The notes beneath the pieces are model-generated. The model had not been told where the DNA came from. It was given only the letters and a program-made list of their open reading frames with translations, and searched no databases. From assembly GCA_016205975.1 (NCBI GenBank), contig JACQSK010000021.1, forward strand, positions 106,593 to 170,592: a DNA stretch of 64,000 nucleotides. The letters run 5' to 3'. The stretch is from Candidatus Uhrbacteria bacterium (GTDB taxonomy: Bacteria; Patescibacteriota; Patescibacteriia; UBA9934; GWF2-40-263). Made by a program: the position numbers and the translations under genes. Numbering within the stretch: position 1 is the first letter of the stretch; each line of letters opens with the position of its first letter. Of this stretch, positions 1 through 64,000 are shown piece after piece.

Positions 1-1
1 C

Positions 2-1378
2 CGAGGACCCTACAGGACCGTCGGTCTCCCGACGCTGTCGGACGAGAGCAAGGCCTTCGTCAAGGAATTTGCGGACGACCCCGTGAGGACCTTCGACAGG
101 GAAATGGACTCTGTCGTGGACAGTCTCGGTCTGTTGCACCTCGTCCTGCTCGCTCGGGTGGCCAGCGGCCGTCCTCCGCTGAAGGTCGCGGGGGATTGCC
201 TTGATCTGATGCTTGAAGTGACGATGCAGGCGCAGACGCGCCAGCCGTTTGCCGAGGGGCTTCGTCTCTGGGCCAACCTGTTCCACGCCTACGGCGGAAG
301 GAAGGCTCACGGGCCGGCCCTGCGCGCGGTCGTGCACCTGCTCATTTCCATCCGCGCGGAGTCCAATCGTCTTACCCTCTTTCGACACTTGCCGTCCCTC
401 GTGGGTGAGGTCGTGCGACTCATCGTGAGCGACTCGAACGAGCTCTCGCAGATCACGCCCGTCCAGTGGGAACATCTGCGCACGAACAGTGCAAGCTCGG
501 TCCTCGCTTGGGCGCGCTTTGCCGCGCGGCACAAGATTCCGCTGTCTGAGGGAGCGATCCGACTGCGCTATGCGTTGTTCATCGCCCGGGTCCTGCAGGG
601 TCAGGGGGCTCCGCTCCTGTTCCCCGATGACGGGCTCGAACTGTGTGCGCGCCTGCTCGCGCGCGGCATCGACCTGTCCACGCTCCAGACCTTCCTTGAG
701 CGGTATGGCGAGAACCGCCTCCTTTGGCTCACGAGTCCAGGAGGACAGGCGGATGGACGCTTCCTGCGCGAGCTCTCGCGGATGTTTGCGACTTTCGCCT
801 CGGTTCCAGCCGAGGAGTTGAGCCGCATGCGCCGTGAGTGGCAGGAGCTCTGTGCCATGGACACGTCGCGCGAGTTCACGCTCAGGCAATTCTTGGAGCT
901 GGGAGGAAGTCTCGATGCGGCGCTGGAAGAGCTCTCGCGACCGGAGCCGCCTCGCGACCTCACCAACGTCGTCGAGCTGTTCCCGCCCGTGCCCATTCTC
1001 AAGCGGCCGCGGCTTGCAGTGGTGAACGTCAAGGCGGACGACCTGGAGGTCAATGACCTGGCACTGGGCCGCCATAAGGGTGAGCTCATCCAGACCGTGT
1101 GCGCCGAAGTTTGGCGCATCGGTTATCCTGGGCGTTTCGATCCAGCCCGTGCCACCGACGAGGCACGGCTCGAGCGTCTGTGCTTGCCCAAGTGTCGTGT
1201 GACTCGCGGTCAGTTCGCCGAAGCGATGGCGTGGCTCTTGGTGGAAGGCGCCATCCGCCGCGAGGGCATGGCTCTCTTTCCTGGTCCCGTCTCGCACGCC
1301 ACCGATCTTGGCCACACGATTGCTGAGCGCGCCGAGGCGCTCAAGCGCTCCGCGCTTGTCCCCGAACAGGACGCGTGA
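2..1378 (+). CDS. hypothetical protein (5' partial; reading frame open to the left edge)
   Basis: Long ORF 83..1378 has no in-frame stop back to position 2. Protein-like composition. Stop is followed by a terminator/promoter-like intergenic region. Confidence 0.45.
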   Translation, partial: RGPYRTVGLPTLSDESKAFVKEFADDPVRTFDREMDSVVDSLGLLHLVLLARVASGRPPLKVAGDCLDLMLEVTMQAQTRQPFAEGLRLWANLFHAYGGRKAHGPALRAVVHLLISIRAESNRLTLFRHLPSLVGEVVRLIVSDSNELSQITPVQWEHLRTNSASSVLAWARFAARHKIPLSEGAIRLRYALFIARVLQGQGAPLLFPDDGLELCARLLARGIDLSTLQTFLERYGENRLLWLTSPGGQADGRFLRELSRMFATFASVPAEELSRMRREWQELCAMDTSREFTLRQFLELGGSLDAALEELSRPEPPRDLTNVVELFPPVPILKRPRLAVVNVKADDLEVNDLALGRHKGELIQTVCAEVWRIGYPGRFDPARATDEARLERLCLPKCRVTRGQFAEAMAWLLVEGAIRREGMALFPGPVSHATDLGHTIAERAEALKRSALVPEQDA

Positions 1379-1474
1379 ACCCCTCTCAACACGTCTCCCC
1401 GGCCAGGCCCCGTGCCTGCCGGTTTTTTGTTGACGCGCCGCGCGCGATCCGATACGGTTTTAGCAGGAGGCACC

Positions 1475-1771
1475 ATGATCACTCTTCTGCTCTCTTGTGC
1501 AACCGCCGCGCCTCCCGAGGCGTCCGATGGTATTTCCCAGGAGACCCTGACCGTACGCGTTCCGATCGACTGCCCGCATCTCATCGTGGACGTCACTTCG
1601 CAGGAGACATCCGACATCACCGTCGCTTGTTTCGACAACGTTCTGGGACAAACGCACCTGGAGCGTTTTACCTCAACAACGCTTGGCGTCGCCTGCGACG
1701 AGGCGGGCGAGGATCGCCTTGTGGTCGAGTTCGCCGCGCGCGAAGATCCGCCCGCGATCGTGCGCCCGTGA
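1475..1771 (+). CDS. small secreted protein (N-terminal signal-peptide-like MITLLLSCATAAP)
   Basis: ATG preceded by GCAGGAGG RBS. Hydrophobic N-terminus. Lies in a short-operon region. Confidence 0.4.
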   Translation: MITLLLSCATAAPPEASDGISQETLTVRVPIDCPHLIVDVTSQETSDITVACFDNVLGQTHLERFTSTTLGVACDEAGEDRLVVEFAAREDPPAIVRP

Positions 1772-2163
1772 GCCTCTACACGATCCTCGCCACCGCGCAG
1801 ATGTGCATGGACGTGCACTCTGTCCGTGACCTCGCGCAGACGTATCAGCACCAGGCGGCCCTGGACCTGCATCTGGTCGGTCACTATGTCGAGCTCGCTG
1901 ATCTCTACGATCCGTTTTCAAACGGCGTCGCCGTTCTGAGGGAGTTCGCGATGAGCCAGATGGCCATGGGGCCGGACATCATGAGCGAAACGCTCGATGC
2001 GCGCTCGCTGTGGTTGCGCGAGGAGTCCGTGCGGCTCACGATCGAGGCACACGATCTGCTCGACCGCGCAGAAGATGCGCCCAGCCGCTGGGCCGGACTG
2101 CGCCGTCTCAACGTGCCTGCCATGCGCCTGGAGTGTCTCGACGTCCTCATTCCGCCCCCTTAA
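1768..2163 (+). CDS. hypothetical protein
   Basis: GTG overlapping the upstream stop (GTGA). Non-junk composition. Start is an inference. Confidence 0.3.
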   Translation: MSLYTILATAQMCMDVHSVRDLAQTYQHQAALDLHLVGHYVELADLYDPFSNGVAVLREFAMSQMAMGPDIMSETLDARSLWLREESVRLTIEAHDLLDRAEDAPSRWAGLRRLNVPAMRLECLDVLIPPP

Positions 2164-2243
2164 GGTGGCGGATTTTTATTCGACAATAGGCTGGATCCCA
2201 GCGCCCGCGTCAAAAAAAAATCCAGCCGAAGCTGGAGAGAGGA

Positions 2244-2612
2244 TTACTTTCCGGTGACGCGCACCAGGCATGGTTTCGACGACAGGGTCGAGCCACAGCA
2301 TACGGTGAGGGCGACCCGCTCGCCACCGTCCTCGGGCGTGGCGAGGAGGCCGTAGCCCGCGACATCGTCCGCCGCGCGGCAGTGGACGGCGTAGTCGTCC
2401 TCGTAGGTGACGGTCAGCTCCGGCTCCACGTAGTGGGCCGCCGCGACCGCGTCGTACGCTCGGTTGGCGCCGGCCGCCTCGACCATGGCCTTGCCCCAGC
2501 CCCAGATCAGCACGACGAGGCAGATGGTGAGAGCGAGGCTGGAGGCGATCGCCACCAGGATCATGAGCTCGATGAGAGAGAATCCCTTACGGGAGAGAGC
2601 CAGACGTTGCAT
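2244..2612 (-). CDS. prepilin-type N-terminal cleavage/methylation domain protein (type IV pilin / T2SS pseudopilin-like)
   Basis: N-terminus MQRLALSRKGFSLIELMILVAIAS matches the class III signal peptide G|F(T/S)LIELM consensus. AAGGAG RBS upstream. Confidence 0.6.
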   Translation of the reverse strand: MQRLALSRKGFSLIELMILVAIASSLALTICLVVLIWGWGKAMVEAAGANRAYDAVAAAHYVEPELTVTYEDDYAVHCRAADDVAGYGLLATPEDGGERVALTVCCGSTLSSKPCLVRVTGK

Positions 2613-2663
2613 GTTCCGCTCCTTGATTGCGGTAGGGCAATGTACTCGGTTTTTTCCATGTCG

Positions 2664-2981
2664 TCAAGCAAGCATCGGTGGTGCGATCGTCACGCTCATC
2701 AGCCACTCGTTGAGCGCGTCGGTCTCCTTCACGGTGAGCCGTTTGGCACGGCGGCCGCCCGCCAACATCAGACTCCAGAAGTAGACCACCCACAGCTCGC
2801 CCTCCACGCGGCAGAGGCCCACGAAGGTCACGTCGTACTCTTCGCGGTTTGCCTCACCAACGATGTCTGGGAACGCTCTGGTCCAGCTGAGCGTTTGGTC
2901 GCCGATCTTGTGGGGAATTTTGTCGAGGTCGTCGCCGAAGGAGAGGACGCGGTGCGGGACACCGTCTTGAAGTCGGTACAT
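2664..2981 (-). CDS. hypothetical protein
   Basis: GGAGGAAAG RBS 6 nt upstream of the ATG. Balanced composition. Confidence 0.4.
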   Translation of the reverse strand: MYRLQDGVPHRVLSFGDDLDKIPHKIGDQTLSWTRAFPDIVGEANREEYDVTFVGLCRVEGELWVVYFWSLMLAGGRRAKRLTVKETDALNEWLMSVTIAPPMLA

Positions 2982-3093
2982 CTGGCTTTCCTCCAGGCGA
3001 CTAAGCTACGACGAAAATAGAGGATCGTCAAGGCGTCCCCTTGACCGCCCCACGCGAGCGTGACACAGTAGAGCTCGCTTGAGAGGTTCCAGC

Positions 3094-3480
3094 ATGAGAG
3101 GCATCATCGTCACCGGTACGGGATTTTTCGCGGGCAACGGCACGGTCTGGCGCGCACGGCTCATGGAGGTCATCGTGGGCGCCATCCACGGGTTCGATGG
3201 ACTGCCCAAGGGGATGCCGATCTTCGTGTCCTTGCCCTGCGAGCCGTTCTTGCAACAACCGCGCGGCTCCGCCATCATCCAGATCGACATCTACCAGTAC
3301 GATTGGCCAAACGGCGGCGCGATCGTCCACACGAGACTCGGAGATTTGGTCACCAACGCCGTGACCGAGTGGATCGAGGGGTATCAACTCAAGGACTCGC
3401 AGACGAAGGACCATCCATCCGGCGTGCTGGTGACCATCTCCAACACGAGCTACAAGCCGTTCATCCGCACGCTCGCGTAG
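3094..3480 (+). CDS. hypothetical protein
   Basis: GAGAGG RBS then ATG (MRGIIVTGTG...). Terminator hairpin+T-run after the stop (about 3498-3526). Confidence 0.4.
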   Translation: MRGIIVTGTGFFAGNGTVWRARLMEVIVGAIHGFDGLPKGMPIFVSLPCEPFLQQPRGSAIIQIDIYQYDWPNGGAIVHTRLGDLVTNAVTEWIEGYQLKDSQTKDHPSGVLVTISNTSYKPFIRTLA

Positions 3481-3638
3481 TAACCGCTCACTCCTCCCCG
3501 ACCAATCGGTCGGGGCTTTTCTTTCTTGACGCGCGCCGATTCATGTTTCTCTAGGGCTTCTTCACAAGGAGAAGCCGATGGAAGTTCCTTCCCTTATCCG
3601 GTATTTGATCGAGCGGGCCGTGCAGGGTCCGCATACTG

Positions 3639-4247
3639 ATGAAAACGTGCGTCGCGCCTGCTCGGCGCTTCGAGGCGATGTGCTCGGCCTGCCTCTCCGG
3701 TGAGCAGACGCAATGCCATCTGCTCTGGGGCAAAGAGGACATCCTGCTCGGCTACGCCCACCAAGGAACGAGCGCCTGCCCGTACGTCGGAACGATTCTC
3801 AAGGAGCGATACGTCCGCGTCGTGTGGATGGATCACCTCCTCTACCCTTCCAAGACGACGGAGCGGGTCGTCGACGTGGAGAGCGGATCCTTCGAGGATC
3901 GCGCGCTTCTGGATGCGCGCGGCGGCGGCTACGCGATACCGCTTCCCGAAGTAAGCGTCGTCGTGCGTAGGGTGGACATGAAGGACAGCATGCCTCTCGC
4001 GCAGATCGGCGACGGACCGCTGTTTGCGGAGATCCCGCGCGAGACCATGCGGTTCGTGGACGGCGAGCTGCGTTATGTGGGGTGGCTCACGTCTGATACC
4101 ATCGATGAAAGGAAGGTACACCTCGGGCCGGTACTCGTGCACGGCCAAAGCGTGCGGCCGCTCGCCAAGGATGAGTACGACGTGAACGTGCTCCAAGACG
4201 GCGATGCCCTCGCCGTGCTCACGCACCGCCTGACCAAGGTGCGCTAG
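3639..4247 (+). CDS. hypothetical protein (start uncertain)
   Basis: Protein-like + strand ORF. The antisense 382-aa ORF is Arg/Ala-rich junk. A strong AAGGAG RBS sits before a short 41-codon ORF at ~3578 in another frame. Confidence 0.35.
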   Translation: MKTCVAPARRFEAMCSACLSGEQTQCHLLWGKEDILLGYAHQGTSACPYVGTILKERYVRVVWMDHLLYPSKTTERVVDVESGSFEDRALLDARGGGYAIPLPEVSVVVRRVDMKDSMPLAQIGDGPLFAEIPRETMRFVDGELRYVGWLTSDTIDERKVHLGPVLVHGQSVRPLAKDEYDVNVLQDGDALAVLTHRLTKVR

Positions 4248-4250
4248 CCC

Positions 4251-4706
4251 GTGCCGGAGGGGAGCCTGTCTTGCCCAGAGGGTGACGACGGACTCCGCCG
4301 CGACACGATCGTACGGTTCGTGGGCGACGACATCGAGTACGACGAGACGTACAGCGTGCCGAGCGGCTGGACGTTCATGGCTCGCGTTGGCGACCGCGTC
4401 GTGCTCTCCGGCAGGCAGCGGGGACTGAATGGTTACAGCCCCACGGCGGTGATTCTCGCGCCGAACTTCCCCGTGGTGACCAAGCCGCTCATGGGCAACG
4501 TCCACCGCGTGCGAGGCGGCGTACTCCTCGAGACCGAAGCGCGGGACGGAGAGCGCGCGTTCCTCTGGCTCCACGAGGACGGGATCAACGAGTTCCCGCT
4601 CTACGGAGAGCTCTCGAACCTGACGCAGACCGGCCATCGGACGGTCTCGGGCTGGCACACCGACGGCAACCGTACGATCTTCCTCACCCGCTACGACCGC
4701 GACTAG
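4251..4706 (+). CDS. hypothetical protein
   Basis: GTG start 4 nt after the upstream stop. Clean intrinsic terminator at 4696-4720. Confidence 0.4.
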   Translation: MPEGSLSCPEGDDGLRRDTIVRFVGDDIEYDETYSVPSGWTFMARVGDRVVLSGRQRGLNGYSPTAVILAPNFPVVTKPLMGNVHRVRGGVLLETEARDGERAFLWLHEDGINEFPLYGELSNLTQTGHRTVSGWHTDGNRTIFLTRYDRD

Positions 4707-4720
4707 CTCGCGGTTTTTTC
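4696..4720 (+). terminator. intrinsic terminator (hairpin cgcga-ctagc-tcgcg + T6) followed by a TTGACA box
   Basis: Read directly. One of about 9 similar hairpin+T-run / TTGAC junctions in 1-18 kb (~1420, 3498-3526, 6108-6132, 8531-8550, 9373-9400, 11205-11290, 16316-16352, 17505-17543). Confidence 0.55.
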
Positions 4721-4839
4721 TTGACAACGCCACGCGTTTCATGATGAATTGATCTCGCTCGGGGCGAAACTAAACCGACTGCCTGGATTCTCCGGGGGCC
4801 GTTTCAAACTCGCTGCCTTGCATCAACACGAGGTTCTCA

Positions 4840-6096
4840 ATGCCCGCTCTTCACGAGCTGCTTCTTCATCTCGGCAACCGCCACTTCAACGCTGCCGACC
4901 ACCACCGCGCACTGCTCGCGCTCATCGACCGCCTCGACCTTATGCAGACCATGACGGTGGGTATGCGGCGCACGGCGTGGAGCGGCGCCGACGTGGTCGA
5001 CGGTGCCATCGCTCCCGATGGCCGCACCTTCTTCGTCGAGCGCAAGAACAACCGGTCGTGGCTTTACGCCCAGGAAGGTTCCGCGCTCGGCATGAACCGG
5101 ACGAAGATCGCGTCCGAGAATTTCGTCTCGTTGTGTGGCTTTCCGGACGGCAAGACGCTCGCCTACGCGACGTACGATGGGAACGGATGCGGCCTGTTGC
5201 ACTTCGGCGACTGGATGAGCGACCCCATCCCGTTCCGCGCAGATGACGGAGCACTGTTCTGGGAACACGAGGGCCAGGTCTATGCCGCGGCTCGCAACTG
5301 GCAGTCGAGCGAAGTTGTCGCGTTTCAGATCTTCCATCTGCCGGAGTGCGCGCCCGTGTTGGAAGCCACCAATCCGACGCGCGGCCACGCGGTGATCAAC
5401 GGGAAGCTCTCGTGGCTCGAAGAAATCGCCGTCCGAGAGCACGGCGGCAAGGTCGAAGTCGTCCATTGGGGAGATTGGGAAAGCCCAGCGTTTCCGAACA
5501 TCTGTGGGGAGAGCGTCAGCGTCAACCCGAAGACCGGCGTTCCGCGGTTCGTCATGCGAAGCCGCAACGAGTTCCGGCTCATCGAAAACAACAGCGCCTC
5601 GGCCTGTGGCCTCCCGATCATCTCGGAAAACAAGATGTTCTCGGTTCGCCAGGAAAACATCCCCACACCCGGCGGAGACAAGCCGTGGCGTCTGGTCGTC
5701 GAAGCGATGGACGATCCGGCGTGGCATTGGAGCAGGAATCAGGTGTCATCGCTCCGCGGGATATGCTTCCTGCCCGAGAGCGGCGACACTGTACTGCTCA
5801 TCAATCGCGACACCAACCACAAGAGTGATGGACTCGAGGTTGTCGTGATCGACAGGCACGGCAAGGAGGGCGATCGCCAGCGCATCGAGGGCGCGACCGG
5901 AAAAATGCGGCGCATCGGCAACCAGATCGCGGTCGAGGGACGGGACGAACACGGAAAGACCCTGTCGCTCTTCCAGGAAGGATGGGTCACGCACCCCCTC
6001 GTCGGATCGTTCGACCGCCTCGTCGCGCTCAGCGACAACACCATCGCCGGCTGGCACTACTCAAACGGCGTCATCTCCGTCCAGCACTACGTCTAG
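4840..6096 (+). CDS. hypothetical protein (possible beta-propeller-like repeats)
   Basis: 418-aa ORF behind a TTGACA-like box at ~4722. Terminator hairpin at 6108-6132. Confidence 0.5.
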   Translation: MPALHELLLHLGNRHFNAADHHRALLALIDRLDLMQTMTVGMRRTAWSGADVVDGAIAPDGRTFFVERKNNRSWLYAQEGSALGMNRTKIASENFVSLCGFPDGKTLAYATYDGNGCGLLHFGDWMSDPIPFRADDGALFWEHEGQVYAAARNWQSSEVVAFQIFHLPECAPVLEATNPTRGHAVINGKLSWLEEIAVREHGGKVEVVHWGDWESPAFPNICGESVSVNPKTGVPRFVMRSRNEFRLIENNSASACGLPIISENKMFSVRQENIPTPGGDKPWRLVVEAMDDPAWHWSRNQVSSLRGICFLPESGDTVLLINRDTNHKSDGLEVVVIDRHGKEGDRQRIEGATGKMRRIGNQIAVEGRDEHGKTLSLFQEGWVTHPLVGSFDRLVALSDNTIAGWHYSNGVISVQHYV

Positions 6097-6463
6097 CCCG
6101 CACCACGTCTAACGTCCCGCGACAACTCGTCGCGGTTTTTTCTTTCCCCAAACAAAAAACCGGCGGGGCGTGAGCCACATCGCCGGAGGAGAAGTTCCCG
6201 AACGCGCAGGACGCTGCTGGCGCATTCTAAGCCCTCATGCTGGAATCGTCTCCAGCATCGTCCGCGCGTTCGGGATAGTGCCGGGTCTGGGATCTGTCGT
6301 GCCACTTTTTTGGACGCACGCGGGACCTATTCCCACGCACGTTCTCTCTCAATCCCAGACCCGGAGTTGGAGTGTAGCACCCGCGGAGGATTCTGTGAAT
6401 CCATGATGGAAGAAAATGTCAAACGAGCCACCGGCTTCTGAAAGAAAAATCCACCCGAGCGTA

Positions 6464-7450
6464 TCAGGTGGGTTGCAGACGGAGAACCTTCTTGGCTACG
6501 AGGTGGCAGTTCACGAGGCCGACGGCCACGGCGAGCGCGGCGGCGAGCGCGATGAACGAGAGCTTGGCCACGGGCGGCATCTCGAGGAACGCGCCGCCGT
6601 AGATGACCCGCAGGGTGACGTAGCTTGTGAGCACGCCGATCGCGGAGTCCACGGCCGCCATCCTCTGTTCTTCTTTGTGCACCTCCACGAATAGGTGCCA
6701 GGCGAAGCGCAAGCTGCCCAGCAGGATCGCGAGGCACAGGGAGAGCGACAGGCCAATCAGCCGGAACCCGAAGCGACAGGCAAGCCACAGGCCGATCGGC
6801 AGCCACCAGAGGAGAATCTTGAGGATCGCGGACACGATGATGAACGGGATCACGAAGACGATAAACAGAAGGGCCGAGGTCTGATCCAATGCGAGTTGGA
6901 ACCAGGGAACGCGCTGGGAGCCTATCCCGAAGAATATCATGTCCATGCCATCCGTTGGGTCTCCCGTCTTTCCCTCGGGGCATTTACCAACCGCGGGGAG
7001 CCATCCAACCATTCCCCACAAGCCGGCGGCGATCTCGAACAAGAGGACTTCCGCGGCGAAGATCGTTGAGGCCCAGACCACCACGATGAGTACGAACAAG
7101 ATCGTGGGCACTGTCAGCTGCATCGCGGACCGCGTCCAGTAGGCCAAGGTCATGGAGATCACGATCAAGAACCAGATCAGCACGCGCGGGACGGTGAGCC
7201 AGCGGGTGAGCGCGAACGTCATCGGGCGAATCTCGCGGACGATTTGCCGCGAGCGGGCGAACGCCGAGCGGGCGATGCGGGGAGCCAGTGCACGGACCTC
7301 TCCCACGTCGTAGAGCACGAAGGCGCACGTGGCACTCACGAAGGCGCCGACGATTGCCGCGGCTGAGGTCATCCCGAGCACGAGACAGACCACGGCGCCG
7401 ATGATTCCACCAGCGCCAAGAACGAGCGAGTAACGCACGAAAACCTCCAA
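6464..7450 (-). CDS. polytopic integral membrane protein
   Basis: Many hydrophobic helices (e.g. ILFVLIVVVWASTIFAAEVLLF). An inverted terminator-like hairpin lies downstream at ~6150-6180. Confidence 0.5.
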   Translation of the reverse strand: MEVFVRYSLVLGAGGIIGAVVCLVLGMTSAAAIVGAFVSATCAFVLYDVGEVRALAPRIARSAFARSRQIVREIRPMTFALTRWLTVPRVLIWFLIVISMTLAYWTRSAMQLTVPTILFVLIVVVWASTIFAAEVLLFEIAAGLWGMVGWLPAVGKCPEGKTGDPTDGMDMIFFGIGSQRVPWFQLALDQTSALLFIVFVIPFIIVSAILKILLWWLPIGLWLACRFGFRLIGLSLSLCLAILLGSLRFAWHLFVEVHKEEQRMAAVDSAIGVLTSYVTLRVIYGGAFLEMPPVAKLSFIALAAALAVAVGLVNCHLVAKKVLRLQPT

Positions 7451-7561
7451 GGAGCTGTCGAGAGATTAGTACGAATCGCGGCAGATTGTCAACGGCTGAG
7501 TCGGGGACCATTGACGCGGCGGCTCACATCTGGCAAATTGTCACCGCACGAAGGAGGCGCC

Positions 7562-8539
7562 GTGTCAGATCATTTCCCTGCGTTCCCGCCGATCCTCGAG
7601 CCGCGGATCATGACGAGCGAGCACCATCAGTTGCAACAGGAGCGATGTTACCAGTGGGCCCAAGGGGAGTTAGCCGCTTATGGGGGCGATAAGATGTGGC
7701 AGACGTATCGGCGAGCGGTTGGCGCCATCGATACGCTCGAGCGCATGTCGCTCCCAACGCGCACGATGGTTCCGTTCAAACAGCGGGCGGATTGGTTGCG
7801 CTTCACGCGCGACATGAACGCGCTTTTTGAGCGGGCTCCCATGTGTCCTCTAGTTCTAGAGGTGCAAGCCGACCTCATGATGTTCACGGCCGAGATCGGG
7901 GATGTCGTTCTGCGTGCGCTGAGCAACCCCACGAAGGGCATGTCCGCGCAGGATCAGCACGCGGGGCGACAGTGGATCGGTACCCATCTTGGAGTCAACT
8001 CGCTCGAGAGTGTCCTTGCAACCTATGTGCTTGCCGTGGCGGCGTATCGTGGCGCGTTCGTGGAAATCTACACTTCCGTGTCCGATGCGGATGAGGACGA
8101 TCCGCGCCAAGCCAGCGCGGGTCTGCTCGACCAGTTGGCGACCAAGCTCTTGGCCGCGGTGACGCGCGTGGTGACCAGCCGCTTGGCGCAAGCGATGGAA
8201 GCTGAGGACGACATCCTGCGGTTTCCGGCCGCGGCCAGCAACTGCGTCCTGCCCGAGCTTCCGCGATTCCCGCACGTGCGCGAAGGCGTGCTCGCGGACG
8301 GAATCCACACCGCACCCTATGCCGCGATCGCGGCCATGTCAGGATGCTTCCTCAACTCATCACGCTCGGCCGTTTCCATCTTCTCCAACACGGCTCTGCT
8401 GGCGATGCTCATCGGCGAGTATCCCCACGCGCGTCATGCCTTACGCATCGCCGGAAGGCATACGCAGGGCAACACGCCCGAGGAGATGCGCAAGATTCAG
8501 GAACTGCTCAACCAGCTTGATCCCATCGCGAACGCCTAA
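7562..8539 (+). CDS. hypothetical protein
   Basis: GTG start with GAAGGAGG RBS 3 nt upstream. TTGACG/CAAATT promoter-like boxes at ~7511-7540. Terminator at 8531-8550. Confidence 0.5.
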   Translation: MSDHFPAFPPILEPRIMTSEHHQLQQERCYQWAQGELAAYGGDKMWQTYRRAVGAIDTLERMSLPTRTMVPFKQRADWLRFTRDMNALFERAPMCPLVLEVQADLMMFTAEIGDVVLRALSNPTKGMSAQDQHAGRQWIGTHLGVNSLESVLATYVLAVAAYRGAFVEIYTSVSDADEDDPRQASAGLLDQLATKLLAAVTRVVTSRLAQAMEAEDDILRFPAAASNCVLPELPRFPHVREGVLADGIHTAPYAAIAAMSGCFLNSSRSAVSIFSNTALLAMLIGEYPHARHALRIAGRHTQGNTPEEMRKIQELLNQLDPIANA

Positions 8540-8623
8540 CCGGCGTTTTTCCTTTGGCGCTCTTCTTACGTTGACATTTCCTTCCGCGCGTATTTCACTG
8601 TCCGCGCACAAGGAGTTCTTTCC

Positions 8624-9367
8624 ATGAGCCGAGCGTCCTATGTTGCCATCACCGGTATCCGTCATCCCATCGATGCGCGCAACGTGGTGCAACTGGTCGG
8701 GCCCTCACGACGACTGTTTTGCATCACGGCGCTGCTCGATGCCCAGGAGATCGAGCAGAATATCTACGACTCGGTCAAAGAGGCCGGAAGACTGTTTCCA
8801 AACAGCGAAGGGGTATTGCCCATTCTGCGCTACAGCACCATCGGCAAGCGGGCGGGATTTGCTCCGTATCTGAGCCAGGCGCTGAAAATTGCCAGCTCCC
8901 AGTGGCTGACGGCCATCGAGATCGATGTGCCGTGGCCCGACCCTGCGTCTCTCGTCGTGTTCAAGCGCATGCACGGGCAGTCCGTGATTCTGCGGGTGGG
9001 GCCCGACGCCTATCGCGAGGCGTGGGGCACGTACGATCAGATCGTGAAGCGCCTGGGCGAGTACAAAGATGTCGTGACAGACATCATGTTCGATGTCTGC
9101 GGCCTGTTTCCTCCCACAAACCTGCTCACGCTCTTGCGCTTTGTGCGAGTTCAGATGCCCCAGGACATCAATCTCGGCATCGCGGGGACGTTCACCGTCG
9201 AGTCGCTCATTAAGGATCTGCTCTCCCTGCTCGTCGAGTTCCCAAACCTCTCCATCGAGACCACGTTTGATTCCCTGCAGCGCGATCCCAAGACCGTCGC
9301 GCAGTTCGTCGCCGACCTCGATAGGCTTACGAGCTCCCTTACAGCTCGCGCCGCCACTGGGGCGTGA
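8624..9367 (+). CDS. hypothetical protein
   Basis: AAGGAG RBS plus ATG. TTGACA box at ~8571. Confidence 0.45.
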   Translation: MSRASYVAITGIRHPIDARNVVQLVGPSRRLFCITALLDAQEIEQNIYDSVKEAGRLFPNSEGVLPILRYSTIGKRAGFAPYLSQALKIASSQWLTAIEIDVPWPDPASLVVFKRMHGQSVILRVGPDAYREAWGTYDQIVKRLGEYKDVVTDIMFDVCGLFPPTNLLTLLRFVRVQMPQDINLGIAGTFTVESLIKDLLSLLVEFPNLSIETTFDSLQRDPKTVAQFVADLDRLTSSLTARAATGA

Positions 9368-9420
9368 GCCTGTTCCCTACCAACCGGTAGGGATTTTTGA
9401 TCGAAAAAAACACGCCCAGG

Positions 9421-10176
9421 CTATGGCGCGTACGTGGCGACGAGGTGTTTGCGTTCCTTGATGAGAGCCAGGAGCGTCCGTTCGAATTCCTTAACGGTCA
9501 TGGAGGCATCATCCGTGATTCTCTGGAGTGCCTCTTTTTCCCACGGTCGTCCCAGCGGGCGCAGATAGAACATTTCTTGCAAGCGCGCGAGCATGTTTTC
9601 TCGAGCGCGCAGGTGGGTGTGCAAGACGTGTGCGTACTGATCCCCGCGGCCTTGTTCTACGAGCTCGGCCACGCGCGCTTCGTCGCTGTGGCAGAGGACC
9701 CCGAGCTCGTTGTAGAGCTTGAGCGCTTCGCCGAAGAGAATGAAGGAGACGCGCGGGTCCTTCATCAGGCCGCGCGCGGCCTTCAGTTCCCGCCGACGCC
9801 TGAAGAGTCCCGCCACCACGCACAGCACAATCGCTCCACCGATGATCCCCATGAGGACCAACGCGAGCTTGGTTACGAGCTTGGTTACTCCACGATCCGT
9901 GTGCTTCCAGTTCATGGCCGCTTCATAGGTGCCGTAGCGGATCAGGACGGCGGCGACCAGTACTTGCAAGACACACAGCGCGCCCGCGATGCCTGGGCTC
10001 ATGAGCAAGGACAGGCACACGGGCAGAAGAAGCCATGCGCCTAGGATCACGAGGGACCTGAGGAGCTGTTGCTGTGTGTTGTTGTACTCCTCTATATGGT
10101 GCAGGAGCGTGTCGCAGGCTTGGGCGAACGCCGGAGCCTCGCGCGCGAGGTCGATGTGAAATGGGGATGACGCCAT
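9421..10176 (-). CDS. membrane protein with two TM helices
   Basis: The internal Met (MASSPFHIDL) has a GGAGGCGAG RBS. TM segments LVILGAWLLLPVCLSLL and LALVLMGIIGGAIVLCVV. Confidence 0.45.
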   Translation of the reverse strand: MASSPFHIDLAREAPAFAQACDTLLHHIEEYNNTQQQLLRSLVILGAWLLLPVCLSLLMSPGIAGALCVLQVLVAAVLIRYGTYEAAMNWKHTDRGVTKLVTKLALVLMGIIGGAIVLCVVAGLFRRRRELKAARGLMKDPRVSFILFGEALKLYNELGVLCHSDEARVAELVEQGRGDQYAHVLHTHLRARENMLARLQEMFYLRPLGRPWEKEALQRITDDASMTVKEFERTLLALIKERKHLVATYAP

Positions 10177-10303
10177 CTCGCCTCCGAGGACTAAGCTAAC
10201 CGAAAACGCGCGGTGTGTCAATTGACAGGCAGAGCCCGCTGGCGTATCTTCTTCTCCTCGGTCGATAGCCGACCCAGGTCTCTCAACAAGCAAGGAGGTT
10301 TCC

Positions 10304-11200
10304 GTGCCGGAAGCAAAACACGATATTGGCATGATCGTCACGCATGAGAAGGTCGATCTGGACGCATGCGCGTCCGTATGGGCCGCCAGGCGGTTCATGT
10401 GCAAAGACCCCAACTCCCGATTCGGGTTCATCTCCGCGGCGTTTACTCCACCCTCCGTGGTGCCTGACGGCCTCGTGTTCGTGGATATCGATGCCGGCGG
10501 GCACGGCCTCAAGGGGACGCGCGACGCGGACGGCACGACACACTCGTGCTTTGCCCTGATCGTCGAGCGCTTCTGTGAGGACAGCGACAAGCGCGCGCTC
10601 GCGCCGCTCATCGAGTTTGTGGACGCGCAGGACATCTCCGCCAATGCCGTGCGCCACCTCGCGCCCGGCCTCGATCGCGACGTTCAGAACATCCTCTTAC
10701 GCACGTCGATCGTCGAGGTGCTCTGGGGACTCAAGGAGATCTACGAAGGTCAGGGCGACAAGGATGTCGTTGACCAGATGTTCATGATCTTCGAGGTGCT
10801 CTACGTGAATGGCCTGCAGCGCCTCAAGGCAGAGGCCGATGCCGACCGGGCCGAGCTTCTGGGTGACGGCAAGGTGGCCATCATCCGACAGGGCGCGACG
10901 CCATCGGTCAACGCGGTCCTGTTCGACCGCGGCGTGGCCGTGATCGTCTATGAGGACGGCAACGACCTGGGCGTCATCCGCAACCCGCGCGTCTCCTGGA
11001 TCCGTATGGATCATGAGGACCTGCGTGCTATCGTGCAAGCTGCGGGCGAGGCGGTCGGTAACGGCGGCGATACCTGGTTCGCCCATCCCGCAGGCTTCCT
11101 TTTCTGCCGCGGCTCCGGCGTGGCCCACGCGCCCTCGCCCAGCCGCGTGGATCTGCGCGCGCTGGGGGACTGCGCCCTACGCCTGCTCAAGCGCCGCTGA
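10304..11200 (+). CDS. hypothetical protein
   Basis: GTG with AAGGAGG RBS. Followed by a bidirectional terminator region at 11205-11290. Confidence 0.45.
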   Translation: MPEAKHDIGMIVTHEKVDLDACASVWAARRFMCKDPNSRFGFISAAFTPPSVVPDGLVFVDIDAGGHGLKGTRDADGTTHSCFALIVERFCEDSDKRALAPLIEFVDAQDISANAVRHLAPGLDRDVQNILLRTSIVEVLWGLKEIYEGQGDKDVVDQMFMIFEVLYVNGLQRLKAEADADRAELLGDGKVAIIRQGATPSVNAVLFDRGVAVIVYEDGNDLGVIRNPRVSWIRMDHEDLRAIVQAAGEAVGNGGDTWFAHPAGFLFCRGSGVAHAPSPSRVDLRALGDCALRLLKRR

Positions 11201-11282
11201 AAGACCGGTCGCTCCTGTACTCATGGGCGATTTTTTCATCGGTAACCAAAAACGCCGGTCCGGATGGATTGGCGTTTCTTTT

Positions 11283-12704
11283 TTAGAGTTTAACCTTGCC
11301 GACTTTTTTGGCCGGCGATCGGGTCGTTGATGGGATCCAAGTTGTCGTTCCCGTGACCTCGCCGGTGAGGCCGTTCAAGGTTACGGTGAGGCTCCCAACG
11401 GTTGCCGTGTAATAGGAGGTTCCTGAGACGGCCGTGAGTCTGTATCCGCGCGCGGGAGTGAAGATCGTGTAGTCGTAGCATGAGCCGTCGGTGTAGGTCA
11501 GGTGCGCGGCGCCTGAGCGCGCGATGGACACGGCGCTCACGTAGCCGCTTGCGCTCGCGCTGTAGGCGCTGAAGACTGGATGCGCGCGGTTCTCGCCAAG
11601 CGTGTTGGCCTCGTCGATCGCGCTGTCCCCGTCGTTGTCGCGTCCGTCGTTGCAGATCTCAATGCGGTTGTTGGGGTACGCGTCGTCTGCATTGTCGACG
11701 TAGCCGCTGGGCGCTTCTGAGGAACACAGCGTGGTCGCGTCAGCCGCGTCGCCATAGCCGTCGCCGTCCACATCCGCCCAGTACGTCTGATCGCTTGAGA
11801 CGCTGGCATCCGCGTCGTTGCAGTCCGTGTCAGAGTAAACGCCGTCGCCATCTTCGTCGACGATCAAGCAGTTATAGGGGAAACGCGCAAACGTATTCAC
11901 CGAGCCCGAGTCGTCGGCAAGCGTCATGGTGCCGGTTCCCGACGTCGGACATCCGTCCACTGCCGCGAGGCCTTCCCAGTCGCCTGATTCAGGAATCGTG
12001 TAGGAGGCGATGAGCGTGCCGTCGGTCTCGCGCTCTTCCAGGCGGTCCGCACCGTCGTAGAGCGTGAAGATCGTTCCGGTCGCTTCACTGAAATACAAGC
12101 CGGACAGGTCGCTGTATCCGGAGGTCGTGCGTACTTCGTCCAAGTAGGTGATTGAGCCGCTTGTTGAGAGGTCGGCTTCGAAGACGTACATATCGGCATC
12201 ATACTGCCAGCCCGCGTAGAAGACGCCGCCTGAGACGGTCGTCCCGTAGTCGTGGAATCCGTCTGGCACCCAAGTGAGCGCTTCCAACCCCGCATAGCCC
12301 ACGGGATAGATATAGGAGGAGACGCTCCAGCGGTCGCCGGTGAGCGCGCCCGTTCCAAGATCGAACGCGTAGATGGCGCTTCGGTTTTCGTCCGCGAGGT
12401 AGACCAGGTCAGAGGCGGTGTCGGCAACGGTTATGCCTTCCCAGTTTCCTGAAGGGCCCCAAGAGTTGACCACGGTGCCGGTGGCGGAAATTTCTGCTAC
12501 GTCGCTGCCGTCGCCCACGACGATATAGGTGCCGCGCCCTTCATGCCAGATAATGCCGCTGGGCTCGAAGTCGCTCACGCGCGACAAAAGCGCCGAGCTG
12601 ATATCCGTGGACGTACTGGAAGCAGTCCATGCCGTGGCTATGGCGAGCAAGGGGACGGACAGGGCAGTCAGCATGGTCAGAGTGATGAGAAATCGGTTGG
12701 TCAT
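11283..12704 (-). CDS. secreted repeat protein with two 'putative metal-binding motif' repeats (Myxococcales-type)
   Basis: Signal peptide MTNRFLITLTMLTALSVPLLAIATA. Repeats DTDCNDADASV... and ICNDGRDNDGDSAIDE match the PF11617-type motif. N-terminal half is beta-propeller-like. The family call is from memory. Confidence 0.5.
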   Translation of the reverse strand: MTNRFLITLTMLTALSVPLLAIATAWTASSTSTDISSALLSRVSDFEPSGIIWHEGRGTYIVVGDGSDVAEISATGTVVNSWGPSGNWEGITVADTASDLVYLADENRSAIYAFDLGTGALTGDRWSVSSYIYPVGYAGLEALTWVPDGFHDYGTTVSGGVFYAGWQYDADMYVFEADLSTSGSITYLDEVRTTSGYSDLSGLYFSEATGTIFTLYDGADRLEERETDGTLIASYTIPESGDWEGLAAVDGCPTSGTGTMTLADDSGSVNTFARFPYNCLIVDEDGDGVYSDTDCNDADASVSSDQTYWADVDGDGYGDAADATTLCSSEAPSGYVDNADDAYPNNRIEICNDGRDNDGDSAIDEANTLGENRAHPVFSAYSASASGYVSAVSIARSGAAHLTYTDGSCYDYTIFTPARGYRLTAVSGTSYYTATVGSLTVTLNGLTGEVTGTTTWIPSTTRSPAKKVGKVKL

Positions 12705-12903
12705 AACGACGCGAGAGTAGCAGGAAAATGGTTTTGTGTCAATCGCTCTCCAATCCTCCATGACGCTCCTCGTCGTCTCGACCTTGGGGCGAAGACGCAC
12801 GGACTTATGCGCACACAGATCGCCGACGAGCTCGTGAAAATGCCGGAGACGCTATAAACAAAAGCAGACTTCGTATGAAGCCTGTTTTTGTTGCTTTCGT
12901 TGA

Positions 12904-13056
12904 CTACTCAGCAGCTGGCATGTCGCCTTCTGCTGGAGCCACAGCTGGAGCTGCCTCTGGGGCAGCAGCCGCTCCGGCGCAGGTAGCACACTTTTGCTCT
13001 TCGTTGAGCGGGACGCCACTTGCTCCGCAAGCGACGCAAACACCTGATCCTTCCAT
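12904..13056 (-). CDS. small CxxC..CxxC zinc-ribbon-like protein (about 50 aa)
   Basis: Reverse-complement reading gives MEGSGVCVACGASGVPLNEEQKCATCAGAAAPEAAPAVAPAEGDMPAAE. Not in the >=60-aa ORF track. No clear RBS. Confidence 0.2.
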   Translation of the reverse strand: MEGSGVCVACGASGVPLNEEQKCATCAGAAAAPEAAPAVAPAEGDMPAAE

Positions 13057-13176
13057 AGTGATTTGCGGTTACGAATTAGCACGGGGAGTATACGTGGTTT
13101 GTTTCGATTAAGCAATACTTACTTCGTATTTTTTTTGGGGGGGGGTGCGGAAAGGGTTTTTCTTTTTCGTTTTTTG

Positions 13177-13345
13177 CAGAAGCGCATCCGTATTCGAGCT
13201 CATCTTCATAGGCGGGAGCCACTGCTCCCGCATTCGGAAGCGCATCCGCCTTCGAACGCGGCAGCAGTGGCTGCCGCCTATTCCTCCCGCTTCGGAAGCG
13301 GATGCACACACGCATTCGAACGCGGCAGCAGTGGCTGTCGCCTAT
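13177..13345 (+). repeat. three tandem ~60-bp units, each with an 8-bp-stem hairpin (gcggcagc-agtg-gctgccgc)
   Basis: Hairpins at about 13211-13231 (inverted orientation), 13258-13278 and 13322-13342. The third has a C>T change that keeps a G.U pair. Conserved flanks ggaagcgcatccg..ttcgaacgc. Confidence 0.6.
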
Positions 13346-13444
13346 GAACCTCGGGAGTGGCCTGAAGTCCTTGACCGAAATCCGTCTGTCGAGTAAGCTC
13401 AGCCCTCGCGTTTTCAAGACGCGATGCTCATTACAGGAGAAAAC

Positions 13445-14590
13445 ATGCCTCCGAAAAAGAGTCCGTCACCGGACCTTTGGATCCAGGATTTGAAGAGGAT
13501 GCTTGTTGAGCGAGAAGACGGGACCCGCTGTGGGGACTCCGACTGGGAAGAGGTCGTCAAGGGACTTCCCTATGAGAACGAGGCCGTGGGGGTCTCGTCT
13601 GATGATTGCGATGATCTCCTCCCCGAGGAGATCGGCTTCTCTGCGGAACGCCTTGTCCCTTATGTCCAGAAGCCCGTTGAGCTTTTCGCGAGCGACGCAC
13701 CCATCCTCGCGAGGCCGCGCAAAGCCGTCTTTCGTATCGTCTGGCAGCCACATTGGTCCGACGATGTGAAAACCCCTGATCGTCTCTTCGGCATCGACTG
13801 CGCTCTTGGGATCGAGCTCTCCCCACCGCTTCCCGCGTCTGCTCAGCACACGCGCATCCTCGATCCGGAGACCGGCGCGATCGTTGCAACTCTGGGCAGG
13901 CACAAGAACATCCTTTGGGTGTATGCGCAGCCTATCCACCTGCAGAATAGCGCTTTTCGCCTGAACCGGTACCGGGAGATTTTCGATGCGCTTATCACCA
14001 GGGTCATCCTCCTGCTCCCCGCGCCTGCTCTCTCGCCAGAGCAGTGGGTGCGAGAGCGCGCTCAAGCGAGGAGAGCCGTTCTTGATAGGACGTACAAAGC
14101 CTATCGGGTCCATCTCGAGTGGGAGAAAGTCGCGCTTGCGTCTGAGACCCTTATCGCGTCATTGGATCGTACCGATGAGGCCGTGTCCATCACGGACGAT
14201 ATTGAACACCTTGCCTGTGAGGTCGCAGCGTACAAGAAGCTCATAGAGCAATTCCGTGAAAAGACCGCAGCCGAGTTTGAGAAGATCCTGATGCGCCCCG
14301 ACGTTCTCTCGGCGCGCCTGTGGGGTTCGGTTCTGGTACTGGACACCCTGAAGGCTGGGTCCGTCTGGACGATCGTCATCAACCGCAACAAGGCAAGCGA
14401 TCCGATTCGCTGGTTCAAGCATGTGGAGGGCGGGCGCCAGGCGTACGCGCCGTCCTACTATCGGATGCTTCTCCCTCTTGTTGAGCTCCTCAGCAAGGGG
14501 GCATGGGAGACGTTGTTGAACGCCGCGATTCAGTCGATTGGAACCAAGCGCATCCAACCCCTCAACCCACCGACAGGAGAACCGACATGA
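13445..14590 (+). CDS. hypothetical protein, first gene of the JAB-E1-Ubl operon
   Basis: AGGAGA RBS then ATG. Stop overlaps the next start (ATGA). No recognisable domain by eye. Confidence 0.45.
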   Translation: MPPKKSPSPDLWIQDLKRMLVEREDGTRCGDSDWEEVVKGLPYENEAVGVSSDDCDDLLPEEIGFSAERLVPYVQKPVELFASDAPILARPRKAVFRIVWQPHWSDDVKTPDRLFGIDCALGIELSPPLPASAQHTRILDPETGAIVATLGRHKNILWVYAQPIHLQNSAFRLNRYREIFDALITRVILLLPAPALSPEQWVRERAQARRAVLDRTYKAYRVHLEWEKVALASETLIASLDRTDEAVSITDDIEHLACEVAAYKKLIEQFREKTAAEFEKILMRPDVLSARLWGSVLVLDTLKAGSVWTIVINRNKASDPIRWFKHVEGGRQAYAPSYYRMLLPLVELLSKGAWETLLNAAIQSIGTKRIQPLNPPTGEPT

Positions 14591-15315
14591 CCAAGCGCTT
14601 CAAGGCCTCTGCTCGCCTTATGACGAGGGCTTCGCAAACGACAAGTATGCGAGCGCTCGCACTTCCCCCCGAGGTCGAGTTCACCCAGCGCGCCATGGAG
14701 GACATGCGCATCCTGGTGGAGATCTGCGATGAGGAAGTAGGATGGTTGGGCACGGCCAAGCGCCTGGGCCGCAACTTCCTTGTGAGCGAGATTTTTCTGC
14801 CGTCTCAGCACGTCGGGCTGGCTCACACGACGATCACCAGCGCCGGACTTGAGCAGCTCATAGACGATCTCAAGCAGAAGGGGCGTCCGGGCGCGCTGGA
14901 CTCGATGCTTTTCTGGGGCCATTCCCATGCGGGCATGGAAGCCACGCCTTCACAGCAAGACGACCGCCAGATGGAAAAGTTCACGCGCCGCGCGCCCTGG
15001 TTCATCCGCGCGGTCCTGAACAAGCGCGGGCACATGCAGGTGGATGTGTACCTGTGTGATGAGGGCATGAGCTATCACAATGTGTCCTGGAGCGTCCGCG
15101 CTCCCATTCCCGCCAAGCGGCTGGCCTACTGGCAAGAGCGCGTTGCGGCATGCGTCCAGAAGGTGGAACCCCACATGGGGAGGATGCACGGACTGCCGGT
15201 GCACATGCGAAGGAGGGATGGCTTGGACCCCAAAGAGGAAGTCGATCCTGCGGAGCCGTTCCCGACTCAGGAGGAGTGGGAAGCCGCGCTCGCGAAACCC
15301 GGGAGGGTCAAGTGA
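14587..15315 (+). CDS. JAB/MPN (JAMM) metallopeptidase-domain protein
   Basis: JAMM signature in WGHSHAGMEATPSQQD (H-x-H-x7-S-x2-D) with an upstream Glu (VSEIF). AGGAGA RBS. Translationally coupled on both sides. Confidence 0.6.
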   Translation: MTKRFKASARLMTRASQTTSMRALALPPEVEFTQRAMEDMRILVEICDEEVGWLGTAKRLGRNFLVSEIFLPSQHVGLAHTTITSAGLEQLIDDLKQKGRPGALDSMLFWGHSHAGMEATPSQQDDRQMEKFTRRAPWFIRAVLNKRGHMQVDVYLCDEGMSYHNVSWSVRAPIPAKRLAYWQERVAACVQKVEPHMGRMHGLPVHMRRRDGLDPKEEVDPAEPFPTQEEWEAALAKPGRVK

Positions 15316-16004
15316 TCAACATCGCGCGGCATCACACCGTTTTCGACCCCAGGACCTTTGCGGGGAATCGGGTTGACGTGATCGGGGTTGGTGCGCTAGG
15401 ATCGCGACTGACCCTCGAGCTTGCCAGGCTTGGCATCGACGGCATCCACGTGTGGGACCCGGATACGGTCTCGGACGTGAACCTGGGCAACCAGGCTTTT
15501 GCCAAGCAGGACGTGGGCGTGAAGAAGGTCCATGCGCTCGCGCGTCTCGTCAAAGAGCACACCGGCGCCGCGCTGGTCACCCACGAAGAAGCGTGCCAGG
15601 GAGAACAGGAACTTGGGGAAGTCATCTTCCTCATGACCGACTCCCTCGCCTCGCGCAGGGAGGTCTTCCAGGCCGCCATACGGTTCAACCTCACGACCAA
15701 GCGGCTCATCGAAGCCAGGCTCGGGATCGATCAAGGACGGGCGTACTCGCTTGATCCAAACCAGGGCACCGAGGTCGAAGCCTACGCGCGGACGCTCAAT
15801 GGTGTAGCCAAGGCAGCCGTGAATTCCTGCGGCTCTCCGATCTCCGTCGGGGCCACGGCAGGCACGGCCGTCTCGATCGCCACGTGGATGTTCATCCGCT
15901 GGTGGGCCAGGGAACAGGACAAGACGACAGATGAACTGGAGAACGAGGTGATCTTCGCCCTGCGTCCCGTGATGGTCACGAGTCGCAGTTTTACCCGAGC
16001 GTGA
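15312..16004 (+). CDS. E1-like ThiF/MoeB-family adenylyltransferase (minimal, about 230 aa)
   Basis: VIGVGALGSRLTLELARLGIDGIHVWDPDTVSDVNLGNQ matches the ThiF nucleotide-binding GxGxxG...D.D.V..SNL.RQ pattern. GTG overlaps the upstream stop. GGGAGGG RBS. Confidence 0.65.
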   Translation: MINIARHHTVFDPRTFAGNRVDVIGVGALGSRLTLELARLGIDGIHVWDPDTVSDVNLGNQAFAKQDVGVKKVHALARLVKEHTGAALVTHEEACQGEQELGEVIFLMTDSLASRREVFQAAIRFNLTTKRLIEARLGIDQGRAYSLDPNQGTEVEAYARTLNGVAKAAVNSCGSPISVGATAGTAVSIATWMFIRWWAREQDKTTDELENEVIFALRPVMVTSRSFTRA

Positions 16005-16034
16005 GTGGCGATCACGAAAGTAAGGAGAAAGGCT

Positions 16035-16298
16035 ATGGCTAGCAAGGCCAAGAAGGGCAAAGAGGGCGTGAAGCAAGAAGGTGGCAAGATCAGCTTCCAG
16101 GTCTTCCCGGGCAAGCGTTGCCAGGTGGGCGTGGGTGAGGGGCAGGACGCCTACACCCTCTCGAAGCTCCTCGAGCAGGAGGGGTTCAAGGCCGACGAGA
16201 TCACGGTGAAGGTGAACGGGGAGGACGCGACCGACCTCGACCGCGTGCTCAAGAGTGGCGACAGCGTCGTCCTTCTGGAGAACGTGGAAGGCGGCTAG
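16035..16298 (+). CDS. ubiquitin-like beta-grasp protein (ThiS/MoaD-like) ending in Gly-Gly
   Basis: 87 aa, C-terminus ...ITVKVNGEDATDLDRVLKSGDSVVLLENVEGG*. Lys-rich N-terminal extension MASKAKKGKEG. AAGGAG RBS 6 nt upstream. Confidence 0.55.
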   Translation: MASKAKKGKEGVKQEGGKISFQVFPGKRCQVGVGEGQDAYTLSKLLEQEGFKADEITVKVNGEDATDLDRVLKSGDSVVLLENVEGG

Positions 16299-16376
16299 TC
16301 TCTCTCTTGCGACAAAACGGCGGGGCGCTCGTGGGACGATCCGCGAGGCCCCGTTTTTCCTTCAGGAGGAATGGTC

Positions 16377-17498
16377 ATGGAAGTTACCTTTGTTGGAACG
16401 ATGCCGTGGGAAAACCCGCAAGACACGCTCAAGTCGCTTGTGTGCAAGGAGCTCCTGCCCGTTGTCGGGAAGTCCGTCGTCATCCACTTCCCCCTGCAGC
16501 GCAACCAACCCGATAGCGTTGAACTCATGGACGCTGCGCGAGACACATCAGGAGCGTTCCACGTGTTCCTTCTGGGCAGGTTTCCCCCTTGGGATCGGAC
16601 ATTCTATGTGCCTTGGGAGCCGTATCGAGAGGCGCTGGGCGGATCGCTTGTTGGGTCCCCGATCTACGCGGAAAGGAATCGAAAGGTGCCGATGGGGGAG
16701 CAGGTCGGCGATGTCGTCTGCTTGCGCGTGCGCATGCAATACCGAGAAGATGCCTCCACTCAACTCTGGATGGATCGCATCTGTGATCTCGCGCAGCACC
16801 TGAAGAAAGGGGACAAGCAACCTTCCGGACAGCCTGGGAAGACGGCACGACAGATGGCGGAAGCCCTGGTGCCCTACCACTGGAAAGAGGCCGTACAGAC
16901 AAAGACGGAAAAGCTTCGATGTCTGCGAAAGAACAGAGGAGCATTGTTGGAGGCCTTCCTTCAGGCCACGCAAGAAGCTGAGCGTTTTGTGCAGAGCATC
17001 AGGGGTGAGGGGGCGGAGCGCGGCGCGTTGGAATGCCAGGAGGAGGTTGATCGTCTGTTCCAGCATCCCTTGTTCCAGGACGCGTGGTGCGTGTCTAACG
17101 GTAGTCCGTTGGGCTTCGGCGAAACCCCTGTGCTGTTGGTCAGGACAAAGGAAATCCTCGTGAGCATGAAGAGAGGGGATGGAGGCGTCGAGCGTCGCCG
17201 GATCGGACGATTCGAAATTCGCATTCCGTTCGTTCAGGATCACAACTGGGGCAACAACGTCCACTTCAGGAATCTTGACCGCTTGGTCGCCAACCAGCAA
17301 GGGCCGCACATCGACGATCAGGGTTGGCCGTGTTTTGGGACAGGAGAGCAGATCGTGGACGGCCTCTTTAAGGAAGGGCGGCTGGCCGAGCTCGTGGAGT
17401 TCTGCCTGCACTACCTCACGCGGGTCAATACCGACGACGGCTGGGGGAAGAACATTCATGAATGGCCTTTGGTGGAAGACACTCCCACCGAGGGATAA
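16377..17498 (+). CDS. hypothetical protein, last gene of the operon (weak E2-like H..(8)..C motif, unconfirmed)
   Basis: AGGAGG RBS. Segment GPHIDDQGWPCFGTG loosely resembles a UBC HPN...G.xC active-site stretch. This is inference only. Confidence 0.4.
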   Translation: MEVTFVGTMPWENPQDTLKSLVCKELLPVVGKSVVIHFPLQRNQPDSVELMDAARDTSGAFHVFLLGRFPPWDRTFYVPWEPYREALGGSLVGSPIYAERNRKVPMGEQVGDVVCLRVRMQYREDASTQLWMDRICDLAQHLKKGDKQPSGQPGKTARQMAEALVPYHWKEAVQTKTEKLRCLRKNRGALLEAFLQATQEAERFVQSIRGEGAERGALECQEEVDRLFQHPLFQDAWCVSNGSPLGFGETPVLLVRTKEILVSMKRGDGGVERRRIGRFEIRIPFVQDHNWGNNVHFRNLDRLVANQQGPHIDDQGWPCFGTGEQIVDGLFKEGRLAELVEFCLHYLTRVNTDDGWGKNIHEWPLVEDTPTEG

Positions 17499-17550
17499 CG
17501 CACACGGTCGCACAGCGGCCGTGTTTTTCTTTTTCGTTTTTTGAAGTAAG

Positions 17551-18045
17551 ATGGACGGCGTTATGCAGCAAGGACGCATCATCATGGGGCTTGATCCTGG
17601 CTACGGGCGCATGGGGTTTGGCGTCATTTATGTTGAGGGGTCTGGGATGGAGCTCGTGGACTATGGGGTCATCACCACGGTGAGCGGGGACGCGTTTGAG
17701 AGCCGCCTGCTTCATATCGGCAACGACCTGCACGATCTGTTCGCCCATCACCTGCCTGACGCCGTGGCGATCGAAAAACTTTTTTTCGGGAAGAGCTCAT
17801 CGACCGCGATGAATGTCGCGCACGCGCGCGGCGTGGCGATGCTCATGGCGGCGCAAGCCGTGTGTCCCGTCTTTGAGTTCACACCAGCTCAGATCAAGAA
17901 GGCACTCACCGGCGACGGCAAGGCTCCCAAGCTCGCCATGCAAAAAATGGTGGCAACGCTCCTGAGTCTCCCCAAGATCCCCAAGCCCGACGACGCCGCC
18001 GACGCGCTCGCGGTTGCGATGACGGCGAGTACGAAGAGATGGTAA
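17551..18045 (+). CDS. ruvC: crossover junction endodeoxyribonuclease RuvC (Holliday junction resolvase)
   Basis: IIMGLDPGYGRMGFGVI, ELVDYGVITT and DAVAIEKLFFGKSSSTAMNVAHARGV are characteristic RuvC motifs. Length 164 aa. True start may be a downstream ATG. Confidence 0.7.
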   Translation: MDGVMQQGRIIMGLDPGYGRMGFGVIYVEGSGMELVDYGVITTVSGDAFESRLLHIGNDLHDLFAHHLPDAVAIEKLFFGKSSSTAMNVAHARGVAMLMAAQAVCPVFEFTPAQIKKALTGDGKAPKLAMQKMVATLLSLPKIPKPDDAADALAVAMTASTKRW

Positions 18046-18099
18046 AGGGCCTCAATGGAGGCCGAAACAAAAGACTCTGACTGACGCCAGAGTTTTTTG

Positions 18100-18189
18100 T
18101 GGAGCGGGTAGCGGGAGTCGAACCCTCTGGTAACCTCAATGATCTCCCAGGAAAGATCGCCGATTCCGCTCAACCTCGCGAAAACCCGC
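18100..18189 (-). tRNA. atypical tRNA-like element (about 90 nt, encoded CCA, discriminator U)
   Basis: Minus-strand RNA ends ...GAGGGUUCGACUCCCGCUACCCGCUCCA. 7-bp acceptor pairing of GCGGGUU with UACCCGC. Candidate anticodon hairpin GAUCU/AGAUC with an 8-nt loop. D-arm and variable region are non-canonical. Coordinates +/-2. Confidence 0.3.
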
Positions 18190-18358
18190 GGACCACCAGC
18201 GATCACCTAGGCCCTCCGATCCCCTCGAATAGCCATCCCTTGGGCAACACATGGGCAGCGGCCGGGGGCCGGTGCACACGCTGCGGGACACGCGAGAGCG
18301 GCCGCTCGGGCAGGGCGAAATCTCCGCGGTTCTTCGAGAGCGACAACAGTTCGCTCGC

Positions 18359-18745
18359 TCAATCCGGGTCAATGGCGTTTGCGGGCCTGCCCTCCTTCCC
18401 GCCGTCTTTCAGCATTCCGCGCTCGCGCAGCCACACCTGCGCCCTGGCCGGCTCGTCAGCGGGAGGTGGTTCCCCCTTGACCAGACGCTTCACTATCGGC
18501 CGAAGCACCTTCCACAGTTCAACGAATGCCCTCACCGTGTTAATGATCAGGAGTACCGTCTGAACGCTTTCGACGTCGTGAACTACATCCCGACGGCCGC
18601 GTCGAACTCGCTGTGGTGCATCTCCGGCTCCCTGAGCGCGTGGGGCGCTGCGTCGAACTGAGACCCTCACATCGCTGACTAGGTGCGCGGCATCGCGAAT
18701 CGCCGCGATATCGGTCTCCGGTACACTGTCTAGCTGAACCTGCAT
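18359..18745 (-). CDS. hypothetical protein
   Basis: AGGAAG RBS. Start overlaps the end of the upstream Cys-rich gene. Confidence 0.35.
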   Translation of the reverse strand: MQVQLDSVPETDIAAIRDAAHLVSDVRVSVRRSAPRAQGAGDAPQRVRRGRRDVVHDVESVQTVLLIINTVRAFVELWKVLRPIVKRLVKGEPPPADEPARAQVWLRERGMLKDGGKEGRPANAIDPD

Positions 18746-19074
18746 TTTGCTTCCTTCTGGTTGTCGGGGATCGAGAAGTCGACCCCGATTTGTGTGTTCG
18801 TGTCGTAGACCTTAATGCCTGAACGCAAGCGGAGGCACTCGGACAAGGTCGTGAGGATGTCCTGATACGAGTCCGCGTGCAAAATGACCATTGCGTCGTA
18901 GCTTCCCATGACTGCAACTACCGAGCAAAAACAGACATTCTTGCATGGGCACCCGTCCTTGTCGCAGCGCGATCCCGCCTTGCTCGCATACTCGTGCAGT
19001 AGGCGAAGTTGGTCGGTCAATTGAATGCCTGAATCGCTGAACTTCAGCTGCGTTACGGCGACAACTCTTGCCAC
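18730..19074 (-). CDS. small Cys-rich protein (CDKDGCPCKNVCFC)
   Basis: GTG start 9 nt after an AGGAGGAG RBS. Lower-GC stretch. Confidence 0.4.
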   Translation of the reverse strand: MARVVAVTQLKFSDSGIQLTDQLRLLHEYASKAGSRCDKDGCPCKNVCFCSVVAVMGSYDAMVILHADSYQDILTTLSECLRLRSGIKVYDTNTQIGVDFSIPDNQKEAKCRFS

Positions 19075-19096
19075 AACGATACTCCTCCTACGTTCC

Positions 19097-20578
19097 CTAC
19101 CACGCGGATGCGAGCATTGCAACTCGGTACCGTAGTCGAATGTCATCAAGCGTTCGTCCGGTGCCCGGAGCGCCGACGTGCTCCCATTCGGACAACCACA
19201 TCGCATTGAGGACGTCCTCGACGGCTGCCTCACGCCCTGGCACTTCGCCGCTTTCGATTCGGCGACGAAGCCGGTCCCACTCACTTTCCGCCCTTGCACC
19301 ATCGAATGTGAACCCAGCGAATACGCGACCCCCTGCTGCCTCAGCGATGATCCGCGCTACACCCTTCACCTCATCTCGCTGTGTCGAGAAGTAGTCATCA
19401 AATACAGAGATGACTCGTTTCCAGGCCCTGGCGCCGGCCACGCGCTGTTGGACGTCATGTGCCCGTTCGTTGCCAAACCGTGCCAAGCACTCCCCAATCA
19501 TTTTTGAAACTCGCTCGTATCCACTGGAATCAGCTAACGTTTTTAGCAAGATAAGGCGCACATCGGGCGCTGGATGTTCCTGGGCGTGGGGGTCCTGCTC
19601 GTAGCGTTCCATCTCCGCCATCAAAGCGTAAGGGTAGGCCGGACCCATGACCATGAACGCACCGAAGTCGGCTAGCAACTCAATTGCCTGAGCGGCGATA
19701 TCAGCATGTACCTGCTCCGCGCTCTCCCCCCGCACAGGGGGATAGCATCCCCGGACCGCCAAGTAGAACGCCGTGGCCGCTCGAATCAAGTCTTGAGTGA
19801 GGCGAGGCAACAGGCTGCGCATTCCGCGCCATAGATGCTGACGTTGTCCAGCGCCCGCGCCTAGTCGCGGTTCTGCAAGGAGTAAGACGCGGTGCCACTG
19901 CTCGTGCGCCGACATGGCCGCATACCGCAATGTTGCAGGAACGAATCGTGGGTGGGTAACGTACGAGAGGTTCAGGTAGGTGGCGAGTTCCTTCATGCCC
20001 TTTTTGAGTTCCCATTCCCGTCTTCCGGTACGCGCGTATACCTCGTAGATGGGCTCGATGAGGCCGTAGAAGGACTCGGCGCATTCCAACGAGTACCGGA
20101 CCCCGCCCGATACCGCAGTCACCGGAACGCCGACCTCCAGGTTGCCGTAGAATGGCGCGAGACGCCGGTGGGTCGCGTCGACCACGCGTTCGACGCAACG
20201 AATCGCGTGTGGACCGATCGGATGGATGTCCCCCAGGCTCAACCTCCAGGGATCCTGCATCGAGTGGAATTCCCCGCGACCGGTTCGGCGTCCCTGCAGA
20301 TATGCACTCACGAATAGCTGGTTCCGTTCCTGTAGGCTCAGAATCCAGCGACGTAGGCGATCCCGATCCGTACCCGCGTCCCTGCTTGCCCTTTCCAGTC
20401 GTCGCGCTACTTCGGACATCGACCGGACGAAGAACCACTGCGGTGATCGGTACCCTGCCGAGGTCCGGCGAGCAACGGCCTCGATTTGGGCTCGCGTCGC
20501 TTCCACTTCGTGACACAGATATCGGAGCTGTTCATCGGTCGCAACGGCGCGTTCCCTCAGGGCCAGAATAGGGAGCAT
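19097..20578 (-). CDS. hypothetical protein (494 aa)
   Basis: Internal Met MLPILALRE with an AGAGGG RBS. The upstream part of the ORF is RBS-less. Confidence 0.45.
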   Translation of the reverse strand: MLPILALRERAVATDEQLRYLCHEVEATRAQIEAVARRTSAGYRSPQWFFVRSMSEVARRLERASRDAGTDRDRLRRWILSLQERNQLFVSAYLQGRRTGRGEFHSMQDPWRLSLGDIHPIGPHAIRCVERVVDATHRRLAPFYGNLEVGVPVTAVSGGVRYSLECAESFYGLIEPIYEVYARTGRREWELKKGMKELATYLNLSYVTHPRFVPATLRYAAMSAHEQWHRVLLLAEPRLGAGAGQRQHLWRGMRSLLPRLTQDLIRAATAFYLAVRGCYPPVRGESAEQVHADIAAQAIELLADFGAFMVMGPAYPYALMAEMERYEQDPHAQEHPAPDVRLILLKTLADSSGYERVSKMIGECLARFGNERAHDVQQRVAGARAWKRVISVFDDYFSTQRDEVKGVARIIAEAAGGRVFAGFTFDGARAESEWDRLRRRIESGEVPGREAAVEDVLNAMWLSEWEHVGAPGTGRTLDDIRLRYRVAMLASAW

Positions 20579-21363
20579 CTTGGCCCTCTTGCGCGCGCGT
20601 GGGTGAACGGTTACTATACTAAGGCATGGGCGTTCTGTCAAGCCACCGCCGGTTCACGCCGTACAATGAGGTACGTTGGCGCGCAATCGTGATGGTCCTG
20701 TCATTCAGACGACTTACGTACCAGGCGATGATGGAGGGCAGATGACCCCGAAGAAAGCTGCTGCGCATCGCAAGAAGGCGGCCTCGCTAGTTGATCGTCA
20801 CGGTCGTCGTTTTCGAGGGGAAAAGAACTTCAAACGGCGTACGGATGCCCTTCCTGAACACGTGGATCCCTGGGGTGTGCACAGCAACAGGGAGACGCAA
20901 GCGGTCCCCCGCCGTCGAGCAGCGAAGCCTGCCGAGCGCGAGGAACCCGGCAAGGAGAAGTGAGCAAGGCGAGCAGTGCTTTGGGTGCTCGTGGACCAGA
21001 CGTGCATGGGCACGGTTTGACACTCCACAAGGCATGGAGGGGAGTCGATTGCGCGAATCAGGCGCCGGATGAGATGGTGCGCTGACCCCGTCGAGGTCTA
21101 CGACGCGATCACCCGCGGCGCGTTCCCGCCGAACCCGTCCTGGATGTGCCCCCGGTGCGAGTACCGGCGGGCGTGCAGGGGCGCGATCGCGATGAAAGCT
21201 GCGGCGTGAACGAAAACGACCCACTCCCGGGACGCGGGGGTGGGTTTTCGATTCAGAAGAGGTGCGTGTTTCACCGGTGAAACAGGAGTACCTGCATCCG
21301 GCGGAGGCGGCACGCATGCCTGGTGACGGGCCTCTCCCCCGGCTTACGCCATCCACCGCGACC

Positions 21364-21855
21364 CTACCCCCCGGCCAGGCTCCACGCGATCCCGACGACG
21401 ACCGGGATCGCGACCACGCCGACGATGACCAGCACCCCCTTGGCGTCCAGCTCGCGAGGCGGGTCGGCGTCGTTCCCCACCTGCGGCACGCCCGGCCGGT
21501 ACGTGACGAGGCCCCCGTCGTGCACGATCGTTCCCGGCCGCTCCACCCGTCGGCGCTCGAAGATGAGCGTCTCGCCCGCCTGGGGCGCGTACAGGAACAG
21601 GGTCACGAGCAGGCACACCAGGGCGAGCAGGTGGAACAGGATGCCGGTCTTGGCCGGCAGCACGTGGGCGAGCCGGTACCCCTTCTCGTTGTACCGCGCG
21701 ATGGTCGTCTCGAGCTTGCGCCGCTGGAGGCCGCCGGTCATCGCCCCGACGAGCCCGCCGGCGTAGCTGAGCGTCGCCACCCGCGACTCGACGGGGACGG
21801 GGACCTCGGCAGGTCCAGGGCTCGAGGATGGCAAGCTCGGCGTGGGCGTGTCCAT
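21364..21855 (-). CDS. hypothetical membrane protein
   Basis: Start at MDTPTPS. One TM helix (ILFHLLALVCLLVTLFLY). Confidence 0.35.
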   Translation of the reverse strand: MDTPTPSLPSSSPGPAEVPVPVESRVATLSYAGGLVGAMTGGLQRRKLETTIARYNEKGYRLAHVLPAKTGILFHLLALVCLLVTLFLYAPQAGETLIFERRRVERPGTIVHDGGLVTYRPGVPQVGNDADPPRELDAKGVLVIVGVVAIPVVVGIAWSLAGG

Positions 21856-21908
21856 GGTGTTCTCCGGGGTCAGGTTTGTTCGCGCGGGGTGGCGGGCGCG
21901 CCGCGCTA

Positions 21909-23180
21909 CTACTCGTCGCCAGGTCGCGCGCGGATTCCCGTTGCCTTGTTCGCGTCGCGATCGAACGGCTTGGGCACCCAGGAGGTGAGGATGCCGTTGG
22001 TCACGACGAAGGTGCCCACCGTGGCATCGATCGTGGTCGTGATCTCGCGCTCCGTGATGGCGGTGCGGACCTCCGCGCCCGACTCTGGCCATGCCCAGCG
22101 CACGAGCGGCTCCGGAAGGCCGGTTGCGAGATCACCTGCGGCGAGGTGATCGCGGACGTCGATCTTGCCCGCGTCGTGGCTCCACTCAATCGCTTCGGCT
22201 GGGGAGTCGACGTCGGCGGTGGGAACCAGCCAGAGCGAGTCCAGCGATACGCGCCTCACGAGGGTCTGCTTTCGCCTGAAGCTCACCTTGCAGGTGTTGC
22301 TCGTGTAGCTGCCGGCCACGCACCGAATGCCGCCGGTGTCCACCCCTGACAGCGATACCACGGGCGGATTCTCCAGAAAGTAGTACGGCCGCGAGCGAAC
22401 CGTCCCGGCCCTGGGCGGCGCGTTGAGCGAGCCGCCGACGCACCAGCGCCCCGGACACCAGTCCCGGTATACCCAGCCCGACACGGCTTCGAAGACTGGG
22501 TTGAAGACGTCGACGAAGGTGCCGTAGCCGCTATCGTCCCTGCCGGTCAACTTGCCGCCGCTGAACGGGGGCAGGCCCCCCGAGGGGGTATCGGCGTCCA
22601 GCGGCAGGACATGTGCCCCGCCGGCTCGCACCACGAAGCGCATTCGCTCCGCGACCGGGGAGGCGGCGAAGATGGGATGAGCAGCCCACGGTCCGACCTG
22701 CCCGTCCCACGTCCGGAGTCCCCCAACCAGGAGATCGTCGCCCACCGCGGAAAGGGCCGCGAACTCGGAGCAGCAAGTCCATGCCGCCTCGGCCGCCTTC
22801 TGCGCCGCCTCGCGATCGCTCGAGATCAGCGTGAGCGACCGCTTCGCCAGGACCAGGCCCTGGTCCTCGTCACCGAGCTTGAGGGCGCCGTCATAGGCCC
22901 GGGCCGCTGCCGCGAACAACGCCTCGGGCTCCTTGTTCTCCGCGCTCGCGTCGTTCGAGGCGAGGCCGGCTTGGAGCCGGATGTCGCCGAGCGCGATGTA
23001 TGCGTCGCGCAACTCGGGGTCCGCGGTGATGAGCCCCTCCAGCTTCTTCACTGCGAGGTCGACCTGCGCGTTCTCGGCGAGTTGACGAGCGGCAGCGATC
23101 TCTCGACCGCTACCGCCGCACGCAGCGGGGAGCGCGAGCGCCGGAATCGCGGTCGCGACCCACCACGTACTCGGGTTCAT
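21909..23180 (-). CDS. secreted protein with TPR-like N-terminal helices
   Basis: Signal peptide MNPSTWWVATAIPALALPAAC. The upstream part of the ORF is junk. Confidence 0.4.
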   Translation of the reverse strand: MNPSTWWVATAIPALALPAACGGSGREIAAARQLAENAQVDLAVKKLEGLITADPELRDAYIALGDIRLQAGLASNDASAENKEPEALFAAAARAYDGALKLGDEDQGLVLAKRSLTLISSDREAAQKAAEAAWTCCSEFAALSAVGDDLLVGGLRTWDGQVGPWAAHPIFAASPVAERMRFVVRAGGAHVLPLDADTPSGGLPPFSGGKLTGRDDSGYGTFVDVFNPVFEAVSGWVYRDWCPGRWCVGGSLNAPPRAGTVRSRPYYFLENPPVVSLSGVDTGGIRCVAGSYTSNTCKVSFRRKQTLVRRVSLDSLWLVPTADVDSPAEAIEWSHDAGKIDVRDHLAAGDLATGLPEPLVRWAWPESGAEVRTAITEREITTTIDATVGTFVVTNGILTSWVPKPFDRDANKATGIRARPGDE

Positions 23181-23187
23181 GGAGCGC

Positions 23188-23697
23188 CTAATCACAGAAC
23201 CAGTCCATCCCGCCCTCGGAGACGCGGAGACCGCTCTCGCCGGGGGCGATGGTGAAGTGCACGATAGCTTCCATGCAGCTACACCCATCGACCTTGCAGT
23301 CGGCGTAAACCTTGTAGGTGGTCTTGGTGCCGGACGTCGTAGGCTTCCACTGCCCGAGCGTACCGAGCTTGAGATCGTCGGGAAAGCAGAAGGAGGTATC
23401 CCGGCCGCGAAACCGTGCGCGGTATTCGTCGGTGCTGGCGAGCGGCTTGCCTCCACATGAAAACGGGAATTGAATCAGGTCAAGCGTGCGCGGCTCGTCC
23501 TTCGCGTCGAATGCGGCGACGAAGGCCATCCACACGCCGCCAACAGTCGTGGGTCGGGGAGGCGTCGTGGTTGGACTCGGTGCGGCTGCGGTCAGGGCAG
23601 GCGGCGTCGCCGGGGCGTCCGCCATCGCCACCGGTGCGATCGCCAACACGGCCACCAAGCCGAGTAACGCGATTCGCGTCAGTTTCACGTCGGTCAT
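23188..23697 (-). CDS. secreted Cys-containing protein
   Basis: GGAGAG RBS plus ATG. Signal peptide MTDVKLTRIALLGLVAVLAIAPVAMA. Confidence 0.45.
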   Translation of the reverse strand: MTDVKLTRIALLGLVAVLAIAPVAMADAPATPPALTAAAPSPTTTPPRPTTVGGVWMAFVAAFDAKDEPRTLDLIQFPFSCGGKPLASTDEYRARFRGRDTSFCFPDDLKLGTLGQWKPTTSGTKTTYKVYADCKVDGCSCMEAIVHFTIAPGESGLRVSEGGMDWFCD

Positions 23698-23838
23698 CGG
23701 TCTCTCCATTCGAGGGTTGTCCACACCCCCCGGCCTTGCCGACGCGAGCCCGTGCCGTACCCTGGAGGGCAGCGGCACGAACCGGGGGCGACATCGCCAG
23801 GAAGGTTCGTCCAAGCGTAGGTAGGGCGAAGCGCGCGG

Positions 23839-24261
23839 TCAAGACGACCGGGCGTCTTTTTTCGACCGAGGAGGCCCAGGATCCGCCGGCACGGGGCTCG
23901 CCGACTCGTCGAAGCCCGGCGTTCCTGGCCAGGATTCGTCGACCGGGCGAGCCGAGGCGAGCGGGCGCGCGGCGCGTTCTCCGGGAGCGGCTTCGGCGAC
24001 CTGGTCGCGGTTCATCACCCGGGCGCGCAGGCGCACGAGGTAGCGGTCGAGTCCCGTGAGCCAGTGATCCAGCGCGTCGAGCTGCCGCAGCACCTCGCTC
24101 GCGGGCAGCTCCTCCACGCGCGGGTCCGTGGCGTCGGGGTCGTGCGCGAGCAGGTCGGAGATGGCGTCCCGGATCGCGATGAGATCGGAGAGCGGCGTCG
24201 ATGGGGACGTGGGCAGGGGAACCTCCGGTGGGGGTCGGTCACCCGGGTCGTGGAGGATCAA
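23839..24261 (-). CDS. hypothetical protein
   Basis: ORF with an acidic, helical composition. Weak evidence. Confidence 0.25.
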   Translation of the reverse strand: MILHDPGDRPPPEVPLPTSPSTPLSDLIAIRDAISDLLAHDPDATDPRVEELPASEVLRQLDALDHWLTGLDRYLVRLRARVMNRDQVAEAAPGERAARPLASARPVDESWPGTPGFDESASPVPADPGPPRSKKDARSS

Positions 24262-24322
24262 GGTAGCGGTTGGGCTTCCCGCGTGCCATCGGCAGGGCGT
24301 CGAGATGGCCGTACCGACCGGG

Positions 24323-25255
24323 CTACGCCCCCATCCGCGCCGAGAGCCACGGTAGCCGCCCGATGGCGTCCCGGAGCAGCGCCTCGTCCCCGTGCAGGTA
24401 GCGGGCGGTAGTGGCGAGCGAGGCGTGGTTCAAGGACTGCCGGATGATCTCGGTCGCCACCCCGACGCGCAAGAGCGCCGTCGCGTGCGCGTGGCGCAAG
24501 AGGTGGGGATGGAGGCGCACCGCGAGGCCGGCCCTTTCCCCGAGCCGCGCGAGCCGGAGCTGGATGGCCCGGGTCGTGAGCCGGTAAACGACCGGCGAGC
24601 TGGCTGCCGACGTGAATCCGCGCGGATTTACACGGCTCGGGAACAGCGACCCGTCGTCCCGGCCCCGGACCTCGATCCACGCGCGCACGACCTCCGCGGC
24701 GCACGGGTGGAGGACCACGTCGGTCCGGCCCCCGCCCTTGCGGGTGGCGCCCCGCAGGTGGCCGGTCGCGAAGTCGACCTGGGCAACGTCAAGACCGGCC
24801 AGCTCGGCGACGCGCAGGCCGGTGTAGAAGAAGAGGAGGAGGATCGTGGTGTCCCGGGCCCGTCGCCAGGACGGGGCTTCCGACGCGAGCACCCCGAGCA
24901 ACCGCTCGACGTCGGCGACGCCCGGGGCGGCGATCACGGACCTGGGCACCCGGGCGCGGGAGATCCCCGTGGTGGGGTCCGCGGCGAGCACCCGCTCGCG
25001 CACGAGCCACGCGCACAGCCCGCGGACGATCACCAGCCGGCGGTTGCGGGTGGACGGCGCGAGCAGCGTCCCGTCCGCCTGGCGGGTGACGAACGCGGCG
25101 AGGGCCTCCGGTTCGAGGGGAATGGCGCGACGCACGAGGAGCCCCAGCTCCTCGCGGTAGCCGGCGACGGTGGTCTCCCCCAGCCGCCGGTCGTCGGCGA
25201 GGTGGCGCAGGTAGCGGGCGAGCAGGTCGAGAGTGAGAAGGACGGGGGTAGGCAT
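24323..25255 (-). CDS. tyrosine recombinase, XerC/XerD-like
   Basis: N-terminal SAM-like domain (TTVAGYREEL). C-terminal catalytic region HLLRHAHATALL ... LGHASLATTARYLH with the conserved R/H/R/Y pattern. 310 aa. Confidence 0.7.
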   Translation of the reverse strand: MPTPVLLTLDLLARYLRHLADDRRLGETTVAGYREELGLLVRRAIPLEPEALAAFVTRQADGTLLAPSTRNRRLVIVRGLCAWLVRERVLAADPTTGISRARVPRSVIAAPGVADVERLLGVLASEAPSWRRARDTTILLLFFYTGLRVAELAGLDVAQVDFATGHLRGATRKGGGRTDVVLHPCAAEVVRAWIEVRGRDDGSLFPSRVNPRGFTSAASSPVVYRLTTRAIQLRLARLGERAGLAVRLHPHLLRHAHATALLRVGVATEIIRQSLNHASLATTARYLHGDEALLRDAIGRLPWLSARMGA

Positions 25256-25618
25256 GGTGGGCGGCACGTCTTTCAAGGGGATCGGAACTTCGCAAAACCT
25301 ACGCGAGGGCGAAAAGAGGAGGTCCCCGTGCTGGGACCTCTCGTTGGCGTTCCGGTCTTCTGGGGTTGCTCCGCTTCCTGGCCGACGGTGGCCGCGACCG
25401 GATGCTCCTATGCTCGCGGTGTGCACAGGATGCGCGGGCTGCCTTGCTCCCGTCTGACCTGACGCCGCCGGCGAGGAGGCCGCCCGACGGGATAGCGTCG
25501 TCGGCGGGGAGTGGCGAGCCCCGTTCAACGCGCGCCCCGCACGTCACCCGTCTGCAGGACGGACGGGTTGTCGGCGCCGATGGTCTTCCACTTCTGATAC
25601 TCTCTTGCGTGAGAGGAT

Positions 25619-26938
25619 GTGATGCATACGGCGAGACGAATCCCCATTCCCCTCGCCATTTTCGCGCTCGGACAAGGCTGCGCGACGGAGTTGTGCGCGG
25701 AGGACTCGCCGAACGGCGAGCAGTGCCAGAATGGAGGAACAGAGCCGGATGCCGGGGAGAGCCCGGGCAAAGAAGATTCGGGGGACACCGGGGAGACCGC
25801 CGACAGCGGCGAACCGTGCCCGGCCGACGATTGGCCCTGCCAGGTCGTGCCCCTTTCCGGCGCGCAGGCCCAGCTCATCGGCGAGTTTCCGGGCGACTAC
25901 GCCGGATTCGCACTGGCCATCCTCGACGACCGGGTGTTCGTCGGGGCGCGGCGAGAAGGGACGTTAGCCGTTTTCGTTTCGCCCCCCGTCCCGGCCGGAC
26001 GAACGCTCCTCTCGGACCCACTCGTCCTGGAGGGTGACGTGCTGAGCGGCGGCATCGAAGTGCTGGGCGGGGACGAGGTCGTTCTGTCTTCGGCGTATAC
26101 GACCTGGGTGGTCGATTCCCTCACCCTCTCCACCGCTGAAGCGCGCCTGTGGACCAGCACGGTCGGGGATTATGGAACCGGCGACCTGACGGGGGACGGG
26201 TTCCCCGACCTCGTCGTTGGCCTTTCCCACGTTGACGTAGTGGATGGGCTGCGGACGGGTGATGCATCCAACCCGGATGCGCGGATCTCCGGCGTAGGCT
26301 ATCGCATCATCGTGCCGGGCGACGGGGACGGGGACGGAGTCGACGACGTGGTAGCCATGGACGAGTATAGAGAACTCGCGTACCTCTTCCGCGGCCCGTT
26401 CGCTGGCGAAGTTGATGCATCAGCCAGCGATGCTCGGTGGGGTAGCGAGTTCGACATGAGCTGGATCGAGCCCGTGGGTGACATCGATGGGGATGGGCTC
26501 CCGGAGATGTCGATCTTTTCGTACGGGCAGGGGGACAACGAATGGATCCCTCTCATCCTCCCGCTGCGCGAGGACGGGACGCCCTCCCTGGGTGATGCAC
26601 TTGCCAAGATCGTGAACGACGTACCCGGCGTCGGCTTGGCGAACGCGAAACGCGCGGGCGATGTCGACGGCGACGGGCGCGGCGACCTCGTCGTCGAAGG
26701 CTGGGTGCCCTCCGAGCGCGGCAACGTCCGCTCGGTGCTCTTCTATGGCCCGATCGAGGGCAGCGTCTCCCTCGCAGACAACGGCCAAGCCATCCTCCGC
26801 GAGGACGATGATGCGGCCGAGGGCGAAACCCGGAGCGGCGACATCGACGCCGACGGCCTGTCGGACCTGGTATTCGGGATCGGGGATTCGGAAGAGGGTG
26901 CCGGCTCCGCGTACGTGCTGTACGGTGGAGCTTTCTGA
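25619..26938 (+). CDS. FG-GAP repeat lipoprotein
   Basis: Signal peptide ending ...LGQGC. Repeated D.DGDG..D and FG..GAP-like segments (GDVDGDGRGDLVV, GDIDADGLSDLVFG, YVLYGG). Confidence 0.6.
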   Translation: MMHTARRIPIPLAIFALGQGCATELCAEDSPNGEQCQNGGTEPDAGESPGKEDSGDTGETADSGEPCPADDWPCQVVPLSGAQAQLIGEFPGDYAGFALAILDDRVFVGARREGTLAVFVSPPVPAGRTLLSDPLVLEGDVLSGGIEVLGGDEVVLSSAYTTWVVDSLTLSTAEARLWTSTVGDYGTGDLTGDGFPDLVVGLSHVDVVDGLRTGDASNPDARISGVGYRIIVPGDGDGDGVDDVVAMDEYRELAYLFRGPFAGEVDASASDARWGSEFDMSWIEPVGDIDGDGLPEMSIFSYGQGDNEWIPLILPLREDGTPSLGDALAKIVNDVPGVGLANAKRAGDVDGDGRGDLVVEGWVPSERGNVRSVLFYGPIEGSVSLADNGQAILREDDDAAEGETRSGDIDADGLSDLVFGIGDSEEGAGSAYVLYGGAF

Positions 26939-26950
26939 GCGACCGAGGAT

Positions 26951-28111
26951 CTACGGCAGATCCACAACCCAGTCCACCCTCATCTGGCCCTTCCCGTTCT
27001 CGGTCCAACACGTGATGATGTACCCCTCCCACGCTTGCGTGTGCGGGCGGTTCGCCTGTCCCGAGGACGTGAGGGCTTCAGGTTCTGACCATAGAGGTTG
27101 CCAGTCCGAATCGAACAACTGACGCATGATGTCGCCAGCGTCATTCTTCTCGTCCTCCGGCCGCACCTCGAACTGCCGATACGTCACGAGGAAACAGTTC
27201 CCGATTTGGACCACCGTTGGCATGGCCAGGTTGCAGTCACTTTTTTCGATGAGTACCTCGGCAGACCTGATCCCCGCAGACGTCATGGAATCGTCGACCA
27301 CGACACGTGCGATGGTGCTCTCTTGGGATGGCACCATGCTCGTCGGGGCAAGGATACAAATCTCCGAGTACCTCGACTGGAGAAACGCAGATGCTCCGTT
27401 CTTGTGCCTCGAATCCCTGACATACGTAGAGTCAGTGACGTCTCCCCACTCATACAACGCTCCGCGGAGCGTGACATGGATCAGCCGGGTCCCGCTGTGC
27501 GTTCCAGGGGCCAGCACCCCAACGATCACTCCACCATAGAAGGGGTCGTTCAACGCATGAACCAAGAAGTGGTCGTTGGTCCCCGTGACCCGCTCGAAGA
27601 AATCGGCGCCTGAGTAGGACAACTCCATGGCGTCCTCCATGCCCGGGATCACATCGATTTCGTCCTCGACCGTGAACGTCTCGCTCGCCTCGTCGAAGGT
27701 GACCTGGAGAACGGAGAGGGATTCGTTGCCTTCGCCATCGTCGGGCCCATAGGAGTACGATAGCCAGTGATACTGCGTCAATGGTGAGACGATGTGCCAA
27801 TGGTCTACGACTCGACCGGACGTCGAGAGCGAATGCCACGAGATACTCGTCATCTCACTGGAATCGATTGGATCAACGACCGCCAACTTCAGCGTTCCAC
27901 CCTGGCTGGTCGACAGGATGACTCGCGCGCCGCTGCCGTACCCGCGCGCAAACAACCACTCCGCGGTCCCGTCGATGTCGGCGTGTTGGACTACCTTGTA
28001 TAGGTGCGGCTCCCAGAGATGGTTCGTTGCCTCTCTCACCCCCTCCATCAACTCCTCCCACCACGCCTCCACGTAGGCAGTCAACCACGTCGATATATTA
28101 TTGAACCACAT
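26951..28111 (-). CDS. hypothetical protein (lower-GC islet)
   Basis: 386-aa ORF with non-biased composition. Local GC about 55%. Confidence 0.4.
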   Translation of the reverse strand: MWFNNISTWLTAYVEAWWEELMEGVREATNHLWEPHLYKVVQHADIDGTAEWLFARGYGSGARVILSTSQGGTLKLAVVDPIDSSEMTSISWHSLSTSGRVVDHWHIVSPLTQYHWLSYSYGPDDGEGNESLSVLQVTFDEASETFTVEDEIDVIPGMEDAMELSYSGADFFERVTGTNDHFLVHALNDPFYGGVIVGVLAPGTHSGTRLIHVTLRGALYEWGDVTDSTYVRDSRHKNGASAFLQSRYSEICILAPTSMVPSQESTIARVVVDDSMTSAGIRSAEVLIEKSDCNLAMPTVVQIGNCFLVTYRQFEVRPEDEKNDAGDIMRQLFDSDWQPLWSEPEALTSSGQANRPHTQAWEGYIITCWTENGKGQMRVDWVVDLP

Positions 28112-28266
28112 GCTCCAACAAGCCCCGCAACAACAGCGTTAGACAGCGCAGTCCCGTCCGAGACAGAGATTTGACTAGGTCGCCTGCCCGCTTCTTCTCG
28201 ACTGGCAGGTGGTACCGGTATCATGGTACCGACGTTGCGCGCCGGCCCCAGCCCGCTACGGCTCGA

Positions 28267-28683
28267 CTACCCGCAATCCTCCCACTCGACGACACCCGAG
28301 ACGCGGGCGCACTTCAGCGATGCGGCGCTTGCCTTGAAATAGAATCCGAAACGAATGAGCTGCTTCCCGGCCGTGCTCCCGGCAAGCCCCGTCATCCCCT
28401 GCGGAAAGCTCACGCCATTGCCCGTCTTGTCGTTGCGCGTCGGATCGGCGCCGCCGCTTGGAAAGATGGTGGTCGTCGGGCTGTCCGGCACGTCCGCGGT
28501 CTCGAACGCAGGGTACACGATGCCGTTGGAGTCGGTCGTGTTGCGTACCTCGAACGTGATCCGGGCCAACTGGACATCAGGGGCGGGCCCCCAAGCCGTG
28601 CAGGGATTGAACTCTCCAGTCCCGGTCTCGAGATCGCTGAAGATGGTGGTCCAGGGAATGACGATCTTGCGAAGGCGGGCCAT
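28267..28683 (-). CDS. hypothetical protein
   Basis: 138-aa ORF, protein-like. Confidence 0.3.
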   Translation of the reverse strand: MARLRKIVIPWTTIFSDLETGTGEFNPCTAWGPAPDVQLARITFEVRNTTDSNGIVYPAFETADVPDSPTTTIFPSGGADPTRNDKTGNGVSFPQGMTGLAGSTAGKQLIRFGFYFKASAASLKCARVSGVVEWEDCG

Positions 28684-29951
28684 GTGTAACTCCTAGTCCG
28701 TTGGTTGAGTAGGTACGCTGTCGGGCCGAACCCGACCCAGGTTGTCAGCGCAGTGGTCCATCCATTCCATCCTTGTACCGGATGCCCATGCGCACGAAGC
28801 GCTTTTCGCTGGTGAACTCCGAGAAACGCTGCGGGTCGATTTCCGTCGGCTTCTTCCAGGGTCCACCCACACCCGTGCGGCTGAGCAGGATGCCGACGTG
28901 GACCTCCAGGCGGTCATCGGTGTCCAGGTCGGGTCGCATCGGGACCAGGAAGTGCATCCGCGGCGCGCGCGGCAGCTCCACCGAGGAGCGTGACAGCCAC
29001 TCCGCAAGCGGCACGAACCTCGTGGCTGGCGGCGCGGCGTGGGCGGGCGATCGATGCTCGCCATTGCCGGACAGTCGCTTGGCCATGGAATCCTCCCGCG
29101 AGGCGGCCCGGAACTCGGGGCGCCTGAGCGACCCTTGCACTGTGCGCGAGCGACTCCCGGCGGGTCAATGGCCGCCGCGAAAAAACCTGCCGCAACGGCG
29201 GGAGGTCCCCGCTGGTACCCCGATGGGCACGCGATCGTAGACGAGTAAAAAAGTTTTCGCGACGGGTGATCCGGGCGCGCTCGGGCCGTGCTGGCTGCCG
29301 TCCAATTCACGATCGAAATCGCCGGGTGCGGGTCGGGACGGTCGTGCCGGCGCCACATCCCCGGCGCAGCGAGCAGGAGCTTTCCGAGCATCTTGCACTG
29401 CACGAGCCGCACGGTCACGCTCGGGAAGTCCGACGGGTAGAGCGGCACCTGGTCCTTGTTCGTGAACTCGACCTTCACCGAGTCCTCGACCCGGGTGGTC
29501 CCCGTCCCGGACTTCAAGTGCGTCTCGATCTCGAGGCTCCGCCTGCCCGGGGCTAGCCTCGCGCGCGCGCGCGAAGAGAGAAGTGTGTCAACGGTATTGG
29601 CGAACAGTCTCCCGTCGATGCCGCCTCCTGGGGCGCGGTCGACGCTTCCCATGACGACAGCGAACACCGTCGGCTCGGCGGCGAGGATCTCGGGCTTGTC
29701 GTTGCGCCCCCGCGTCGGTGTCGTGCAGTGCGCCACCTCCGGGCCGGCGTCGAGCCGCACGGCTCATCCACGCCCAGCGCGGACGAGTGCACGCCGGGAA
29801 TCGCGTCCGGCGAGCAGCCGCGAAAGCCGTGCGCGCCCGGGAGCCGCTCGCATCGGCAAAATAAAGTTCGTGGGCCGCGAGACATTTGTCCTTCTGCGCA
29901 CCCTTCCTCAGTGAGCGACCTGGCATTTCGCGCGGCGCTCCGGAGCCCACG

Positions 29952-30716
29952 ATGGCCGAGAGCCCCACCGAGACCATGCTGCATCCCCCAGGACGTCACG
30001 CCAGCCTGCCGCCCGTGACCGCCACGCTCCCCGGCGAACGCAACCTTGCGCCCGAGCGCCTCGACCACCTCGCGAAGCGGATCCGTGAGCTGTGCGCCGG
30101 GGCGGGTCTCTCGAACGCCCGCCCGCTTGGGGAGTTCCTCGTCGAGGAGCTCTTCGACGGGGACGAGGAGGCGTTCTACGCCAACCCGTCCGGCCACGCC
30201 GCGTTCCGAGAACTCGCCAAGCGTCCCGACGTCCCGGTCTCGGGCCCGCACCTCGCCGCGTCCGTCGCGGTGCTCCGGCAGCTGCGCGAACTCCCGGCGG
30301 ATCTTGCCGAGGCACTCTCCTTCGAACACCACCGCGTGCTCCTCACCGTCCGCGACCTCGAGAAGAAGATCGCACTGGCCCGCATCGCGTGCGAGGAAGG
30401 GCTCAAGTGTCGGGCGTTCCGGCTGCGCGTGCGCGACGCGCGCGAGCCGCGCCGGGGCATGGTGCCTGGGCGCCCGCCGACCCCCGCCCTCCTGCGCATC
30501 GTCCACGACATCGAGACGCTCGCGTCGAAGTACGCAGAGCTAGCCCGGGGGGAAGAGGCGGCCGCCAAGGCGCTCGGCGCGGAGGGCGTGAAGGTGCTCG
30601 CCCGGCGTGTCGACAAGGTGATCACGACGCTCGACGACGCGAACGACGACCTGGGCGGCCATGTGGGCCTCGAACCGGGCTTCGCCGGCCGCGACGAGAT
30701 CCGCACGGAGTTGTGA
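29952..30716 (+). CDS. hypothetical protein
   Basis: ATG start MAESPTE. Helical, charged composition. The stop lies inside a 17-bp palindrome. Confidence 0.45.
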   Translation: MAESPTETMLHPPGRHASLPPVTATLPGERNLAPERLDHLAKRIRELCAGAGLSNARPLGEFLVEELFDGDEEAFYANPSGHAAFRELAKRPDVPVSGPHLAASVAVLRQLRELPADLAEALSFEHHRVLLTVRDLEKKIALARIACEEGLKCRAFRLRVRDAREPRRGMVPGRPPTPALLRIVHDIETLASKYAELARGEEAAAKALGAEGVKVLARRVDKVITTLDDANDDLGGHVGLEPGFAGRDEIRTEL

Positions 30717-30726
30717 CAGTCACAAC
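30710..30726. promoter_or_regulatory. 17-bp palindrome gttgtgacagtcacaac
   Basis: Perfect inverted repeat overlapping the stop of the upstream gene. Candidate operator. Confidence 0.4.
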
Positions 30727-30886
30727 TGTCCGGAAAACGGCAAGGCCGCCTTTCCATGCCCGTCAAGTCCACCCCACGAGTCCCCGGCACCCCGGCAGAG
30801 TCGACCGCGCCACCACGGTGCGGTATCGAGCTGGTCGACGTGCGCGAGGCCGAGGCCGGCGAAGCGTCGGCGGCGACACCGTGACC

Positions 30887-30902
30887 GTTATCACGTGATA
30901 AC
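30887..30902. promoter_or_regulatory. 16-bp perfect palindrome gttatcacgtgataac
   Basis: Read directly from the sequence. Confidence 0.4.
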
Positions 30903-30967
30903 ACCCGGCCTCGCGAGGGCCGGCGAGGGCACCGACGACCGCTGCGCGCGTGGTCGACCGGCAGCTA

Positions 30968-30983
30968 GTTGACGCGCGTCAAC
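30968..30983. promoter_or_regulatory. 16-bp perfect palindrome gttgacgcgcgtcaac
   Basis: Read directly. The 14-mer gctagttgacgcgc recurs at 33661-33674. Confidence 0.4.
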
Positions 30984-31439
30984 ATGACACGTCAAGACTT
31001 CGCCCTGGCGAGCCGGGGCCTGCGCGCGGATTTCGTAAGCGAGATGACCTCGGTCGCTCGGAAGGACATCAACCGTCTCGACGAGGCACTCGATGACGCC
31101 CGCAGCCACGCCGGCGTCGCTCTCGTCGACGGTGACAACGCGGCCGACGAGGCATGAACGTTACGGCGGCGGAACGTTTCCCCGGGGAAACGTTCGCCGC
31201 CTGCACCCTCGGCCGATCGGCCCCCGGCCGACACGCCGCTCGCCCGGCTGGTCGCCGACTTCGAGAAGATCACCGAGCGCTTCGCCTGCCTCGCGAAGGA
31301 CGCGGATGGCGCAACCGCGCTCGGGCGGGACGAGGTCCAGGGGCTCATCGGTCGCGTCTACCCGTACGCGGCCAAGGTCGAGGAAGCGATCGACGACATC
31401 GGGCTGCACGTCGGGATCGATGACGTCCGCGGGGAGAGC

Positions 31440-31494
31440 TAGCCGTCTTGTTTAGCCGGCTAAACAAGACGGCTACCGTCACGCGAGGCGTGAC
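31440..31494. terminator. 36-bp perfect palindrome (tagccgtcttgtttagcc|ggctaaacaagacggcta) plus adjacent 7-bp-stem hairpin
   Basis: Read directly. Lies between the interrupted small gene and the PilZ gene. Likely a bidirectional terminator or operator. Confidence 0.45.
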
Positions 31495-31577
31495 CGCGTC
31501 GTGCATGCGCGGTCCCTCGCGTCCTGCCCGGTCCAGTTGACACGCCCGCGACCACCCCGCCTCCAGGATCACCCGCC

Positions 31578-32309
31578 ATGGCCGACCCCGTGAAGATGAG
31601 CGCACCGTCGTCCCTGCCCCATCACGCCGTCCCGCCGCGGGTCGTGCCGCTCCCCGCCGAGGAGGCAGAGCGGGTGGTCGTCCGCGCGGCGTATGCGGGG
31701 GCCCACGTTCTCGTGCGCCTGCCGGGGTCCGACGCGCGGGTGAGCGCCTGCGTGGTGCATGGCGGAGCCCACCATGGCGAGCTGGCGCTCGGGGGATGGG
31801 CCATCCCGGTGCGGGTGCCGGCCGGGGCGACCGTGGCCGCCGAGTTCGTCCTGGGCGCGAGTGCCTACCGGGTCGAGGGGCGGGTCATCCGCTGCGAGGC
31901 GGAGATCGTCGCCCTCGACTGGCCGGTGCGCGTGTTGAAGGTCCAGCGCCGCCGCTACTTCCGGGTCCCGGCGCCCCCCGGCGTGGAGGTCGTGTTCCGC
32001 GTCCAGGATCGACCGCGGGTCCGGCCGCTCTTGGACCTGAGCGCGTCGGGGATCGGCCTCCAGCTCGACCTCGCGGAGGACGGCGACGTGCGCGAGGACA
32101 CGCCGGTCGAGGCGATCCAGGTCCCGTTGGGGTCCGCCGGGTGGTTCGTGGGCCAGGGCGTCACCCGGCGCGTGGTGGTCCCGCCCGCCGGCTCCACGTC
32201 TCCGCCGCGCTGCGGCATCGAGCTGGTCCACGTGCGCGAGGCGGAGCGCGATCGGCTCGTCGCGTGGGTCCTGGCGCGGGAGAGGGAGCTGCTCGCGGGA
32301 GCGCCCTGA
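31578..32309 (+). CDS. PilZ domain protein (c-di-GMP receptor)
   Basis: RRRYFRV (RxxxR) followed by DLSASGIGL (D.S..G) is the PilZ c-di-GMP binding signature. Confidence 0.6.
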   Translation: MADPVKMSAPSSLPHHAVPPRVVPLPAEEAERVVVRAAYAGAHVLVRLPGSDARVSACVVHGGAHHGELALGGWAIPVRVPAGATVAAEFVLGASAYRVEGRVIRCEAEIVALDWPVRVLKVQRRRYFRVPAPPGVEVVFRVQDRPRVRPLLDLSASGIGLQLDLAEDGDVREDTPVEAIQVPLGSAGWFVGQGVTRRVVVPPAGSTSPPRCGIELVHVREAERDRLVAWVLARERELLAGAP

Positions 32310-32322
32310 GCGGCGTTCCCAC

Positions 32323-32700
32323 GTGGCCTCCGATAGACTGCGCGGCCCGATGTCCTCCCCCCGTGCGTTGCTGTTCATCGACCTCCGGCTGCCAGCGGCG
32401 TTCGTCCTGGACGAGCCGGCGTTCCTCCGGGTGAACGACGGGGTGCTCGTCGTGGACGGAATCTCGGCGGTCGAGGCGCGCCGAGTCGCGGCGCAGCTCG
32501 TCTACGACGGGGCGCGCGCCCACGTGGCGCTACCCGCGCCGGGGACCACGCCCGACACCCCCGGTCACCCGCACCCGGCCGGGACGCTCGTGCACGTCCC
32601 GGGAGACGGAGCGGGTTGGGGCGCGGAGCTGCCACGACTCGTGGCGGCGAGGGTCGGCTCCCGCGCCGCGGCCGGGAAACCGCGCGGCGTCCCGGGGTAG
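32323..32700 (+). CDS. hypothetical protein
   Basis: Short ORF immediately after the PilZ gene. Weak evidence. Confidence 0.25.
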   Translation: MASDRLRGPMSSPRALLFIDLRLPAAFVLDEPAFLRVNDGVLVVDGISAVEARRVAAQLVYDGARAHVALPAPGTTPDTPGHPHPAGTLVHVPGDGAGWGAELPRLVAARVGSRAAAGKPRGVPG

Positions 32701-32749
32701 CGTCGAGATCCCGGGACGTTCCGCTGGCCCGTCCGCTACCGAGCGGTAC

Positions 32750-33487
32750 CTACAGCTCCTGGGCCACGAGCGTCACGGCGATCAACTCGCCCTCCACACC
32801 CCTGGTCCTGAGCCGGTTCGCCGCCGCGTGGGACGCGCCAGCGATGTCGGCGGCGACGAGCCCGTAGGCGCGAACTCCCGTCGGCGTCTCGACCTGCACG
32901 ATGTACACGAGCTGACCGCTCGCGGTGCCCGGGGATGCGCTCGGCGAAGGGGAAGGCGCGGGCGTCGCGGCAACAACCGGCGCTGGCGGCGCTGCGAGGG
33001 CGTCGCGGTCCGCCGTAGCCAGCTCGATGCCCCGGCGGGCTCGGTAGGTCCGGACGTTCTCGGGCGTCACGCCAGCGAGCTTGGCGATCTCGTCGTCCGG
33101 CGCCTTGCCGAGCATGGCCGCGTACGGGTCGAGCTTCGACCGGCGGCCGTAAAACGGCCGCACACGGCCTGTACCTGCCGCGGAAGCCGCCGCCCTCGCC
33201 GCCGGCGCTCTGGTGCGCGAGGCCGACGCGGATGCGATCGATGCCGGGGCGGCGGGTCGCACGATGCGCCGCCGCGGTGCGCGTGTCGCGGGCTCCGCCG
33301 CCGCTGGCGCTTGTCGTCCCGGTCCGGCCCCGAACTTGTAGCCCTCGTAGGCGGGGATCCCGAGCTGCTTGCGGTAGTTCACGATCGACGACCGGGACAC
33401 GCCCGCCTCCCTCGCAACGAGGTGGTCCGGCTCCTTTCCAAGCCGGTCGTGGAAGGCAGCGAGCTTCGTGGCGCTCGGGCTGGGCAT
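32750..33487 (-). CDS. hypothetical protein with two repeated HTH-like segments
   Basis: EAGVSRSSIVNYRKQLGI and LAGVTPENVRTYRARRGI are duplicated. Pro/Ala-rich linker between them. Confidence 0.4.
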   Translation of the reverse strand: MPSPSATKLAAFHDRLGKEPDHLVAREAGVSRSSIVNYRKQLGIPAYEGYKFGAGPGRQAPAAAEPATRAPRRRIVRPAAPASIASASASRTRAPAARAAASAAGTGRVRPFYGRRSKLDPYAAMLGKAPDDEIAKLAGVTPENVRTYRARRGIELATADRDALAAPPAPVVAATPAPSPSPSASPGTASGQLVYIVQVETPTGVRAYGLVAADIAGASHAAANRLRTRGVEGELIAVTLVAQEL

Positions 33488-33685
33488 GATCGAGGCTCCG
33501 GGGATGAGCTCGGTCGTATGCCACCGGGTTTCGCATGACAACGGGTCCGGTCCCCCGGATCGCGGCGACAGCGGCCCTGCGTGCCGGGAGGGCCCCGGGA
33601 GTGTGCGACCGGGAGCGACGCGGCCAACGAAAACAACAGGACCCTCCGGCCCTGTCTTTTGCTAGTTGACGCGCCTGGGCGTCTT

Positions 33686-35368
33686 CTACGCATCCCGCGC
33701 CCGGATCCACGTTTCGAGCTGCGTCGGGGGCATCGGCCGCGCGACGTGCCAGCCTTGCGCCTGGTCGGCTCCGTTCTCGCGCAGGTACTGCGCCGCGGCC
33801 GCCGTCTCCACCCCCTCGGCGATCACCGCGAGGTCCAGCCCGTGCCCGAGCTCGATCGTCGCCCGGACCACGAGTGCCTCCTTGCGGCCCGCCGGGAGCG
33901 CGCGGACGAACCGCTGGTCGATCTTCACCGCGGAGACCGGGAGGGACACCAGGTAGCCGAGCGAGGAGTACCCGGTGCCGAAGTCGTCGATGGATACCGC
34001 GATCCCCCGCGCCGCCAGCTCCCCCAGGACCGCGATGGCGTGCGCCGGGTCCTGCATGATCTCGCTCTCGGTCACTTCCAGCTCCAGGCAGCTCGGCGGC
34101 ATCTCGGCCTGGGCAAGCGCCGCGTCGAGGTGCTCGACCAGGTCCGCGCGACCGAGGAGCCGCGCGGAGAGGTTCACTGCGACCCGCGTGCCCGGGTGGG
34201 TGGACAGCCACGAGCGCGACTCGGAAAGTGCGCGTCGAACGAGGGACCGGGTGAGCGGCACGATGTCGCCCAGCCGCTCGGCGACGGGGATGAACCGGCC
34301 GGGTGGAACCGGGCCCAGCTCCGGGTGCGTCCAGCGCGCCAGCGCCTCGGCTCCCGAAAAGGCGCCGCTCGCGAGGTCGACCTTGGGCTGGTAGGCGAGG
34401 GTGATCTCCCCGCGCTCGACCGCGCGGCGCAGGTCCGCAGCTAGCGCGAGCGCGGAGGGGTCGAACGTGTCCATGGTGACGTTGAACTCGACGAGTGCTT
34501 CGCCGGAGCGCCGGCTCGCGTTCACGGCGACGTGGGCAGCACGGCGCAGCGCGTTCACGCCGGTCCCGTCGCGGGGGGAAACCGCGAACCCGGCCGCGGC
34601 CGCGACGGTGAGCCGCACCCCGCCGATCTCCACCGGGTTCGCGAGCGCCCCGAGCAGGTCCTGGGCGATCTGCCGGCACGTCGCCGGCCCCTCCGGCACG
34701 AGCACGGCGAACCCGTCCCCGCCGCCGCGCGCGAGCAGGCAGCCCGGGGGCGTGGCCCTCCGGGCGCGCTCGGCCAGCTCCTGGAGGACCCGGTCGCCCA
34801 GCTCGAACCCCAGCGCGTGGTTGATCTCCCGGAACTCCCGGATCTCCACCGCGATGAAGCCCGTCTCGGCGACGCCCGCGAGCTGAGCCGCCTCGAACGC
34901 CGCCATCGCGTTGCGGTTGGGCAGCCCCGTGAGCGGGTCGTGGTAGGCGAGCCAGTGCGCGCGCTCGTCGGCGGCCCTTCGCGCCGCGCGCTCCTGGGCC
35001 CGCACCATCTCGCGCGCCAACGCGCCGGGAAGGCGGGCGAGCCGGTCCTTGGGGACGAAGTCGTCCGCGCCCCGGCGGACGAGGTCGGCCACGGTCTCCT
35101 CGCCGACGGTCCCGGAGACGACCAGAAGCGCCACGTCGCGCAGGCGGGCACGCACGAGCGCGATGCTCTCGCCTGCGTCGAGCTCGGGCAGGTGTGCGTC
35201 CACGAGCACCGCGTCCCAGGACTCGCCCAGGGCCTCTTCGAGCCCCGGCCGGTCCTCGACCCGGGAGACCGCGACAGTCAAGCCACCGCGGCGCAGCGCC
35301 CGCAGCACGAGCTCCGCGTCGGCCGGGTCGTCCTCGACGTGCAGGATGCGAAGGGGAGGGGTGGGCAT
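33686..35368 (-). CDS. response regulator receiver-GGDEF(degenerate)-EAL protein (c-di-GMP phosphodiesterase type)
   Basis: N-terminal REC (ILHVEDDPADAELV ... DAVLVD). GGDGF in place of GGDEF. EAL motif (EALARW) and DDFGTGYSSL. Confidence 0.75.
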   Translation of the reverse strand: MPTPPLRILHVEDDPADAELVLRALRRGGLTVAVSRVEDRPGLEEALGESWDAVLVDAHLPELDAGESIALVRARLRDVALLVVSGTVGEETVADLVRRGADDFVPKDRLARLPGALAREMVRAQERAARRAADERAHWLAYHDPLTGLPNRNAMAAFEAAQLAGVAETGFIAVEIREFREINHALGFELGDRVLQELAERARRATPPGCLLARGGGDGFAVLVPEGPATCRQIAQDLLGALANPVEIGGVRLTVAAAAGFAVSPRDGTGVNALRRAAHVAVNASRRSGEALVEFNVTMDTFDPSALALAADLRRAVERGEITLAYQPKVDLASGAFSGAEALARWTHPELGPVPPGRFIPVAERLGDIVPLTRSLVRRALSESRSWLSTHPGTRVAVNLSARLLGRADLVEHLDAALAQAEMPPSCLELEVTESEIMQDPAHAIAVLGELAARGIAVSIDDFGTGYSSLGYLVSLPVSAVKIDQRFVRALPAGRKEALVVRATIELGHGLDLAVIAEGVETAAAAQYLRENGADQAQGWHVARPMPPTQLETWIRARDA

Positions 35369-35485
35369 GAGCGCCTATTGTGCGGCACGTGGGCGACCGG
35401 GCATAAGCGGATCCCTGCGGACCGGGGGCGGGGCGTACTCAACGACGAGAACGCGCCGCGGGAACGGGCGTTGTAGGATGCCGCG

Positions 35486-36253
35486 ATGTTCCGCCGGGGC
35501 CGGGTTCTCGCTGCGCGTGTCGCGTCCTGGTCCCAGGTCCGCCTGGGGACAGTCGGCGTGCGCGATCTCCGGTTCGTCTTGGTGTACCTGCCGGCGGGAC
35601 TGTTGCCGGCGCTCTTGGCGGCATTCTACGGGCGCGACGAGATCCGCGACCGAGCGGTGCCGGTGCCGCTGCTGCTGGGCGCGATCGCGAGCCTGCTCGT
35701 GCTGGGGGTCATCGTCTCGCTCTACCGGCAGGTCGAGCGCGCGGACCGCCTGCGCGACGAGCTGGTGGCGCTCGCCTCCCGCGACCCGCTCACGGGTCTC
35801 TCCAACCGCCGCATGCTCCAGCCCACGCTCGCTCGCACGAGCCGGCAGGCGGACCGGGGCGGCACCCCCGCGTGCCTGGTGCTCATGGACCTGGACGACC
35901 TCAAGATCGTGAACGACCGGATGGGGCACGCCGCGGGGGATGCGCTCCTCGTCGGGTTCGCGCGCACGCTCCGGCGGGTGACCCGGGCGCAGACCGACCT
36001 GCTGTTCCGCATCGGCGGCGACGAGTTCCTCGTCGTGCTCCCCGGCGCGGCGATCCCGCACGCCCGCGTTATCGCCGAGCGGCTCCTGGAGGCGCTCGCC
36101 GAGGACACCGCGCCGGTCCCGGGGGTGCATCCCCGCTGCTCCATCGGGGTGGCACAGCGCCACGGGCAGGAGCGCCCCGAGGCGTGGCTGCGCCGCGCCG
36201 ACCTCGCGATGTACCGGGCGAAGGAGACGGGCGCCGGCGTCGAGGTGGCGTAG
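35486..36253 (+). CDS. membrane-anchored GGDEF diguanylate cyclase
   Basis: Two N-terminal TM helices, then LTGLSNRR ... RIGGDEF ... a typical GGDEF domain. Confidence 0.7.
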   Translation: MFRRGRVLAARVASWSQVRLGTVGVRDLRFVLVYLPAGLLPALLAAFYGRDEIRDRAVPVPLLLGAIASLLVLGVIVSLYRQVERADRLRDELVALASRDPLTGLSNRRMLQPTLARTSRQADRGGTPACLVLMDLDDLKIVNDRMGHAAGDALLVGFARTLRRVTRAQTDLLFRIGGDEFLVVLPGAAIPHARVIAERLLEALAEDTAPVPGVHPRCSIGVAQRHGQERPEAWLRRADLAMYRAKETGAGVEVA

Positions 36254-36262
36254 GCGACGTCC

Positions 36263-36652
36263 TCAGCGCCAGAGCAAGCGCACCTGGTCCCCGTCCAGCG
36301 CGTACCCGCACAGGTCGGCCTCGACATGCGCCTGCCGCAAGAGCGCCCGCGCGGCCGGCATCTGCTCGGCGGGGACGACGAACCACGCCCGCGCCCCGGT
36401 CGCCGCGGCATGCTCGGCGGCGCGCCGCCACCGCTCGCCCTCGCCGGGGTTCGCGGCGTCCACCCCGGTCCGCACGACGAGGCTGCGCACGTACCGGTCC
36501 TGGCGTTGCACCACGACGTCGGCCACGCCCCCCTCCGCGAACGACGGCCGACACGGCTCGGCCCGGTAGGTTCCGTGTCCCGTGTACTCCCGGAGCAGCC
36601 GCGCGATCACCCGCGCGCGGACGGCCCCCGCATCGCCCGTCGGCTTGTCCAT
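36263..36652 (-). CDS. hypothetical protein
   Basis: Start at MDKPTG with a GGGAG RBS. Confidence 0.35.
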   Translation of the reverse strand: MDKPTGDAGAVRARVIARLLREYTGHGTYRAEPCRPSFAEGGVADVVVQRQDRYVRSLVVRTGVDAANPGEGERWRRAAEHAAATGARAWFVVPAEQMPAARALLRQAHVEADLCGYALDGDQVRLLWR

Positions 36653-36723
36653 CTCGCAGCTCCCAGCAATGTCCTGCACAGCATGCGAGCTTCATCGGCC
36701 GGCAACGCGGCGAGTTGAGGCGG

Positions 36724-37392
36724 TCAGCCTCCCAGCCCGGACGGGGGCTCGCCTCCCTCGATCTCGGCTTCGCGACGGGCCACGTGGCGGTGCAGCCGCG
36801 TCGCGTCTCCCTCCGGGAGCGACTCGAGGTGGACGCCGCAGCGCCACGCGCCGGCGAGCGCCGGGTCGGGCCGGCCGACCTGGCCGACGCTCCCGTGACC
36901 CACCACCCACCCGTCCCCGCGCAGGTGGAACTGGATCGCCTCTACGGGCGTGCCGCGCGCAAGGTCCCGGTCCGCGGCTTCGGCGGCGAACCCGATCCCA
37001 CGTTCCCCGACGTCCAGCAGCCGTCGGACCCGGGGACGACCTGCCACCCGGAACACGAGATCCGTGTCCCGGGCCGCGGGGACCCGGCGATGCGCCCGCC
37101 GCTCGTCCCAGCGCAGGAAGCGGGGTTGACCGACCACCACCCGCTCCCGCGAGACGAGGTGAACGACGGCGACGAGCACCACCGGGCGCGCGACCTCGAC
37201 GCGGAGCTGGAGCTCGGTCCCGGGTCGCACCGCGGGGTTCCCGCTCCCGTGATCCAGGAGCACGACCAGGATCCCCGAGGTGGCGCACCAGCTCTCGACC
37301 TGTCCGCGCACCGGCACGCCTCGCTCCTCCACGGCGACGCCGGCCCGCGTCGCGCTCGCCTCGCGCAAGAGATCATCCAGGCGTGGCGGCAT
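36724..37392 (-). CDS. PilZ-like domain protein
   Basis: RRAHRRVP followed by DVGERGIGF (a variant of the RxxxR / D.S..G signature). Confidence 0.45.
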   Translation of the reverse strand: MPPRLDDLLREASATRAGVAVEERGVPVRGQVESWCATSGILVVLLDHGSGNPAVRPGTELQLRVEVARPVVLVAVVHLVSRERVVVGQPRFLRWDERRAHRRVPAARDTDLVFRVAGRPRVRRLLDVGERGIGFAAEAADRDLARGTPVEAIQFHLRGDGWVVGHGSVGQVGRPDPALAGAWRCGVHLESLPEGDATRLHRHVARREAEIEGGEPPSGLGG

Positions 37393-37911
37393 GGCCACCC
37401 CCGGCGCGTGGACGCGAAAAACGCTCGCGGCGTGGGCGGCGAGCGTCAGGGTGGGCCGGACGGTTCGAGAGCATGCTCGCCCCGGGGCTACGGGGAGAGG
37501 ATAGCACTCAGAGGCGCCCGCGCGCGGTCGTGCCGGACCACGGCGCACATGAACCCGCACCCGTATGTGGCCGGTCGGTGTAGTCGCGCCGGGACAGGCC
37601 CGAAAGCCTGATGGGTCACACTCACGCCGCATGACTGCCGTATCGCGGCCGGGACTTCCTGATCACCCACGCCGCTCTTGGTCACGTTTACCAGACGATG
37701 CGGGCTGGTCACTCGCTGAGGTGGACGCGACCGGAGGGCGACGCGACGTGGTTCCCTGACCTACCCGCCTCGCGGCTTCGGAGGCCGACCTGCCGAAGGG
37801 GCTGGGGCGGAGCCTGGATTGTGGACAACCGATCCCCCAGCGGGGGGCTTCGGCTGCGCCGGTCCTGACTGAGGGGGCTGATACCCGCCCTTTCGGAGAG
37901 GCTGATAGCCC

Positions 37912-38709
37912 TCATGGAGGGGGTGCTTGTTCGCCATCGTCGACTCTCGGGATTCCGAAGAAGCGTATCACGCGCTGGTTGGCCGAGGCGAAGGCCCGTT
38001 GAATCCATGAGCGCCAGCCCGTGACCGCGGTGATCTCGCGTCCCGGACTTTCCGCCTCGAGCAGTTCCATGCACGCGATCTCCGACCCGCTGATCCACCC
38101 ACCGATGCTGCCCGGGGCTGGTTCTACGAGGCTCCCTTCGTCATCGACGCGCCAGAGCGTCTGGAGGTAGATGTCTCGCGGGTCGGGATGGCTGGTCGCG
38201 TAGGACTCCCGCGACCACCAGCCCACAACGCATCGCCCGTCCTTCAGGGTGATCCGGATGAAACAAGGTGGCAGGCGCTCGAAGACGTAGTCCCACGCGG
38301 TCGGCTGCAGGAGTTGGAAGCCGATGTAAGCGGGCAGTCGCGGGAATATCTTCACGGTTCGGGCGCCGAGGTAGGCGACGATGGGTGCGAGCACGATTAC
38401 GCCAGCCGGTAGGAGCAGGACATCACCCGGCATGGCTGCATTTGCGGATGTGATCGGCTTCAGCAGACTGAGTTCGAGCAGGGGGGCCAAGAGCGGCAGC
38501 AGCCATCCCCCGATGTGTGTGGGAAGTAGGACGCGGGCCCCTACAAGGCAGGACGACCACCACAGCGCGGAGTAGGTCAACGACCTGAGAACCAGGTGGC
38601 CGGCCTCGGGCTTCGTTCGCGTGACCATGTAGTCCCACACATGCGCCAACAGGAAGCCAGGCGCGACGAAGCAAAGGAAAATGAGAAGCGCTTCGATCGT
38701 GCTCGGCAT
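37912..38709 (-). CDS. integral membrane protein (lower-GC islet)
   Basis: Multiple TM helices. Local GC about 58%. Confidence 0.45.
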   Translation of the reverse strand: MPSTIEALLIFLCFVAPGFLLAHVWDYMVTRTKPEAGHLVLRSLTYSALWWSSCLVGARVLLPTHIGGWLLPLLAPLLELSLLKPITSANAAMPGDVLLLPAGVIVLAPIVAYLGARTVKIFPRLPAYIGFQLLQPTAWDYVFERLPPCFIRITLKDGRCVVGWWSRESYATSHPDPRDIYLQTLWRVDDEGSLVEPAPGSIGGWISGSEIACMELLEAESPGREITAVTGWRSWIQRAFASANQRVIRFFGIPRVDDGEQAPPP

Positions 38710-38893
38710 GATTGGTTCCGCTTGCGGGTGCTGAGACTACCACGCCAGGTGGCTATCGATCTTGTCCGTCGCTTGGAGATGGTGGTGCGGCGCGGATTCC
38801 TCGAATCGATCGGCACACCAACTGGATCTCGAGCTGTGATCCAGGCGTCGAGCGCGACGCGCGCGGAACGCTCCGCGATCTGGGCGCTGACAT

Positions 38894-39709
38894 CTACCGA
38901 CTCCGGAACACCTCCGGCGCGCTTTCGAGTTGCGCGAGGTCCAGCTCCAGGCGCGTGTCGCCCCCGTCGCAGCTCGCGCCCACGGTGAACGCGCCCCACG
39001 CGAGCAACGAGAGCGTGGCCTCGCCGTCCTCGACGGGCCGGGTCACCACCGGCGAGGGGAACGTCGGGTGGAGGTGGAACGTGACGCTGCCGGTGAGCGG
39101 GTCGCCCGGGTTCGTAGAGCACACGCGCAGGCGGACGCGGAACCAGCTCGCGCTTCCCGGCACCGCTACGACGATCGCGCACAGCCGGCGGTCGTTCGCC
39201 GCGGCCATCCCGCCCCACTTTCCCTTGTGCGGGTCCTCGTCCGCGGGGGCCGCGCCCACCGCCCGTCCCCGGTCGCCCTCCACGTCCAGGAGCATGTCCT
39301 CCTCCGCGACCGGGCGGGACCCACCGGGCCGGGGGATGTGGTCGAACACCGCGCCGGTCGCGTCCAGGTCGTCGGCGACCTCCTTTACTCGTCCACGCAC
39401 CCGCTCGATCTCCCCCCGCTGGGTTTCCAGGGCGGCCTGGAGATCCTGCATCTCGATTTTGTTGTCCCCGAACGAGAGCGACTTCACGCGGTGGAGGATG
39501 GTGACCGCGCCGGCCACGAGGAAGAAGCGCGCGGCCGTGTCGTCGATGTCCTGGCCGCCGACCAGTTGGCGGATGAGCACCGCCGCGCCGGCCAGGGCGG
39601 AGAGCGCCCCGATGGTCGCGAGGAGCCTCGCCGGGAGCCGCTCCCCGGCACCGGGGGATGGCGGCGCCGCGGGGACCTTCGCGAGCGACTCCTTCGGGCC
39701 GGCCGTCAT
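38894..39709 (-). CDS. membrane-anchored coiled-coil protein, downstream partner of the hydrolase-caspase gene
   Basis: Start overlaps the upstream stop. TM LLATIGALSALAGAAVLI. Coiled-coil IEMQDLQAALETQRGEIERVRGRVKEV. Confidence 0.45.
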   Translation of the reverse strand: MTAGPKESLAKVPAAPPSPGAGERLPARLLATIGALSALAGAAVLIRQLVGGQDIDDTAARFFLVAGAVTILHRVKSLSFGDNKIEMQDLQAALETQRGEIERVRGRVKEVADDLDATGAVFDHIPRPGGSRPVAEEDMLLDVEGDRGRAVGAAPADEDPHKGKWGGMAAANDRRLCAIVVAVPGSASWFRVRLRVCSTNPGDPLTGSVTFHLHPTFPSPVVTRPVEDGEATLSLLAWGAFTVGASCDGGDTRLELDLAQLESAPEVFRSR

Positions 39710-41475
39710 CGCCGTCCCCCGCCCGGTACCGGCTCGTCTCGCCGTGACCGTGGCCCTGCGAGCTGCGGGTGCTGGTCGTAGCCGAGCGCCGCGATCGACC
39801 TCGACGCCCGCTTCACGAGCTGGTTGAACGTGAGCGCCTCGCCCTTCGCCCGCGCCCGGCGCAGCTCGGCGACGACGCACCAGGTGAACGCGCCGTAGGC
39901 CGCGGTGCCGTTGCGGTACTCGTACGCCAGTTCCTGTTCGCGGCAGGCGTACAGCAGCAGCGGGACGTACGGCCCCTTGTGTCCGTAGGCCGTGCGCGCG
40001 TGCTCGAACTGCACCGCGGAGTCCGACCAGACCGGGAGCGCGCGCCCGAGCCGCTTCGTGGCCCCGCCCGTCCCGAGCATCTCGGCGCGGTCGGCCTTGC
40101 GCGTGACGAGCGGCTTGGCCTTCCGAGGAAGGTCGCGCTGCTTCCAGAGTCCGAGGTCCGCGTCCCACGCGAGCGCACGGTGGCGGATGTCGTCGGGGAG
40201 AGGGAGCCCGCGGGCGCGAACGCCGCCCTCGCGGGTGAGCCCGCCGGAGTGGCAGCAGTCGAAGATGGCGGTGAACTGCGTGCCGTACGGGAGCTGGGTG
40301 TACAGCTCGAAGAACTGGTCGTCGGTGAACGCCCGGTCGCGCGACCAGTCGAAGTCGTGCGGGACCAGGCATTCATCGAGCCCGTCGACCTGGTCGCCGA
40401 TCCCGTAGGTGGGGACCTGCGCCCCGTGGCCGGAGTAGAAGAAGACGCGCTGCGCCCCGTCGTCGGCGTCGTCGAGGAGCCACTCCAGCCGTTCTTGGAT
40501 CGCGCCGCAGGTCGCACGGCCGTCGAGCACCACCCGGATGTTCTCGGGGGCGAACCCCAGCTCCTGCAATGCCGCGCTCACGAGATAGGTGTCGTTCACG
40601 CACCCCTCCAGGCGCATGTCCGGCTTGGGGTAGCTGTTGATGCCGACTAGCAGCGCCCGGTGCTGGGGCGTCTTGCGCAGCGTCGCGCGAGGCGCGAGCG
40701 CCGCGGTCGCCATGGCGGACTTCGCGCCGGCGATCGCCCGCCACGCCCGCTGGCCGGTGCTTGCGTGGGAGAGGTACTGCGCCCCGTCGTGGTCGAGCGG
40801 CCCCGGCACGTCGAACCGGGTCTCCACTTCCTGCACGGGCTGGATGCGGAACCGGTCGAGCGAGGCGGTGAATGCCGCGTCCTCGGGGTTGAACAGGTGG
40901 AACCAGCCACGTGCCGTCTCCAGGCTGCGCAGTCGCCCACCGAACGTGGCGCGCACGGCGGGGTTGCCGATCTGCGAACCGAACGTGACGAGCCAGCGGT
41001 CCTTCACGAGCGACGGGTCGAGCGCGAACGTGTCGTACGCGAGGAGCGACCCGAGGCTGTGGGCGCAGACGAGCCGCGGTTGCTGAGCGCCGATTGCCGC
41101 GGCAAGGTGCTTCCTCAGCGCCGCGCGCAGCTTCTCGTCGGCCGCCCACTGCGCGACCATGCCCACCGTCCACCGGACGGCCTCGCCGACCCCGCCCCGG
41201 GCGAGCCGTTTCGCGCCGGGCGTCCCGACGAGATCGCCGACGCCATGGACAACGAGGCTCCCCATGAGCCGCGCGAACGCCTCGGCGACGAGCAGCGGGT
41301 TGATCTTCGCCTTCTCGAAGAACGAGTCGTACTCCAGGAAGGTGATGTCGCTCGGCGAGACCTGCTGGCCCCAGCGCGACAGGCCCGAGACGATCGCGGA
41401 CGTCCAGCCGGCGCGCCAGCTCGGATCGGCGTCGCCGTGGCCGATGCCGTGGATACACAGGATGGGGAAGGACAT
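39706..41475 (-). CDS. fusion protein: N-terminal alpha/beta-hydrolase (GxSxG) + C-terminal caspase-like peptidase C14 domain
   Basis: N-terminal LCIHGIGHG ... CAHSLGS (serine hydrolase nucleophile elbow). C-terminal LLVGINSYP ... FFYSGHGAQ ... FDCCHSGG (caspase His/Cys dyad). Confidence 0.6.
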   Translation of the reverse strand: MSFPILCIHGIGHGDADPSWRAGWTSAIVSGLSRWGQQVSPSDITFLEYDSFFEKAKINPLLVAEAFARLMGSLVVHGVGDLVGTPGAKRLARGGVGEAVRWTVGMVAQWAADEKLRAALRKHLAAAIGAQQPRLVCAHSLGSLLAYDTFALDPSLVKDRWLVTFGSQIGNPAVRATFGGRLRSLETARGWFHLFNPEDAAFTASLDRFRIQPVQEVETRFDVPGPLDHDGAQYLSHASTGQRAWRAIAGAKSAMATAALAPRATLRKTPQHRALLVGINSYPKPDMRLEGCVNDTYLVSAALQELGFAPENIRVVLDGRATCGAIQERLEWLLDDADDGAQRVFFYSGHGAQVPTYGIGDQVDGLDECLVPHDFDWSRDRAFTDDQFFELYTQLPYGTQFTAIFDCCHSGGLTREGGVRARGLPLPDDIRHRALAWDADLGLWKQRDLPRKAKPLVTRKADRAEMLGTGGATKRLGRALPVWSDSAVQFEHARTAYGHKGPYVPLLLYACREQELAYEYRNGTAAYGAFTWCVVAELRRARAKGEALTFNQLVKRASRSIAALGYDQHPQLAGPRSRRDEPVPGGGRR

Positions 41476-41628
41476 CGGGGCTCCGGAGCCGGAAGGTCTG
41501 CGCGACGGTAGCACGACGGCTCGTCGCCTTGGCCGGCGCTGGAGCCGCCCAGGCCCGGGGTCAGCCGCCCGGCGAAACACGGGCGGCGAAGCGCCCCTCG
41601 TGGACGCTGCCCGTGGTAGATTCGCCCG

Positions 41629-42144
41629 ATGTGGTGGTGGGCGGCCTCGGCGCTCGCGGGTGACTGCACCCGGTTCACGGAGTGCGATGAGAGCGTCGTC
41701 GGCGTGGCGGCTACGATCGGCGCGCCGACGGGTCTACGAGTCGAGTTCTTTCCGCAGCTCGAGGGAGGGCGGTGGATGCTGTCGATCGAGGGAGTCGTGC
41801 AGGGGACGGCACACGCGGTCGGCCTGGTCGGCACGATCGGTGCCGGCGTACGCGCCCACCTTGTTCCCACCGCGGGGAAGAGGGGGGCGCTGGTGCTGGC
41901 GCCGGGCCTCGGCATCCACGGGTACTTCCCAGGAGCCGATGACGGCTGCTCCGGTCTCGGGTGCCTGGACTTGACGCCGAACACGCCGCTGCTGTTCGTC
42001 TACCCGTCGATGGACATCGGCTACGCCCACGCCGGGCGGGTCGGCTTCCACCTCGGTCTCGAGCTGGGCGCCAGTGCGACCCTCCCCGAACGCGAGTTGG
42101 TGGTGTCCCCGCAGGGAGCGGTGGTGACTGGCGCGCGGTTCTGA
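41629..42144 (+). CDS. hypothetical (possibly secreted) protein
   Basis: 171-aa ORF, Gly-rich and beta-like. Confidence 0.35.
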   Translation: MWWWAASALAGDCTRFTECDESVVGVAATIGAPTGLRVEFFPQLEGGRWMLSIEGVVQGTAHAVGLVGTIGAGVRAHLVPTAGKRGALVLAPGLGIHGYFPGADDGCSGLGCLDLTPNTPLLFVYPSMDIGYAHAGRVGFHLGLELGASATLPERELVVSPQGAVVTGARF

Positions 42145-42163
42145 CGGGCGGGGGAATGTCGGT

Positions 42164-45100
42164 CTAGAACCCGCCGAAGATCACGTACACCGCACCCGCA
42201 TACGTGCCGTTCGTGCTCTCGTTCGCATTGGCGAGGAGGATATCGGGCACCCCGTCCGCATCGATGTCCGCGGCATCGCCGAGGCCCCCGGCGCCCCCGA
42301 CGGAGGCGTCGGCCTCCGTCTCCAGGAAGGTCCCGGAGAGGGGGCCGTAGAATGCGTAGGCGTTTCCCGTTGCTCCGTTGCCGGAGTTGAACAGGATGTC
42401 GGGCACGGCGTCGTCGGAGACGTCGCCCAGATGGGCATTTGCGCCCACCCCGCCGGATTCCTCGCCGTAGATGACCGCCGTGGCGGACGCGAGGGTGACG
42501 GTCGACCAGTCGGCGCGGGCGCGCCCATCGACCAGGTACACCGCCCCTCCGCCCGACGCGGCGTAGTCGACTCCCGGCAGCCCGAGCAGGATGTCGTCGT
42601 AGCCATCGCCGTTGGCATCCTCGCGGCAGTCGATGGTCATGCCGAGCCCATCGCCGTCCACGGACTGCTCGAAGATCACGTCCGCGTCCGCGTCGAGGCT
42701 CATCGACCCTGCCACCGGGCCGAATGCCAAGTACACGCGCCCTGCCGTGCCTGCGTACCAGTTGTAGGCGCCCACGAGGATGTCGTCGTAGCCGTCGCCA
42801 TCGACGTCGCCTGAGTTCGAACCTTCCATTCCCGTGAACGTGTACGCCCCCGACATCGTCGCGACCGAACCGGTGGCAAGATCTACGTCCGTGCCGACGG
42901 GGCCATCCACGAGGTAGGCGACCCAGCTCTCCTCGTTGCCAACGAGCACGTCGGCGTCACCATCACCATCCACGTCGCCGCTGCTCAGCGCCCGTTGCGA
43001 GCCGTACGTGCCCGCCCCGTCGAGAATCCACGCATCTCCCACGGCGCTGCCGGACGAGATCGGCCCGGGAAGCGCGTAAACGGCATCCACGGCGCGAACA
43101 AGAAGGTCCGCGACGCCGTCGTCTGTCACGTCGCCGATCGCGAGCGTACCCCCGATCTGTTCGTCGGTGACCGTGCCCTCGAAGCGGTACTCGGCCGTAG
43201 CAAGCGTGTCCGATGCAGACGGTGCACCGCTGTACACGTACGCCTCCCCGACCGCGTTCGTGCCAGCGCCGGGCACGCCGATCGCGACGTCGAGCACACC
43301 GTCGTCGTCGAGGTCGCCGATGGCGAGCCCGGTACCTGCATGGTCGCTGGTGTCCTCCCCGTAGATCGTCACATCTACCTGGTCGACAGAGCACCAGTCC
43401 ACGATGCCGTCGCAATCGTCGTCGACGCCGTTCAGGCAGACCTCCGCGAAGTCCGGGCTGCGCATCGCGTCCGCGTCGTCACAATCCTCGCACGCGACGC
43501 TCCCATCGCTGTCCGCGTCGGTGGTCTCGTCCGTGCCCAGCGACCCGTCGCAGTCGTTGTCCTGCGCGTCGCACACCTCGGTGGCGCCCGGGTACACGGT
43601 GCTGTCGCCGTCGTCGCAGTCGGCGACGACCTCGCAGGCCGCTGCGTCGTCGAAGTCCGAGCACTCGCACGCGAGCGCGCCGTCGCCGTCGTCGTCGACG
43701 CCCTCCCCGATCGGGTACTCCCCGTTGCAGTTGTTGTCCTCCCCGTCGCAGATCTCCTCGGCACCGGGGTGGATGGTGTCGTCCCCGTCGTCGCAGTCCT
43801 CCTCCTCGCCCGAGCCGTCGCAGAGGTAGTAGCCGTCGCCGTCCGCGTCGGTCCCGCCGTCGGAGGTGGAGCTGTTGCAGTCGTTGTCGACGCCGTCGCA
43901 CAGCTCCTCGGCTCCCGGGTACACCGCGTCGTCGGCGTCGTCGCAGTCGTTGTCGTCTGCGACGTAGCCTCCGGGGGCCTCGCACGCGGTCAGCGCCGCG
44001 CCGGCGCCGTAGCCGTCGTCGTCCGTGTCCGCGTACCAGGACGCGGCGTCCGTCGCGGAGGCCTCGTCGACCTCCCCGTCCCCGTCGTTGTCCACGCCGT
44101 CGCACTCCTCCGCGTCGAGCGCGTCGCACGTGCCGTCCCCGTCGGCGTCGGCGGTGCCCTCATCGACGTCGCCGTCCCCGTCGTTGTCCACCCCGTCGCA
44201 GTCCTCGGCGTCGTGGCAGTCGACGATCCCGTCCCCGTCGGCGTCGAGGCCCTCGTCCACCGCGTCGTCGCAGTCGTCGTCGACGTCGTTGCACGTCTCC
44301 GTGGCGTCCGGGCTCACGCCCGCGTCGGTGTCGTTGCAGTCGTCGCCGATGGAGACCTGGTCCGCGCGCGGGGTGCAGTCGACCATCGGCGTCGTCGGGT
44401 CCCCGTGGCCGTCCCCGTCGGCGTCGGTGTACCAGGTCGGCACGTCCGCGGCGTCGTCCTCGTCGACCTCCCCGTCGCAGTCGTTGTCGGTGCCGTCGCA
44501 CACTTCGGTCGCGGAGGGGTTCACCGCCGGGTCGGTGTCATCGCAGTCGTCGCCGGTCGCGCAGGTGCCGGCGAGGATGGAGCCGTCGTTGTCCTCGTCG
44601 AGGCACTCGCCCACGGTGATCGCGACCTGGTCGGAGGCGGACTCCCCGTCGCCGTCGGTCACGGAGAGGGTGAGCACGTGGTCGCCGGGGGAGAGCGCGA
44701 CGTAGTCGGTCGTCTCGCCCGACTCGGTCGCGAGCCCGGACAGCACCACGCCGTCGAGGCTGCTCGTCCACTCCACGGCGAGCTGGTCGAGGAGCGTCTC
44801 CTCGTCGAAGACATGCCCGTACAGCCAGGTGAGCTCGTCCTCGGGGAGCGCGTCGGTCGAGGACGGGCGCACGATCGTGGAGGTCGGGGCGTGGTTGGCG
44901 ACGCAGGCGAACGACACGGATGCATCCGCGAAGAGGGCATCCGCGTCGGTGACGCGCAGGGTGACCTCGTAGGCGCCTTCGTAGGCCGGAGTCCACGATG
45001 CCGCGACGACGCCCGAAGCGTCGGGCCCGGACACGTCGAGCGACTCCTCGCGGTCCGCATCCACGGCGTACACGCTCCACGTGACGATCAGCGCGTCGTT

Positions 45101-45271
45101 CACGGTTCGACCGTCGCTGTCGGAGACGAGCCCGGAGAGCGTCAGCTCGCGCCCAACCAGGCACCCGCCGCCCGAGTCCGTGATCGCGGCCTCGGGGCCT
45201 TTCAGGTAAACGGAGAGACCGGCGTCGCTGCAAGCAGTGAGCACGAGCATCGGGGAGAGTCGGCGAAGCAT
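42164..45271 (-). CDS. large lipoprotein (1035 aa) with FG-GAP/VCBS-like repeats and multiple 'putative metal-binding motif' repeats
   Basis: Lipobox LVLTAC. More than 8 DCDDxD...CDGxDNDCDG repeats. FG-GAP-like D.DGDG...G segments. The antisense ORFs are Arg-rich junk. Confidence 0.65.
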   Translation of the reverse strand: MLRRLSPMLVLTACSDAGLSVYLKGPEAAITDSGGGCLVGRELTLSGLVSDSDGRTVNDALIVTWSVYAVDADREESLDVSGPDASGVVAASWTPAYEGAYEVTLRVTDADALFADASVSFACVANHAPTSTIVRPSSTDALPEDELTWLYGHVFDEETLLDQLAVEWTSSLDGVVLSGLATESGETTDYVALSPGDHVLTLSVTDGDGESASDQVAITVGECLDEDNDGSILAGTCATGDDCDDTDPAVNPSATEVCDGTDNDCDGEVDEDDAADVPTWYTDADGDGHGDPTTPMVDCTPRADQVSIGDDCNDTDAGVSPDATETCNDVDDDCDDAVDEGLDADGDGIVDCHDAEDCDGVDNDGDGDVDEGTADADGDGTCDALDAEECDGVDNDGDGEVDEASATDAASWYADTDDDGYGAGAALTACEAPGGYVADDNDCDDADDAVYPGAEELCDGVDNDCNSSTSDGGTDADGDGYYLCDGSGEEEDCDDGDDTIHPGAEEICDGEDNNCNGEYPIGEGVDDDGDGALACECSDFDDAAACEVVADCDDGDSTVYPGATEVCDAQDNDCDGSLGTDETTDADSDGSVACEDCDDADAMRSPDFAEVCLNGVDDDCDGIVDWCSVDQVDVTIYGEDTSDHAGTGLAIGDLDDDGVLDVAIGVPGAGTNAVGEAYVYSGAPSASDTLATAEYRFEGTVTDEQIGGTLAIGDVTDDGVADLLVRAVDAVYALPGPISSGSAVGDAWILDGAGTYGSQRALSSGDVDGDGDADVLVGNEESWVAYLVDGPVGTDVDLATGSVATMSGAYTFTGMEGSNSGDVDGDGYDDILVGAYNWYAGTAGRVYLAFGPVAGSMSLDADADVIFEQSVDGDGLGMTIDCREDANGDGYDDILLGLPGVDYAASGGGAVYLVDGRARADWSTVTLASATAVIYGEESGGVGANAHLGDVSDDAVPDILFNSGNGATGNAYAFYGPLSGTFLETEADASVGGAGGLGDAADIDADGVPDILLANANESTNGTYAGAVYVIFGGF

Positions 45272-45473
45272 GCGGGTTCCGCGGAGGAGCGCGATGCTAC
45301 ACCCGCGCGGGCTCCGACGTCTTCGCGAGCGCCACGAGCATGTCCGTGAAGACGGCGAGGAGCGGTTCCGCGAGCGCTCCCCGCGCGGGTCTCGGCCGCC
45401 AGGAGGCGAGGAGCGCGAAGGCCGGGGCGGTAGGCGCGGGGAGTGGCGCGCTCGCTCGTTCCACCAGCTCGCG

Positions 45474-45761
45474 TCACTCCTCGTCGGTGATCTTGTCGAG
45501 GAGCTTCACGAGCAGGTAGGCCAACCCGCCGACCGCCGCGGCGCCAACCAGGACGGCGATCACCGCCTTCGCCGTCGATGGGTCCTTGGCGAGCTTCTCG
45601 CGCAGCCCGTTCAGGACCGCCTCGGCCGCCCCGGTGGGCCGGGCGATCCCGGCTTCCCAGCGGGTCACGGTCCGGGCGTCGACGCCGACGAGTCGTGCGA
45701 AGCTGGCCACGTCGAGGTCGAGGTGCTGCCGGAGATCACGGACGTCCTGCGCGTTCCACAT
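45474..45761 (-). CDS. XRE-type HTH regulator with C-terminal TM anchor
   Basis: DVASFARLVGVDARTVTRWEAG is an HTH. C-terminal AVIAVLVGAAAVGGLAYLLV is a TM helix. Confidence 0.5.
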   Translation of the reverse strand: MWNAQDVRDLRQHLDLDVASFARLVGVDARTVTRWEAGIARPTGAAEAVLNGLREKLAKDPSTAKAVIAVLVGAAAVGGLAYLLVKLLDKITDEE

Positions 45762-45881
45762 GCGCCGATTCGCTCCTTGAAACCTTGTAGCACGCAGTCG
45801 GTCAGCGCCGTGACCGTCATCTGTCGCTGTTCCGTAATCCACAATACAGACACGGTCGAGGCCGAGGTGTAGCGTCCACGC

Positions 45882-46160
45882 ATGAGTTCCCGCTGGCACA
45901 CCCCCGCTCTCGCCTGGCCTCGCGGCCAGGTCCTCGACCTCGTTCGCTCTCTTCCTACCGGGCAGGGCCGCCTCCACTACCAGGAGTGGCCGGGCGGGCG
46001 GGGCGAGACCCACCGGGACCGGTTCGACCCCGAGCGCGGTCCCGCCCAGGCGGTGCTGCACGTCCTGCTCGAGACGCCGATCCTCGTCATCCTCGCCGCC
46101 CTCGGCGCCCTCGGGTTCGCCGGGTACGGCGTGGTTCGCTACCTCCGGGGTGCGCGGTGA
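45882..46160 (+). CDS. small membrane protein
   Basis: C-terminal TM helix. Stop overlaps the next GTG start. Confidence 0.3.
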   Translation: MSSRWHTPALAWPRGQVLDLVRSLPTGQGRLHYQEWPGGRGETHRDRFDPERGPAQAVLHVLLETPILVILAALGALGFAGYGVVRYLRGAR

Positions 46161-46600
46161 ACCGCATCCACCCGTCGCGTCTCCTGGCATCGACGGTGAT
46201 CGGAGTCCCAGCAGAGGTGGGCGGCGGCCTGCTCACGGTGGAGCACGTGGGGGTGGTGGCGTCCCTGCAGGACCAGCAGGGCCTGCCCTTCGTGTACAAC
46301 GCCTCGAAGCGCACCGGGAGGATCATGCTCGACTCGTGGGCCGAGTTCACACAGCGGCGGGAAGGCCGGGTGCTCGACGTCCGGGGCGCCCTCGATGCCG
46401 ACGAGGTCCTGCGCCGTGCGCACTCGCGCCTCGGAGAGCGCTGGAACCTCGTCTTCTCGAACTGCGAGCACTACGTGCGCTGGTGCCACGACCTCGACGA
46501 GGAGAGCCCGCAGCTGCAGAAGGGCCTGGTGGTCGCGGGCGGGCTCGTGGCTCTCGGCGGACTCGTCATCGCCGCCATCGCGACCGCGGACGAGGGGTAG
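46157..46600 (+). CDS. NC-domain (LRAT/NlpC-P60 superfamily) protein with C-terminal TM
   Basis: NCEHYVRWCH resembles the NCEHF motif of LRAT-like NC domains. C-terminal TM GLVVAGGLVALGGLVIAAIA. Confidence 0.45.
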   Translation: MNRIHPSRLLASTVIGVPAEVGGGLLTVEHVGVVASLQDQQGLPFVYNASKRTGRIMLDSWAEFTQRREGRVLDVRGALDADEVLRRAHSRLGERWNLVFSNCEHYVRWCHDLDEESPQLQKGLVVAGGLVALGGLVIAAIATADEG

Positions 46601-46606
46601 CCTCAA

Positions 46607-46803
46607 CGGGGTGGGGCCCGATCGCCTTCTGGTCCGCAACCAGAAGGTCGAGCGCCAGCCAGACAGTCTGGCAACGGGGTGCAAAACGGTGCGTTTTTGG
46701 GCAAAACCGTGCAGGGTATGATCCAAAAAATACAGGTACTTGGCTAATATTATTACATTTCGGGACCAGAAGGTCGTGGGTTCGAATCCCGCCACCCCGA
46801 CCA
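46607..46803 (+). tRNA. split / disrupted tRNA-like locus (3' T-arm+acceptor+CCA at ~46765-46803; candidate 5' half at ~46607-46650)
   Basis: GGUCGUGGGUUCGAAUCCCGCCACCCCGACCA is a canonical T-arm plus acceptor plus CCA. CGGGGUG at 46607 pairs 7/7 with CACCCCG. A 7-bp stem / 7-nt loop hairpin (CUUCUGG-UCCGCAA-CCAGAAG) lies between. An ~115-bp AT-rich insert is flanked by a 12-nt direct repeat accagaaggtcg. Coordinates +/-2. Confidence 0.35.
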
Positions 46804-47551
46804 TCGAAAAGGAAAGGCCGGACGAGGAGAATATCCAGTCCGGTCTTTTTGTTTCTTGCGACGCGAAGGACGACTGTCTGGCGCGCCGGTCTTGCGGGCG
46901 ATGCCCAATCGCGTCGATCAGCCCAGTAGCCAGCCACAATCTGCGTGACGGCGCCGCCGGTCCTCACTCGCGAGGATCGCGTCGACCTCGAGACCGAGCT
47001 GGATCCGCGCACGGACCTCGCCGTCGCGCTGGTAGATGGCGTCCGTGGCCTGGCTCTCGGCGGTGTCGCAGCGACCGCATCGATGCGGAAGGAGCGTCGA
47101 CGAGCCGTCCGGCCAGAGCCAGATATGGCGAGCCTCGTGCGAAATCGAGATTGCCGTCTCGAGAACCCCGTGTTGCTCAGGCGGAACCGCTAGAATCGCG
47201 ACGCGATGGAGACGCTGAGTGATGCATGCCAGGGCGCCGGGGCCGCACGCCGTCGGCGAAAAGGCGATCGTGAGAACCTTCCTTCGGACCGCAGCGTGCT
47301 CCTCGGGCACGTAGTGCTGCAACAGCCCGAGCGCCGTGCGAATGACGTGTACCCCCACGGGCGTGAAGCCCACCAGAGGAATCCCGCGGAACGCTGCCCG
47401 AGGGTAACGGGGTGCGACGGCCGCGTGCATGAGACCTCCGCCCGCAGCTTACACGCCTGGGCGCGCGTTCGGGATCCATGCGCGAGGCCGCTCCGATCGG
47501 AGCGGCCTGCCGGTCCACTGGATCCAGCTCGACAACGAAGAAACCGCTCGC

Positions 47552-48751
47552 CTATCGAGGCGAGCGGTGATTTGCCGAACGCGAGATCCCCGCCTTCGCC
47601 ATCACCTCCGCCTTGTGGGCGTCGGTGGTGTGCGCGTAGATCTCGTCCAGCATGCGCCCCTCGGTCCAGCCGCCGAGCTCCATGAGCGTGCGCCGATCGA
47701 CACCGGCGATCGCGAGCCGCGTCGCCCAGGTGTGGCGGAGACCGTGCGGGTGCATCGGGGGGAGGCCCGCGCGCTTGCAGGCGCGGCGCAGCGCGATGCC
47801 GAAGTCCTGGCGGGGCCGCGTGGGCGCGGTCGGGGAGGGGAAGACCCACCCGTGGGTAGGAGCGCCGAGTGCCACGTGACGGCGCCTGAGCTCGTCGGCG
47901 AGCTCGGGCGTCATCGGGATGGCGCGGTCATGCCGGGTTTTCACCTGGAACCGGATCTCCGGCTTCGCCCGGACCAGCATCGTGCCGTGCGGACCGACGT
48001 CCCACAGCACGTCTTCCCAGCCGCGCGAGAGGATCTCTCCCTTGCGCATGCCGAGGTTCAACGCCATCAGCACCGCGAGGTACGTGAGCGGGTCGCGCGG
48101 GATCGGGGGCTTCCCTCGCGTGACGACGTGAGGCTGTTCGCGCAGCGGCCCGACGGCGTCCAGGAGTCGTTCGCACTCCTCCGTGGAGAAGAAGCGATGA
48201 GCCCGACGATCGTTGTTCTTGATCCTTGGCATCTTGGGCAGGTGCGAGAGCACGCCGCTGTCGACCGCGTGGACGAGCGCGCCGCGAAGCCAGGCCAGCT
48301 CGATGATGATCGTCTTGCTCTTGCGCCCAAGAGCCCGCCGGGCGGTGACGTACCCGTCGATCGCGACGTAGTCGAGCGCGGAGAGCACGGTGTCGCCCAG
48401 CACCGGCTTCAACGCGTTCGCCGAGGTCTGCGCGCTCGTCGCGGTCTTCGGCGCCTTGTCGCGCCGGACCACCGGCAGGTAGACCTCGTCGAGGTAGCGC
48501 GCGAGCGTGTAGCCCGCGGGCTCAGCCCTCGTCGAGGAGCCACGCTCGGTACGCGGCGGCTCCACGGACTTCCCGGTCACGAGTTTCCCCTCGAACACCG
48601 TGAGCGCGTCCTTCGCCGCGGTCCTCGGGATGAACCCGAGCCCCCGGGTGCGGGTCTTGCCCGTTCCCGGGTCGCGCCACTGGATCGCGAAGTAGGGTTC
48701 CGTCTTGCCGCTGGCGCGGTTCACGCGCTTCACCTCGGTCAGCCATGCCAT
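47552..48751 (-). CDS. int: phage-type tyrosine integrase
   Basis: N-terminal arm-binding-like MAWLTEVKRVNRASGKTEPYFAIQWRDPGTGKTRTRG. C-terminal HGLRHTWATRLAIAGV...LGGWTEGRMLDEIYAHT. Lies next to the tRNA-like site. Confidence 0.7.
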   Translation of the reverse strand: MAWLTEVKRVNRASGKTEPYFAIQWRDPGTGKTRTRGLGFIPRTAAKDALTVFEGKLVTGKSVEPPRTERGSSTRAEPAGYTLARYLDEVYLPVVRRDKAPKTATSAQTSANALKPVLGDTVLSALDYVAIDGYVTARRALGRKSKTIIIELAWLRGALVHAVDSGVLSHLPKMPRIKNNDRRAHRFFSTEECERLLDAVGPLREQPHVVTRGKPPIPRDPLTYLAVLMALNLGMRKGEILSRGWEDVLWDVGPHGTMLVRAKPEIRFQVKTRHDRAIPMTPELADELRRRHVALGAPTHGWVFPSPTAPTRPRQDFGIALRRACKRAGLPPMHPHGLRHTWATRLAIAGVDRRTLMELGGWTEGRMLDEIYAHTTDAHKAEVMAKAGISRSANHRSPR

Positions 48752-49211
48752 CGTCTCTCTCCTTCCCGGCCGCGAGCACCGCGACCAGTCGTTCCCGGTG
48801 AATGCGCCACGCCCGGCCCGCCCGGACGGCGGCGCCGTCGAGCTGCCCCTCGGCGAGCAGCCGGCGGAGCAGCCGCTCCGACACCTGGAGGTGCGCGGCC
48901 GCCTCCTCCACGCTGAGCCAGTCGGACCGGCTCTCCCCGGGAGCGTACTGCGCGGACGGTGGAGCGGGGGAGGGGGGCGAGCGCTCCGCCGGCGACCCAC
49001 CGGTCGCTCCCAGGGTCGCGAGCACGTCCCCCCACCGGTAGACGGTAGACCCCGCGATCTCCCCGGCGGGAGCGACCGTCGCGACCAGCCACGCCTGTGC
49101 GCCGGGGCCGGGGCACGGGAGCGCCTCGGCCGCCTCCTGCGCGGACAGGAGCGACGTGGGCGCGAGCGACGCGCGCCACATCCGTCGCTGGAACGCGGAG
49201 AGCGCGCTCAT
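48752..49211 (-). CDS. excisionase/HTH-like DNA-binding protein (boundaries uncertain; frame runs on into the integrase gene)
   Basis: WLSVEEAAAHLQVSERLLRRLLAEGQLDGAAVRAGRAWRIHRERL is an Xis/MerR-like HTH just upstream of int. The ORF has no stop until 48522. Confidence 0.3.
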
Positions 49212-51171
49212 CGCCGGGACGCCTCCCCGCCGCGTGAGAGGACGCACGGCCCGGTCGGCGTGGACCCGTCGCGCCGAGACTCGCGTTCTGCCCCGGTCGC
49301 CTGCGACCTGCCGCGCTCGTGCCCCCCGCCCCCCTCCCCGCTGGTCCAGGCGCCCGGGACGAGCCCGGCACGCCCGGGGTCGAAGCCCCGGAGCGTGGCG
49401 CGCCGCGCGCGTCCGTGACTCCCAGGGGAGCCGGACGAGCCGCGGAGCGCAGCACCCGGCGCAGGGCCGCCCAGGGCGGCCACTCGGCGGAGAACCGCCG
49501 AGCCGGGGAGGGGGGAGCGAGGGACAGCGAGCCGACCGGGGACCGCAGCGCGGACCGGGACGGGGAACGAGAGAACCGGCAGGGACGACCCCACGCCGAG
49601 CGGGACCGTGGCTCGGAGGAGGCCGAGGGGACGAACGGGACCTACACGGTGGACCGCAGCCTCCAGCGCGGGGGCGTACCCGGGACGCGCACGAAGACGC
49701 TCTCGTCTCGTAGCACGCCCGGTACCCACGCCTGGGGCGGGGGGAAAACCATCATGAACCGACCTTTCTCTTCGACCAGGACCCACATCGCGTCGATGAC
49801 CTCCTCGGTCGTCGCCGCGCCGTGTCCCAGGGTCTCGAGCGCCTCGGCCACGAGGTTCTTTGCCAGCATCAGTGCCATAGGGGAATGGGATTACGTCGAG
49901 GGATGGGGGTCGCCCGGCGGTTCCACGTTCCCGGGCCCAGCTGCGCTGCTGCCCATCGGCGGGCGCCGTCGCCTCGCCTCCTGCGAGAGGGAAACGCCCC
50001 CGGGGTGGGGGCGTATGGGCGCGGCTCCTTCCGCGCCCCGGTGAGTCGGGGGAACACGACCGTGACGGCGCACGAGCGCCACCGTCCGCCTCGGCCGGCC
50101 ACGACCGGCCCGCCCCGCGCCGCGGCGAGCCCGCGCCTCCCCCGGGCCACCCCCCCGCGCGCGCCGTGGACGCCGGGCCCGAGGCCCGCGCGGCGGGGAC
50201 CCGGGAGCTCGCCTCGCCCGGGGTCCCGGAGGACCACGAGCAGGAGACGAGCCGACCCGGGCGCCCCCCGGCCGCGACCCGCCGACCGCGCGGCACGTAC
50301 CCCGAGGGGGGTACCGCGAGAGCCGGCGAGCTTCGCCGAGGCACGTCGCAGGCGAGTCCAGCCGTCCCGCCCCGGGGCTGAGGCCCGGGACGAGGAGCGA
50401 CCAGGATCCGCCCGCGCGATCCGCGTCCAGGGGGACGGGGACGGGGAGGGTGGCAGGGGGATTCGACGAGCCCGCGGAGGGCCACGAGGAAGACCGGCCA
50501 GGGGACGGCCGGGCGGGGGCAGGCAACCCCTGCGCCGGCACGATCGGTCCCGGGGAGAGCATCGACACCCACGGCGACCTGCGGGCCCGCCGCGCGGCAC
50601 GCTACCCGTCGACGAGCCGCCAGTTGCCGCTGCCCTTCGCCACCGAGGCGAAGGACCGTGAGCGCTGGACGACTTGCCGAACCTTGGCCTGCCATGTCGG
50701 GGTGAGCGGGCGTCCGCGGCGCTCGCACTCGGCTTTGACCGCCGCGTACAAGACCGCAAGATGCACGCCCCGCCGAGACTGGGGCAAGGAACGGGACGCA
50801 GCCACGACGATGGGCGCCCAGCGGAGTTCCGCCGGGGCCGAGGAGGTGGAGGTTGCCATAGTGGGCTACCGCAACGACGAGACCATGACGATCGCCAGGG
50901 CGCCCGCGGTCACGACGTAGAGGACCATGAAGATCCCCTCGCGCACCCACGAGACGCGCCAGGCGCGCTTCATGTGCTTGGTCATAGGCGTGAGGATTAC
51001 GAACAAGGTGAGCAGGGGGTTGCCTGCCCCTCGCCCGGTCCGTCCCACTGGCCACGTCCGCCCCACGGCGCCCACGGGCCACCGCGATGCCGACCTCTTC
51101 CACGAGAACGAGATCACGACGGGACCGGCTCCTCCCGGCCCCCTGGTAGCTGGTGAAATGAACGCCGTAGC

Positions 51172-52128
51172 TCATGGCCGTTCCCCGGCCCTGAAAGACC
51201 CTTCCTGCACGCTCCCAGGATCCGCACCTGCACGAGATCCTGGACCCACCAGGCCGTTCCCACCGTGGGAACGGTCCGTCGGAACGGTTTCCACGAGGCA
51301 AGACGGCGCAAGGCGCGCGCGCTCGGTGCCGTCCTGGGTGACGACCCTCGGGGTGAGCCAGGCGGTCGGCGCGAGGATGTCCCGGTCGGTCAGCTCGCTG
51401 GCCACGGCGAAGGAGACGAGCCCCTCGGGAAGGCCCGCCTCCCAGGCCGCGAGCGCAAGGCGATTGCGCCTCCGGGCGGTGGGGACGGTGACGGCGACGC
51501 GCCAGTTCGAGGTACCCAGGAGCGGCGCGCCCGCGCTCCGGAGCGCGGCGTACGCGAGCGCCTTGTGCGCGAGCCAGCTCGGGGACTCGGTGCCGAGGTC
51601 CACTTCGAAGGCGACGGCGACCTGGCCGGCCCCCGCGGAGAGCAGGGCGACCGCGTCGGGCACGAGCCGAGCGTTCGGCAGCGCGCGCCGGAGTTCCCCC
51701 TCGAACAGGAAGCGTGCGAGCCGCCAGGCGCGCGAGCGACCGCACGCGACCGAGAGCGCGACGTAGAGGTCGACCTGCCCGTCGTGGTGGGCGAGGTTCA
51801 CGCGCTCGACCCCGTCGCGCACGCGGTAGTCCCCGGCCTCGCCGCCGAGGGCCGCCGCCAAGACCGGCCGCGCCGCGGGCGCGAGCGTGACGCGGTTGGG
51901 CCCGTTCAATCCCTCGGGGAGGTGCACGGTCACGAGCCCCAGGTCGCGCAGGACGCGCAGGCGCCGACGCGCCATGGGCACGCTCATCTGCACGCCGCGC
52001 GCGACCTGGTCGATGGTGACCGGCTGCGCGCGCTCGACGAGCGTGAGCACGAGGGTGTCGCGCACGGTCCGGCGCGCCCCGCCCGGGTCGCGACGCGCGG
52101 TGCGGCGGCTCGCCTCAGCGGGCATCAT
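51172..52128 (-). CDS. replication-relaxation (Replic_Relax) family protein
   Basis: N-terminal winged HTH (TLVLTLVERAQPVTIDQVARGV ... RRLRVLRDLGLV). Overall similarity to mobile-element replication-relaxation proteins, assessed from memory. Confidence 0.5.
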   Translation of the reverse strand: MMPAEASRRTARRDPGGARRTVRDTLVLTLVERAQPVTIDQVARGVQMSVPMARRRLRVLRDLGLVTVHLPEGLNGPNRVTLAPAARPVLAAALGGEAGDYRVRDGVERVNLAHHDGQVDLYVALSVACGRSRAWRLARFLFEGELRRALPNARLVPDAVALLSAGAGQVAVAFEVDLGTESPSWLAHKALAYAALRSAGAPLLGTSNWRVAVTVPTARRRNRLALAAWEAGLPEGLVSFAVASELTDRDILAPTAWLTPRVVTQDGTERARLAPSCLVETVPTDRSHGGNGLVGPGSRAGADPGSVQEGSFRAGERP

Positions 52129-52471
52129 CGCTCCCGAGGAGCTCGAAGACCGGGTTGTCGAGGGCGAGCCCGCACGGGCAGGTCACGTAGGCGGCGACGG
52201 CTCCGCACCGGGGGCAGGGACCCCACCCGGAGCCGAGGTAGGCATAGCCGCAGGCGCCGCACGTCCAGGCCGCGCCGGGGCCGAGTACGACGACGTGCCC
52301 GCGCGGGCAGCGCGCCTCGGGGGTGGAGAGCGACCGGGCCACGCGCCACGACCGCGCGAACATGACGATGGCGTCGACGAGGAGCGTGACCGGCAGCGCG
52401 GCAAGCACAAGCGCACTGAGCGCCAGGAGGACCCACCAGGGCGCGCGCACCCCGGCGAGGGCCGCGAGCAT
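52115..52471 (-). CDS. small membrane protein with C-terminal zinc-ribbon (CPRGH..CGACG..CPRCG..CPCG)
   Basis: TM helix WWVLLALSALVLAALPVTLLV then four Cys pairs. Confidence 0.4.
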   Translation of the reverse strand: MLAALAGVRAPWWVLLALSALVLAALPVTLLVDAIVMFARSWRVARSLSTPEARCPRGHVVVLGPGAAWTCGACGYAYLGSGWGPCPRCGAVAAYVTCPCGLALDNPVFELLGSDDAR

Positions 52472-52479
52472 CCCCCCGG

Positions 52480-53958
52480 TCACGGCAGCTCCAGGGCCGG
52501 CCGGCGCGAGGGACCCCGGCGTGCGCCGCTTCGCGCGGGGGCGGAGGGCCAGGGAATCGTGTTGTCTGCGACGGGAACCGCTGGCGCGGGGGGTGACGAG
52601 GTCGAGCCGTCGAACGCCTCGAGATCCTGCGCCCGCCGACCCAGCCGGCCGAGGCGGTAGCGTTCGCGCAGCTCCGCGGGGACGCGCGCGGCTTCCCGCA
52701 CCACGGCCGCGAGCGGGAGCGTACCGGTCACGAGGACCTGGCTCGTGCCGTTCACGAGGTCCGCGTAGAGCGCGGTCTGCCGGGGCAGCGCGCGCAGCCT
52801 TCGCTCCCACCGGGCGCGCGCGTCGGCGGGCGAGAGGAGCCGGTCGGGCACCTCGGGGTCCACCATCCGGGAGAGCGACTCCGGGAGCACGTGGGAGAGG
52901 AGCCGCACGTCCTCCTGCCGAGGCCGGAACGCGGTCCAGGTCGCCACGTTGACGAGCAGCGCGTCCACCAGTGCCGGGTTGCGCAGGGCACCCAGGGACT
53001 GGGTCGCCAGTTCCCAGCCCACGCCCTGCTCGCGGGAGAGCTGGAGCGCGCGCTCCAGGTCGATGCCGCTCCCCTCCGCCAGTACGTGGAACTCGTCGAG
53101 GTACACGGTGACGGGCACGTCCCGGTCCGGCCGGCTCATGACCGCCGCCAAGAGCAGCATGAGGAGAAGCGAGCCCACCATGCTGGGCAGGCCCGGGAGC
53201 CCCATCGGCGCGCCGCCCAGGTCCAGCACCGTGAGCCGGGAGCCGAGGAGCGCCTCGCCGGCGAGGCAGCCCCGGGCGTTGAACATCGCGCGCATGTCGG
53301 AGAGCGCGAGCACGTGCCGATCCAGGCGGGCCGCCAGCGCCAAGGCACTCGCCGCGGGCTCGGAGTCGAACTCGACGGACCAGTACTGGCGATCCACCGG
53401 GTCATCGATGCGCGAGACCACGGCGCGGCGGAACGTCTCGTCGGTGAGCAAGCGATGGAGCTCGACGAGGCTCCGGCTCACGCGCAGGCCGCGCATGAGC
53501 ATCCGGGACATCCGGGGGCCGAACGCCTCCCCGGCCATCTTGCCCAGGATGTCGGCGACCAGAGCCGCGCGCTCGTCGCGGGGAATCCCGGGGACCTCCG
53601 AGCAGAAGTTCAAGGGCACGGCCACGCCCTTGAAGGGCGCGAACACGGTGACGTCCGTGGGCGAGATGCCCCAGCGCGGGCCGAAGACCGGCAGCCAGTG
53701 GGCGTAGAGGTCCTCCGCGTCGTGCCCCTTGGCCGCGCCCATGATGACGACGCGCTCCCCCGCGCGCAGGCGTTGCAGGGCCTGCCCCTTCTGGTCCTGG
53801 GACTTCCCGACCCCGGTGGGACCGGTGACGAGCGCGTGCGCTCCTCTCCGGGTGGTCTCCCACAGGACCCGCCGCCCGCCCGGGGTCGAGATCCAGCCGC
53901 GCGCGCGACGGCGCGAACCGGCGCGGGCGGGCGCGAGGGGATCGCGCTCACCGGCCAT
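52480..53958 (-). CDS. P-loop ATPase of the conjugative coupling / FtsK-HerA type
   Basis: Walker A VTGPTGVGKS. Walker B-like VTVYLDEFHVL. Size and context match TraD/VirD4/TraG-like or FtsK-like DNA translocases. Confidence 0.55.
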   Translation of the reverse strand: MAGERDPLAPARAGSRRRARGWISTPGGRRVLWETTRRGAHALVTGPTGVGKSQDQKGQALQRLRAGERVVIMGAAKGHDAEDLYAHWLPVFGPRWGISPTDVTVFAPFKGVAVPLNFCSEVPGIPRDERAALVADILGKMAGEAFGPRMSRMLMRGLRVSRSLVELHRLLTDETFRRAVVSRIDDPVDRQYWSVEFDSEPAASALALAARLDRHVLALSDMRAMFNARGCLAGEALLGSRLTVLDLGGAPMGLPGLPSMVGSLLLMLLLAAVMSRPDRDVPVTVYLDEFHVLAEGSGIDLERALQLSREQGVGWELATQSLGALRNPALVDALLVNVATWTAFRPRQEDVRLLSHVLPESLSRMVDPEVPDRLLSPADARARWERRLRALPRQTALYADLVNGTSQVLVTGTLPLAAVVREAARVPAELRERYRLGRLGRRAQDLEAFDGSTSSPPAPAVPVADNTIPWPSAPARSGARRGPSRRPALELP

Positions 53959-54541
53959 CGTCGTCGTCCCCTTCGCCGAGCAGGTGGAAGTCGTCGTCGT
54001 CGCCTCCCGCGCGCGGCGCCTCGCCGGCGGCCTCGTCCATGGCGGGCTCGTCGTCCCCGGGCTCGACGACCCGGGCGCGGCGACGGGCGGTGGGACGCGG
54101 CGCCGGCCGCGGGGAAGGCAGCGCGGCGCGCGCCTTGGCCGCGACGAGGAGCACCGCGGCGGCGGCGAGCATGAGCCCGGCGAGCATGGCGCAGGTCTCG
54201 GCGTCGTAGAGCACCCCGTCGAGACCCGTGTCCGCGGACGGAGCGCCGACGCGGACGCCCCCGAGGCGCGCGCGCACGCCCGCGAGCGCAGAGATGGCGA
54301 GGGGCCAGCCCCCGGCGAAGAGCGCGAGCCCGATCGCCCACGGGAGGATGCGCCCGGAAAGCTGGGTCGCGCCCACCATCCAGGTGACGCACAGCCCGAG
54401 CACGGCGAGCACGAGCAGGCCCGCGGCCAGGTGATGGAGCGGCACGGCGAACAGCGCCGCGCCGACGGCGAGCACGACGAGCACCGCCACTCCGGCGCGG
54501 CCGGCGCGATCGTGCTGGCGCAGCGGGCGGGGCGTTGTCAC
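53948..54541 (-). CDS. membrane protein (4 TM) with acidic C-terminal tail
   Basis: GTG start overlapping the upstream stop. TM helices. Tail DDDDFHLLGEGDDDDGR. Confidence 0.35.
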   Translation of the reverse strand: MTTPRPLRQHDRAGRAGVAVLVVLAVGAALFAVPLHHLAAGLLVLAVLGLCVTWMVGATQLSGRILPWAIGLALFAGGWPLAISALAGVRARLGGVRVGAPSADTGLDGVLYDAETCAMLAGLMLAAAAVLLVAAKARAALPSPRPAPRPTARRRARVVEPGDDEPAMDEAAGEAPRAGGDDDDFHLLGEGDDDDGR

Positions 54542-54897
54542 GGCCACGGCTCCGGGCACTCGAGCATGCGGCGGTATGCCCACGGAGTGTCGGCGGACGC
54601 GCAGATCTCCTCCTTGTCCAGGCCGGGGTTGCGCTCGCGCTCCGCCGCGACCGCTCGTCGCGCCGCGCGCTCCGCGATGGCCTCGACTTCCTCCACCGAG
54701 GGCCCGGGGACGTAGGACACGACCGTCGGCGCGGGCGGGTCCGCCGCCTTGGCGCGCGCCACGACGACGGATCCGGCCTGTCCGGGCGCGGCCTCCCGCG
54801 CACAACCCGTTCGCACGAGGAGTATGCCCGCGATGCCGGCGGCGATCGCGCCCAGGGAGAGGAGGGTGAGGGCGTCAACGAGACGGCGAAGGTCCAT
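54538..54897 (-). CDS. small TM protein
   Basis: MDLRRLVDALTLLSLGAIAAGIAGILLV. Translationally coupled to its neighbours. Confidence 0.35.
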   Translation of the reverse strand: MDLRRLVDALTLLSLGAIAAGIAGILLVRTGCAREAAPGQAGSVVVARAKAADPPAPTVVSYVPGPSVEEVEAIAERAARRAVAAERERNPGLDKEEICASADTPWAYRRMLECPEPWP

Positions 54898-55504
54898 GGT
54901 GGCCTCCGGGGGAGCGAGGAAGCACGAAGAACGGGACGGGGGCGTCGAGCGCGGAGAAACCGTCGGACTCGACGGGCTGGAGCACGCCGGAGCGGGGGCC
55001 GAGGTACGCCCCCGTGCCCTGGCCGATGGGCAGGCTGGGGTCGATGACAACTCCTACGGAGCTGGCTGCGGGGAACGTGGCCTGGGTCGCCTCGTCGGTA
55101 CGGGAGAAGCGGGTGCCGTAGCCAGGGTGGGTGTGCCACCAGCCGACGACCTCGGCGATGGGCCAGCCCCACCGGAGATCCTCCATGAGCGCGGCCATCT
55201 CCTCGACGCCCGCGAAGACGTGGGCGTGGCCGGCGTCGGCGCGCACGGCGCGCACCGCGCCGGTGACCAGGGTGTAGGGGCCGTCTGCGTCCTCGCACGC
55301 CCGCCCGGCGAGGAGTCCCATCGTCTCGCGCGGCACGGCCGCCCGCGCCCAGGCGACCAGGTCGTCCAGGACGGCCTCCGACAGGTAGACGGCGACTCCC
55401 AGCGCGTCGCCGAACCGCGACCAGCCGGGCTCCTCCGGGGCAGGCGCGGGCCGGTAGAGAGGAACGCATTCGCGCACCCCGCGGACCACGAGGCGGGTGC
55501 TCAT
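54875..55504 (-). CDS. JAB/MPN (JAMM) metallopeptidase-domain protein
   Basis: WWHTHPGYGTRFSRTDE matches H-x-H-x7-S-x2-D. Upstream Glu (RETMGLLAG). Start overlaps the E2 stop (ATGA). Confidence 0.6.
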   Translation of the reverse strand: MSTRLVVRGVRECVPLYRPAPAPEEPGWSRFGDALGVAVYLSEAVLDDLVAWARAAVPRETMGLLAGRACEDADGPYTLVTGAVRAVRADAGHAHVFAGVEEMAALMEDLRWGWPIAEVVGWWHTHPGYGTRFSRTDEATQATFPAASSVGVVIDPSLPIGQGTGAYLGPRSGVLQPVESDGFSALDAPVPFFVLPRSPGGHHGPSPSR

Positions 55505-56148
55505 GCGCGCCCCCGGACGCGCAGGCGCGGCGAGGGGGTGGGCGGCCAGGGCGAGAGCACCCGCAGCGCGGGCCGCGACCGGGCCACGCCGTGAGTGAAC
55601 TCGACCGGCATCGCCGGGTAGACGAGGTCGCGGTGCAAGGAGTGCCCGCGCAGCGTCTCCTGCCAGTAGCGGATGGCGTCGGGCTGGTAGCCCCAGTCGC
55701 TGTCCGAGTACGGCTCGTCGAAGTTGAGGATGCGCGCCACCTGCACGAGCAGGTGGGCAAGCAGGACCTGCCCGCCGGCGTCGCCCCAGTCCGAGCCGAT
55801 GCACACCACCCCCGAGGCCGGCTGGACACGGTGGTTCCACGGCAAGGGCGGCAGGACGGTGACCGCGGGGGGCGTGAACGGGTAGTTGCCGCCCGCGAGC
55901 AGGTCGAAGGCGACCACCGTCGCCGCCTGGTACCGGCCGGGCCCCGCGAGCGTCCGGAAGTCGTACCGTGCCAAGACGTAGGGGGGCGCGGCCCCGGGCG
56001 TGCCGGGAGCGACGGGATCGCGTGCCGAGAGCAGGGCCGGGATGCTCGCGAACCCTGCGACCTGCAACCACGGGGCGGCGAGCCGCGCCACGACCTCGAA
56101 GTCGAAGCGCAGCCGGCGCTCCCGCTCTCCTGGCGCGAGGCGTCGCAT
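55501..56148 (-). CDS. E2-like (UBC-fold) ubiquitin-conjugating enzyme homologue
   Basis: PLPWNHRVQPASGVVCIGSDWG resembles the UBC active-site HPN(I/V)xxxGxICL stretch. Start overlaps the Ubl stop (TGATG). Confidence 0.5.
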   Translation of the reverse strand: MRRLAPGERERRLRFDFEVVARLAAPWLQVAGFASIPALLSARDPVAPGTPGAAPPYVLARYDFRTLAGPGRYQAATVVAFDLLAGGNYPFTPPAVTVLPPLPWNHRVQPASGVVCIGSDWGDAGGQVLLAHLLVQVARILNFDEPYSDSDWGYQPDAIRYWQETLRGHSLHRDLVYPAMPVEFTHGVARSRPALRVLSPWPPTPSPRLRVRGRA

Positions 56149-56408
56149 CAGCGGGCGCCCTCCATGGCCTGGACCACCTCGACGACGTCCCCGTCGGCCA
56201 CGCCCGCGGCACGCAAGGTGCGACCCGGGAGGATCGGGAGGTGTGTGCGGCCGTGGACCAGGCCGTACTCCCGCCGGTCGGTGACGGGCAAGAGCGCGTC
56301 GCAGCGGACCAGCTCGTGGATGGTCTCCAGGGCGGTCAGCTCGGGGTCGACGTCGACGTCGAGCGCGGAAGGGGTGCGGGGACAGGCGAACTTGACGTTC
56401 ATGGTCAT
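56148..56408 (-). CDS. small beta-grasp (ubiquitin-like) protein, 86 aa, C-terminus ...VVQAMEGAR (no terminal Gly-Gly)
   Basis: GAGGAGGA RBS. ATG overlaps the E1 stop (ATGA). ...GRTLRAAGVADGDVVEVV resembles ThiS/MoaD C-terminal strands. Confidence 0.45.
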   Translation of the reverse strand: MTMNVKFACPRTPSALDVDVDPELTALETIHELVRCDALLPVTDRREYGLVHGRTHLPILPGRTLRAAGVADGDVVEVVQAMEGAR

Positions 56409-57667
56409 TCCTCCTCGGAATGGGGGGTGAGAGAGAGGCGGGGAAAGACGCCGGGGACCGTGCCCGGGAGCTGCACGAGCGCACCGTCGGCACGGGCGAC
56501 CGCGCCCGGTCCCAGCCCGAGCCGGGGAAGCGGCACGTCCAGGAGCACGGCGTCCGAGGCCCGGAGAACCGAGCGGAGGTCGGGGAGGCCGGGCGCACTC
56601 CCCGGCGAGCACGAGTCTCCCGGGCACCGGGGCGCGGAGGTGACCGCGTACCGCGGCTGGTTCACGACCACGGGCCGCCCGCACCCCGCGCACGGGAGCG
56701 ACACGACGACCGGCTCGGACAGCTGGATCTCGCTGCAGGGGAGCCCCAGCCGCCGCAGCGCCTCGAACAGCTCGTACAGCGTCGCGGGCTCCCCGGGGAC
56801 GCGCGCCGCTTCCTCGCCGAAGGGGACGTGGTCGAGCCGGCAGTCCGGGTCGCTCACGAGCGTCGTGAGCACCGACCGCCCCGTGCGGATGTCGAGGTGC
56901 CAACGATGGCCGGCGAGCGGCACGTACCGGGGCAACAGCGCCGGGTCGGTCTCGAACCCGTCCGAGAGCAGGTGCGCGTGCGCGAACCCGATCGCCGCCT
57001 CGGCGACGAGCGCGCCGGCGACCTGGGCCGCGGACTGGATGGCCGGGGAGAAGCCGGCCGCCTCCGCCTGCCTGGCGTAGAGCGTGCACAGCCCGCGGGT
57101 GCTCGCGTCCCGGAGGGAGCGCCGGCCGCAGCCCCAGCACGGCTCGTCCGGGATCCCGGGGTGGTTCGCGATGACCGTGACCGCGAGCTGGGGGCCCTCG
57201 AACCCCGCCTCGACGAGCGGCAGCCGGGAGCGCCGGCACAGCTCGGAGAGGTACGCGCGCGTCTCGTTGCTGTCGACCGCGGAGATGAGCGCGTGCGGGT
57301 ACCACGGGCCCCGTGCGCCCGCGAGCAGGTCCCCGACCGCCTGCACCAGGCCCAGGTGGTGGTACGCCTCGGCGCCAGGGTGGGTCGCGGACCGCAAAAA
57401 ACCCTCGGCGACGGCCGGGGCCTTGGGGGCGTCCTTCTGGTAGAAGGGGCTCCGGGTGCGGTTGGACTCCTCGAAGGCGTCGGGGTCGACGACGATGAGC
57501 GTGCGGACGCCGGAGAGCGCGAGCGCGAGCGCGGCGTTCTGGCCGAGCGCACCGGCGCCCACCAGCGCGACCCGGGTGCCCGAGAGCACGTGCGGGTCGT
57601 ACCCGGCGAGCCGCTCGCGGGAGAGGAAAGAGGGATCAGTGACGGTGGCCGTCATTGGGCCCTCCAC
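56405..57667 (-). CDS. E1-like ThiF/MoeB-family adenylyltransferase with C-terminal Cys-rich (CxxC...C..C) region
   Basis: RVALVGAGALGQNAALALALSGVRTLIVVDPDAFEESN is a ThiF fold. C-terminal SLPCAGCGRPVV ... PRCPGDSCSPG. Confidence 0.65.
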   Translation of the reverse strand: MEGPMTATVTDPSFLSRERLAGYDPHVLSGTRVALVGAGALGQNAALALALSGVRTLIVVDPDAFEESNRTRSPFYQKDAPKAPAVAEGFLRSATHPGAEAYHHLGLVQAVGDLLAGARGPWYPHALISAVDSNETRAYLSELCRRSRLPLVEAGFEGPQLAVTVIANHPGIPDEPCWGCGRRSLRDASTRGLCTLYARQAEAAGFSPAIQSAAQVAGALVAEAAIGFAHAHLLSDGFETDPALLPRYVPLAGHRWHLDIRTGRSVLTTLVSDPDCRLDHVPFGEEAARVPGEPATLYELFEALRRLGLPCSEIQLSEPVVVSLPCAGCGRPVVVNQPRYAVTSAPRCPGDSCSPGSAPGLPDLRSVLRASDAVLLDVPLPRLGLGPGAVARADGALVQLPGTVPGVFPRLSLTPHSEEE

Positions 57668-58466
57668 AGGTCCAGCAGGTGGGGCCGGCCTCCACCCGCT
57701 CCCGCGAAACGACGAGCGGCGCGGCCGAGTGGGTTGCCGGCGGTGCGGCCGCGCGGGCGGTCGGCGTCGACGCTCTTCTCTCCGCGCGCGCGGGAGATCG
57801 CGCGGCCCAGTGCGGGGCCAAGCGCGGGGTTGGCGGTGCGGTTGGAGGGGTGGCCGACGGGGCCGCCTGGCGGGTGGCCGGCCTCGGGGCCGAGGAGGTG
57901 GCCGGCGTCGACACCCCTCGCTCTTCGCGCTCGGGAGTACCGCGCGGGGGCGAGAAGGCGCGGGCGGCCCACGCCTCCACTTCGCGCGTAAGCCACGCCT
58001 GCGCGGCGTTCAGGCCGTCGGCCGCCCCGGTGACGATCCACCGGGCGAGCAGGACGAGGAGGCCGAGGCCGCCGAGCGTCACGATGATCGGGTCGACGCC
58101 GGCGGACGGCGCCCAGCGGGTCCATGCCTCGTGGACCGCGGCGACCAGCACGCAGAGGCCGACCCGGCGGAGGAGCGCACGGAGGCCGGGAGGGAAGGCG
58201 CGGTACCGCTCCACGACGTGATCGAGGAGCTTCCCGGCCTCGCCGGCGACGACGAGCAGCAGGAAGCCGACCGGGACGGTGACGGCGAAAAGGGCGGCGG
58301 CCTCGATCGCCGCCTGCAAGTACGCGATGGGCGCGGCGGAGCCGGGGCAGCCCGGGAGGACCAGGAGCAACGGGGCGACGGCGCCGAGGCGAACCAGCCA
58401 TCCCGCGACGTCCAGGTCGCAAGGCGACCGGCCCCGGCGCCATGCGCGATCGCAGCCGGTGGTCAT
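57636..58466 (-). CDS. membrane protein with Pro/Ala/Thr-rich C-terminal tail
   Basis: Several TM helices. The stop overlaps the next gene. Confidence 0.35.
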   Translation of the reverse strand: MTTGCDRAWRRGRSPCDLDVAGWLVRLGAVAPLLLVLPGCPGSAAPIAYLQAAIEAAALFAVTVPVGFLLLVVAGEAGKLLDHVVERYRAFPPGLRALLRRVGLCVLVAAVHEAWTRWAPSAGVDPIIVTLGGLGLLVLLARWIVTGAADGLNAAQAWLTREVEAWAARAFSPPRGTPEREERGVSTPATSSAPRPATRQAAPSATPPTAPPTPRLAPHWAARSPARAERRASTPTARAAAPPATHSAAPLVVSRERVEAGPTCWTCGGPNDGHRH

Positions 58467-58636
58467 TCTCCACCCCCGTCGAGCGAGTTGCCGTCGTCGG
58501 AGTCGAAGCCGTCGAAGTCGAGGATGACGGTGTCGTTCTCGACGTCGTAGACCGGCTCGATGTTGCCCTCGGCCACCGCGGGACGGGTCGCCGCGGTGCC
58601 TTCCGAGACTCGGTTCGATGTCGCTCTTGACGTCAT
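58463..58636 (-). CDS. small acidic protein (about 57 aa)
   Basis: MTSRATSNRVSEG ... DFDGFDSDDGNSLDGGGE. Stop overlaps the next ATG. Below the ORF-track size cutoff. Coordinates +/-2. Confidence 0.2.
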   Translation of the reverse strand: MTSRATSNRVSEGTAATRPAVAEGNIEPVYDVENDTVILDFDGFDSDDGNSLDGGGE

Positions 58637-58739
58637 ACTGGACCAGTAGGATCCAGCCGGGGTCGCGTCAAGGAGAAAAGTTGACTTCTCGTCCGATTCG
58701 ACCTATACGGCTCCTGGTTGAGACCCCCGGAGCGCAGCC

Positions 58740-59891
58740 ATGCCCATTCGCAAGCCCGGCGCCGGCCCCTCCTCGCGGATCCCGCGCCGCAAGGTGCTGG
58801 AGGCCGCGCGTCGATTCTACCTGCACGGGGAGACCCAGACCGCGATCGCCGCGGACCTCGGGGTCTCGAACTCCTACTTGGCGCGGCTCTTGAAGGACGC
58901 GCGCGAGCAGGGCTGGGTGAAGATCATCGTGGACAGCGACCGGGAGACGGAACTCGCGGCGGCGCTCATGGCCAAGTACCCCCACCTCGTCCACTGCGAG
59001 GTGGTGCCGACCGGGAGTACGCCCGAGGACACGGCGCGGGCGATCGGGACGGCGATGGCGAACTGGTTCGACGAGTTGCTCGACCGGGACGAGGAGTCCG
59101 CCGACCCACAGGTTCGCAAGGTGGCGATCGGAGGCGCGTGGCCCCACCAGTTCATGGTCGACGCCGTGGTGCGCCGGCGGAACCGGGTCTCGGTCGGGCC
59201 CACCGCGCTCACGCCGTCACCGGCGAGGATGGACCGGTACACCGCCCCGGTGGTGGCCGCGAAGCTCGCGGACCGCCTGGGGGCGCTCGGGGCGGGCTCG
59301 GCCACGCCGCCGGGAAGCTCGCGGACCGGCTTCCTCTACTCCCCGACGTTCAAGCCGCCCCGCGACAGCTTGCCGGCGCTCCAACGGTTCTTCGAGGACA
59401 TCAAAAAAGACCCGGACTACCGGGCCATGCTGGACTTCTGGATGGACGTGGACGTGGCGTTCCTGAGCGTGGTCGCGCCGCAGTGGCGGTACTCGGACGT
59501 GCACGACCGGCTCTCGGCGCTAGGGCTCTCCACGCAGAATCTCATCGACCGCGGCGCGACGGCCGTGGTGGCGAACCGGTTCCTGGACGGCAACGGCCGA
59601 GACGTCCCGCTTGCCGAGGGAGTGCCGTCCTACGAGGTGGCGATGCCGACCGAGGCGATCCGGGCGGTGATGGAACGGCACGCCGCGAGCGGGGGGAGGC
59701 GCGGGTTCGTGGTGCTGGATGCTTGGGGGGAGCCTGGTGTCGGCGGGCGGACACTCTTGCAGGCGGGCGTAGTGAACATCCTGCTCTGCGATGCATCAAC
59801 GGGGGTTCAAATCGCTTCACCGCCGAGACCTGAGCACGTCCAAGCGCGGCCGTCTCCATCTACTCAATCTGATCTACCCCGTCGTCCCTAA
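58740..59891 (+). CDS. SorC/DeoR-like transcriptional regulator (N-terminal HTH + sugar-binding-like domain)
   Basis: TQTAIAADLGVSNSYLARLLKDAREQGWVKI is an HTH. Divergent from the E1/E2/JAB operon. C-terminal extent uncertain. Confidence 0.5.
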   Translation: MPIRKPGAGPSSRIPRRKVLEAARRFYLHGETQTAIAADLGVSNSYLARLLKDAREQGWVKIIVDSDRETELAAALMAKYPHLVHCEVVPTGSTPEDTARAIGTAMANWFDELLDRDEESADPQVRKVAIGGAWPHQFMVDAVVRRRNRVSVGPTALTPSPARMDRYTAPVVAAKLADRLGALGAGSATPPGSSRTGFLYSPTFKPPRDSLPALQRFFEDIKKDPDYRAMLDFWMDVDVAFLSVVAPQWRYSDVHDRLSALGLSTQNLIDRGATAVVANRFLDGNGRDVPLAEGVPSYEVAMPTEAIRAVMERHAASGGRRGFVVLDAWGEPGVGGRTLLQAGVVNILLCDASTGVQIASPPRPEHVQARPSPSTQSDLPRRP

Positions 59892-60759
59892 CCCAAGAGC
59901 ACCAAATGATGCGCACGAGCACGAGCCCAGATACCGTTGCCAGCGTGAACAGAACGATCGCGACTCCTTTTCCCTTGACCGCAAGAGCAGCCAGCCAGAC
60001 CAACAGTGCAGCAACGGCAACGGCAATCACTCCGACAACCAAGCAGATAAGAAAGACGATGCTCCAGAAGCCCTTTTTCAGCACGCCATAACCAGGCCAC
60101 TTCTTCTTTTGCTCTTCGGCGACTGCGTTGAAGGCGACAAAAAACAGCTCAAACCACCGTTCGACATCAGGGACCATCCACTCGTATATCTCCAGTGCAT
60201 GCACCCAACACCACCACCCCGCGGCCCCGAAGGCAAGCGAGAGCGAGGCCGTTGCGAACTCAAACCCCCCCCACGTTTCCATGCCGGGTGCCCTGGTCCT
60301 CTGTCTGACTGTGCGTGTAGTTCCGACATGAACGGCCGGTCGTGCAGGGGCGGGCTGGGACGCGGTCGCGGCGACAGAGCTCGGCGGCGGGGTCATCCTC
60401 ACGGCGGGCTCTTCGGTCGGGCTCGGAGGTCGCTTCATCCGCCAGACTTCCTCGAACGCGACCACCGCGTCCAACGCGCCGGCTTCCGTCGGCACGCGGC
60501 CATCATGCATCACGCGGTTCCGCACGAACGTCGCGGCTTGTAGGTCGTGCTCAAGGGTCGTCCCAAACACTTTTTCGGCGACGCGCTCCGCCCACGCCCA
60601 GAACGGCTCTGTACCGCCGTCGTCGGAGGCGCCCCGTTCGCATCCTGCCCTCTTCAGAGCCAGCTCGGCCTTGGTATACCCATCGAGGACTGCATGGCGG
60701 CGGTGATCCTCGTCGCCTAGTGTCCATTGTTTCAGCGTATGCCAGGCCGGCAAGCTCAT
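59860..60759 (-). CDS. HEPN-motif protein fused or linked to a C-terminal multi-TM domain
   Basis: VRNRVMHDG fits the Rx4-6H HEPN motif. Pro-rich linker. C-terminal TM helices in lower-GC (about 50%) DNA. May be two genes. Confidence 0.4.
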   Translation of the reverse strand: MSLPAWHTLKQWTLGDEDHRRHAVLDGYTKAELALKRAGCERGASDDGGTEPFWAWAERVAEKVFGTTLEHDLQAATFVRNRVMHDGRVPTEAGALDAVVAFEEVWRMKRPPSPTEEPAVRMTPPPSSVAATASQPAPARPAVHVGTTRTVRQRTRAPGMETWGGFEFATASLSLAFGAAGWWCWVHALEIYEWMVPDVERWFELFFVAFNAVAEEQKKKWPGYGVLKKGFWSIVFLICLVVGVIAVAVAALLVWLAALAVKGKGVAIVLFTLATVSGLVLVRIIWCSWVRDDGVDQIE

Positions 60760-61037
60760 CGTGGCTCTCGGTATCCCTCTCGGGTTGCTCGGTAGTCCAG
60801 CCAATCAGCCCGGCTGATGCCCGCAGCATCCATCACCAGGTGATTCCACTCGTAGATCATTTTTTCAAGTCGCGACAATGGAGCGGACACGTCGGGGCGC
60901 TCCCTCACGTCGTGGGGGATCTCGCTGAACGTGCTGATCGTCGTCTCGTGCAAATCGTAGATCCTCCGAGAAATATCGCGGAGTCGCTCCTTGGACGACT
61001 CCGGGCCAGGTCCGGACTCGTGTCGCGAAGTTGGCAT
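60756..61037 (-). CDS. hypothetical small protein upstream of the HEPN gene
   Basis: Stop overlaps the HEPN start. AT-rich promoter-like DNA upstream (61040-61100). Confidence 0.35.
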   Translation of the reverse strand: MPTSRHESGPGPESSKERLRDISRRIYDLHETTISTFSEIPHDVRERPDVSAPLSRLEKMIYEWNHLVMDAAGISRADWLDYRATREGYREPR

Positions 61038-61247
61038 ACAAGGTTGTTTAGATGTGAATTATTCTGAAGTAACTCTACCAAGCACGAGCCGGTGTTGTAA
61101 AGCGCAGACGGCCCCGCCACTGACGACCTGACTGGTGGGTTCTGTGGCACGGGCGAGCTTGCCGGAGCAGCAGCACCCATCATTGGACACCCCGACTCTA
61201 GCGTTGCTCGCACCGTCGAGGGCACAGCGAACGACGACGGGTTCAGC

Positions 61248-61463
61248 GTGGAGGGCGCCGAGGCCACGGACATCGAGCTCGACGCCGACGGCTACCCGGA
61301 CTGCCTCGTGGGCAGCGAGATCGACATCGAGCTGCTGATCGTCGACGGCGACTCCCTCCAGGGGCAGGCAATCCTCCGCACCGAGTCCTTCGACGAGGAC
61401 ACGTGCCCTGTGGCGCCCGAAACCTGCGACATCGTCATGGACATCGTCGCCGAGCGCCAGTAG
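61248..61463 (+). CDS. small acidic protein
   Basis: 71-aa ORF (DIELDADGYPDCLVGSEIDIELLIVDGD...). Weak evidence. Confidence 0.2.
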   Translation: MEGAEATDIELDADGYPDCLVGSEIDIELLIVDGDSLQGQAILRTESFDEDTCPVAPETCDIVMDIVAERQ

Positions 61464-61676
61464 CGCCACCGGAGCATAGGGTCGTCGGGCCCGGCGACGT
61501 CGAGACCTGCGGCGCGTGCGAGAGCGACGTGCGGAGGTGAACGGAGATCAGGACGGCCGGCTGCTGCGGCGCCCGCCGTTCGACCGCGAGACCCATGATC
61601 CCGGGCGTCCTGCCCTGGGCGGCGCTGGCAGGAGTGCCGGCGCCACGCGGCGATGCAGCCCACGTCGCCTCGGTAT

Positions 61677-62102
61677 CTACGCCCCTCGCAGGTACTCCAC
61701 GATGTCGTGTGCTCGGGCCTCGTAGAACGAAGCAGGCTGCCCCGGATTCACGCGCACCGTGAAGACAGAGAACCCTTGCCTCTCCAACGCGGTTATGAGG
61801 GGCGTGTAGAGCGACCCCGGCTCCTCTGGCGGGCGCGCTGCGCAGACCAAGTAGGTGAAGTGCCCGTACCGAGCGATGAAGGCATCAGTACTGGCTACGC
61901 GCCTCTCCTCAAGCGTCTGCGAGAGAACGGCACCGTTGGGAACTCGCTCTTCCAGCGATTGCGAGAGCACGGCGCCCGTCCGCGCATCGAGCAGAAACCG
62001 CCGAGCGCGCGATGAAATCCGCAGCAATGGCTTCAGGAACTCCCTAAGCGTCCTGCTTTTCCCAGAGTGGTGGGGGCCCACCACGATGGCCGCTCGCTTC
62101 AT
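61677..62102 (-). CDS. small P-loop NTPase-like protein
   Basis: Walker A GPHHSGKS. Internal duplication VLSQSLEERV / VLSQTLEERR. GAGGAG RBS. Confidence 0.4.
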   Translation of the reverse strand: MKRAAIVVGPHHSGKSRTLREFLKPLLRISSRARRFLLDARTGAVLSQSLEERVPNGAVLSQTLEERRVASTDAFIARYGHFTYLVCAARPPEEPGSLYTPLITALERQGFSVFTVRVNPGQPASFYEARAHDIVEYLRGA

Positions 62103-62541
62103 GGGTCTCGCTCCTCGCTCTCGCATCTTGGTGTCCGTATCATGGCCGGCCGCGCAGCACGCCCGCCGTCTCCCACATGGCGTCACTCGGGGCGACAAGG
62201 CGACGCGCGGGCTCATTCAGGTGGGCGTCCTCCTCCGCCTTTCGGTGCTCGACCACGTTGTCATCGCCAGCGACACCTATGCGTCTCTGGCGGCGAGCGT
62301 CATGGACGAGGCGCCGTACCCGGTGCTCGGGGTGGCGTGAACTCAGACCTCTCCGTCTCGGTAGAGGTTTTTCATTTCCAGAGTCTCGGCAGGCGCTCAT
62401 CGCGCGCGCTCCTCTCGAAGCTTCGCAGGACACGCTCGGTCGTCTGGAGGCCGCCATGATCGTGAAGCTCCCATCCAGCGTCGTGTCCTACGGCCTCCCG
62501 ACTACCAAGCGCACACCGCGACGGCAGGGCTCGCGCTCCTG

Positions 62542-63612
62542 CTATCGTCCCCGAAAAGCGTCCCCGTCCTCGTCGAAGTACTCGGTCTCCTCGTCGTCCT
62601 CGTCCTCACCCCCGTCGTCGTCGAGATCGAGGAACTCGTGGATCAGGTACATCTTGAGGCGACCGGAGCGACTCTGGAGTTCCGATCCGAAGAAGGACAC
62701 CTCAACACGCGGGCCCTTCGGGTCGGTCGCGAACCGTTGCAGGCTCGCGGCGACCTGGGCGATTTCGTTGCTCCCGCGGGCCTTCTCGTCGATCACGAAT
62801 GGGATCGGTCGCTGCTTGCCTGGAACGTAGACCCGGCCCTTGAATGTATTGGCGTTGTAGCTGGTGATCACTCCGTCATCCACGCGGATCCCGTCTACGC
62901 GATTCGTGTGCTGGAGGTACTCGGCGGTCGCGGCGGTCAACTCCTGACCGATCAGGAGTTGTTGTCCTTCCACCTGCGCGAGGAGTCGAGCCCGCTCGGC
63001 GGTCCCGGTCTCGAAGATCGGCCTGTGGACGTTCAGCACCGCCACCTCGACCTTCTCGGCGATGCTGTCGATCTGGGCGTCCCGGAGGACATGGGGCATC
63101 GCCGTGTCGGGAAGCCCGGCGTCACGCAGCTTCTGCTTGTATTCCTGGTAGCTCGCCAACAGCGGCTTTTCATAGTCCACGTCGAAGCCGAGGGTCGTCT
63201 TGATCACGGCGTGGTAGGCGGAGAAGAGGACGTGGCCGAGCGGGTTGTCCCTCCCCGTTGTGGTGAGCGCGAACGCCGCGCCCACGACCCCCGCAGTCCC
63301 GGTGCCGACGAGTCCCAGCACGGCCACCACCAGCTCCCAACTCCCCGGAGTCGGCGGTCGAGCGCGGATCGAGGCTCCTTTCAAGGCTGGAGCCTGCGTG
63401 ATGATTTCCCCGTTGAGGACGGCGTGTGTGGTGATGGCGAGGGTCCGGTGGAGCCCCTGCATCGCGACGGACACGTCGTAGAGGTCGAGTTCCTGTCGGG
63501 AGGCGTCGGCCCCGTCGAAGCTCAACTTCAACCATAGGAGCGGGCGGTTCGACTGTATGATTGCCACGGCGCGACTCCTCAGATCAGATGCCACGCGACG
63601 TAGCAGGGTCAC
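62542..63612 (-). CDS. hypothetical protein with poly-acidic C-terminal tail
   Basis: 356-aa ORF ending DDDGGEDEDDEETEYFDEDGD. Confidence 0.4.
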   Translation of the reverse strand: MTLLRRVASDLRSRAVAIIQSNRPLLWLKLSFDGADASRQELDLYDVSVAMQGLHRTLAITTHAVLNGEIITQAPALKGASIRARPPTPGSWELVVAVLGLVGTGTAGVVGAAFALTTTGRDNPLGHVLFSAYHAVIKTTLGFDVDYEKPLLASYQEYKQKLRDAGLPDTAMPHVLRDAQIDSIAEKVEVAVLNVHRPIFETGTAERARLLAQVEGQQLLIGQELTAATAEYLQHTNRVDGIRVDDGVITSYNANTFKGRVYVPGKQRPIPFVIDEKARGSNEIAQVAASLQRFATDPKGPRVEVSFFGSELQSRSGRLKMYLIHEFLDLDDDGGEDEDDEETEYFDEDGDAFRGR

Positions 63613-64000
63613 ATCCTGACGGCCACGGAGCCACCCTGACGTCGGCGGGAGGGAGTCCGATTTTGTCCACTCCGCGTCGCGGGCCTCCGGACACGGACTC
63701 GTCGAACAGTGTCACGTCCAGTTGACGGACTGGAACCGATGCCCTCCCGGCGGCCCACCTCAGGGTGCGCGCCGAGCGCAAGCATATTCGGATCGAGGTC
63801 GTGCGGAGGGCGCCCGCACGCTACGTTGTCTTTCGGAGTTCACATGATGCTGCGCAAGAAATGGATGCTCCGCCCCGTCGCCCACTGCCCCGGCGGTGGC
63901 TGACGACGACCAAGCGTCTCCCGACAGCAAGGACCCCTCCCGCTCGCGCAGGAAGGGCTCGTTGTCGTCCACGCCGACGAGGATGAGCGGCGCCCGCGCG

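Follow-up and report, generated by a model that had tools for sequence, protein, structure and literature searches.

A palindrome array with orphan gene fragments downstream of a ParB/Noc-like regulator gene: putative binding sites of an unnamed protein family

The window analyzed here is a 64,000-nucleotide stretch of a Candidatus Uhrbacteria contig. Between positions 29952 and 32309 it holds two intact genes, one for a ParB/Noc-type helix–turn–helix (HTH) protein and one for a PilZ-domain protein, and between these genes lie palindromes and 3' fragments of further genes. These features, together with one outlying site, are the following.

21267–21284: outlying template site, TGTTTCACCGGTGAAACA, identical to the parS consensus apart from 2 bp inserted at the center; intergenic, at a step in GC content
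29952–30716, plus strand: gene for a ParB/Noc-type HTH protein of 254 residues, with a C-terminal helical hairpin (module A)
30709–30727: palindrome P1, AGTTGTGAC-A-GTCACAACT (9+1+9), which includes the TGA stop (30714–30716) of the 29952–30716 gene
30780–30884, plus strand: orphan PilZ 3'-end fragment that duplicates 32172–32309, with its stop at 30882–30884
30887–30902: palindrome P2, GTTATCACGTGATAAC, sharing its inner 8 bp, TCACGTGA, with parS; located 2 nt past the stop codon of the PilZ fragment
30968–30983: palindrome P3, GTTGACGCGCGTCAAC, directly next to the ATG of the first orphan
30984–31157, plus strand: orphan module B, comprising the final 57 codons and the TGA of another copy of the regulator family
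31156–31179: degenerate palindrome a', GAACGTTACGGCGGCGGAACGTTT, overlapping P4; counterpart of the perfect palindrome GAACATTCCGCCGGCGGAATGTTC of the related locus L004
31158–31442, plus strand: orphan linker and module C, a C-terminal module in the frame of module B across the TGA
31165–31201: palindrome P4, a 24-bp perfect palindrome (31172–31195) with core GTTTCCCCGGGGAAAC and an imperfect 37-bp extension, starting 8 nt past the TGA
31440–31475: palindrome P5, a 36-bp perfect palindrome with core GTTTAGCCGGCTAAAC, which opens with the TAG stop of the 31158–31442 frame
31478–31494, plus strand: hairpin GTCACGC-gag-GCGTGAC with a 7-bp stem
31533–31598, plus strand: promoter-like and 5' leader stretch, GTTGACAC ... 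ATG GCC GAC CC, including the PilZ start; 80% identical to L004 2408–2476
31578–32309, plus strand: intact PilZ-domain gene (Pfam PilZ, E 1.2e-7)

The first-pass annotation had described a dense cluster of palindromes at 30700–31500, and all of those it named are present. It had overlooked P4, whose perfect 24 bp extend imperfectly to 37 bp (31165–31201) with one extra G in the left arm, and the degenerate a' that overlaps it. The 64-kb window has 17 perfect palindromes with arms of at least 8 bp, and five of them lie inside 770 bp (binomial P ~1e-6). All of the palindromes in the array, a sixth and imperfect one among them, fit the template GTT-N4-CG-N4-AAC, with the dyad axis between C and G. 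In the window, the common template GTTNNNNCGNNNNAAC is found 7 times, compared with 0.78 expected, and none of 100 shuffles reached 7. The remaining 63 kb contain two template dyads outside the array (21267 and 51254), and each dyad has a different sequence. Because the inner four positions differ among the six sites, good binding of all six by a single protein is unlikely.

The protein encoded immediately upstream has a weak match to Pfam HTH_ParB that falls below the cut-off (E 0.042), and 27 of 50 relatives match the same Pfam family, with a best E of 8.6e-7. The best 25 matches of its AF2 model (pLDDT 87.5) in a Foldseek comparison with the PDB are all DNA-binding domains of ParB, Spo0J, or Noc (probabilities of 0.38–1.0), and the TM values of the model to the Noc DNA-binding domain are 0.58–0.61. 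As modeled, the 29952–30716 product has a ParB/Noc-type DNA-binding fold. A tryptophan in the recognition helix, which is conserved in the nine correctly aligned relatives that bear sites, is an alanine in the window protein, which counts against the binding-site reading.

ParB-family proteins are at present viewed as CTP-gated clamps that are loaded at parS, NBS, or OB sites. No N-terminal ParB/Srx CTPase domain was recognized by Pfam in the window protein and 50 relatives, or in the AF2 model, in which just two helices (residues 34–68) lie ahead of the HTH; the only Pfam matches among the 50 relatives were HTH_ParB, DUF1016_N, and two single-member matches. Since no CTPase N-domain was detected, CTP-gated clamping or spreading is not expected for this protein. 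Approximately 670 relatives are known, all of them metagenomic, and the family is unnamed in Pfam, NCBIfam, and PHROGs. Neither the protein nor the orphans matched anything in PHROGs, NCBIfam, or PDB sequences, word-indexed homologue searches returned the query itself alone or 3 proteins, and no relatives were found in 72,556 plasmids, 50,697 phages, or viral contigs. A ParA/CbiA-type gene was likewise not found among the larger ORFs at 19–41 kb (Pfam, PHROGs, NCBIfam). The family often occurs in integrative-element contexts.

Based on comparison with other loci, the palindromes are best read as candidate binding sites of this family, because palindromes of the same template adjoin family genes elsewhere. 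A perfect template palindrome lies within about 300 bp of the family gene in 10 of 18 other loci; the eight without one include many very short contigs. In the 16 loci tested by shuffling, 11 template sites were found in 50 kb, compared with 0.007 in shuffles, and nine of the 11 were less than 400 bp from a family gene. The dyads of these other loci are situated 70–320 bp upstream of the regulator gene or just past its stop; half of these loci have their site upstream of the family gene, whereas the gene in the window has none upstream, a further point against the binding-site reading. In the same loci, inverted repeats with arms of at least 8 bp had a spacer of zero in 16 of 29 cases near family genes and in 2 of 24 cases elsewhere, and the spacer-free form near family genes fits recognition of DNA by a dimer rather than RNA hairpins.

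Locus L019 carries a 16-bp core identical to that of P4, 155 bp upstream of its family gene, L008 has a P2-class site (GTTCTCACGTGAGAAC) on both sides of its family gene, and a P3-class site (GTTCACGCGCGTGAAC) is found just downstream of the family genes of L011, L013, and L016. The same site class goes with a common recognition-helix motif, A[HY]NT.WYS being found with GTTCACGC, and SY..WNA with [GA]TTTCCCC. The earlier suggestion that the palindromes are operators of a dedicated regulator thus gains from the template dyads that lie beside ParB/Noc-like family genes elsewhere, and of the two regulators then proposed, the 29952–30716 product is favored over the tandem-HTH protein at 32750–33487. 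The same suggestion had the adjacent c-di-GMP genes as targets; the sites might control those genes, but in other loci the neighboring genes vary (Pvc16_N, response regulator, integrase, PLD). Nothing points to oriT, the other function that had been raised. A centromere-like role is conceivable, but the neighboring ORFs scanned include no ParA gene.

A different view is that the palindromes are generic repeats, either a REP-like family spread through the genome or att/core sites of tyrosine integrases, and independent of the HTH protein. Mobile-element genes are abundant in the window (integrases at 24323–25528 and 47555–49000, Replic_Relax at 51175–52128), gene fragments accumulate at the palindromes, and there are the two additional template dyads at 21267 and 51254. 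We nevertheless regard this view as very unlikely: the other 63 kb hold just those two further copies, the association with family genes recurs in unrelated metagenomes, including some loci without a visible integrase, and the dyads are perfect and have no asymmetric core, which makes them unlike integron attC sites. The latter are imperfect, 57–141 bp long, have an outer RYYYAAC ... GTTRRRY core, and are found near an IntI integrase and attI; by inspection, the sites described here are perfect dyads of 16–36 bp in which GTT and AAC come in the opposite order. A scan of a genome collection for the P4-type 24-mer gave one unrelated match, in a murG–murC spacer of Terriglobia, and no matches to the palindromes were found in viral contigs, plasmids, or phages. 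The gene at 51172–52128, which adjoins another of the dyads, does not belong to the family and is a Replic_Relax gene.

The sites resemble those of known ParB-type systems. Consensus parS has the half-sites TGTTTCAC-GTGAAACA and NBS has TATTTCCC-GGGAAATA (PMC7383237). Judged by their sequences, the sites have parS/NBS-like half-sites, each placed 1 bp further from the dyad: P2 has the TCACGTGA core of parS, the site at 21267 is parS-like with 2 bp added at the center, and P4 reads as NBS-like with the same addition. What is shared with ParB–parS and Noc–NBS is the DNA-binding fold and the occurrence, beside the gene, of 16-bp perfect dyads with (G/A)TTTC-type half-sites. In contrast to those systems, no CTPase N-domain was detected and no ParA gene was seen nearby, the half-sites are further from the dyad, the protein ends in a long helical hairpin, and the family is unnamed.

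KorB of the IncP-1 plasmid RK2 is a ParB-family protein that represses transcription of a mobile element by way of palindromic operators, and its operator OB is TTTAGCGGCTAAA (PMC5577506). The P5 core, TTTAGC-CG-GCTAAA, has OB half-sites. Unlike the window protein, KorB has a CTPase domain and acts together with IncC, KorA, and TrbA; OB measures 13 bp, compared with 14–16 bp for the core here, and no relative of the present family turned up in the plasmids and phages searched.

Several of the palindromes could also function in RNA, as 3'-end hairpins, terminators without a U-tract, or transcript stabilizers of a high-GC organism. P1, P2, a'/P4, and P5 start 0–10 nt from a stop codon, and two of the predicted folds are far better than those of shuffled sequences (P4, −35 kcal/mol, z −3.4; P5 with the adjacent hairpin, −50 kcal/mol, z −5.3). 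In this stability, and in their position right after stops, P4 and P5 resemble the intrinsic terminators and 3' stabilizing hairpins of high-GC organisms; that both would form very stable RNA hairpins right after stop codons is an observation that runs counter to the binding-site reading. However, the predicted folds of P1–P3 are no better than those of shuffles, there is no T-run after any of P1–P5, and a terminator scan of 29400–33800 found no plus-strand terminator at any palindrome. Moreover, the loop-free symmetry and the fixed positions of GTT and AAC are not needed by a hairpin, and the same dyads are situated 70–320 bp upstream of the gene in other family loci. No match to known RNA families was found in Rfam at E values up to 1. 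A role confined to RNA is, in our judgment, improbable.

The first-pass annotation had noted that the small ORF at 30969–31157 and the protein-like frame at 31158–31442 are separated by a single in-frame TGA; this is correct, both frames being the same and split at 31155–31157. Contigs from SRR12113422, SRR12113401, and SRR12113431 (Logan, independent assemblies) are 100% identical through the TGA, and a sequencing error there was rejected on this ground; two Logan contigs stop at 31469, inside P5. The earlier description of one gene interrupted by a TGA, or recoded at it, does not hold, and the two halves are most likely separate orphans, as judged from paralogy: 3' remnants of other members of the upstream gene family, each of which encodes a C-terminal module that forms a helical hairpin. 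Module B is 67% identical to residues 202–240 of the family protein P0003 (E 9e-10), and at the DNA level it is 75% identical to the 3'-terminal part of the gene expressed in L004. Module C matches the C-terminus of the 29952–30716 product (E 4e-9), and its region matches residues 167–241 of P0001 (35% identity, E 4e-8). The 31158–31442 frame contains no ATG, GTG, or TTG. GC by codon position is 0.75/0.46/0.79 in module B and 0.76/0.41/0.93 in module C (31230–31439), whereas the 72-nt linker after the TGA shows no coding signal (0.71/0.79/0.71). In full-length relatives the position homologous to the TGA is the normal end of the gene.

These data also bear on a recoding event, in which readthrough or selenocysteine insertion at 31155–31157, helped by the downstream hairpin, would yield a two-module protein of 153 residues. 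The frames are continuous and the second lacks a start codon, a strong hairpin lies 8 nt past the TGA, the TGA is real in three assemblies, and in L004 an orphan likewise continues in frame past the homologous TGA. Against this, there is no codon-position GC signal directly after the TGA, where relatives simply end, and the in-frame junction amounts to a single inherited event common with L004, whose downstream frame has a TAG. No match to an Rfam recoding family or SECIS was found, there is no redox-type motif around the TGA, and the first ORF has no Shine–Dalgarno sequence and is of uncertain expression. We consider recoding extremely unlikely. A gene frameshifted from the ATG of ATGA (31154) was also considered and rejected: all three assemblies have the sequence as given here, and the homology detected by tblastn lies in the TGA frame from 31167. 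The ATG at 31154 would join module C if the extra G of the P4 left arm, or one C of the CCCCC at 31221–31225, were removed.

In the closest related locus, L004, the expressed and orphan modules are exchanged relative to the window: the expressed C-terminus of L004 matches window 31053–31178, and the L004 orphan matches window 30506–30685. The L004 orphan is in frame past the homologous TGA, carries an internal TAG, and has a GC by codon position of 0.72/0.42/0.97. The palindrome GAACATTCCGCCGGCGGAATGTTC overlaps a stop codon there, and L004 also carries the P4 24-mer with a symmetric C/G swap. Each orphan retains its stop codon and a palindrome after it, and the orphans begin at a domain boundary, in the linker that encodes a GRPP-like motif. 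Their strong coding-type GC pattern is unexpected for old relics. The dN/dS of module B (orphan versus expressed copy) is about 0.3, a value that is suggestive at most given that dS is saturated (~1).

One idea is that these orphan modules serve as silent cassettes, which a programmed exchange brings into the regulator gene at or near the palindromes. The palindromes would be cassette boundaries or recombination sites, and the swap would alter a dimerization or partner-interaction module. The idea draws on the reversal between the window (module A expressed, B orphan) and L004, on the boundaries of the orphans, which lack start codons and keep coding-type GC, on the dN/dS of module B, on the palindrome that ends every fragment, and on the nearest integrase gene, a tyrosine recombinase 4.4 kb upstream on the opposite strand. 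Start-less 3' fragments that lie downstream and encode alternative C-terminal domains, exchanged between expressed and orphan state in related loci, are also known from polymorphic loci (CdiA-CT, Rhs-CT), silent pilS-type cassettes, and shufflons; the present case differs from these in that a DNA-binding regulator is concerned rather than a toxin, pilin, or adhesin, that there are no immunity genes, inverted cassettes, or sfx-like repeats, and that there are two or three modules only. Orphans were found in only two loci, none occurring in the other 16 family loci, and the modules all point in the same direction, so simple inversion cannot switch them. Furthermore, the L004 orphan is broken by its TAG and module B of the window is cut to 57 codons, no repeat is common to the 5' boundaries, and three independent assemblies show a single arrangement. 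Locus L022 carries tandem full-length paralogues, which offer a simple route to such relics. On balance, programmed exchange is an unlikely explanation, and we give no better prospects to the broader proposal that a regulator of integrative elements diversifies its C-terminal module from downstream promoterless, start-less cassettes bounded by its own palindromic sites.

The explanation that we favor, and hold to be probable, is that the array is the downstream flank of a ParB/Noc-like regulator gene, with putative binding sites of its family amid the leftover tails of other copies. The regulator would dimerize through its C-terminal helical hairpin and place one recognition helix on each half-site of the 16-bp GTT-N4-CG-N4-AAC dyads, and binding could repress or insulate promoters, depending on the position of the site. 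P5, 103–138 bp upstream of the PilZ ATG, is the only palindrome at an operator-like distance, and it may act in this way on the PilZ gene, whose start lies approximately 100–140 bp downstream. The locus itself would be a mosaic in which the regulator gene was recombined or replaced repeatedly, and every such event would have left behind the 3' end of an older copy and the palindrome past its stop. The remnants would be module B plus a', module C plus P5, and the PilZ 3' fragment plus P2. Such a mosaic of replaced copies would account for the several site variants in one locus, and it makes the TGA the ordinary stop of orphan B, followed by orphan C. Actual binding, the site preference of the present protein, the regulatory outcome, and the mosaic origin are what this model predicts. 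A palindrome also trails the PilZ fragment, which derives from a gene outside the family, an observation counter to reading the palindromes as binding sites.

If these assignments are right, the proteins constitute an unnamed ParB branch of about 670 sequence clusters, so far seen in metagenomes only, which has the ParB/Noc DNA-reading head but no recognizable CTPase domain and appears to be paired with its own class of sites, in which parS-like half-sites are 2 bp further apart. The loci provide concrete protein–site pairs for studying the evolution of ParB-type specificity and half-site spacing, and candidates for the regulators or incompatibility determinants of little-known integrative elements in high-GC bacteria. 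The mismatched sites and orphan modules suggest fast joint turnover of regulator and site. Were that turnover programmed, it would be a new way to vary a DNA-binding protein, and if cassette switching were true, a transcription factor or centromere-binding protein would be varied, which might determine immunity or incompatibility between related elements. For annotation, the TGA-interrupted ORF should not be labeled a recoded gene.

The first-pass annotation had also pointed to a 14-mer, GCTAGTTGACGCGC, that recurs upstream of a REC-GGDEF-EAL gene. It does recur, at 33661–33674, but the REC-GGDEF-EAL gene (33686–35368) is on the minus strand and the copy lies 12 bp 3' of its stop. The 1.1-kb region has five exact 14-mer matches in the window, of which this is one (E 0.22 each), and its role as a shared operator was rejected, the recurrence being at chance level. 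The half-site GTTGACGC is not enriched (6 occurrences versus 3.6 expected). In the PilZ duplication, a 32-bp match links 30819–30850 with 32211–32242 (94% identity, E 2e-7), and the peptide PPRCGIELVDVREAE of the fragment matches the C-terminus of the PilZ gene. The stop of the intact PilZ gene is likewise followed by a degenerate P2-like sequence, GTTCCCACGTGGCCTC (32314–32329).

The region 29800–34000 was read directly, and the whole 64 kb window was screened for perfect palindromes, all of which were listed. The palindromes that the first-pass annotation had reported at 30700–31500 are present with only minor coordinate corrections, and a further one (P4), which it had overlooked, lies among them.

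Palindromes and related features downstream of the 29952–30716 gene (plus strand)
P1, 30709–30727: palindrome of 9 + 1 + 9 bp that includes the TGA stop of the 29952–30716 gene
P2, 30887–30902: GTTATCACGTGATAAC
P3, 30968–30983: GTTGACGCGCGTCAAC
a', 31156–31179: degenerate dyad overlapping P4
P4, 31172–31195: 24-bp perfect palindrome that starts 8 nt past the in-frame TGA, with an imperfect extension over 31165–31201
P5, 31440–31475: 36-bp palindrome whose first bases are the TAG closing the 31158–31442 frame
Hairpin, 31478–31494: 7-bp stem

The cluster is real and nonrandom, with 5 of the 17 window palindromes with arms of at least 8 bp sitting inside 770 bp (binomial P ~1e-6 for the 64 kb window). 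One template fits all dyads of the array, namely GTT at −8 to −6 and C at −1, counted from the dyad center. The pattern GTTNNNNCGNNNNAAC occurs seven times in the window versus 0.78 expected, a number reached in 0 of 100 shuffles, and the only perfect dyads of the template elsewhere in the window are at 21267 and 51254. A near-palindromic template match, GTTCCTCCGGGTGAAC, occurs at 32421–32436 within ORF 32350–32700, downstream of the PilZ gene. The 14-mer reported to recur in front of the REC-GGDEF-EAL gene does have a second copy at 33661, but this copy sits 3' of that minus-strand gene. Comparison of the array region with the window gives five such exact 14-mer matches, this one included (each with E = 0.22), and counting showed no enrichment of the 14-mer half-site.

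The product of the 29952–30716 gene (254 aa) gives a Pfam HTH_ParB match below threshold, and searches of PHROGs, NCBIfam, and the PDB sequence set yielded no relative with a name. A word-indexed search returned only the protein itself, which is annotated as hypothetical and assigned to a “Candidatus Uhrbacteria” MAG, and an exhaustive HMMER search yielded 670 relatives (258 below 1e-10), mostly of 220 to 250 aa. HTH_ParB is matched by 27 of 50 aligned relatives (best E = 8.6e-7) and DUF1016_N by seven of the 50. The AlphaFold model built from this alignment is confident (pLDDT 87.5) and predicts an all-helical DNA-binding domain, a nonhelical linker carrying the near-invariant GR(P) motif, and a long helical hairpin (H179–200 and H202–237). 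When the model was compared with the PDB by Foldseek, DNA-binding domains of ParB, Spo0J, or Noc took all of the top 25 places; no ParB/Srx CTPase domain was detected in the protein. The 10 family cluster representatives that were looked up are all metagenomic and unnamed, and searches of viral contigs, plasmids, and phage genomes found no relatives.

DNA around other family members was retrieved and scanned for dyads.

Dyads at other loci (L numbers) encoding family members
L008: GTTCTCACGTGAGAAC (P2 class), 68 bp upstream and 52 bp downstream of the family gene
L011, L013, and L016: GTTCACGCGCGTGAAC (P3 class), 6–85 bp past the family-gene stop
L019: GTTTCCCCGGGGAAAC (exact P4 core), 155 bp upstream
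L015: ATTTCCCCGGGGAAAT, 187 bp upstream
L023: GTTCCCCCGGGGGAAC, 92 bp upstream
L024: GTTTCCGCGCGGAAAC, 163 bp upstream
L006: ATTCCCCCGGGGGAAT, ~315 bp upstream
L004: four dyads, downstream

Across 16 independent loci (50 kb), perfect RTT-N4-CG-N4-AAY dyads numbered 11 versus 0.007 in shuffles, and nine of these lie at most 400 bp from a family gene. Zero-spacer inverted repeats with arms of at least 8, a count independent of the GTT/AAC template, gave 16/29 near family genes versus 2/24 elsewhere in the same loci. Symmetry running through the center fits a dimeric DNA-binding protein, which needs it, whereas an RNA hairpin does not. The palindromes may also act at the transcript level, given that P4 and P5 are predicted to form very stable folds directly past stop codons. 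As the main explanation, however, RNA hairpins are argued against by the folding of P1–P3, which is no better than that of shuffles, by the absence of T-runs after the palindromes and of a loop in the dyads, and by dyads of the same kind that precede genes at other loci.

The half-sites of the family dyads resemble those of the parS (TGTTTCAC-GTGAAACA) and NBS (TATTTCCC-GGGAAATA) consensus sequences (PMC7383237) and of the KorB OB site TTTAGCGGCTAAA (PMC5577506), but each is placed 1 bp further out. Recognition-helix motifs are common to loci with the same site class, a correspondence confounded by protein relatedness. Based on the association with family loci, the zero-spacer symmetry, the match between site class and helix, and the parS/NBS/OB-like half-sites, we read the palindromes as predicted binding sites of the 29952–30716 protein family. 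The earlier proposal of operators for a dedicated regulator is thereby retained in part; dedicated control of the c-di-GMP genes is not supported, since the genes adjoining the regulator vary between loci. P5 lies 103–138 bp upstream of the PilZ start, a distance similar to that of sites upstream of regulated genes elsewhere.

The in-frame TGA at the end of the 30984–31157 frame is genuine. Three sequencing runs, each assembled independently, gave contigs identical to the window from their own starts to 31469, or to 31026 for the shortest. Two of these contigs end within P5, as expected of a k-mer assembler at a true palindrome. The frames on either side of the TGA, modules B (30984–31157) and C (31158–31442), are paralogous to module A, which comprises the last 60 residues of the upstream protein. 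Modules A and C match with E = 4e-9, module B shares 67% identity with the C terminus of P0003, the family member encoded in L004, and module C matches residues 167–241 of the window protein, which span the linker and C-terminal hairpin. The 95 codons of module C include no ATG, GTG, or TTG. Hence, what had been described as a single TGA-interrupted small gene is, judged by this paralogy, a pair of 3' fragments of two further regulator-gene copies, each closing with its own stop codon and palindrome. Between the intact regulator gene and these fragments lies a 3'-end fragment of a PilZ gene, followed by P2; the P2 dyad also has a degenerate copy, which comes after the intact PilZ gene (31578–32309).

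Recoding of the TGA, by readthrough or as selenocysteine, is spoken against by several observations. The 72 nt past the TGA lack a codon-position GC signal (0.71/0.79/0.71), which is strong in the module proper (0.76/0.41/0.93), and the homologous TGA is an ordinary stop in full-length relatives. The in-frame junction is inherited, since L004 has it too, and the downstream frame of L004 contains an internal TAG. No Rfam family was matched.

L004, which comes from a different sample, has flanks in common with the window (77% identity upstream; 80% over the promoter-like stretch and first PilZ codons), and the C-terminal modules of the regulator are exchanged between the two. The expressed C terminus of L004, with its stop and the palindrome GAACATTCCGCCGGCGGAATGTTC, corresponds to orphan B plus a', and the downstream orphan of L004 to the expressed module A. 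One of the four L004 dyads equals P4 with a symmetric C/G exchange. At L004 2457–2861, a stub of seven initial PilZ codons (MADPVTM) is fused to the truncated 3' part of an unrelated downstream gene, which is another recombination junction. The swapped modules, dyads, and gene fusion indicate that both loci are mosaics whose junctions carry palindromes. The a'/P4 composite of the window appears to derive from an L004-like array by a deletion joining its first dyad to its last. Orphan modules were seen in these two loci and in none of the other 16 family loci. The regulator can be duplicated in tandem, as shown by two full-length family genes side by side on one short contig (L022, 44–1370), an arrangement that provides a simple precursor for orphan relics.

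The orphans could instead be exchangeable cassettes, as would fit the very clean coding signature kept in both, a dN/dS of ~0.3 between orphan and expressed copies of module B (with dS saturated), and the swap itself. We consider this unlikely, but the locus would gain in significance if it proved correct. With moderate confidence, we favor a predicted site cluster of a ParB/Noc-type family, which has no recognizable CTPase domain, within a mosaic of orphan 3' fragments of its gene. A ParB-family protein with a palindromic site is a known kind of system, of which this is an uncharacterized variant.

Window 29146–29514 pairs with L004 27–389 in an 865-bp stretch upstream of the regulator in which no gene was called (77% identical), a portion of which can be read as a small gene on the minus strand (...KSGTGTTRVEDSVKVEFTNKDQVPLYPSDFPSVTVRLVQCKML...) that Pfam does not match. 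The sequence at the L004 contig end (3040–3089), GGTTCGAATCC..., resembles the 3' half of a gene for a tRNA; ARAGORN found no tRNA gene in L004. The L004-dyad 24-mer GAACGTTTCGCCGGCGAAACGTTC also occurs in an unrelated genome, a Terriglobia MAG (L005, 6400–6700), within a murG–murC spacer that holds another long hairpin, and is probably a coincidence or an unrelated hairpin element.

The family often occurs in mobile-element settings: L023 carries Replic_Relax, an HTH_17 excisionase-like gene, and an integrase, L013 carries DUF2924, and another member adjoins a resolvase. The window region is likewise rich in integrative-element genes.

Integrative-element genes in the window
24323–25528, minus strand: tyrosine integrase
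47555–49000, minus strand: tyrosine integrase
51175–52128, minus strand: Replic_Relax

A 24-bp palindrome (47485–47508) lies just past the stop of the second integrase, and the Replic_Relax ORF has a 21-bp dyad, CCGTTCCCAC-C-GTGGGAACGG (51254–51274), at its 3' end. The intergenic dyad at 21267–21284, TGTTTCACCGGTGAAACA, equals consensus parS with 2 bp inserted centrally; it lies just past a terminator-like hairpin and exactly at a GC step from ~60% (1–21 kb) to 70–75%. This compositional break (GC 0.57–0.65 over 1–21000, 0.65–0.77 over 21000–59000), together with an unusually long (90 nt) tRNA-Arg(GCG) at 18100–18189 on the minus strand, suggests an island boundary. The NCBI record assigns the window to a Candidatus Uhrbacteria MAG (locus tag HY631_04380); the 70–75% GC, MopE metal-binding repeats, and FG-GAP and caspase-domain proteins look myxobacteria-like, and the contig may be mis-binned.

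Follow-up and report, generated by a model that had tools for sequence, protein, structure and literature searches.

A predicted alpha/beta-hydrolase fused to a metacaspase-type protease, locally joined to a pYEATS membrane protein in a Candidatus Uhrbacteria genome

Introduction

Caspase-family proteases of bacteria serve as executioners or activators in defence, as in gasdermin, type III CRISPR, Thoeris and Canu systems. Bacterial gasdermin-protease operons were reportedly described by Johnson et al. in Science in 2022, and pYEATS-containing immunity proteins are said to have been described by Burroughs and Aravind in J Bacteriol in 2020. In metacaspase structures, the Asp of a GC[VI]ND motif and the Asp two positions ahead of the catalytic Cys form an acidic S1 pocket that confers Arg/Lys specificity. 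We know of no characterised metacaspase with an N-terminal alpha/beta-hydrolase domain.

Alpha/beta-hydrolases and caspases have been predicted to be joint effector components of the vWA-MoxR-VMAP ternary conflict systems (Kaur, Burroughs, Iyer and Aravind, 2020, eLife; PMC7159879). In those systems each enzyme has a gene of its own, the two genes being neighbours, and VMAP is joined to the caspase in an operon that also holds MoxR and vWA (PMC7159879). Protease-activated pro-enzymes are also found in phage defence, namely trypsin-nuclease pairs (Hachiman/AVAST) and the caspase-nuclease pair Canu, and further proteolytically gated enzyme classes have been predicted (Science 2025; PMC12799240).

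Here we describe a gene (gene A) from a 64,000-nucleotide stretch of Candidatus Uhrbacteria DNA, referred to below as the window, whose product combines the same two enzyme superfamilies as the VMAP systems in one polypeptide, a likeness at the level of superfamilies. As in Canu, a protease of the caspase family is inherited together with another hydrolytic enzyme; gene A differs in that this enzyme is a predicted alpha/beta-hydrolase rather than an MBL nuclease, is fused to the protease, and is paired with a metacaspase-like rather than a MALT1-like domain. When compared with the metacaspases (MEROPS C14B; Arabidopsis MC4 and MC9, T. brucei MCA2, yeast Yca1), the p20-like part of gene A aligns with its motifs in register, and the Asp residues of GCVND and D-x-C, a basic linker after p20 and a possible p10-like C-terminal part are common to both. 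Unlike these proteins, gene A is bacterial, has an N-terminal alpha/beta-hydrolase domain and carries an insert, PPDDIRHRxLxW, that is highly conserved and separates the p20-like from the p10-like part.

Results

Gene A

The features of the locus are given in Table 1. Gene A starts with the ATG at 41475, 6 nt upstream of which lies a GGAG motif, and its translation contains the motifs VCAHSLGSL, FYSGHGAQ and FDCCHSGG. The product has neither a signal peptide nor a transmembrane segment and is predicted to be cytoplasmic.

Table 1. Coordinates of the features discussed, numbered from the first letter of the window.
Feature	Position	Strand	Description
Gene A	39706..41475	(-)	589-aa alpha/beta-hydrolase-metacaspase fusion; exact match to NCBI 'caspase family protein' P0001
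Gene A N-domain	40666..41475	(-)	aa 1-270; minimal alpha/beta-hydrolase domain (predicted fold)
Gene A caspase domain	39757..40662	(-)	aa 272-573; Peptidase_C14, metacaspase-type
A/B overlap	39706..39709	(-)	ATGA; gene A stop TGA 39706-39708, gene B ATG 39707-39709
Gene B	38894..39709	(-)	271-aa membrane protein; identical gene call to NCBI record P0121
Gene B pYEATS	38897..39232	(-)	aa 160-271; prokaryotic YEATS beta-sandwich; FHLHPTF and AWGAFTVGA motifs
Gene C	37912..38709	(-)	265-aa DUF6338 membrane protein; Pfam E 5e-40; 185 bp 3' of B, same strand

A profile search of the N-terminal domain against PDB sequences gave no match, even at E 10, and its fold was therefore taken from structure prediction, according to which it is an alpha/beta-hydrolase of the serine esterase/lipase type. 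Judged by sequence order and predicted strands, an oxyanion His-Gly pair (H9-G10) follows the first strand, the nucleophile S140 (in AHSLGS) follows a strand at aa 135-139, and D199 and H229 follow strands at aa 190-195 and aa 214-218, respectively; the Ser-Asp-His triad and the oxyanion pair thus occupy canonical positions, and all are invariant. A helical cap that carries conserved basic residues is inserted at aa 50-131, and its loop reads R-x-R-G in most family members. This N-terminal enzyme was invisible to Pfam and NCBIfam in gene A. When 29 members of the family were searched, all hydrolase matches in Pfam were weak (Abhydrolase_6 in 9/29, Hydrolase_4 in 8/29, Ser_hydrolase in 3/29, none of them in the window copy), and the DUF676/PGAP1-like lipase proposed in the initial annotation was not matched at E<=10 in any of them.

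The C-terminal domain matched Pfam PF00656 (Peptidase_C14; caspase/metacaspase fold, clan CD) above its curated cut-off (E 8.1e-29; 101.4 bits against 21.4); the match spans aa 272-573 and profile positions 2-224 of 233. The NCBIfam model caspase_w_EACC1 covered only aa 273-353 and stayed at 36 bits, below its cut-off of 140. The dyad consists of H350 (in YSGHG) and C408 (in DCCHSGG), accompanied by the acidic residues D295 (in GCVND) and D406. Gene A aligned motif-to-motif with AtMC4 (PDB 6w8s; E 7.4e-23), YSGHG facing YSGHG and DCCHSGG facing DSCHSGG, and in the entry for the AtMC4 C139A mutant (6w8r) the alanine stands opposite C408, which marks this residue as the catalytic Cys. D295 and D406 show no variation and line up with their counterparts in AtMC4, and from these S1-pocket residues the protease is predicted to be metacaspase-type and Arg/Lys-specific. 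A conserved basic stretch (R415, R/K420, R422) lies behind the p20-like part. The p10-like part occupies approximately aa 500-573, to the end of which the Pfam match extends; aa 506-572 aligned weakly (9.3 bits) with the p10 region of AtMC9, and the motif ACxExExxYEYRxGxxxYGAFT is conserved there.

In 20-77 full-length homologues at ~50% identity, H9-G10, H139-S140-L141-G142, D199, H229, D295, H350, D406 and C407-C408 were invariant, and the motifs are therefore not due to chance. The translation and this invariance bear out the initial annotation in its description of a 589-aa ORF with a serine-hydrolase elbow and caspase His/Cys motifs; the fusion of an alpha/beta-hydrolase to a caspase fold holds with its catalytic residues intact, the HG...CH spacing on which it had been made to depend fits that of solved metacaspases, and the Peptidase_C14 assignment was correct.

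The hydrolase-caspase family

The gene A family comprises >1500 sequence clusters and was found in 446 of 185,579 species (0.24%). It is sporadic, also within genera, and with ~50% identity across at least 10 phyla its distribution resembles that produced by horizontal gene transfer (HGT). Members occur in cultivable strains of Pseudomonas, Bradyrhizobium, Cupriavidus and Geomonas; no full-length match was found in 72,556 plasmids or 50,697 phage records. Among the best 149 representatives that hold the hydrolase, the caspase domain stood directly behind it in 103, and the order of hydrolase, then caspase, is fixed in the family. Some members are fused further, to phospholipase C, PLD, clostripain (P0395) or FAD-oxidase domains. 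The family is annotated merely as 'caspase family protein'.

The neighbourhoods of 80 family loci were surveyed (135 flanking ORFs). Peptidase_C11, C14 and C70, taken together, were the commonest neighbours (14/135); among the commonest families the sole AAA+ matches were AAA_5 (3), alongside Sigma54_activat (3), and vWA was not among them. At many loci the neighbours look like housekeeping genes (LysR, ABC transporters and GlcD, for example), and the Pseudomonas members occupy a repeated chromosomal position adjoining glcD-like genes. No known defence gene or NTPase sensor flanks gene A, either here or in the census of 80 loci, and the family neighbourhoods contain no conserved candidate for a sensor, antitoxin or immunity protein. 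MoxR, vWA and VMAP were found neither within ~10 kb of gene A nor in the census. Given the presence in 446 of 185,579 species and the variable neighbours, gene A is not a common housekeeping orthologue, so that this objection foreseen in the initial annotation does not hold. The initial annotation did not recognise the lipase-caspase fusion with a membrane partner as characterised; we found no experimental characterisation of the hydrolase-caspase pairing, but Kaur et al. (2020; PMC7159879) had predicted it computationally. The two-enzyme cassette of serine hydrolase and metacaspase-type protease is widespread and, as far as we found, without experimental characterisation.

Gene B

The product of gene B has one strong and one weak hydrophobic helix (aa 21-51 and 57-74), followed by a KSLSFG hairpin (aa 77-86), a long helix (aa 87-118), a disordered linker (aa 122-152) and a C-terminal pYEATS domain. 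This domain matched Pfam PF20305 (E 1e-17; 64.2 bits against a cut-off of 26.9) and was modelled with pLDDT >90. Foldseek returned Taf14, Yaf9, AF9, ENL and YEATS2 (E 1.5e-4 and weaker), the first four with probability 1.0, and in a profile search of PDB sequences FHLHPTF aligned with YHLHPTF of Taf14, where HLHP[ST]F is the pocket motif. The pYEATS domain is a predicted sensor of an acyl-amide or acyl-lysine-type ligand.

The N-terminal module (two hydrophobic helices, KSLxFG hairpin, coiled coil) matched no Pfam family, YLATT included: gene B lacks PF20303, the YLATT three-TM module, which is present in 4 of 77 other pYEATS proteins. Fusion partners among these 77 were TIR (6), SIR2 (5), YLATT 3TM (4) and others, and gene B has its pYEATS domain at the C-terminus, its position also in TIR-, SIR2- and YLATT-pYEATS proteins. 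We read gene B as a member of a family separate from that of gene A, in which pYEATS regulates an N-terminal effector, here the membrane and coiled-coil module. Apparent translational coupling to a caspase gene is an unusual context among pYEATS immunity proteins. The arrangement of gene B, a membrane protein with a potentially cleavable linker adjoining a caspase-family protease gene, recalls gasdermin operons by analogy only; gene B is not a gasdermin, is constitutively membrane-anchored and has no conserved pairing. Neither a gasdermin nor an MBL-fold nuclease was matched in B, C or the flanking ORFs by Pfam or PADLOC.

The A-B junction and its conservation

The ATGA overlap suggests that genes A and B are translationally coupled. 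The gene B ATG is preceded, at a distance of 6-11 nt, by a purine-rich GGGGGA, and GC3 is 0.93 for each of the two genes and 0.77 for gene C. Gene C had no homologue at any of the 80 A-family loci or of 90 loci with a pYEATS gene, and it is probably outside the A-B unit. PADLOC scans around A and B detected no system, only weak and distant matches to mad1 and mad8. The larger ORFs picked between 25.6 and 49 kb contained GGDEF/EAL/PilZ, FG-GAP/MopE, LRAT, HTH and integrase domains only; no MoxR, vWA, VMAP or secretion-system marker was found among them.

A homologue of gene B was found in 0 of 80 gene A family loci. After a gene A homologue of 79% identity there was no ORF start overlapping the stop and no B homologue; a tRNA-like sequence behind that gene was not confirmed by ARAGORN. 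The A-B arrangement thus occurs in 1 of 81 loci, that of the window. Among 77 other pYEATS loci (400 kb, 341 ORFs), a caspase gene lay near pYEATS in three (L095/96, L113 and L136). Beside B relatives (6 neighbourhoods and 80 metagenome loci) no A-type fusion was found, only stand-alone caspases at 3 distinct loci; the neighbours of B-type relatives are unrelated, and both families mostly stand alone. Locus L095 combines a caspase, a B-type protein and a thiol-peptidase-alpha/beta-hydrolase fusion; identity of this hydrolase with the N-domain of gene A was rejected (hhalign probability 1.8%). Because no B or C homologue adjoins the 80 family loci, a conserved A-B(-C) operon was rejected as well: the link between A and B is local and lineage-specific and not a conserved two-gene system. 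The initial annotation was right about the overlap of stop and start, and the hydrophobic helices and long helix agree with the membrane-anchored coiled-coil partner that it described, although the C-terminal pYEATS domain had been overlooked; the system of fusion and membrane partner that it implied is, by the neighbourhood comparison, not a conserved one.

Discussion

We favour the reading, at a probability of roughly 45%, that gene A encodes a latent, self-contained cell-dismantling effector of the bacterial conflict or programmed-death type, to which B is coupled only in this lineage. The sequences and models establish the two folds, the conservation of the catalytic residues, the fixed domain order, the distribution, the variable neighbourhoods, the A-B overlap and the architecture of B. 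From these we infer that gene A behaves as a zymogen, where it is cut, that it acts on lipids, that it serves defence or cell death and that A and B may interact, along the following lines. A trigger, Ca2+ or oligomerisation as in metacaspases, would activate the protease, which would then cut its own protein at the conserved basic sites behind the p20-like part, with the R-x-R-G of the hydrolase cap loop as a second possible site. Processing would free the serine hydrolase to attack ester-linked substrates, most likely membrane lipids, and the protease would itself degrade cellular proteins. Plausibly, B directs A to the membrane or gates it there; alternatively, A cuts the disordered linker of B.

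For the effector reading we count the folds and catalytic residues, the fixed cassette, the clostripain fusion, the protease-rich neighbours and the sporadic, HGT-like spread, together with the basic residues of the cap loop and post-p20 stretch, the pYEATS contexts, the 3 of 77 pYEATS loci with a nearby caspase, of which L095 echoes the combination of protease and hydrolase, and the precedents of PMC7159879 and PMC12799240. Against it we count the absence of flanking defence genes and NTPase sensors, the housekeeping-looking neighbours and the lack of a conserved partner. The ~50% identity with many invariant residues is, moreover, unusually high conservation for a conflict effector; the family is absent from plasmids and phages, coupling to B is found at a single locus of 81, and the L095 hydrolase is not specifically related.

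Several of these points would fit a physiological metacaspase of stress response or development, whose esterase would turn over proteins, lipoproteins or storage lipids and whose adjacency to B would be incidental. Strong conservation across phyla, chromosomal location, frequent metabolic or regulatory neighbours, the repeated position by glcD-like genes in Pseudomonas and the lack of a PADLOC system at the locus all speak for such an enzyme. We nevertheless think it unlikely: the family is present in so few species and so irregularly within genera, its repeated association with phospholipases and additional cysteine proteases, as fusions or as neighbours, suggests destruction more than metabolism, and defence is the role of the bacterial caspase-family proteases characterised to date. 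Another alternative, which we consider improbable, is a dedicated two-gene system for abortive infection or signalling made up of A and B, perhaps joined by C, in which B would be the membrane sensor and A its obligate effector. The overlap and equal GC3 of the two genes, the immunity-type architectures of pYEATS proteins and the caspase genes adjoining pYEATS genes at three loci would agree with it, but B is missing from the 80 other family loci, no ORF start overlaps the stop of the 79% homologue, the neighbours of B-type relatives are unrelated and both families mostly stand alone.

Tle-type T6SS effectors are secreted and target lipids, and the combinations of lipase, PLD and PLC in the family resemble such proteins. 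Gene A might accordingly be imagined as an antibacterial or anti-eukaryotic lipase-protease toxin delivered by a secretion system, with a small neighbour (B or C) as immunity protein or chaperone. It has no signal peptide, which is also true of contact-dependent effectors, and an SpvB-domain gene lies near stand-alone relatives of the hydrolase. We hold this to be very unlikely, since VgrG, PAAR, Hcp and Rhs are absent from the top families of the 135 flanking ORFs and from the scanned ORFs of the window, no conserved immunity-like gene adjoins, and the 589-aa form has no N-terminal delivery domain. A bolder extension of the effector reading, to which we give little credence, is that the cassette represents a pro-enzyme class of a new kind, gated by proteolysis, in which the Arg/Lys-specific protease cuts the cap loop and unlocks a lipase or phospholipase, here under a membrane-anchored pYEATS reader of an acyl-lysine-like mark; the whole would form a membrane-directed suicide or defence pathway not described before.

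The pairing of hydrolase and caspase as neighbouring genes had already been predicted computationally (PMC7159879); here the two are fused and the NTPase systems are absent. A metacaspase hard-wired to a serine esterase/lipase, with recurrent PLC, PLD and clostripain domains, offers a testable model of a single-polypeptide, protease-gated destroyer of lipids and proteins. If true, the principle of a protease that activates a pro-enzyme would reach beyond nucleases, and a pYEATS-controlled cassette would connect caspase-type execution in bacteria with a signal of acylation. The junction with gene B in this genome provides a rare experimental handle on the ligands of bacterial YEATS domains.

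Results

Translation of gene A on the minus strand confirmed the coordinates and the three motifs (VCAHSLGSL, FYSGHGAQ, and FDCCHSGG) of the lipase-caspase fusion proposed in the initial annotation. A GGAG motif precedes the ATG by 6 nt, alignment showed that homologs start at the same Met, and sequence prediction found neither a signal peptide nor a TM segment. Two alignments, one of 20 and one of 77 full-length relatives (~50% identity), showed H9-G10, H139-S140-L141-G142, D199, H229, D295, H350, D406, and C407-C408 to be invariant; the motifs are therefore not chance occurrences.

The protease half matched Pfam Peptidase_C14 (aa 272-573, E 8e-29), and its best PDB-sequence matches were plant metacaspase-4 (6w8s, E 7e-23), metacaspase-9, T. 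brucei MCA2, and yeast Yca1. The predicted His/Cys dyad was in register with metacaspase-4, with YSGHG opposite YSGHG and DCCHSGG opposite DSCHSGG, so the incompatible spacing that would have refuted the initial annotation was not seen, and C408 was identified as the catalytic Cys because the Ala of the C139A mutant entry lies opposite it. In solved metacaspases, the D of GCVND and the D two residues before the Cys form a basic-residue S1 pocket. Since both (D295 and D406) are invariant in the family, we infer that the protease is probably Arg/Lys-specific. The p20-like part is followed by invariant basic residues (R415, R/K420, and R422-G), then by the highly conserved insertion PPDDIRHRxLxW, and finally by a p10-like part. 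For the NCBIfam 'EACC1-associated caspase' model only a fragment matched, far under its cut-off, and the PADLOC 'caspase' model was matched over its N-terminal third only.

The hydrolase half of the window copy had no Pfam, NCBIfam, or PDB-sequence match, and weak Abhydrolase_6, Hydrolase_4, or Ser_hydrolase matches were seen in some relatives only. The suggested DUF676/PGAP1-like identity was not upheld, as neither model matched any relative scanned. By secondary-structure order, the key residues occupy canonical alpha/beta-hydrolase positions: the oxyanion-side HG behind the first strand, S140 behind strand aa 135-139, D199 behind strand aa 190-195, and H229 behind strand aa 214-218. Residues 50-131 form a helical cap, the central loop of which was modelled at lower confidence and carries R-x-R-G in most family members.

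At 90% identity the A family falls into more than 1500 clusters, nearly all of 570-630 aa and annotated only as 'caspase family protein', 'metacaspase-1', or 'hypothetical'. Relatives were encoded in 446 of 185,579 species genomes, from Pseudomonadota, Desulfobacterota, Nitrospirota, Planctomycetota, Verrucomicrobiota, Chloroflexota, Gemmatimonadota, and further groups; cultured strains of Pseudomonas, Bradyrhizobium, Cupriavidus, Geomonas, and Sulfuriferula were among them. Such a distribution is that of an accessory, horizontally mobile gene and not of a common housekeeping ortholog. No full-length copy was found on 72,556 plasmids or in 50,697 phage records.

Searched alone against 1.84 billion representatives, the hydrolase domain gave 490 matches (E<=1e-3). 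Among the best 149, a caspase domain directly followed in 103; the other 46 were <=417 aa, and many of these are probably fragments. The cassette of hydrolase and Peptidase_C14 domains was also embedded in proteins of 700-1400 aa (P0346, P0351, P0368, P0381, P0399, P0415, P0333, P0311, P0359, P0365, P0424, and P0395) and occurred with shorter N-terminal helical extensions of about 115-150 aa. Added domains were phospholipase C-type (N-terminal, six representatives; PDB 8hav, E 3.7e-51), PLD/HKD (C-terminal, P0333; PDB 7e0m, E 5e-5), FAD-linked aldonolactone-oxidase-like (either end, four representatives; PDB 8qnc, E 5e-7), and clostripain (C11; N-terminal, P0395; PDB 6n9j, E 1e-9).

The hydrolase domain has relatives (hhalign probability 97.9%) in a stand-alone family of 266-267 aa that has no Pfam model and retains HG and AHSLGS. 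This family is well conserved (at least 568 clusters), and its genes lie in a conserved cluster of their own beside genes for a 174-184-aa protein and a ~750-aa PLDc_2 protein, with a DUF900 hydrolase gene added in one of three contig sets examined. The cluster may be a separate uncharacterized system.

Across 80 A-family loci the flanks were highly variable. The commonest Pfam domains in the 135 immediately flanking ORFs were Peptidase_C11 (7) and Peptidase_C14 (5), then LysR and ABC transporters, with Peptidase_C70 in two; one locus (L017) carried a stand-alone paralog of the hydrolase domain. No recurrent MoxR, vWA, STAND, or other sensor was found among these flanks. The cassette is recurrently fused or adjacent to phospholipases and further cysteine proteases, and the family is sporadic and has no obligate partner.

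In the window, the stop codon of gene A and the ATG of gene B overlap as ATGA, as initially annotated. Gene B was described there as a membrane coiled-coil protein; its AlphaFold2 model does contain two helices (aa 21-51, which is strongly hydrophobic, and aa 57-74), a hairpin with the conserved sequence KSLxFG, and a further helix (aa 87-118) resembling designed coiled coils in a PDB profile search, but a C-terminal pYEATS domain (Pfam E 1e-17) had been missed. A disordered linker (aa 122-152) leads to a beta-sandwich (aa 160-271, pLDDT >90) that matched the YEATS domains of Taf14, Yaf9, AF9, ENL, YEATS2, and GAS41 (Foldseek E 1.5e-4, probability 1.0), with FHLHPTF aligned to YHLHPTF of Taf14. 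In eukaryotic YEATS domains, the HLHPTF-type motif holds acyl-lysine pocket residues. AWGAF is likewise conserved, and B-type proteins share this architecture at 32-43% identity.

Other pYEATS proteins carry N-terminal TIR_2 (6), SIR2_2 (5), YLATT 3TM (4), ParA-like (4), or SLOG (1) domains, an arrangement that fits a putative logic of N-terminal effector and C-terminal pYEATS sensor; by analogy, the N-terminal module of B would be a membrane effector or anchor. Neighbors of pYEATS genes were diverse. Caspase genes occurred at 3 of 77 distinct loci (400 kb, 341 ORFs): L095/96, L113, and L136, where the caspase lies 2.3 kb away. Judged by a rough guess at caspase gene density, the number is higher than expected, though by no means a general association. 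The L095 cluster repeats the theme of the window with non-orthologous parts, and direct comparison rejected its hydrolase as a specific relative of that of A.

Gene C, 185 bp downstream of B, was left out of the A-B unit because of its GC3 (0.77, versus a host-like 0.93 for A and B) and lack of recurring association; the lower GC3 suggests a separate, more recent acquisition. Scans of the locus detected no PADLOC system near A. The MopE/FG-GAP gene lies ~700 bp upstream of A, beyond the 171-aa ORF. The region 45474-49000, in which no tRNA was found, may mark the border of an integrated element. A tRNA-Arg(GCG) reported by ARAGORN is doubtful, since scanning the whole window with Rfam at the gathering threshold yielded no family, tRNA included. 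Composition was heterogeneous, with GC about 0.60 between 1 and 20 kb and 0.70-0.76 between 30 and 58 kb. The NCBI record that matches exactly bears the name 'Candidatus Uhrbacteria bacterium'. CPR genomes are expected to be low in GC, so 70% GC, together with the MopE/FG-GAP and c-di-GMP genes, is more reminiscent of a myxobacterium-type genome; either the binning or the label of the MAG may be in error.

Coordinates of features in the window and at comparison loci
Feature	Position	Strand	Description
Gene A	39706-41475	-	ATG 41475 to TGA 39706; 589 aa
Gene B	38894-39709	-	271 aa; exact match to NCBI protein call P0121
Gene C	37912-38709	-	DUF6338 membrane protein
tRNA-Arg(GCG)	18100-18189	-	90 nt
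Second FG-GAP protein	25619-26938
c-di-GMP cluster	31578-37632		PilZ, response-regulator-GGDEF-EAL, and GGDEF proteins
ORFs beside c-di-GMP cluster	36263-36679; 36724-37632		No Pfam match
171-aa ORF	41629-42144	+	Divergent; between A and MopE/FG-GAP gene
MopE/FG-GAP protein	42164-45271	-	1035 aa; six Cu-binding_MopE motifs, PKD-like and FG-GAP repeats
HTH_3/MqsA-like protein	45474-46190	-
LRAT/NlpC-like protein	45986-46600	+
Tyrosine integrase	47552-49000	-
L095 (contig Ga0075421_100030272; duplicate L096)	881-5342	+	278-aa stand-alone caspase; membrane coiled-coil; 243-aa B-type TM-CC-pYEATS; 656-aa papain-like peptidase fused to DUF900-type alpha/beta-hydrolase
L113	2284-5046		428-aa pYEATS protein, then 446-aa Peptidase_C14 protein 136 bp downstream
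L172-L179	4001-4801 in each		Stand-alone hydrolase relative

Discussion

The fusion proposed in the initial annotation is real, with the hydrolase-then-metacaspase order fixed and the active sites intact. Its partner, however, had been described wrongly, and the two genes are not coupled in a conserved way. Translational coupling of A to a TM-coiled-coil-pYEATS gene is local: no homolog of B or C occurred at any of the 80 A-family loci, and at L081, which holds the closest relative of A (79% identity), no ORF start overlaps the stop and the remaining 189 bp contain no B-like sequence. That A and B form a dedicated system, as the ATGA junction might suggest, is accordingly improbable. Somewhat less improbable, though still doubtful, is that A is a physiological enzyme; its strong conservation, its housekeeping-like surroundings on the chromosome, and the missing sensor all speak against defense, and for these reasons both alternatives were kept.

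The fusion goes unmentioned in a 2012 survey of prokaryotic metacaspase architectures (PMC3501461), as expected for an N-terminal domain without a profile. A hydrolase-caspase pairing was predicted in vWA-MoxR-VMAP systems by Kaur et al. (PMC7159879), of which the A cassette would be a fused version. The cassette may be a latent dual hydrolase, in which the protease would gate, or accompany, a lipid-directed esterase. In this the cassette would parallel the pro-enzyme pairs of trypsin and nuclease and of caspase and nuclease (Canu) that have been shown experimentally (PMC12799240).

Follow-up and report, generated by a model that had tools for sequence, protein, structure and literature searches.

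The window (the whole stretch of DNA analysed, 64,000 nucleotides) carries a tyrosine integrase gene (int), an excisionase-family open reading frame (xis) that runs into it, and a putative attachment (att) site containing part of a tRNA sequence (Table 1). Based upon an AF2 model (pLDDT 88.5), the N-terminal domain of the integrase would be made of three strands and a helix, and a disordered linker (residues 61-81) would lead from it to the core-binding and catalytic domains. Foldseek matched the model to the Tn1549 integrase and to full-length lambda integrase, and the product of int, encoded beside the att site, is predicted to be a tyrosine integrase with an N-domain of the arm-binding type. 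The 50,697 phage records and 72,556 plasmid records compared contained no close integrase (33% identity at most). The original prediction had the integrase following immediately upon the tRNA end; a terminator, arm-type sites and a 170-aa ORF, which is probably cargo, intervene between the CCA and int.

The product of xis is composed of a conserved N-terminal domain, an HTH_17 domain (residues 98-148) and a tail which begins at about residue 149 and lies inside int from residue 154. The xis start was borne out by alignment with P0075 and P0076, and its GC3 outside the overlap was 0.92. A search of 5.8 billion database proteins gave only two homologues. The gene is nearly always overlooked by gene callers, which call a spurious ORF on the opposite strand instead; annotations of such elements therefore systematically lack their recombination directionality factors.

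The backbone genes, encoding Replic_Relax, the 122-aa product and the FtsK/DUF87-like protein, are conserved upstream of xis-int in relatives. The 492-aa protein had no Pfam match of its own, and its homologues gave only weak DUF87 or faint TrwB_AAD_bind matches. Signalling genes (GGDEF/EAL, PilZ) were observed to the left of the att site.

Table 1. Features of the locus by position in the window; assignments in the att region are predictions from sequence.
Feature	Position	Strand	Remarks
Piece A, putative degraded 5' two-thirds of tRNA-Pro(CGG)	46607..46650	+	
Hairpin in piece A	46625..46647	+	CCTTCTGGT-CCGCA-ACCAGAAGG; perfect 9-bp stem, 46625-46633 pairing with 46639-46647
Direct repeat ACCAGAAGGTCG, equal to tRNA positions 38-49	46639-46650 (copy 1); 46765-46776 (copy 2)	+	114 nt between copies
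Putative P arm of the att site (earlier "AT-rich insert")	46651..46758	+	homology to relatives L008 and L009
Two overlapping arm-type integrase sites, predicted	46657..46673	-, +	CTGTCTGGCT on -; CAGTCTGGCA on +
GTGCA-type direct repeats	46676..46713	+	GGGTGCAAAAC / GGTGCG / AACCGTGCA; spacing 11 and 20 nt
AT-rich spacer	46714..46757	+	32% GC; from accessory sites to core
Intrinsic-terminator-like hairpin and T run	46806..46856	+	directly 3' of CCA; folds at -27.1 kcal/mol
P' arm-type sites, predicted	46874-46883; 46887-46896	+	CTGTCTGGCG; degenerate CGGTCTTGCG
170-aa ORF between att and int	46918..47430	-	no family match
int, tyrosine integrase, 399 aa	47552..48751	-	PF00589
Putative dual-coding stretch, 230 nt	48522..48751	-	int codons 1-77 and xis tail in frame -1, ending in AAAYRAWLLDEG
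xis, excisionase-family ORF, 229 aa	48522..49211	-	PF12728 and TIGR01764, both above cut-off
Element backbone	51172..53958	-	Replic_Relax (51172-52125); 122-aa ORF; 492-aa FtsK/DUF87-like (52480-53958)

Positions 46759-46803 of the plus strand were identical to positions 32-76 of tRNA-Pro(CGG), from the anticodon loop (TTCGGGA) to the CCA (46801-46803), with the T arm, acceptor strand and discriminator A in between. A tRNA 3' end had been placed at ~46765-46803; it is present and runs to the CCA, but its identity to the tRNA starts at 46759. As judged from this identity, the block is the putative att core, an element-borne copy of the last 45 nt of tRNA-Pro(CGG). A 31-mer from the core (TTCGGGACCAGAAGGTCGTGGGTTCGAATCC) was matched exactly in 11 metagenome contigs, in 10 of which ARAGORN called an intact tRNA-Pro(cgg) over it, the other contig (L077) ending inside the tRNA; the closest relative, L006, has the same 45-nt core with one mismatch. 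The position of the putative terminator is kept in L006, L007, L010 and L089; a consensus terminator scanner did not pick up the hairpin at 46806-46856.

No tRNA was reported at the site by ARAGORN (default settings) or by Rfam (gathering score or E ≤ 10), and no intact tRNA with other boundaries was found, in agreement with the att site originally proposed. A canonical bacterial tRNA gene, defined by a cloverleaf whose D stem has 4 bp, by conserved residues in the D and T loops, by U33 and by detection with tRNA finders, was rejected, there being no finder call and only positions 32-76 being tRNA-exact. No functional tRNA is encoded at the site as it stands. The att part by itself is ordinary.

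The 12-bp direct repeat noted previously is exact and, from its match to the tRNA, appears to be two copies of tRNA positions 38-49 and not a target-site duplication. The segment between the copies, formerly given as ~115 bp and AT-rich, measures 114 nt and has 48% GC, with a 44-nt core of 32% GC, compared with 67.5% for the window. It is homologous along its length to the region left of the tRNA fragment in L008 and L009, the cores of which are fragments of tRNA-Pro(TGG) and tRNA-Thr, and the P arm has a 16-nt exact block, GGGTGCAAAACGGTGC, in common with L009. Since it also holds arm-type sites, the segment would be DNA of the element (the P arm) and not, as had been suggested, a small insertion with a 12-bp duplication.

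The decamer CTGTCTGGCA, allowing one mismatch, was found six times in the 64 kb, and three of these matches lie within 230 nt around the core, where ~0.013 would be expected. This decamer is repeated beside the tRNA in L006, L007, L010 and L089, variants of it were found in L008, L009, L011, L014, L016 and L017, and the family-wide pattern of the arm repeat is CTGTCnnGCA. Repeated arm-type sites are predicted to flank the core, as in a lambda-type att site, and from the P arm, core and P' arm-type sites the layout would be P arm, core, P' arm and then the integrase gene. The GTGCA-type repeats, which are kept in L008 and L009 and in a looser form in L006, are presumed to be binding sites of the excisionase-like protein. 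An additional repeat, CAACGGGGTG, which was absent from the original prediction, was identified at 46604 and 46672.

Piece A, to the left of the P arm, consists of an acceptor strand (CGGGGTG), a shortened D region of 14 nt, an anticodon stem (TCTGG/CCAGA) with an altered loop (TCCGCAA), and a variable loop (AGGTC) followed by G. As had been observed, the acceptor-like strand (46607-46613) is perfectly complementary to CACCCCG at 46793-46799; the hairpin reported with it is also present, its stem being 9 bp and not 7. Alignment to positions 1-50 of natural tRNA-Pro(CGG) gave scores of 10.5-18, and alignment to an inverted copy of the tRNA 3' half gave 7.5-16.5. No other copy of piece A was found in JGI metagenome contigs. 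Based on its parts and their order, piece A is the probable 5' relic, in degraded form, of the target tRNA-Pro, split from the core by the P arm. Three observations speak against a relic: its stems are perfect while its loops are changed and its D region is shortened, which is not what neutral decay predicts; the inverted 3' half fits it nearly as well in alignment; and CAACGGGGTG, part of the "acceptor", recurs in the P arm, where GGGTG belongs to a motif conserved in L009.

In the relatives an intact tRNA-Pro lies 150-1900 nt downstream of int (L010/L064, L014, L017 and L020) or ~5 kb downstream (L016), while L019 has an intact tRNA-Trp downstream of int; in all of these loci arm repeats separate the tRNA terminator from int. 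L089, a decayed site, retains just CCGACCA of the tRNA, and L006 has different repeats on its left side, as expected of a hybrid or tandem junction. The integrase family probably targets tRNA genes, mostly tRNA-Pro, with an identity block that starts in the anticodon loop, and the element-borne 3' copy of tRNA-Pro(CGG) with its terminator would rebuild the tRNA upon integration. The exact tRNA-Pro(CGG) 3' block, the clustering of arm decamers around the core and the position of relatives beside intact tRNA-Pro uphold the proposal that the att site is built on a tRNA. The exact integrase was labelled Candidatus Uhrbacteria and its relatives were labelled Myxococcota or Pseudomonadota MAGs; the host of the element may be a high-GC, Myxococcota-like bacterium.

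The locus is probably the recombination module of an AICE-like integrative element, with a P-core-P' att site that includes a tRNA relic and with an xis/int overlap under selection; we assign a probability of about 0.68 to this reading. Its most likely history would be a pair of integrations, successive or in tandem, after which the left copy was mostly lost, a loss which would have joined tRNA positions 1-49 to the P arm and given the 12-bp repeat. The pair that integration would leave, a regenerated tRNA and, at the opposite end, a displaced fragment, was not seen within reach, to ~69.9 kb. The search for a partner att repeat, which the original prediction led one to expect, revealed no second att copy (displaced tRNA fragment) in the window and the 5.9 kb beyond it (the contig is 197 kb), and no related integrase was found in the 46 kb left of the site. 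Because of these two results, tandem integration with deletion needs a left element that was large or has been lost, and an unseen right end.

Alternatively, the att site could be an unrecombined attP, part of an intact xis-int-attP module on a larger replicon (a megaplasmid, large ICE or composite island), in which piece A would be either a scar with no relation to the site or a mosaic of short att-derived copies. We consider this doubtful, although several observations agree with it. The core is flanked on either side by arm sites of one type, and the P-core-P' order, which is shared by L008, on a contig of 219 kb, and by L009, on one of 64 kb where the module is inverted with respect to int, fits an attP at least as well. 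No attR was detected to 69.9 kb, nor does the conserved backbone carry a P arm at its far end; the P-side flanks are accessory or defence genes here, in L008 and in L009; and the same junction occurs in every contig with the left-flank gene, so that no empty site was seen. Against it, piece A is specific to tRNA-Pro (acceptor, both anticodon-stem strands and variable loop) in the place where a chromosomal attB half is expected, the left-flank genes have no homologues in related elements, and signalling genes of the GGDEF/EAL and PilZ types are on that side.

The overlap is the more valuable result, a family in uncultured high-GC bacteria encoding an excisionase-like protein partly inside int. 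Relative to int, the xis ORF is read in frame -1, and its first stop comes after 230 nt (76 codons) of int. This run of ~230 nt had been ascribed to either a frameshift or an unusual overlap. It is a real, unusual overlap: the locus sequence was identical in contigs independently assembled from seven sequencing runs, which gives no sign of an error, and the frame was open in 20/20 family members. In this sample of 20 family loci (int identity 37-72%) frame -1 remained open for 227-257 nt into int, whereas frame -2 stops anywhere between 1 and 253 nt.

Based on synonymous-codon shuffles, the probability that 18/18 relatives are open for at least 227 nt is 10^-11.7, or 10^-8 for 13 well-separated relatives, and the probability that all stops fall within 227-257 nt is 10^-24.7; the loci are related to one another, and tests of single loci were not significant (P 0.04-0.7). 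Frame -1 is kept open across diverged relatives beyond the expectation from codon usage. There is also an excess of synonymous-site conservation of int within the overlap: among distant pairs, which are not independent, 4-fold sites were identical at 0.508 in the overlap compared with 0.40-0.42 elsewhere, a modest effect. The excess peaks at int codons 52-76, and third-position entropy in the overlap is lowered relative to positions 1 and 2. The xis stop always lies in int codons 75-85, which fall in the integrase linker, modelled with low confidence, or, for L008 and L011, where that linker meets the next domain. The C-terminal motif of the tail, AAxFRAxL, is conserved, and a Shine-Dalgarno sequence for int was found inside the xis ORF at every locus. 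These comparisons indicate that selection maintains the xis/int overlap across the family.

The contrary view, that the run-on is a byproduct, with a frame left open by chance in GC-rich DNA or by an assembly frameshift and a tail that is a tolerated, meaningless extension after the HTH, is improbable. It can draw on a GC3 near 0.9 and on the 4-70% of single-gene synonymous shuffles in which frame -1 has no stop for 227 nt or more; in addition, the tail is of low complexity (rich in R, G, E, D and P), its AF2 model, from a 3-sequence alignment, is of low confidence, and gene callers do not call xis. It does not account for 20/20 open loci with a joint probability of 10^-8 to 10^-12, for a stop confined to a 30-nt zone in the integrase linker, for the conserved C-terminal motif or for the synonymous-site excess, strongest at int codons 52-76, and the agreement of seven runs argues against a frameshift.

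The overlap would span the arm-binding domain of the integrase and end in its disordered linker, and the xis tail may be translated, giving a disordered spacer and then a short conserved helix, and serve the interplay of Xis and Int. By analogy, it is conceivable, though we hold it only tentatively, that the overlap, of 76-85 codons, is a selected dual-coding device hard-wiring the direction of recombination: the AAxFRAxL helix, whose coding sequence coincides with the tolerant linker of the integrase, would dock on Int like the tail of lambda Xis, and/or translation of xis across the Shine-Dalgarno sequence and start of int would set the Int:Xis ratio. If so, Xis and Int would be unable to separate or drift apart. 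The family would constitute a clean natural case of long, conserved dual coding which is open to genetic test.

Programmed +1 frameshifting in the overlap, resulting in a Xis-Int fusion protein, is very improbable. P0054 (545 aa) does combine HTH_17 and integrase in a single ORF, switching from the xis to the int frame near int residue 45, but it is known from one 4-kb contig and so is probably the product of an indel; conservation of a slippery or stop-context motif was seen neither at the xis stop nor across the overlap, and the conserved stop and C-terminal motif imply that the tail is read to its end.

Hardly credible is a tRNA or tRNA-like gene split by a small mobile insertion or intron of ~115 bp with a 12-bp target duplication: the direct repeats are exact, deletion of one repeat and the insert (46651-46776) leaves 71 nt that ARAGORN calls tRNA-Ala(cgc), and ARAGORN, with its intron option switched on and its thresholds lowered, reports an intron of 124 nt, but the insert is homologous to the att arms of relatives with other tRNA fragments, contains integrase arm-type sites and has no other copy in the window, Rfam at gathering score gives no intron, tRNA or tmRNA, and the rebuilt "tRNA" has a 3-bp D stem, C at position 33, no conserved D-loop residues and an Ala anticodon on a Pro-type acceptor. 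The intron search that had been recommended yielded only this forced call. An intron-containing tRNA (group I or bulge-helix-bulge) was rejected on the lack of an Rfam intron family and on the forced 3-bp D stem. As in tmRNA and intron-containing tRNA, the acceptor stem and T arm can be paired across a long insert; a tmRNA was rejected with an Rfam score of 20.6 bits against a threshold of 47, covering acceptor and T arm only, with no ARAGORN call, no tag ORF and no pseudoknots. A MITE or IS was likewise rejected, there being no word of 14 nt or longer from the region that recurs in the window, and the position of the segment being conserved in related att sites. An element-borne tRNA fragment with its arms and a target relic can mimic a "split tRNA", which calls for caution in the annotation of tRNAs and islands.

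In AICEs a tyrosine integrase inserts into the 3' part of a specific tRNA gene, and an element-borne identity segment keeps the tRNA intact (PMC2440964). The present element would resemble them in its rep-xis-int module, its tRNA 3' identity segment, its single candidate FtsK-like transfer protein and its size of ~10-25 kb. From the AICE gene set int, xis and Replic_Relax are present, whereas the FtsK-like double-stranded-DNA translocase, of the TraB type in AICEs, has here a candidate assigned from weak or faint homologue matches. It further differs in that its relatives are Myxococcota or Pseudomonadota MAGs and not actinomycetes, its replication gene is of the Replic_Relax type, and its excisionase-like protein has 229 aa, an extra N-terminal domain and an overlap of ~230 nt with int. 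The AICE pSAM2 uses a tRNA-Pro gene.

The xis/int overlap is a notable variant of a known arrangement. In lambda, xis and int overlap slightly, and the C-terminal tail of Xis contacts the N-domain of Int. The overlap described here is ~10 times longer and covers the whole arm-binding domain. Likenesses to lambda are the predicted order of an N-terminal arm-binding domain, linker, and core-binding and catalytic domains in Int, the putative arm-type sites on both sides of the core, and the accessory direct repeats in the P arm by an AT-rich stretch. The present module departs from lambda in its core, which appears to be a 3' fragment of a tRNA, and in its RDF-like protein, a member of the HTH_17 family; its binding sites are predicted from sequence.

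The attP of Myxococcus phage Mx8 is located inside int (PMC6070905). The host of Mx8 is a myxobacterium, and the phage resembles the present element in an extensive out-of-frame overlap of the excisionase gene, uoi in Mx8, with int. In the GenBank annotation, uoi (4991-5215) and the long form of int, with its start at 5085, share 131 nt. There int starts inside the 74-aa uoi, and its short form overlaps by only 8 nt, whereas here the int start is fixed and a long xis tail extends across it. Sequence similarity between the Mx8 proteins and those described here was not detectable.

Tandem and decayed islands at tDNAs are common. Islander-type genomic islands in tRNA and tmRNA genes regenerate their target and displace a fragment of it (PMC4383910). 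The present locus has in common with them a putative element-borne tRNA 3' fragment and an integrase gene adjoining the tDNA. In contrast to them, it has no regenerated target, no displaced fragment was found to ~69.9 kb, and the presumed P arm is located between the tRNA 5' relic and the core.

The tRNA 3' block, the upstream acceptor strand with its hairpin, the 12-bp repeats and the run-on reading frame on which the original prediction was built were all confirmed by direct reading of the sequence. Judged by comparison with related loci, the site is an ordinary, somewhat scrambled putative tDNA attachment site of an AICE-like integrative element, so that the proposal of an att site on a tRNA was right in kind.

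Features of the predicted attachment site and the adjacent integrase and excisionase-like genes
Feature	Position	Strand	Sequence or description
Piece A	46607-46650	+	CGGGGTG GGGCCCGATCGCCT TCTGG TCCGCAA CCAGA AGGTCG
P arm	46651-46758		
Core (tRNA 3' block)	46759-46803	+	TTCGGGA CCAGA AGGTC GTGGG TTCGAAT CCCGC CACCCCG A CCA
int	47552-48751	-	tyrosine integrase, 399 aa, PF00589
xis-like ORF	48522-49211	-	HTH_17/excisionase-family domain, residues 98-148

A 31-nt part of the core was matched exactly in 11 metagenome contigs. In ten of these an intact tRNA-Pro(cgg), whose anticodon stem has TCTGG as its 5' strand, was found over the match by ARAGORN; the eleventh contig (L077) ends within the tRNA. 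Because the matched part sits in intact tRNA-Pro(cgg) elsewhere, the core was assigned to tRNA-Pro(CGG) positions 32-76. Directly 3' of it are a hairpin of -27 kcal/mol and a T run. The tRNA block had no match in IMG/VR. The motif TGCGA(T/C)G (46856-46866) lies between the tRNA terminator and the arm repeats, directly next to the former, and is also present in the related loci L006, L007 and L089, with a near variant (GGCGATG) in L010.

Approximately 70 homologues of the integrase were found, nearly all in metagenomes or MAGs labelled Myxococcota or Pseudomonadota. In IMG/VR, phages and plasmids the integrase had distant relatives only, and the xis-like protein had no match among phages. Retrieval at 37% identity or higher gave 16 genomic loci, and more were added by exact look-ups. 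A classical attL, with an intact tRNA located downstream of int in convergent orientation, was identified in L010/L064, L014, L016, L017, L019 and L020. The int-to-tRNA distance is about 5 kb in L016 and 150-1900 nt in the others, and the tRNA is tRNA-Pro in all but L019 (tRNA-Trp). In L064 housekeeping DNA lies on the far side of the tRNA; no attR was detected within 10 kb upstream of its int. Next to the tRNA end, at the attL loci as in the window, come a terminator and two to four direct CTGTCnnGCA repeats, in that order; the repeats are putative arm-type sites of the kind expected where the integrase has an arm-binding domain. Integration of AICEs is targeted to the 3' part of tRNA genes (PMC2440964). 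The 45-nt block recurs, with a single mismatch and without a 5' half, in the closest relative, L006 (72%), and in L089 the tRNA is reduced to its last 7 nt. Four contigs (L011, L103, L104 and L105) end within the tRNA, and L088 and L089 showed no terminal overlap indicative of circularity. In L014, three copies of a repeat of about 70 nt (…CCGTGCGCAAC…TTGCGCACGC…), which look REP-like, are located upstream of the intact tRNA-Pro (8870-9150, minus strand).

The arm-type decamer CTGTCTGGCA was used as the pattern for candidate integrase sites. Six near-matches occur in 64 kb, three of them within 230 nt of the core, and the decamer is also found to the left of the core (46657-46673) as one inverted and one direct copy, placing arm-type repeats on both sides. 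The segment between the two tRNA-like parts had been taken for a possible small insertion. This 114-nt stretch aligns throughout with DNA to the left of the tRNA fragments in L008 (tRNA-Pro(TGG)) and L009 (tRNA-Thr; here the module has the opposite orientation relative to int). Common features are a 16-nt identical block, GGGTGCAAAACGGTGC, shared with L009, an AT-rich spacer, and GTGCA motif repeats at 11- and 20-nt spacing. Based on this homology the segment is element DNA rather than tRNA, intron or transposon, and the predicted layout of the site is P arm, core and P' arm, the last on the int side.

Piece A contains an acceptor strand complementary to that of the core and both anticodon-stem strands of tRNA-Pro(CGG), the stem being lengthened to a perfect 9-bp hairpin; its D region is only 14 nt long and its loop is unlike that of a tRNA at three of seven positions. 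Aligned to tRNA positions 1-50 it lacks 5-6 nt of the D arm, and this fit was slightly better than the one obtained with the 3' half inverted. The 12-bp repeat ACCAGAAGGTCG, at 46639 and 46765, is tRNA positions 38-49, one copy lying in piece A and one in the core, and a 10-mer, CAACGGGGTG, recurs at 46604 and 46672. Piece A had no match in JGI metagenome contigs. We read it as a probable relic of the chromosomal half of attB.

In the simplest history, the element would have integrated twice or in tandem and the left copy would then have been deleted, leaving the relic, 12 nt, P arm, core and P' arm in that order. The main rival is an unrecombined attP on a larger replicon. The same P-core-P' layout lies within contigs of 219 kb (L008) and 64 kb (L009), both of which carry defence-type cargo on the P side, as this reading would allow. 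Neither the rival nor tandem integration with deletion explains a piece A with intact stems but altered loops. A second copy of the tRNA block, for which a search had been proposed, was found neither in the window nor, via the overlapping contig L084, in the 5.9 kb past it. The conserved backbone seems to stop near 67 kb, and no P arm is present there. No empty site or alternative junction was seen, every contig with the left-flank LRAT-like gene having the same junction. Contig ends at the site (L004 starting at 46673 and L070 ending at 46700, a 28-nt overlap) were considered as graph branching and judged a coverage break, as was a second pair from another run with a 6-nt overlap.

A split tRNA, as first suggested, or an intron-containing or pseudo-tRNA was not upheld. 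No tRNA or tmRNA was called at the site by ARAGORN, and Rfam gave zero matches in the whole window at the gathering score. ARAGORN models arose only when forced, either with 46651-46776 removed by hand or with the intron option and lowered thresholds combined, and both have a D stem of 3 bp. A tmRNA was rejected, since the single relaxed-threshold Rfam alignment (20.6 bits, sub-threshold) covers the tRNA-like domain alone and pairs the 3' acceptor strand, with the T arm, to a second CGGGGTG that belongs to a conserved P-arm motif (ATGGGTG in L009), so that this pairing is largely coincidental.

Relative to int, the xis-like ORF is read in frame -1, and its stop lies 230 nt past the int ATG. 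Of the two explanations initially offered, a frameshift or an unusual overlap, the second held. Contigs from seven runs agree exactly in sequence, which rules out an assembly frameshift, and frame -1 is open for 227-257 nt into int in the window and 19 relatives, while the closing point of frame -2 is scattered from 1 to 253 nt at the same loci. The null consisted of synonymous-codon shuffles with each gene's own usage. In shuffles of a single gene the frame ran for 227 nt or more without a stop in 4-70% of trials, giving a probability of 10^-11.7 that all 18 relatives do so (10^-8 for 13 well-separated ones) and of 10^-24.7 that every stop falls within 227-257. The xis stop is always at int codons 75-85 and is TGA in 16 of the 19 listed loci. 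In the int model these codons correspond to a disordered linker that immediately precedes the conserved PTLxxYLD, and the stops of L008 and L011 are at the junction of the two. The xis tails are alignable and share an ending, the conserved AAxFRAxL motif.

Comparison of alternative-frame identity with synonymous shuffles was confounded by relatedness, both frames and all regions being above the null, and 4-fold sites were compared instead. Among pairs with int identity of at most 62%, 4-fold-site identity was 50.8% in the overlap versus 40-42% elsewhere. Codon identity peaks at codons 52-76, beneath the AAxFRAxL motif, and third-position entropy is lower relative to positions 1 and 2. The int Shine-Dalgarno sequence is kept inside xis at each locus. 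No conserved frameshift signal, including a prfB-like context at the xis stop, was found in the overlap. Gene callers miss the xis-like gene: only two homologues occur among 5.8 billion database proteins, and Logan gene calls place a spurious ORF on the opposite strand. The nearest precedent is Mx8, whose uoi and long int form overlap by 131 nt (GenBank annotation). The 230-257-nt overlap across the arm-binding domain of int, with its apparent conserved dual coding, is a novel variation on this known arrangement and was rated worth an experimental test. In one database protein, P0054, the xis and int frames are fused into a single 545-aa ORF (HTH_17 plus integrase; ENA contig of 3962 nt) with a frame switch near int residue 45. 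This switch would remove most of the arm-binding domain and may be either a natural fusion or an indel.

In the int model the N-terminal domain consists of three strands and a helix, followed by a low-confidence linker (residues 61-81) and a body matching the Tn1549 and full-length lambda integrases. In a low-confidence model of the xis-like protein, two small domains are followed by a disordered stretch and a helix at the end; GC3 of the non-overlapping part (48752-49211, minus strand) is 0.92. The first ~70 residues of the protein (LSAFQRRMWRASL...YRWGDV) are strongly conserved, with database proteins P0075 and P0076 as comparison, and the low-confidence model folds them into a small domain of helix and strand elements that is perhaps a second winged helix. 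No Pfam match was obtained for the xis N-domain, the xis tail or the Int N-domain.

Further upstream of xis are genes for Replic_Relax, a 122-aa ORF, a 492-aa FtsK/DUF87-like protein and a ThiF/JAB set, in an order similar to the rep-xis-int-tra layout of AICEs. This backbone is conserved among relatives, based on tblastn of called proteins; tblastx of the flanks was drowned in GC-rich noise. The cargo at 54538-58466 (minus strand) encodes a ThiF-like E1, a JAB deubiquitinase-like protein and small ORFs, is weakly similar to an anti-phage cap2/3-type protein and is kept as a block in L103. The left flank (37912-46600) is accessory or defence-type, with DUF6338, prokaryotic YEATS, caspase-family, HTH_3 and LRAT-like proteins, and also holds a 1035-aa MopE/FG-GAP lipoprotein.

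GC content is about 61% at 1-21000, 72% at 21000-59000 and 64% at 60000-64000, and the 64 kb thus looks like an island mosaic rather than uniform chromosome. The only other integrase in the window (24323-25528, minus strand; PF00589 and PF02899) is unrelated to int, has no tRNA or tRNA fragment beside it and is located at the GC-content step from 21 to 26 kb. Within the 61% block, ARAGORN called a 90-nt "tRNA-Arg(gcg)" at 18100-18189 (minus strand), unseen by Rfam at any threshold. A good T arm, an acceptor and TCCA are present, with a terminator immediately after, but the body is odd. This may be another tRNA-like end of an aberrant or orphan kind.
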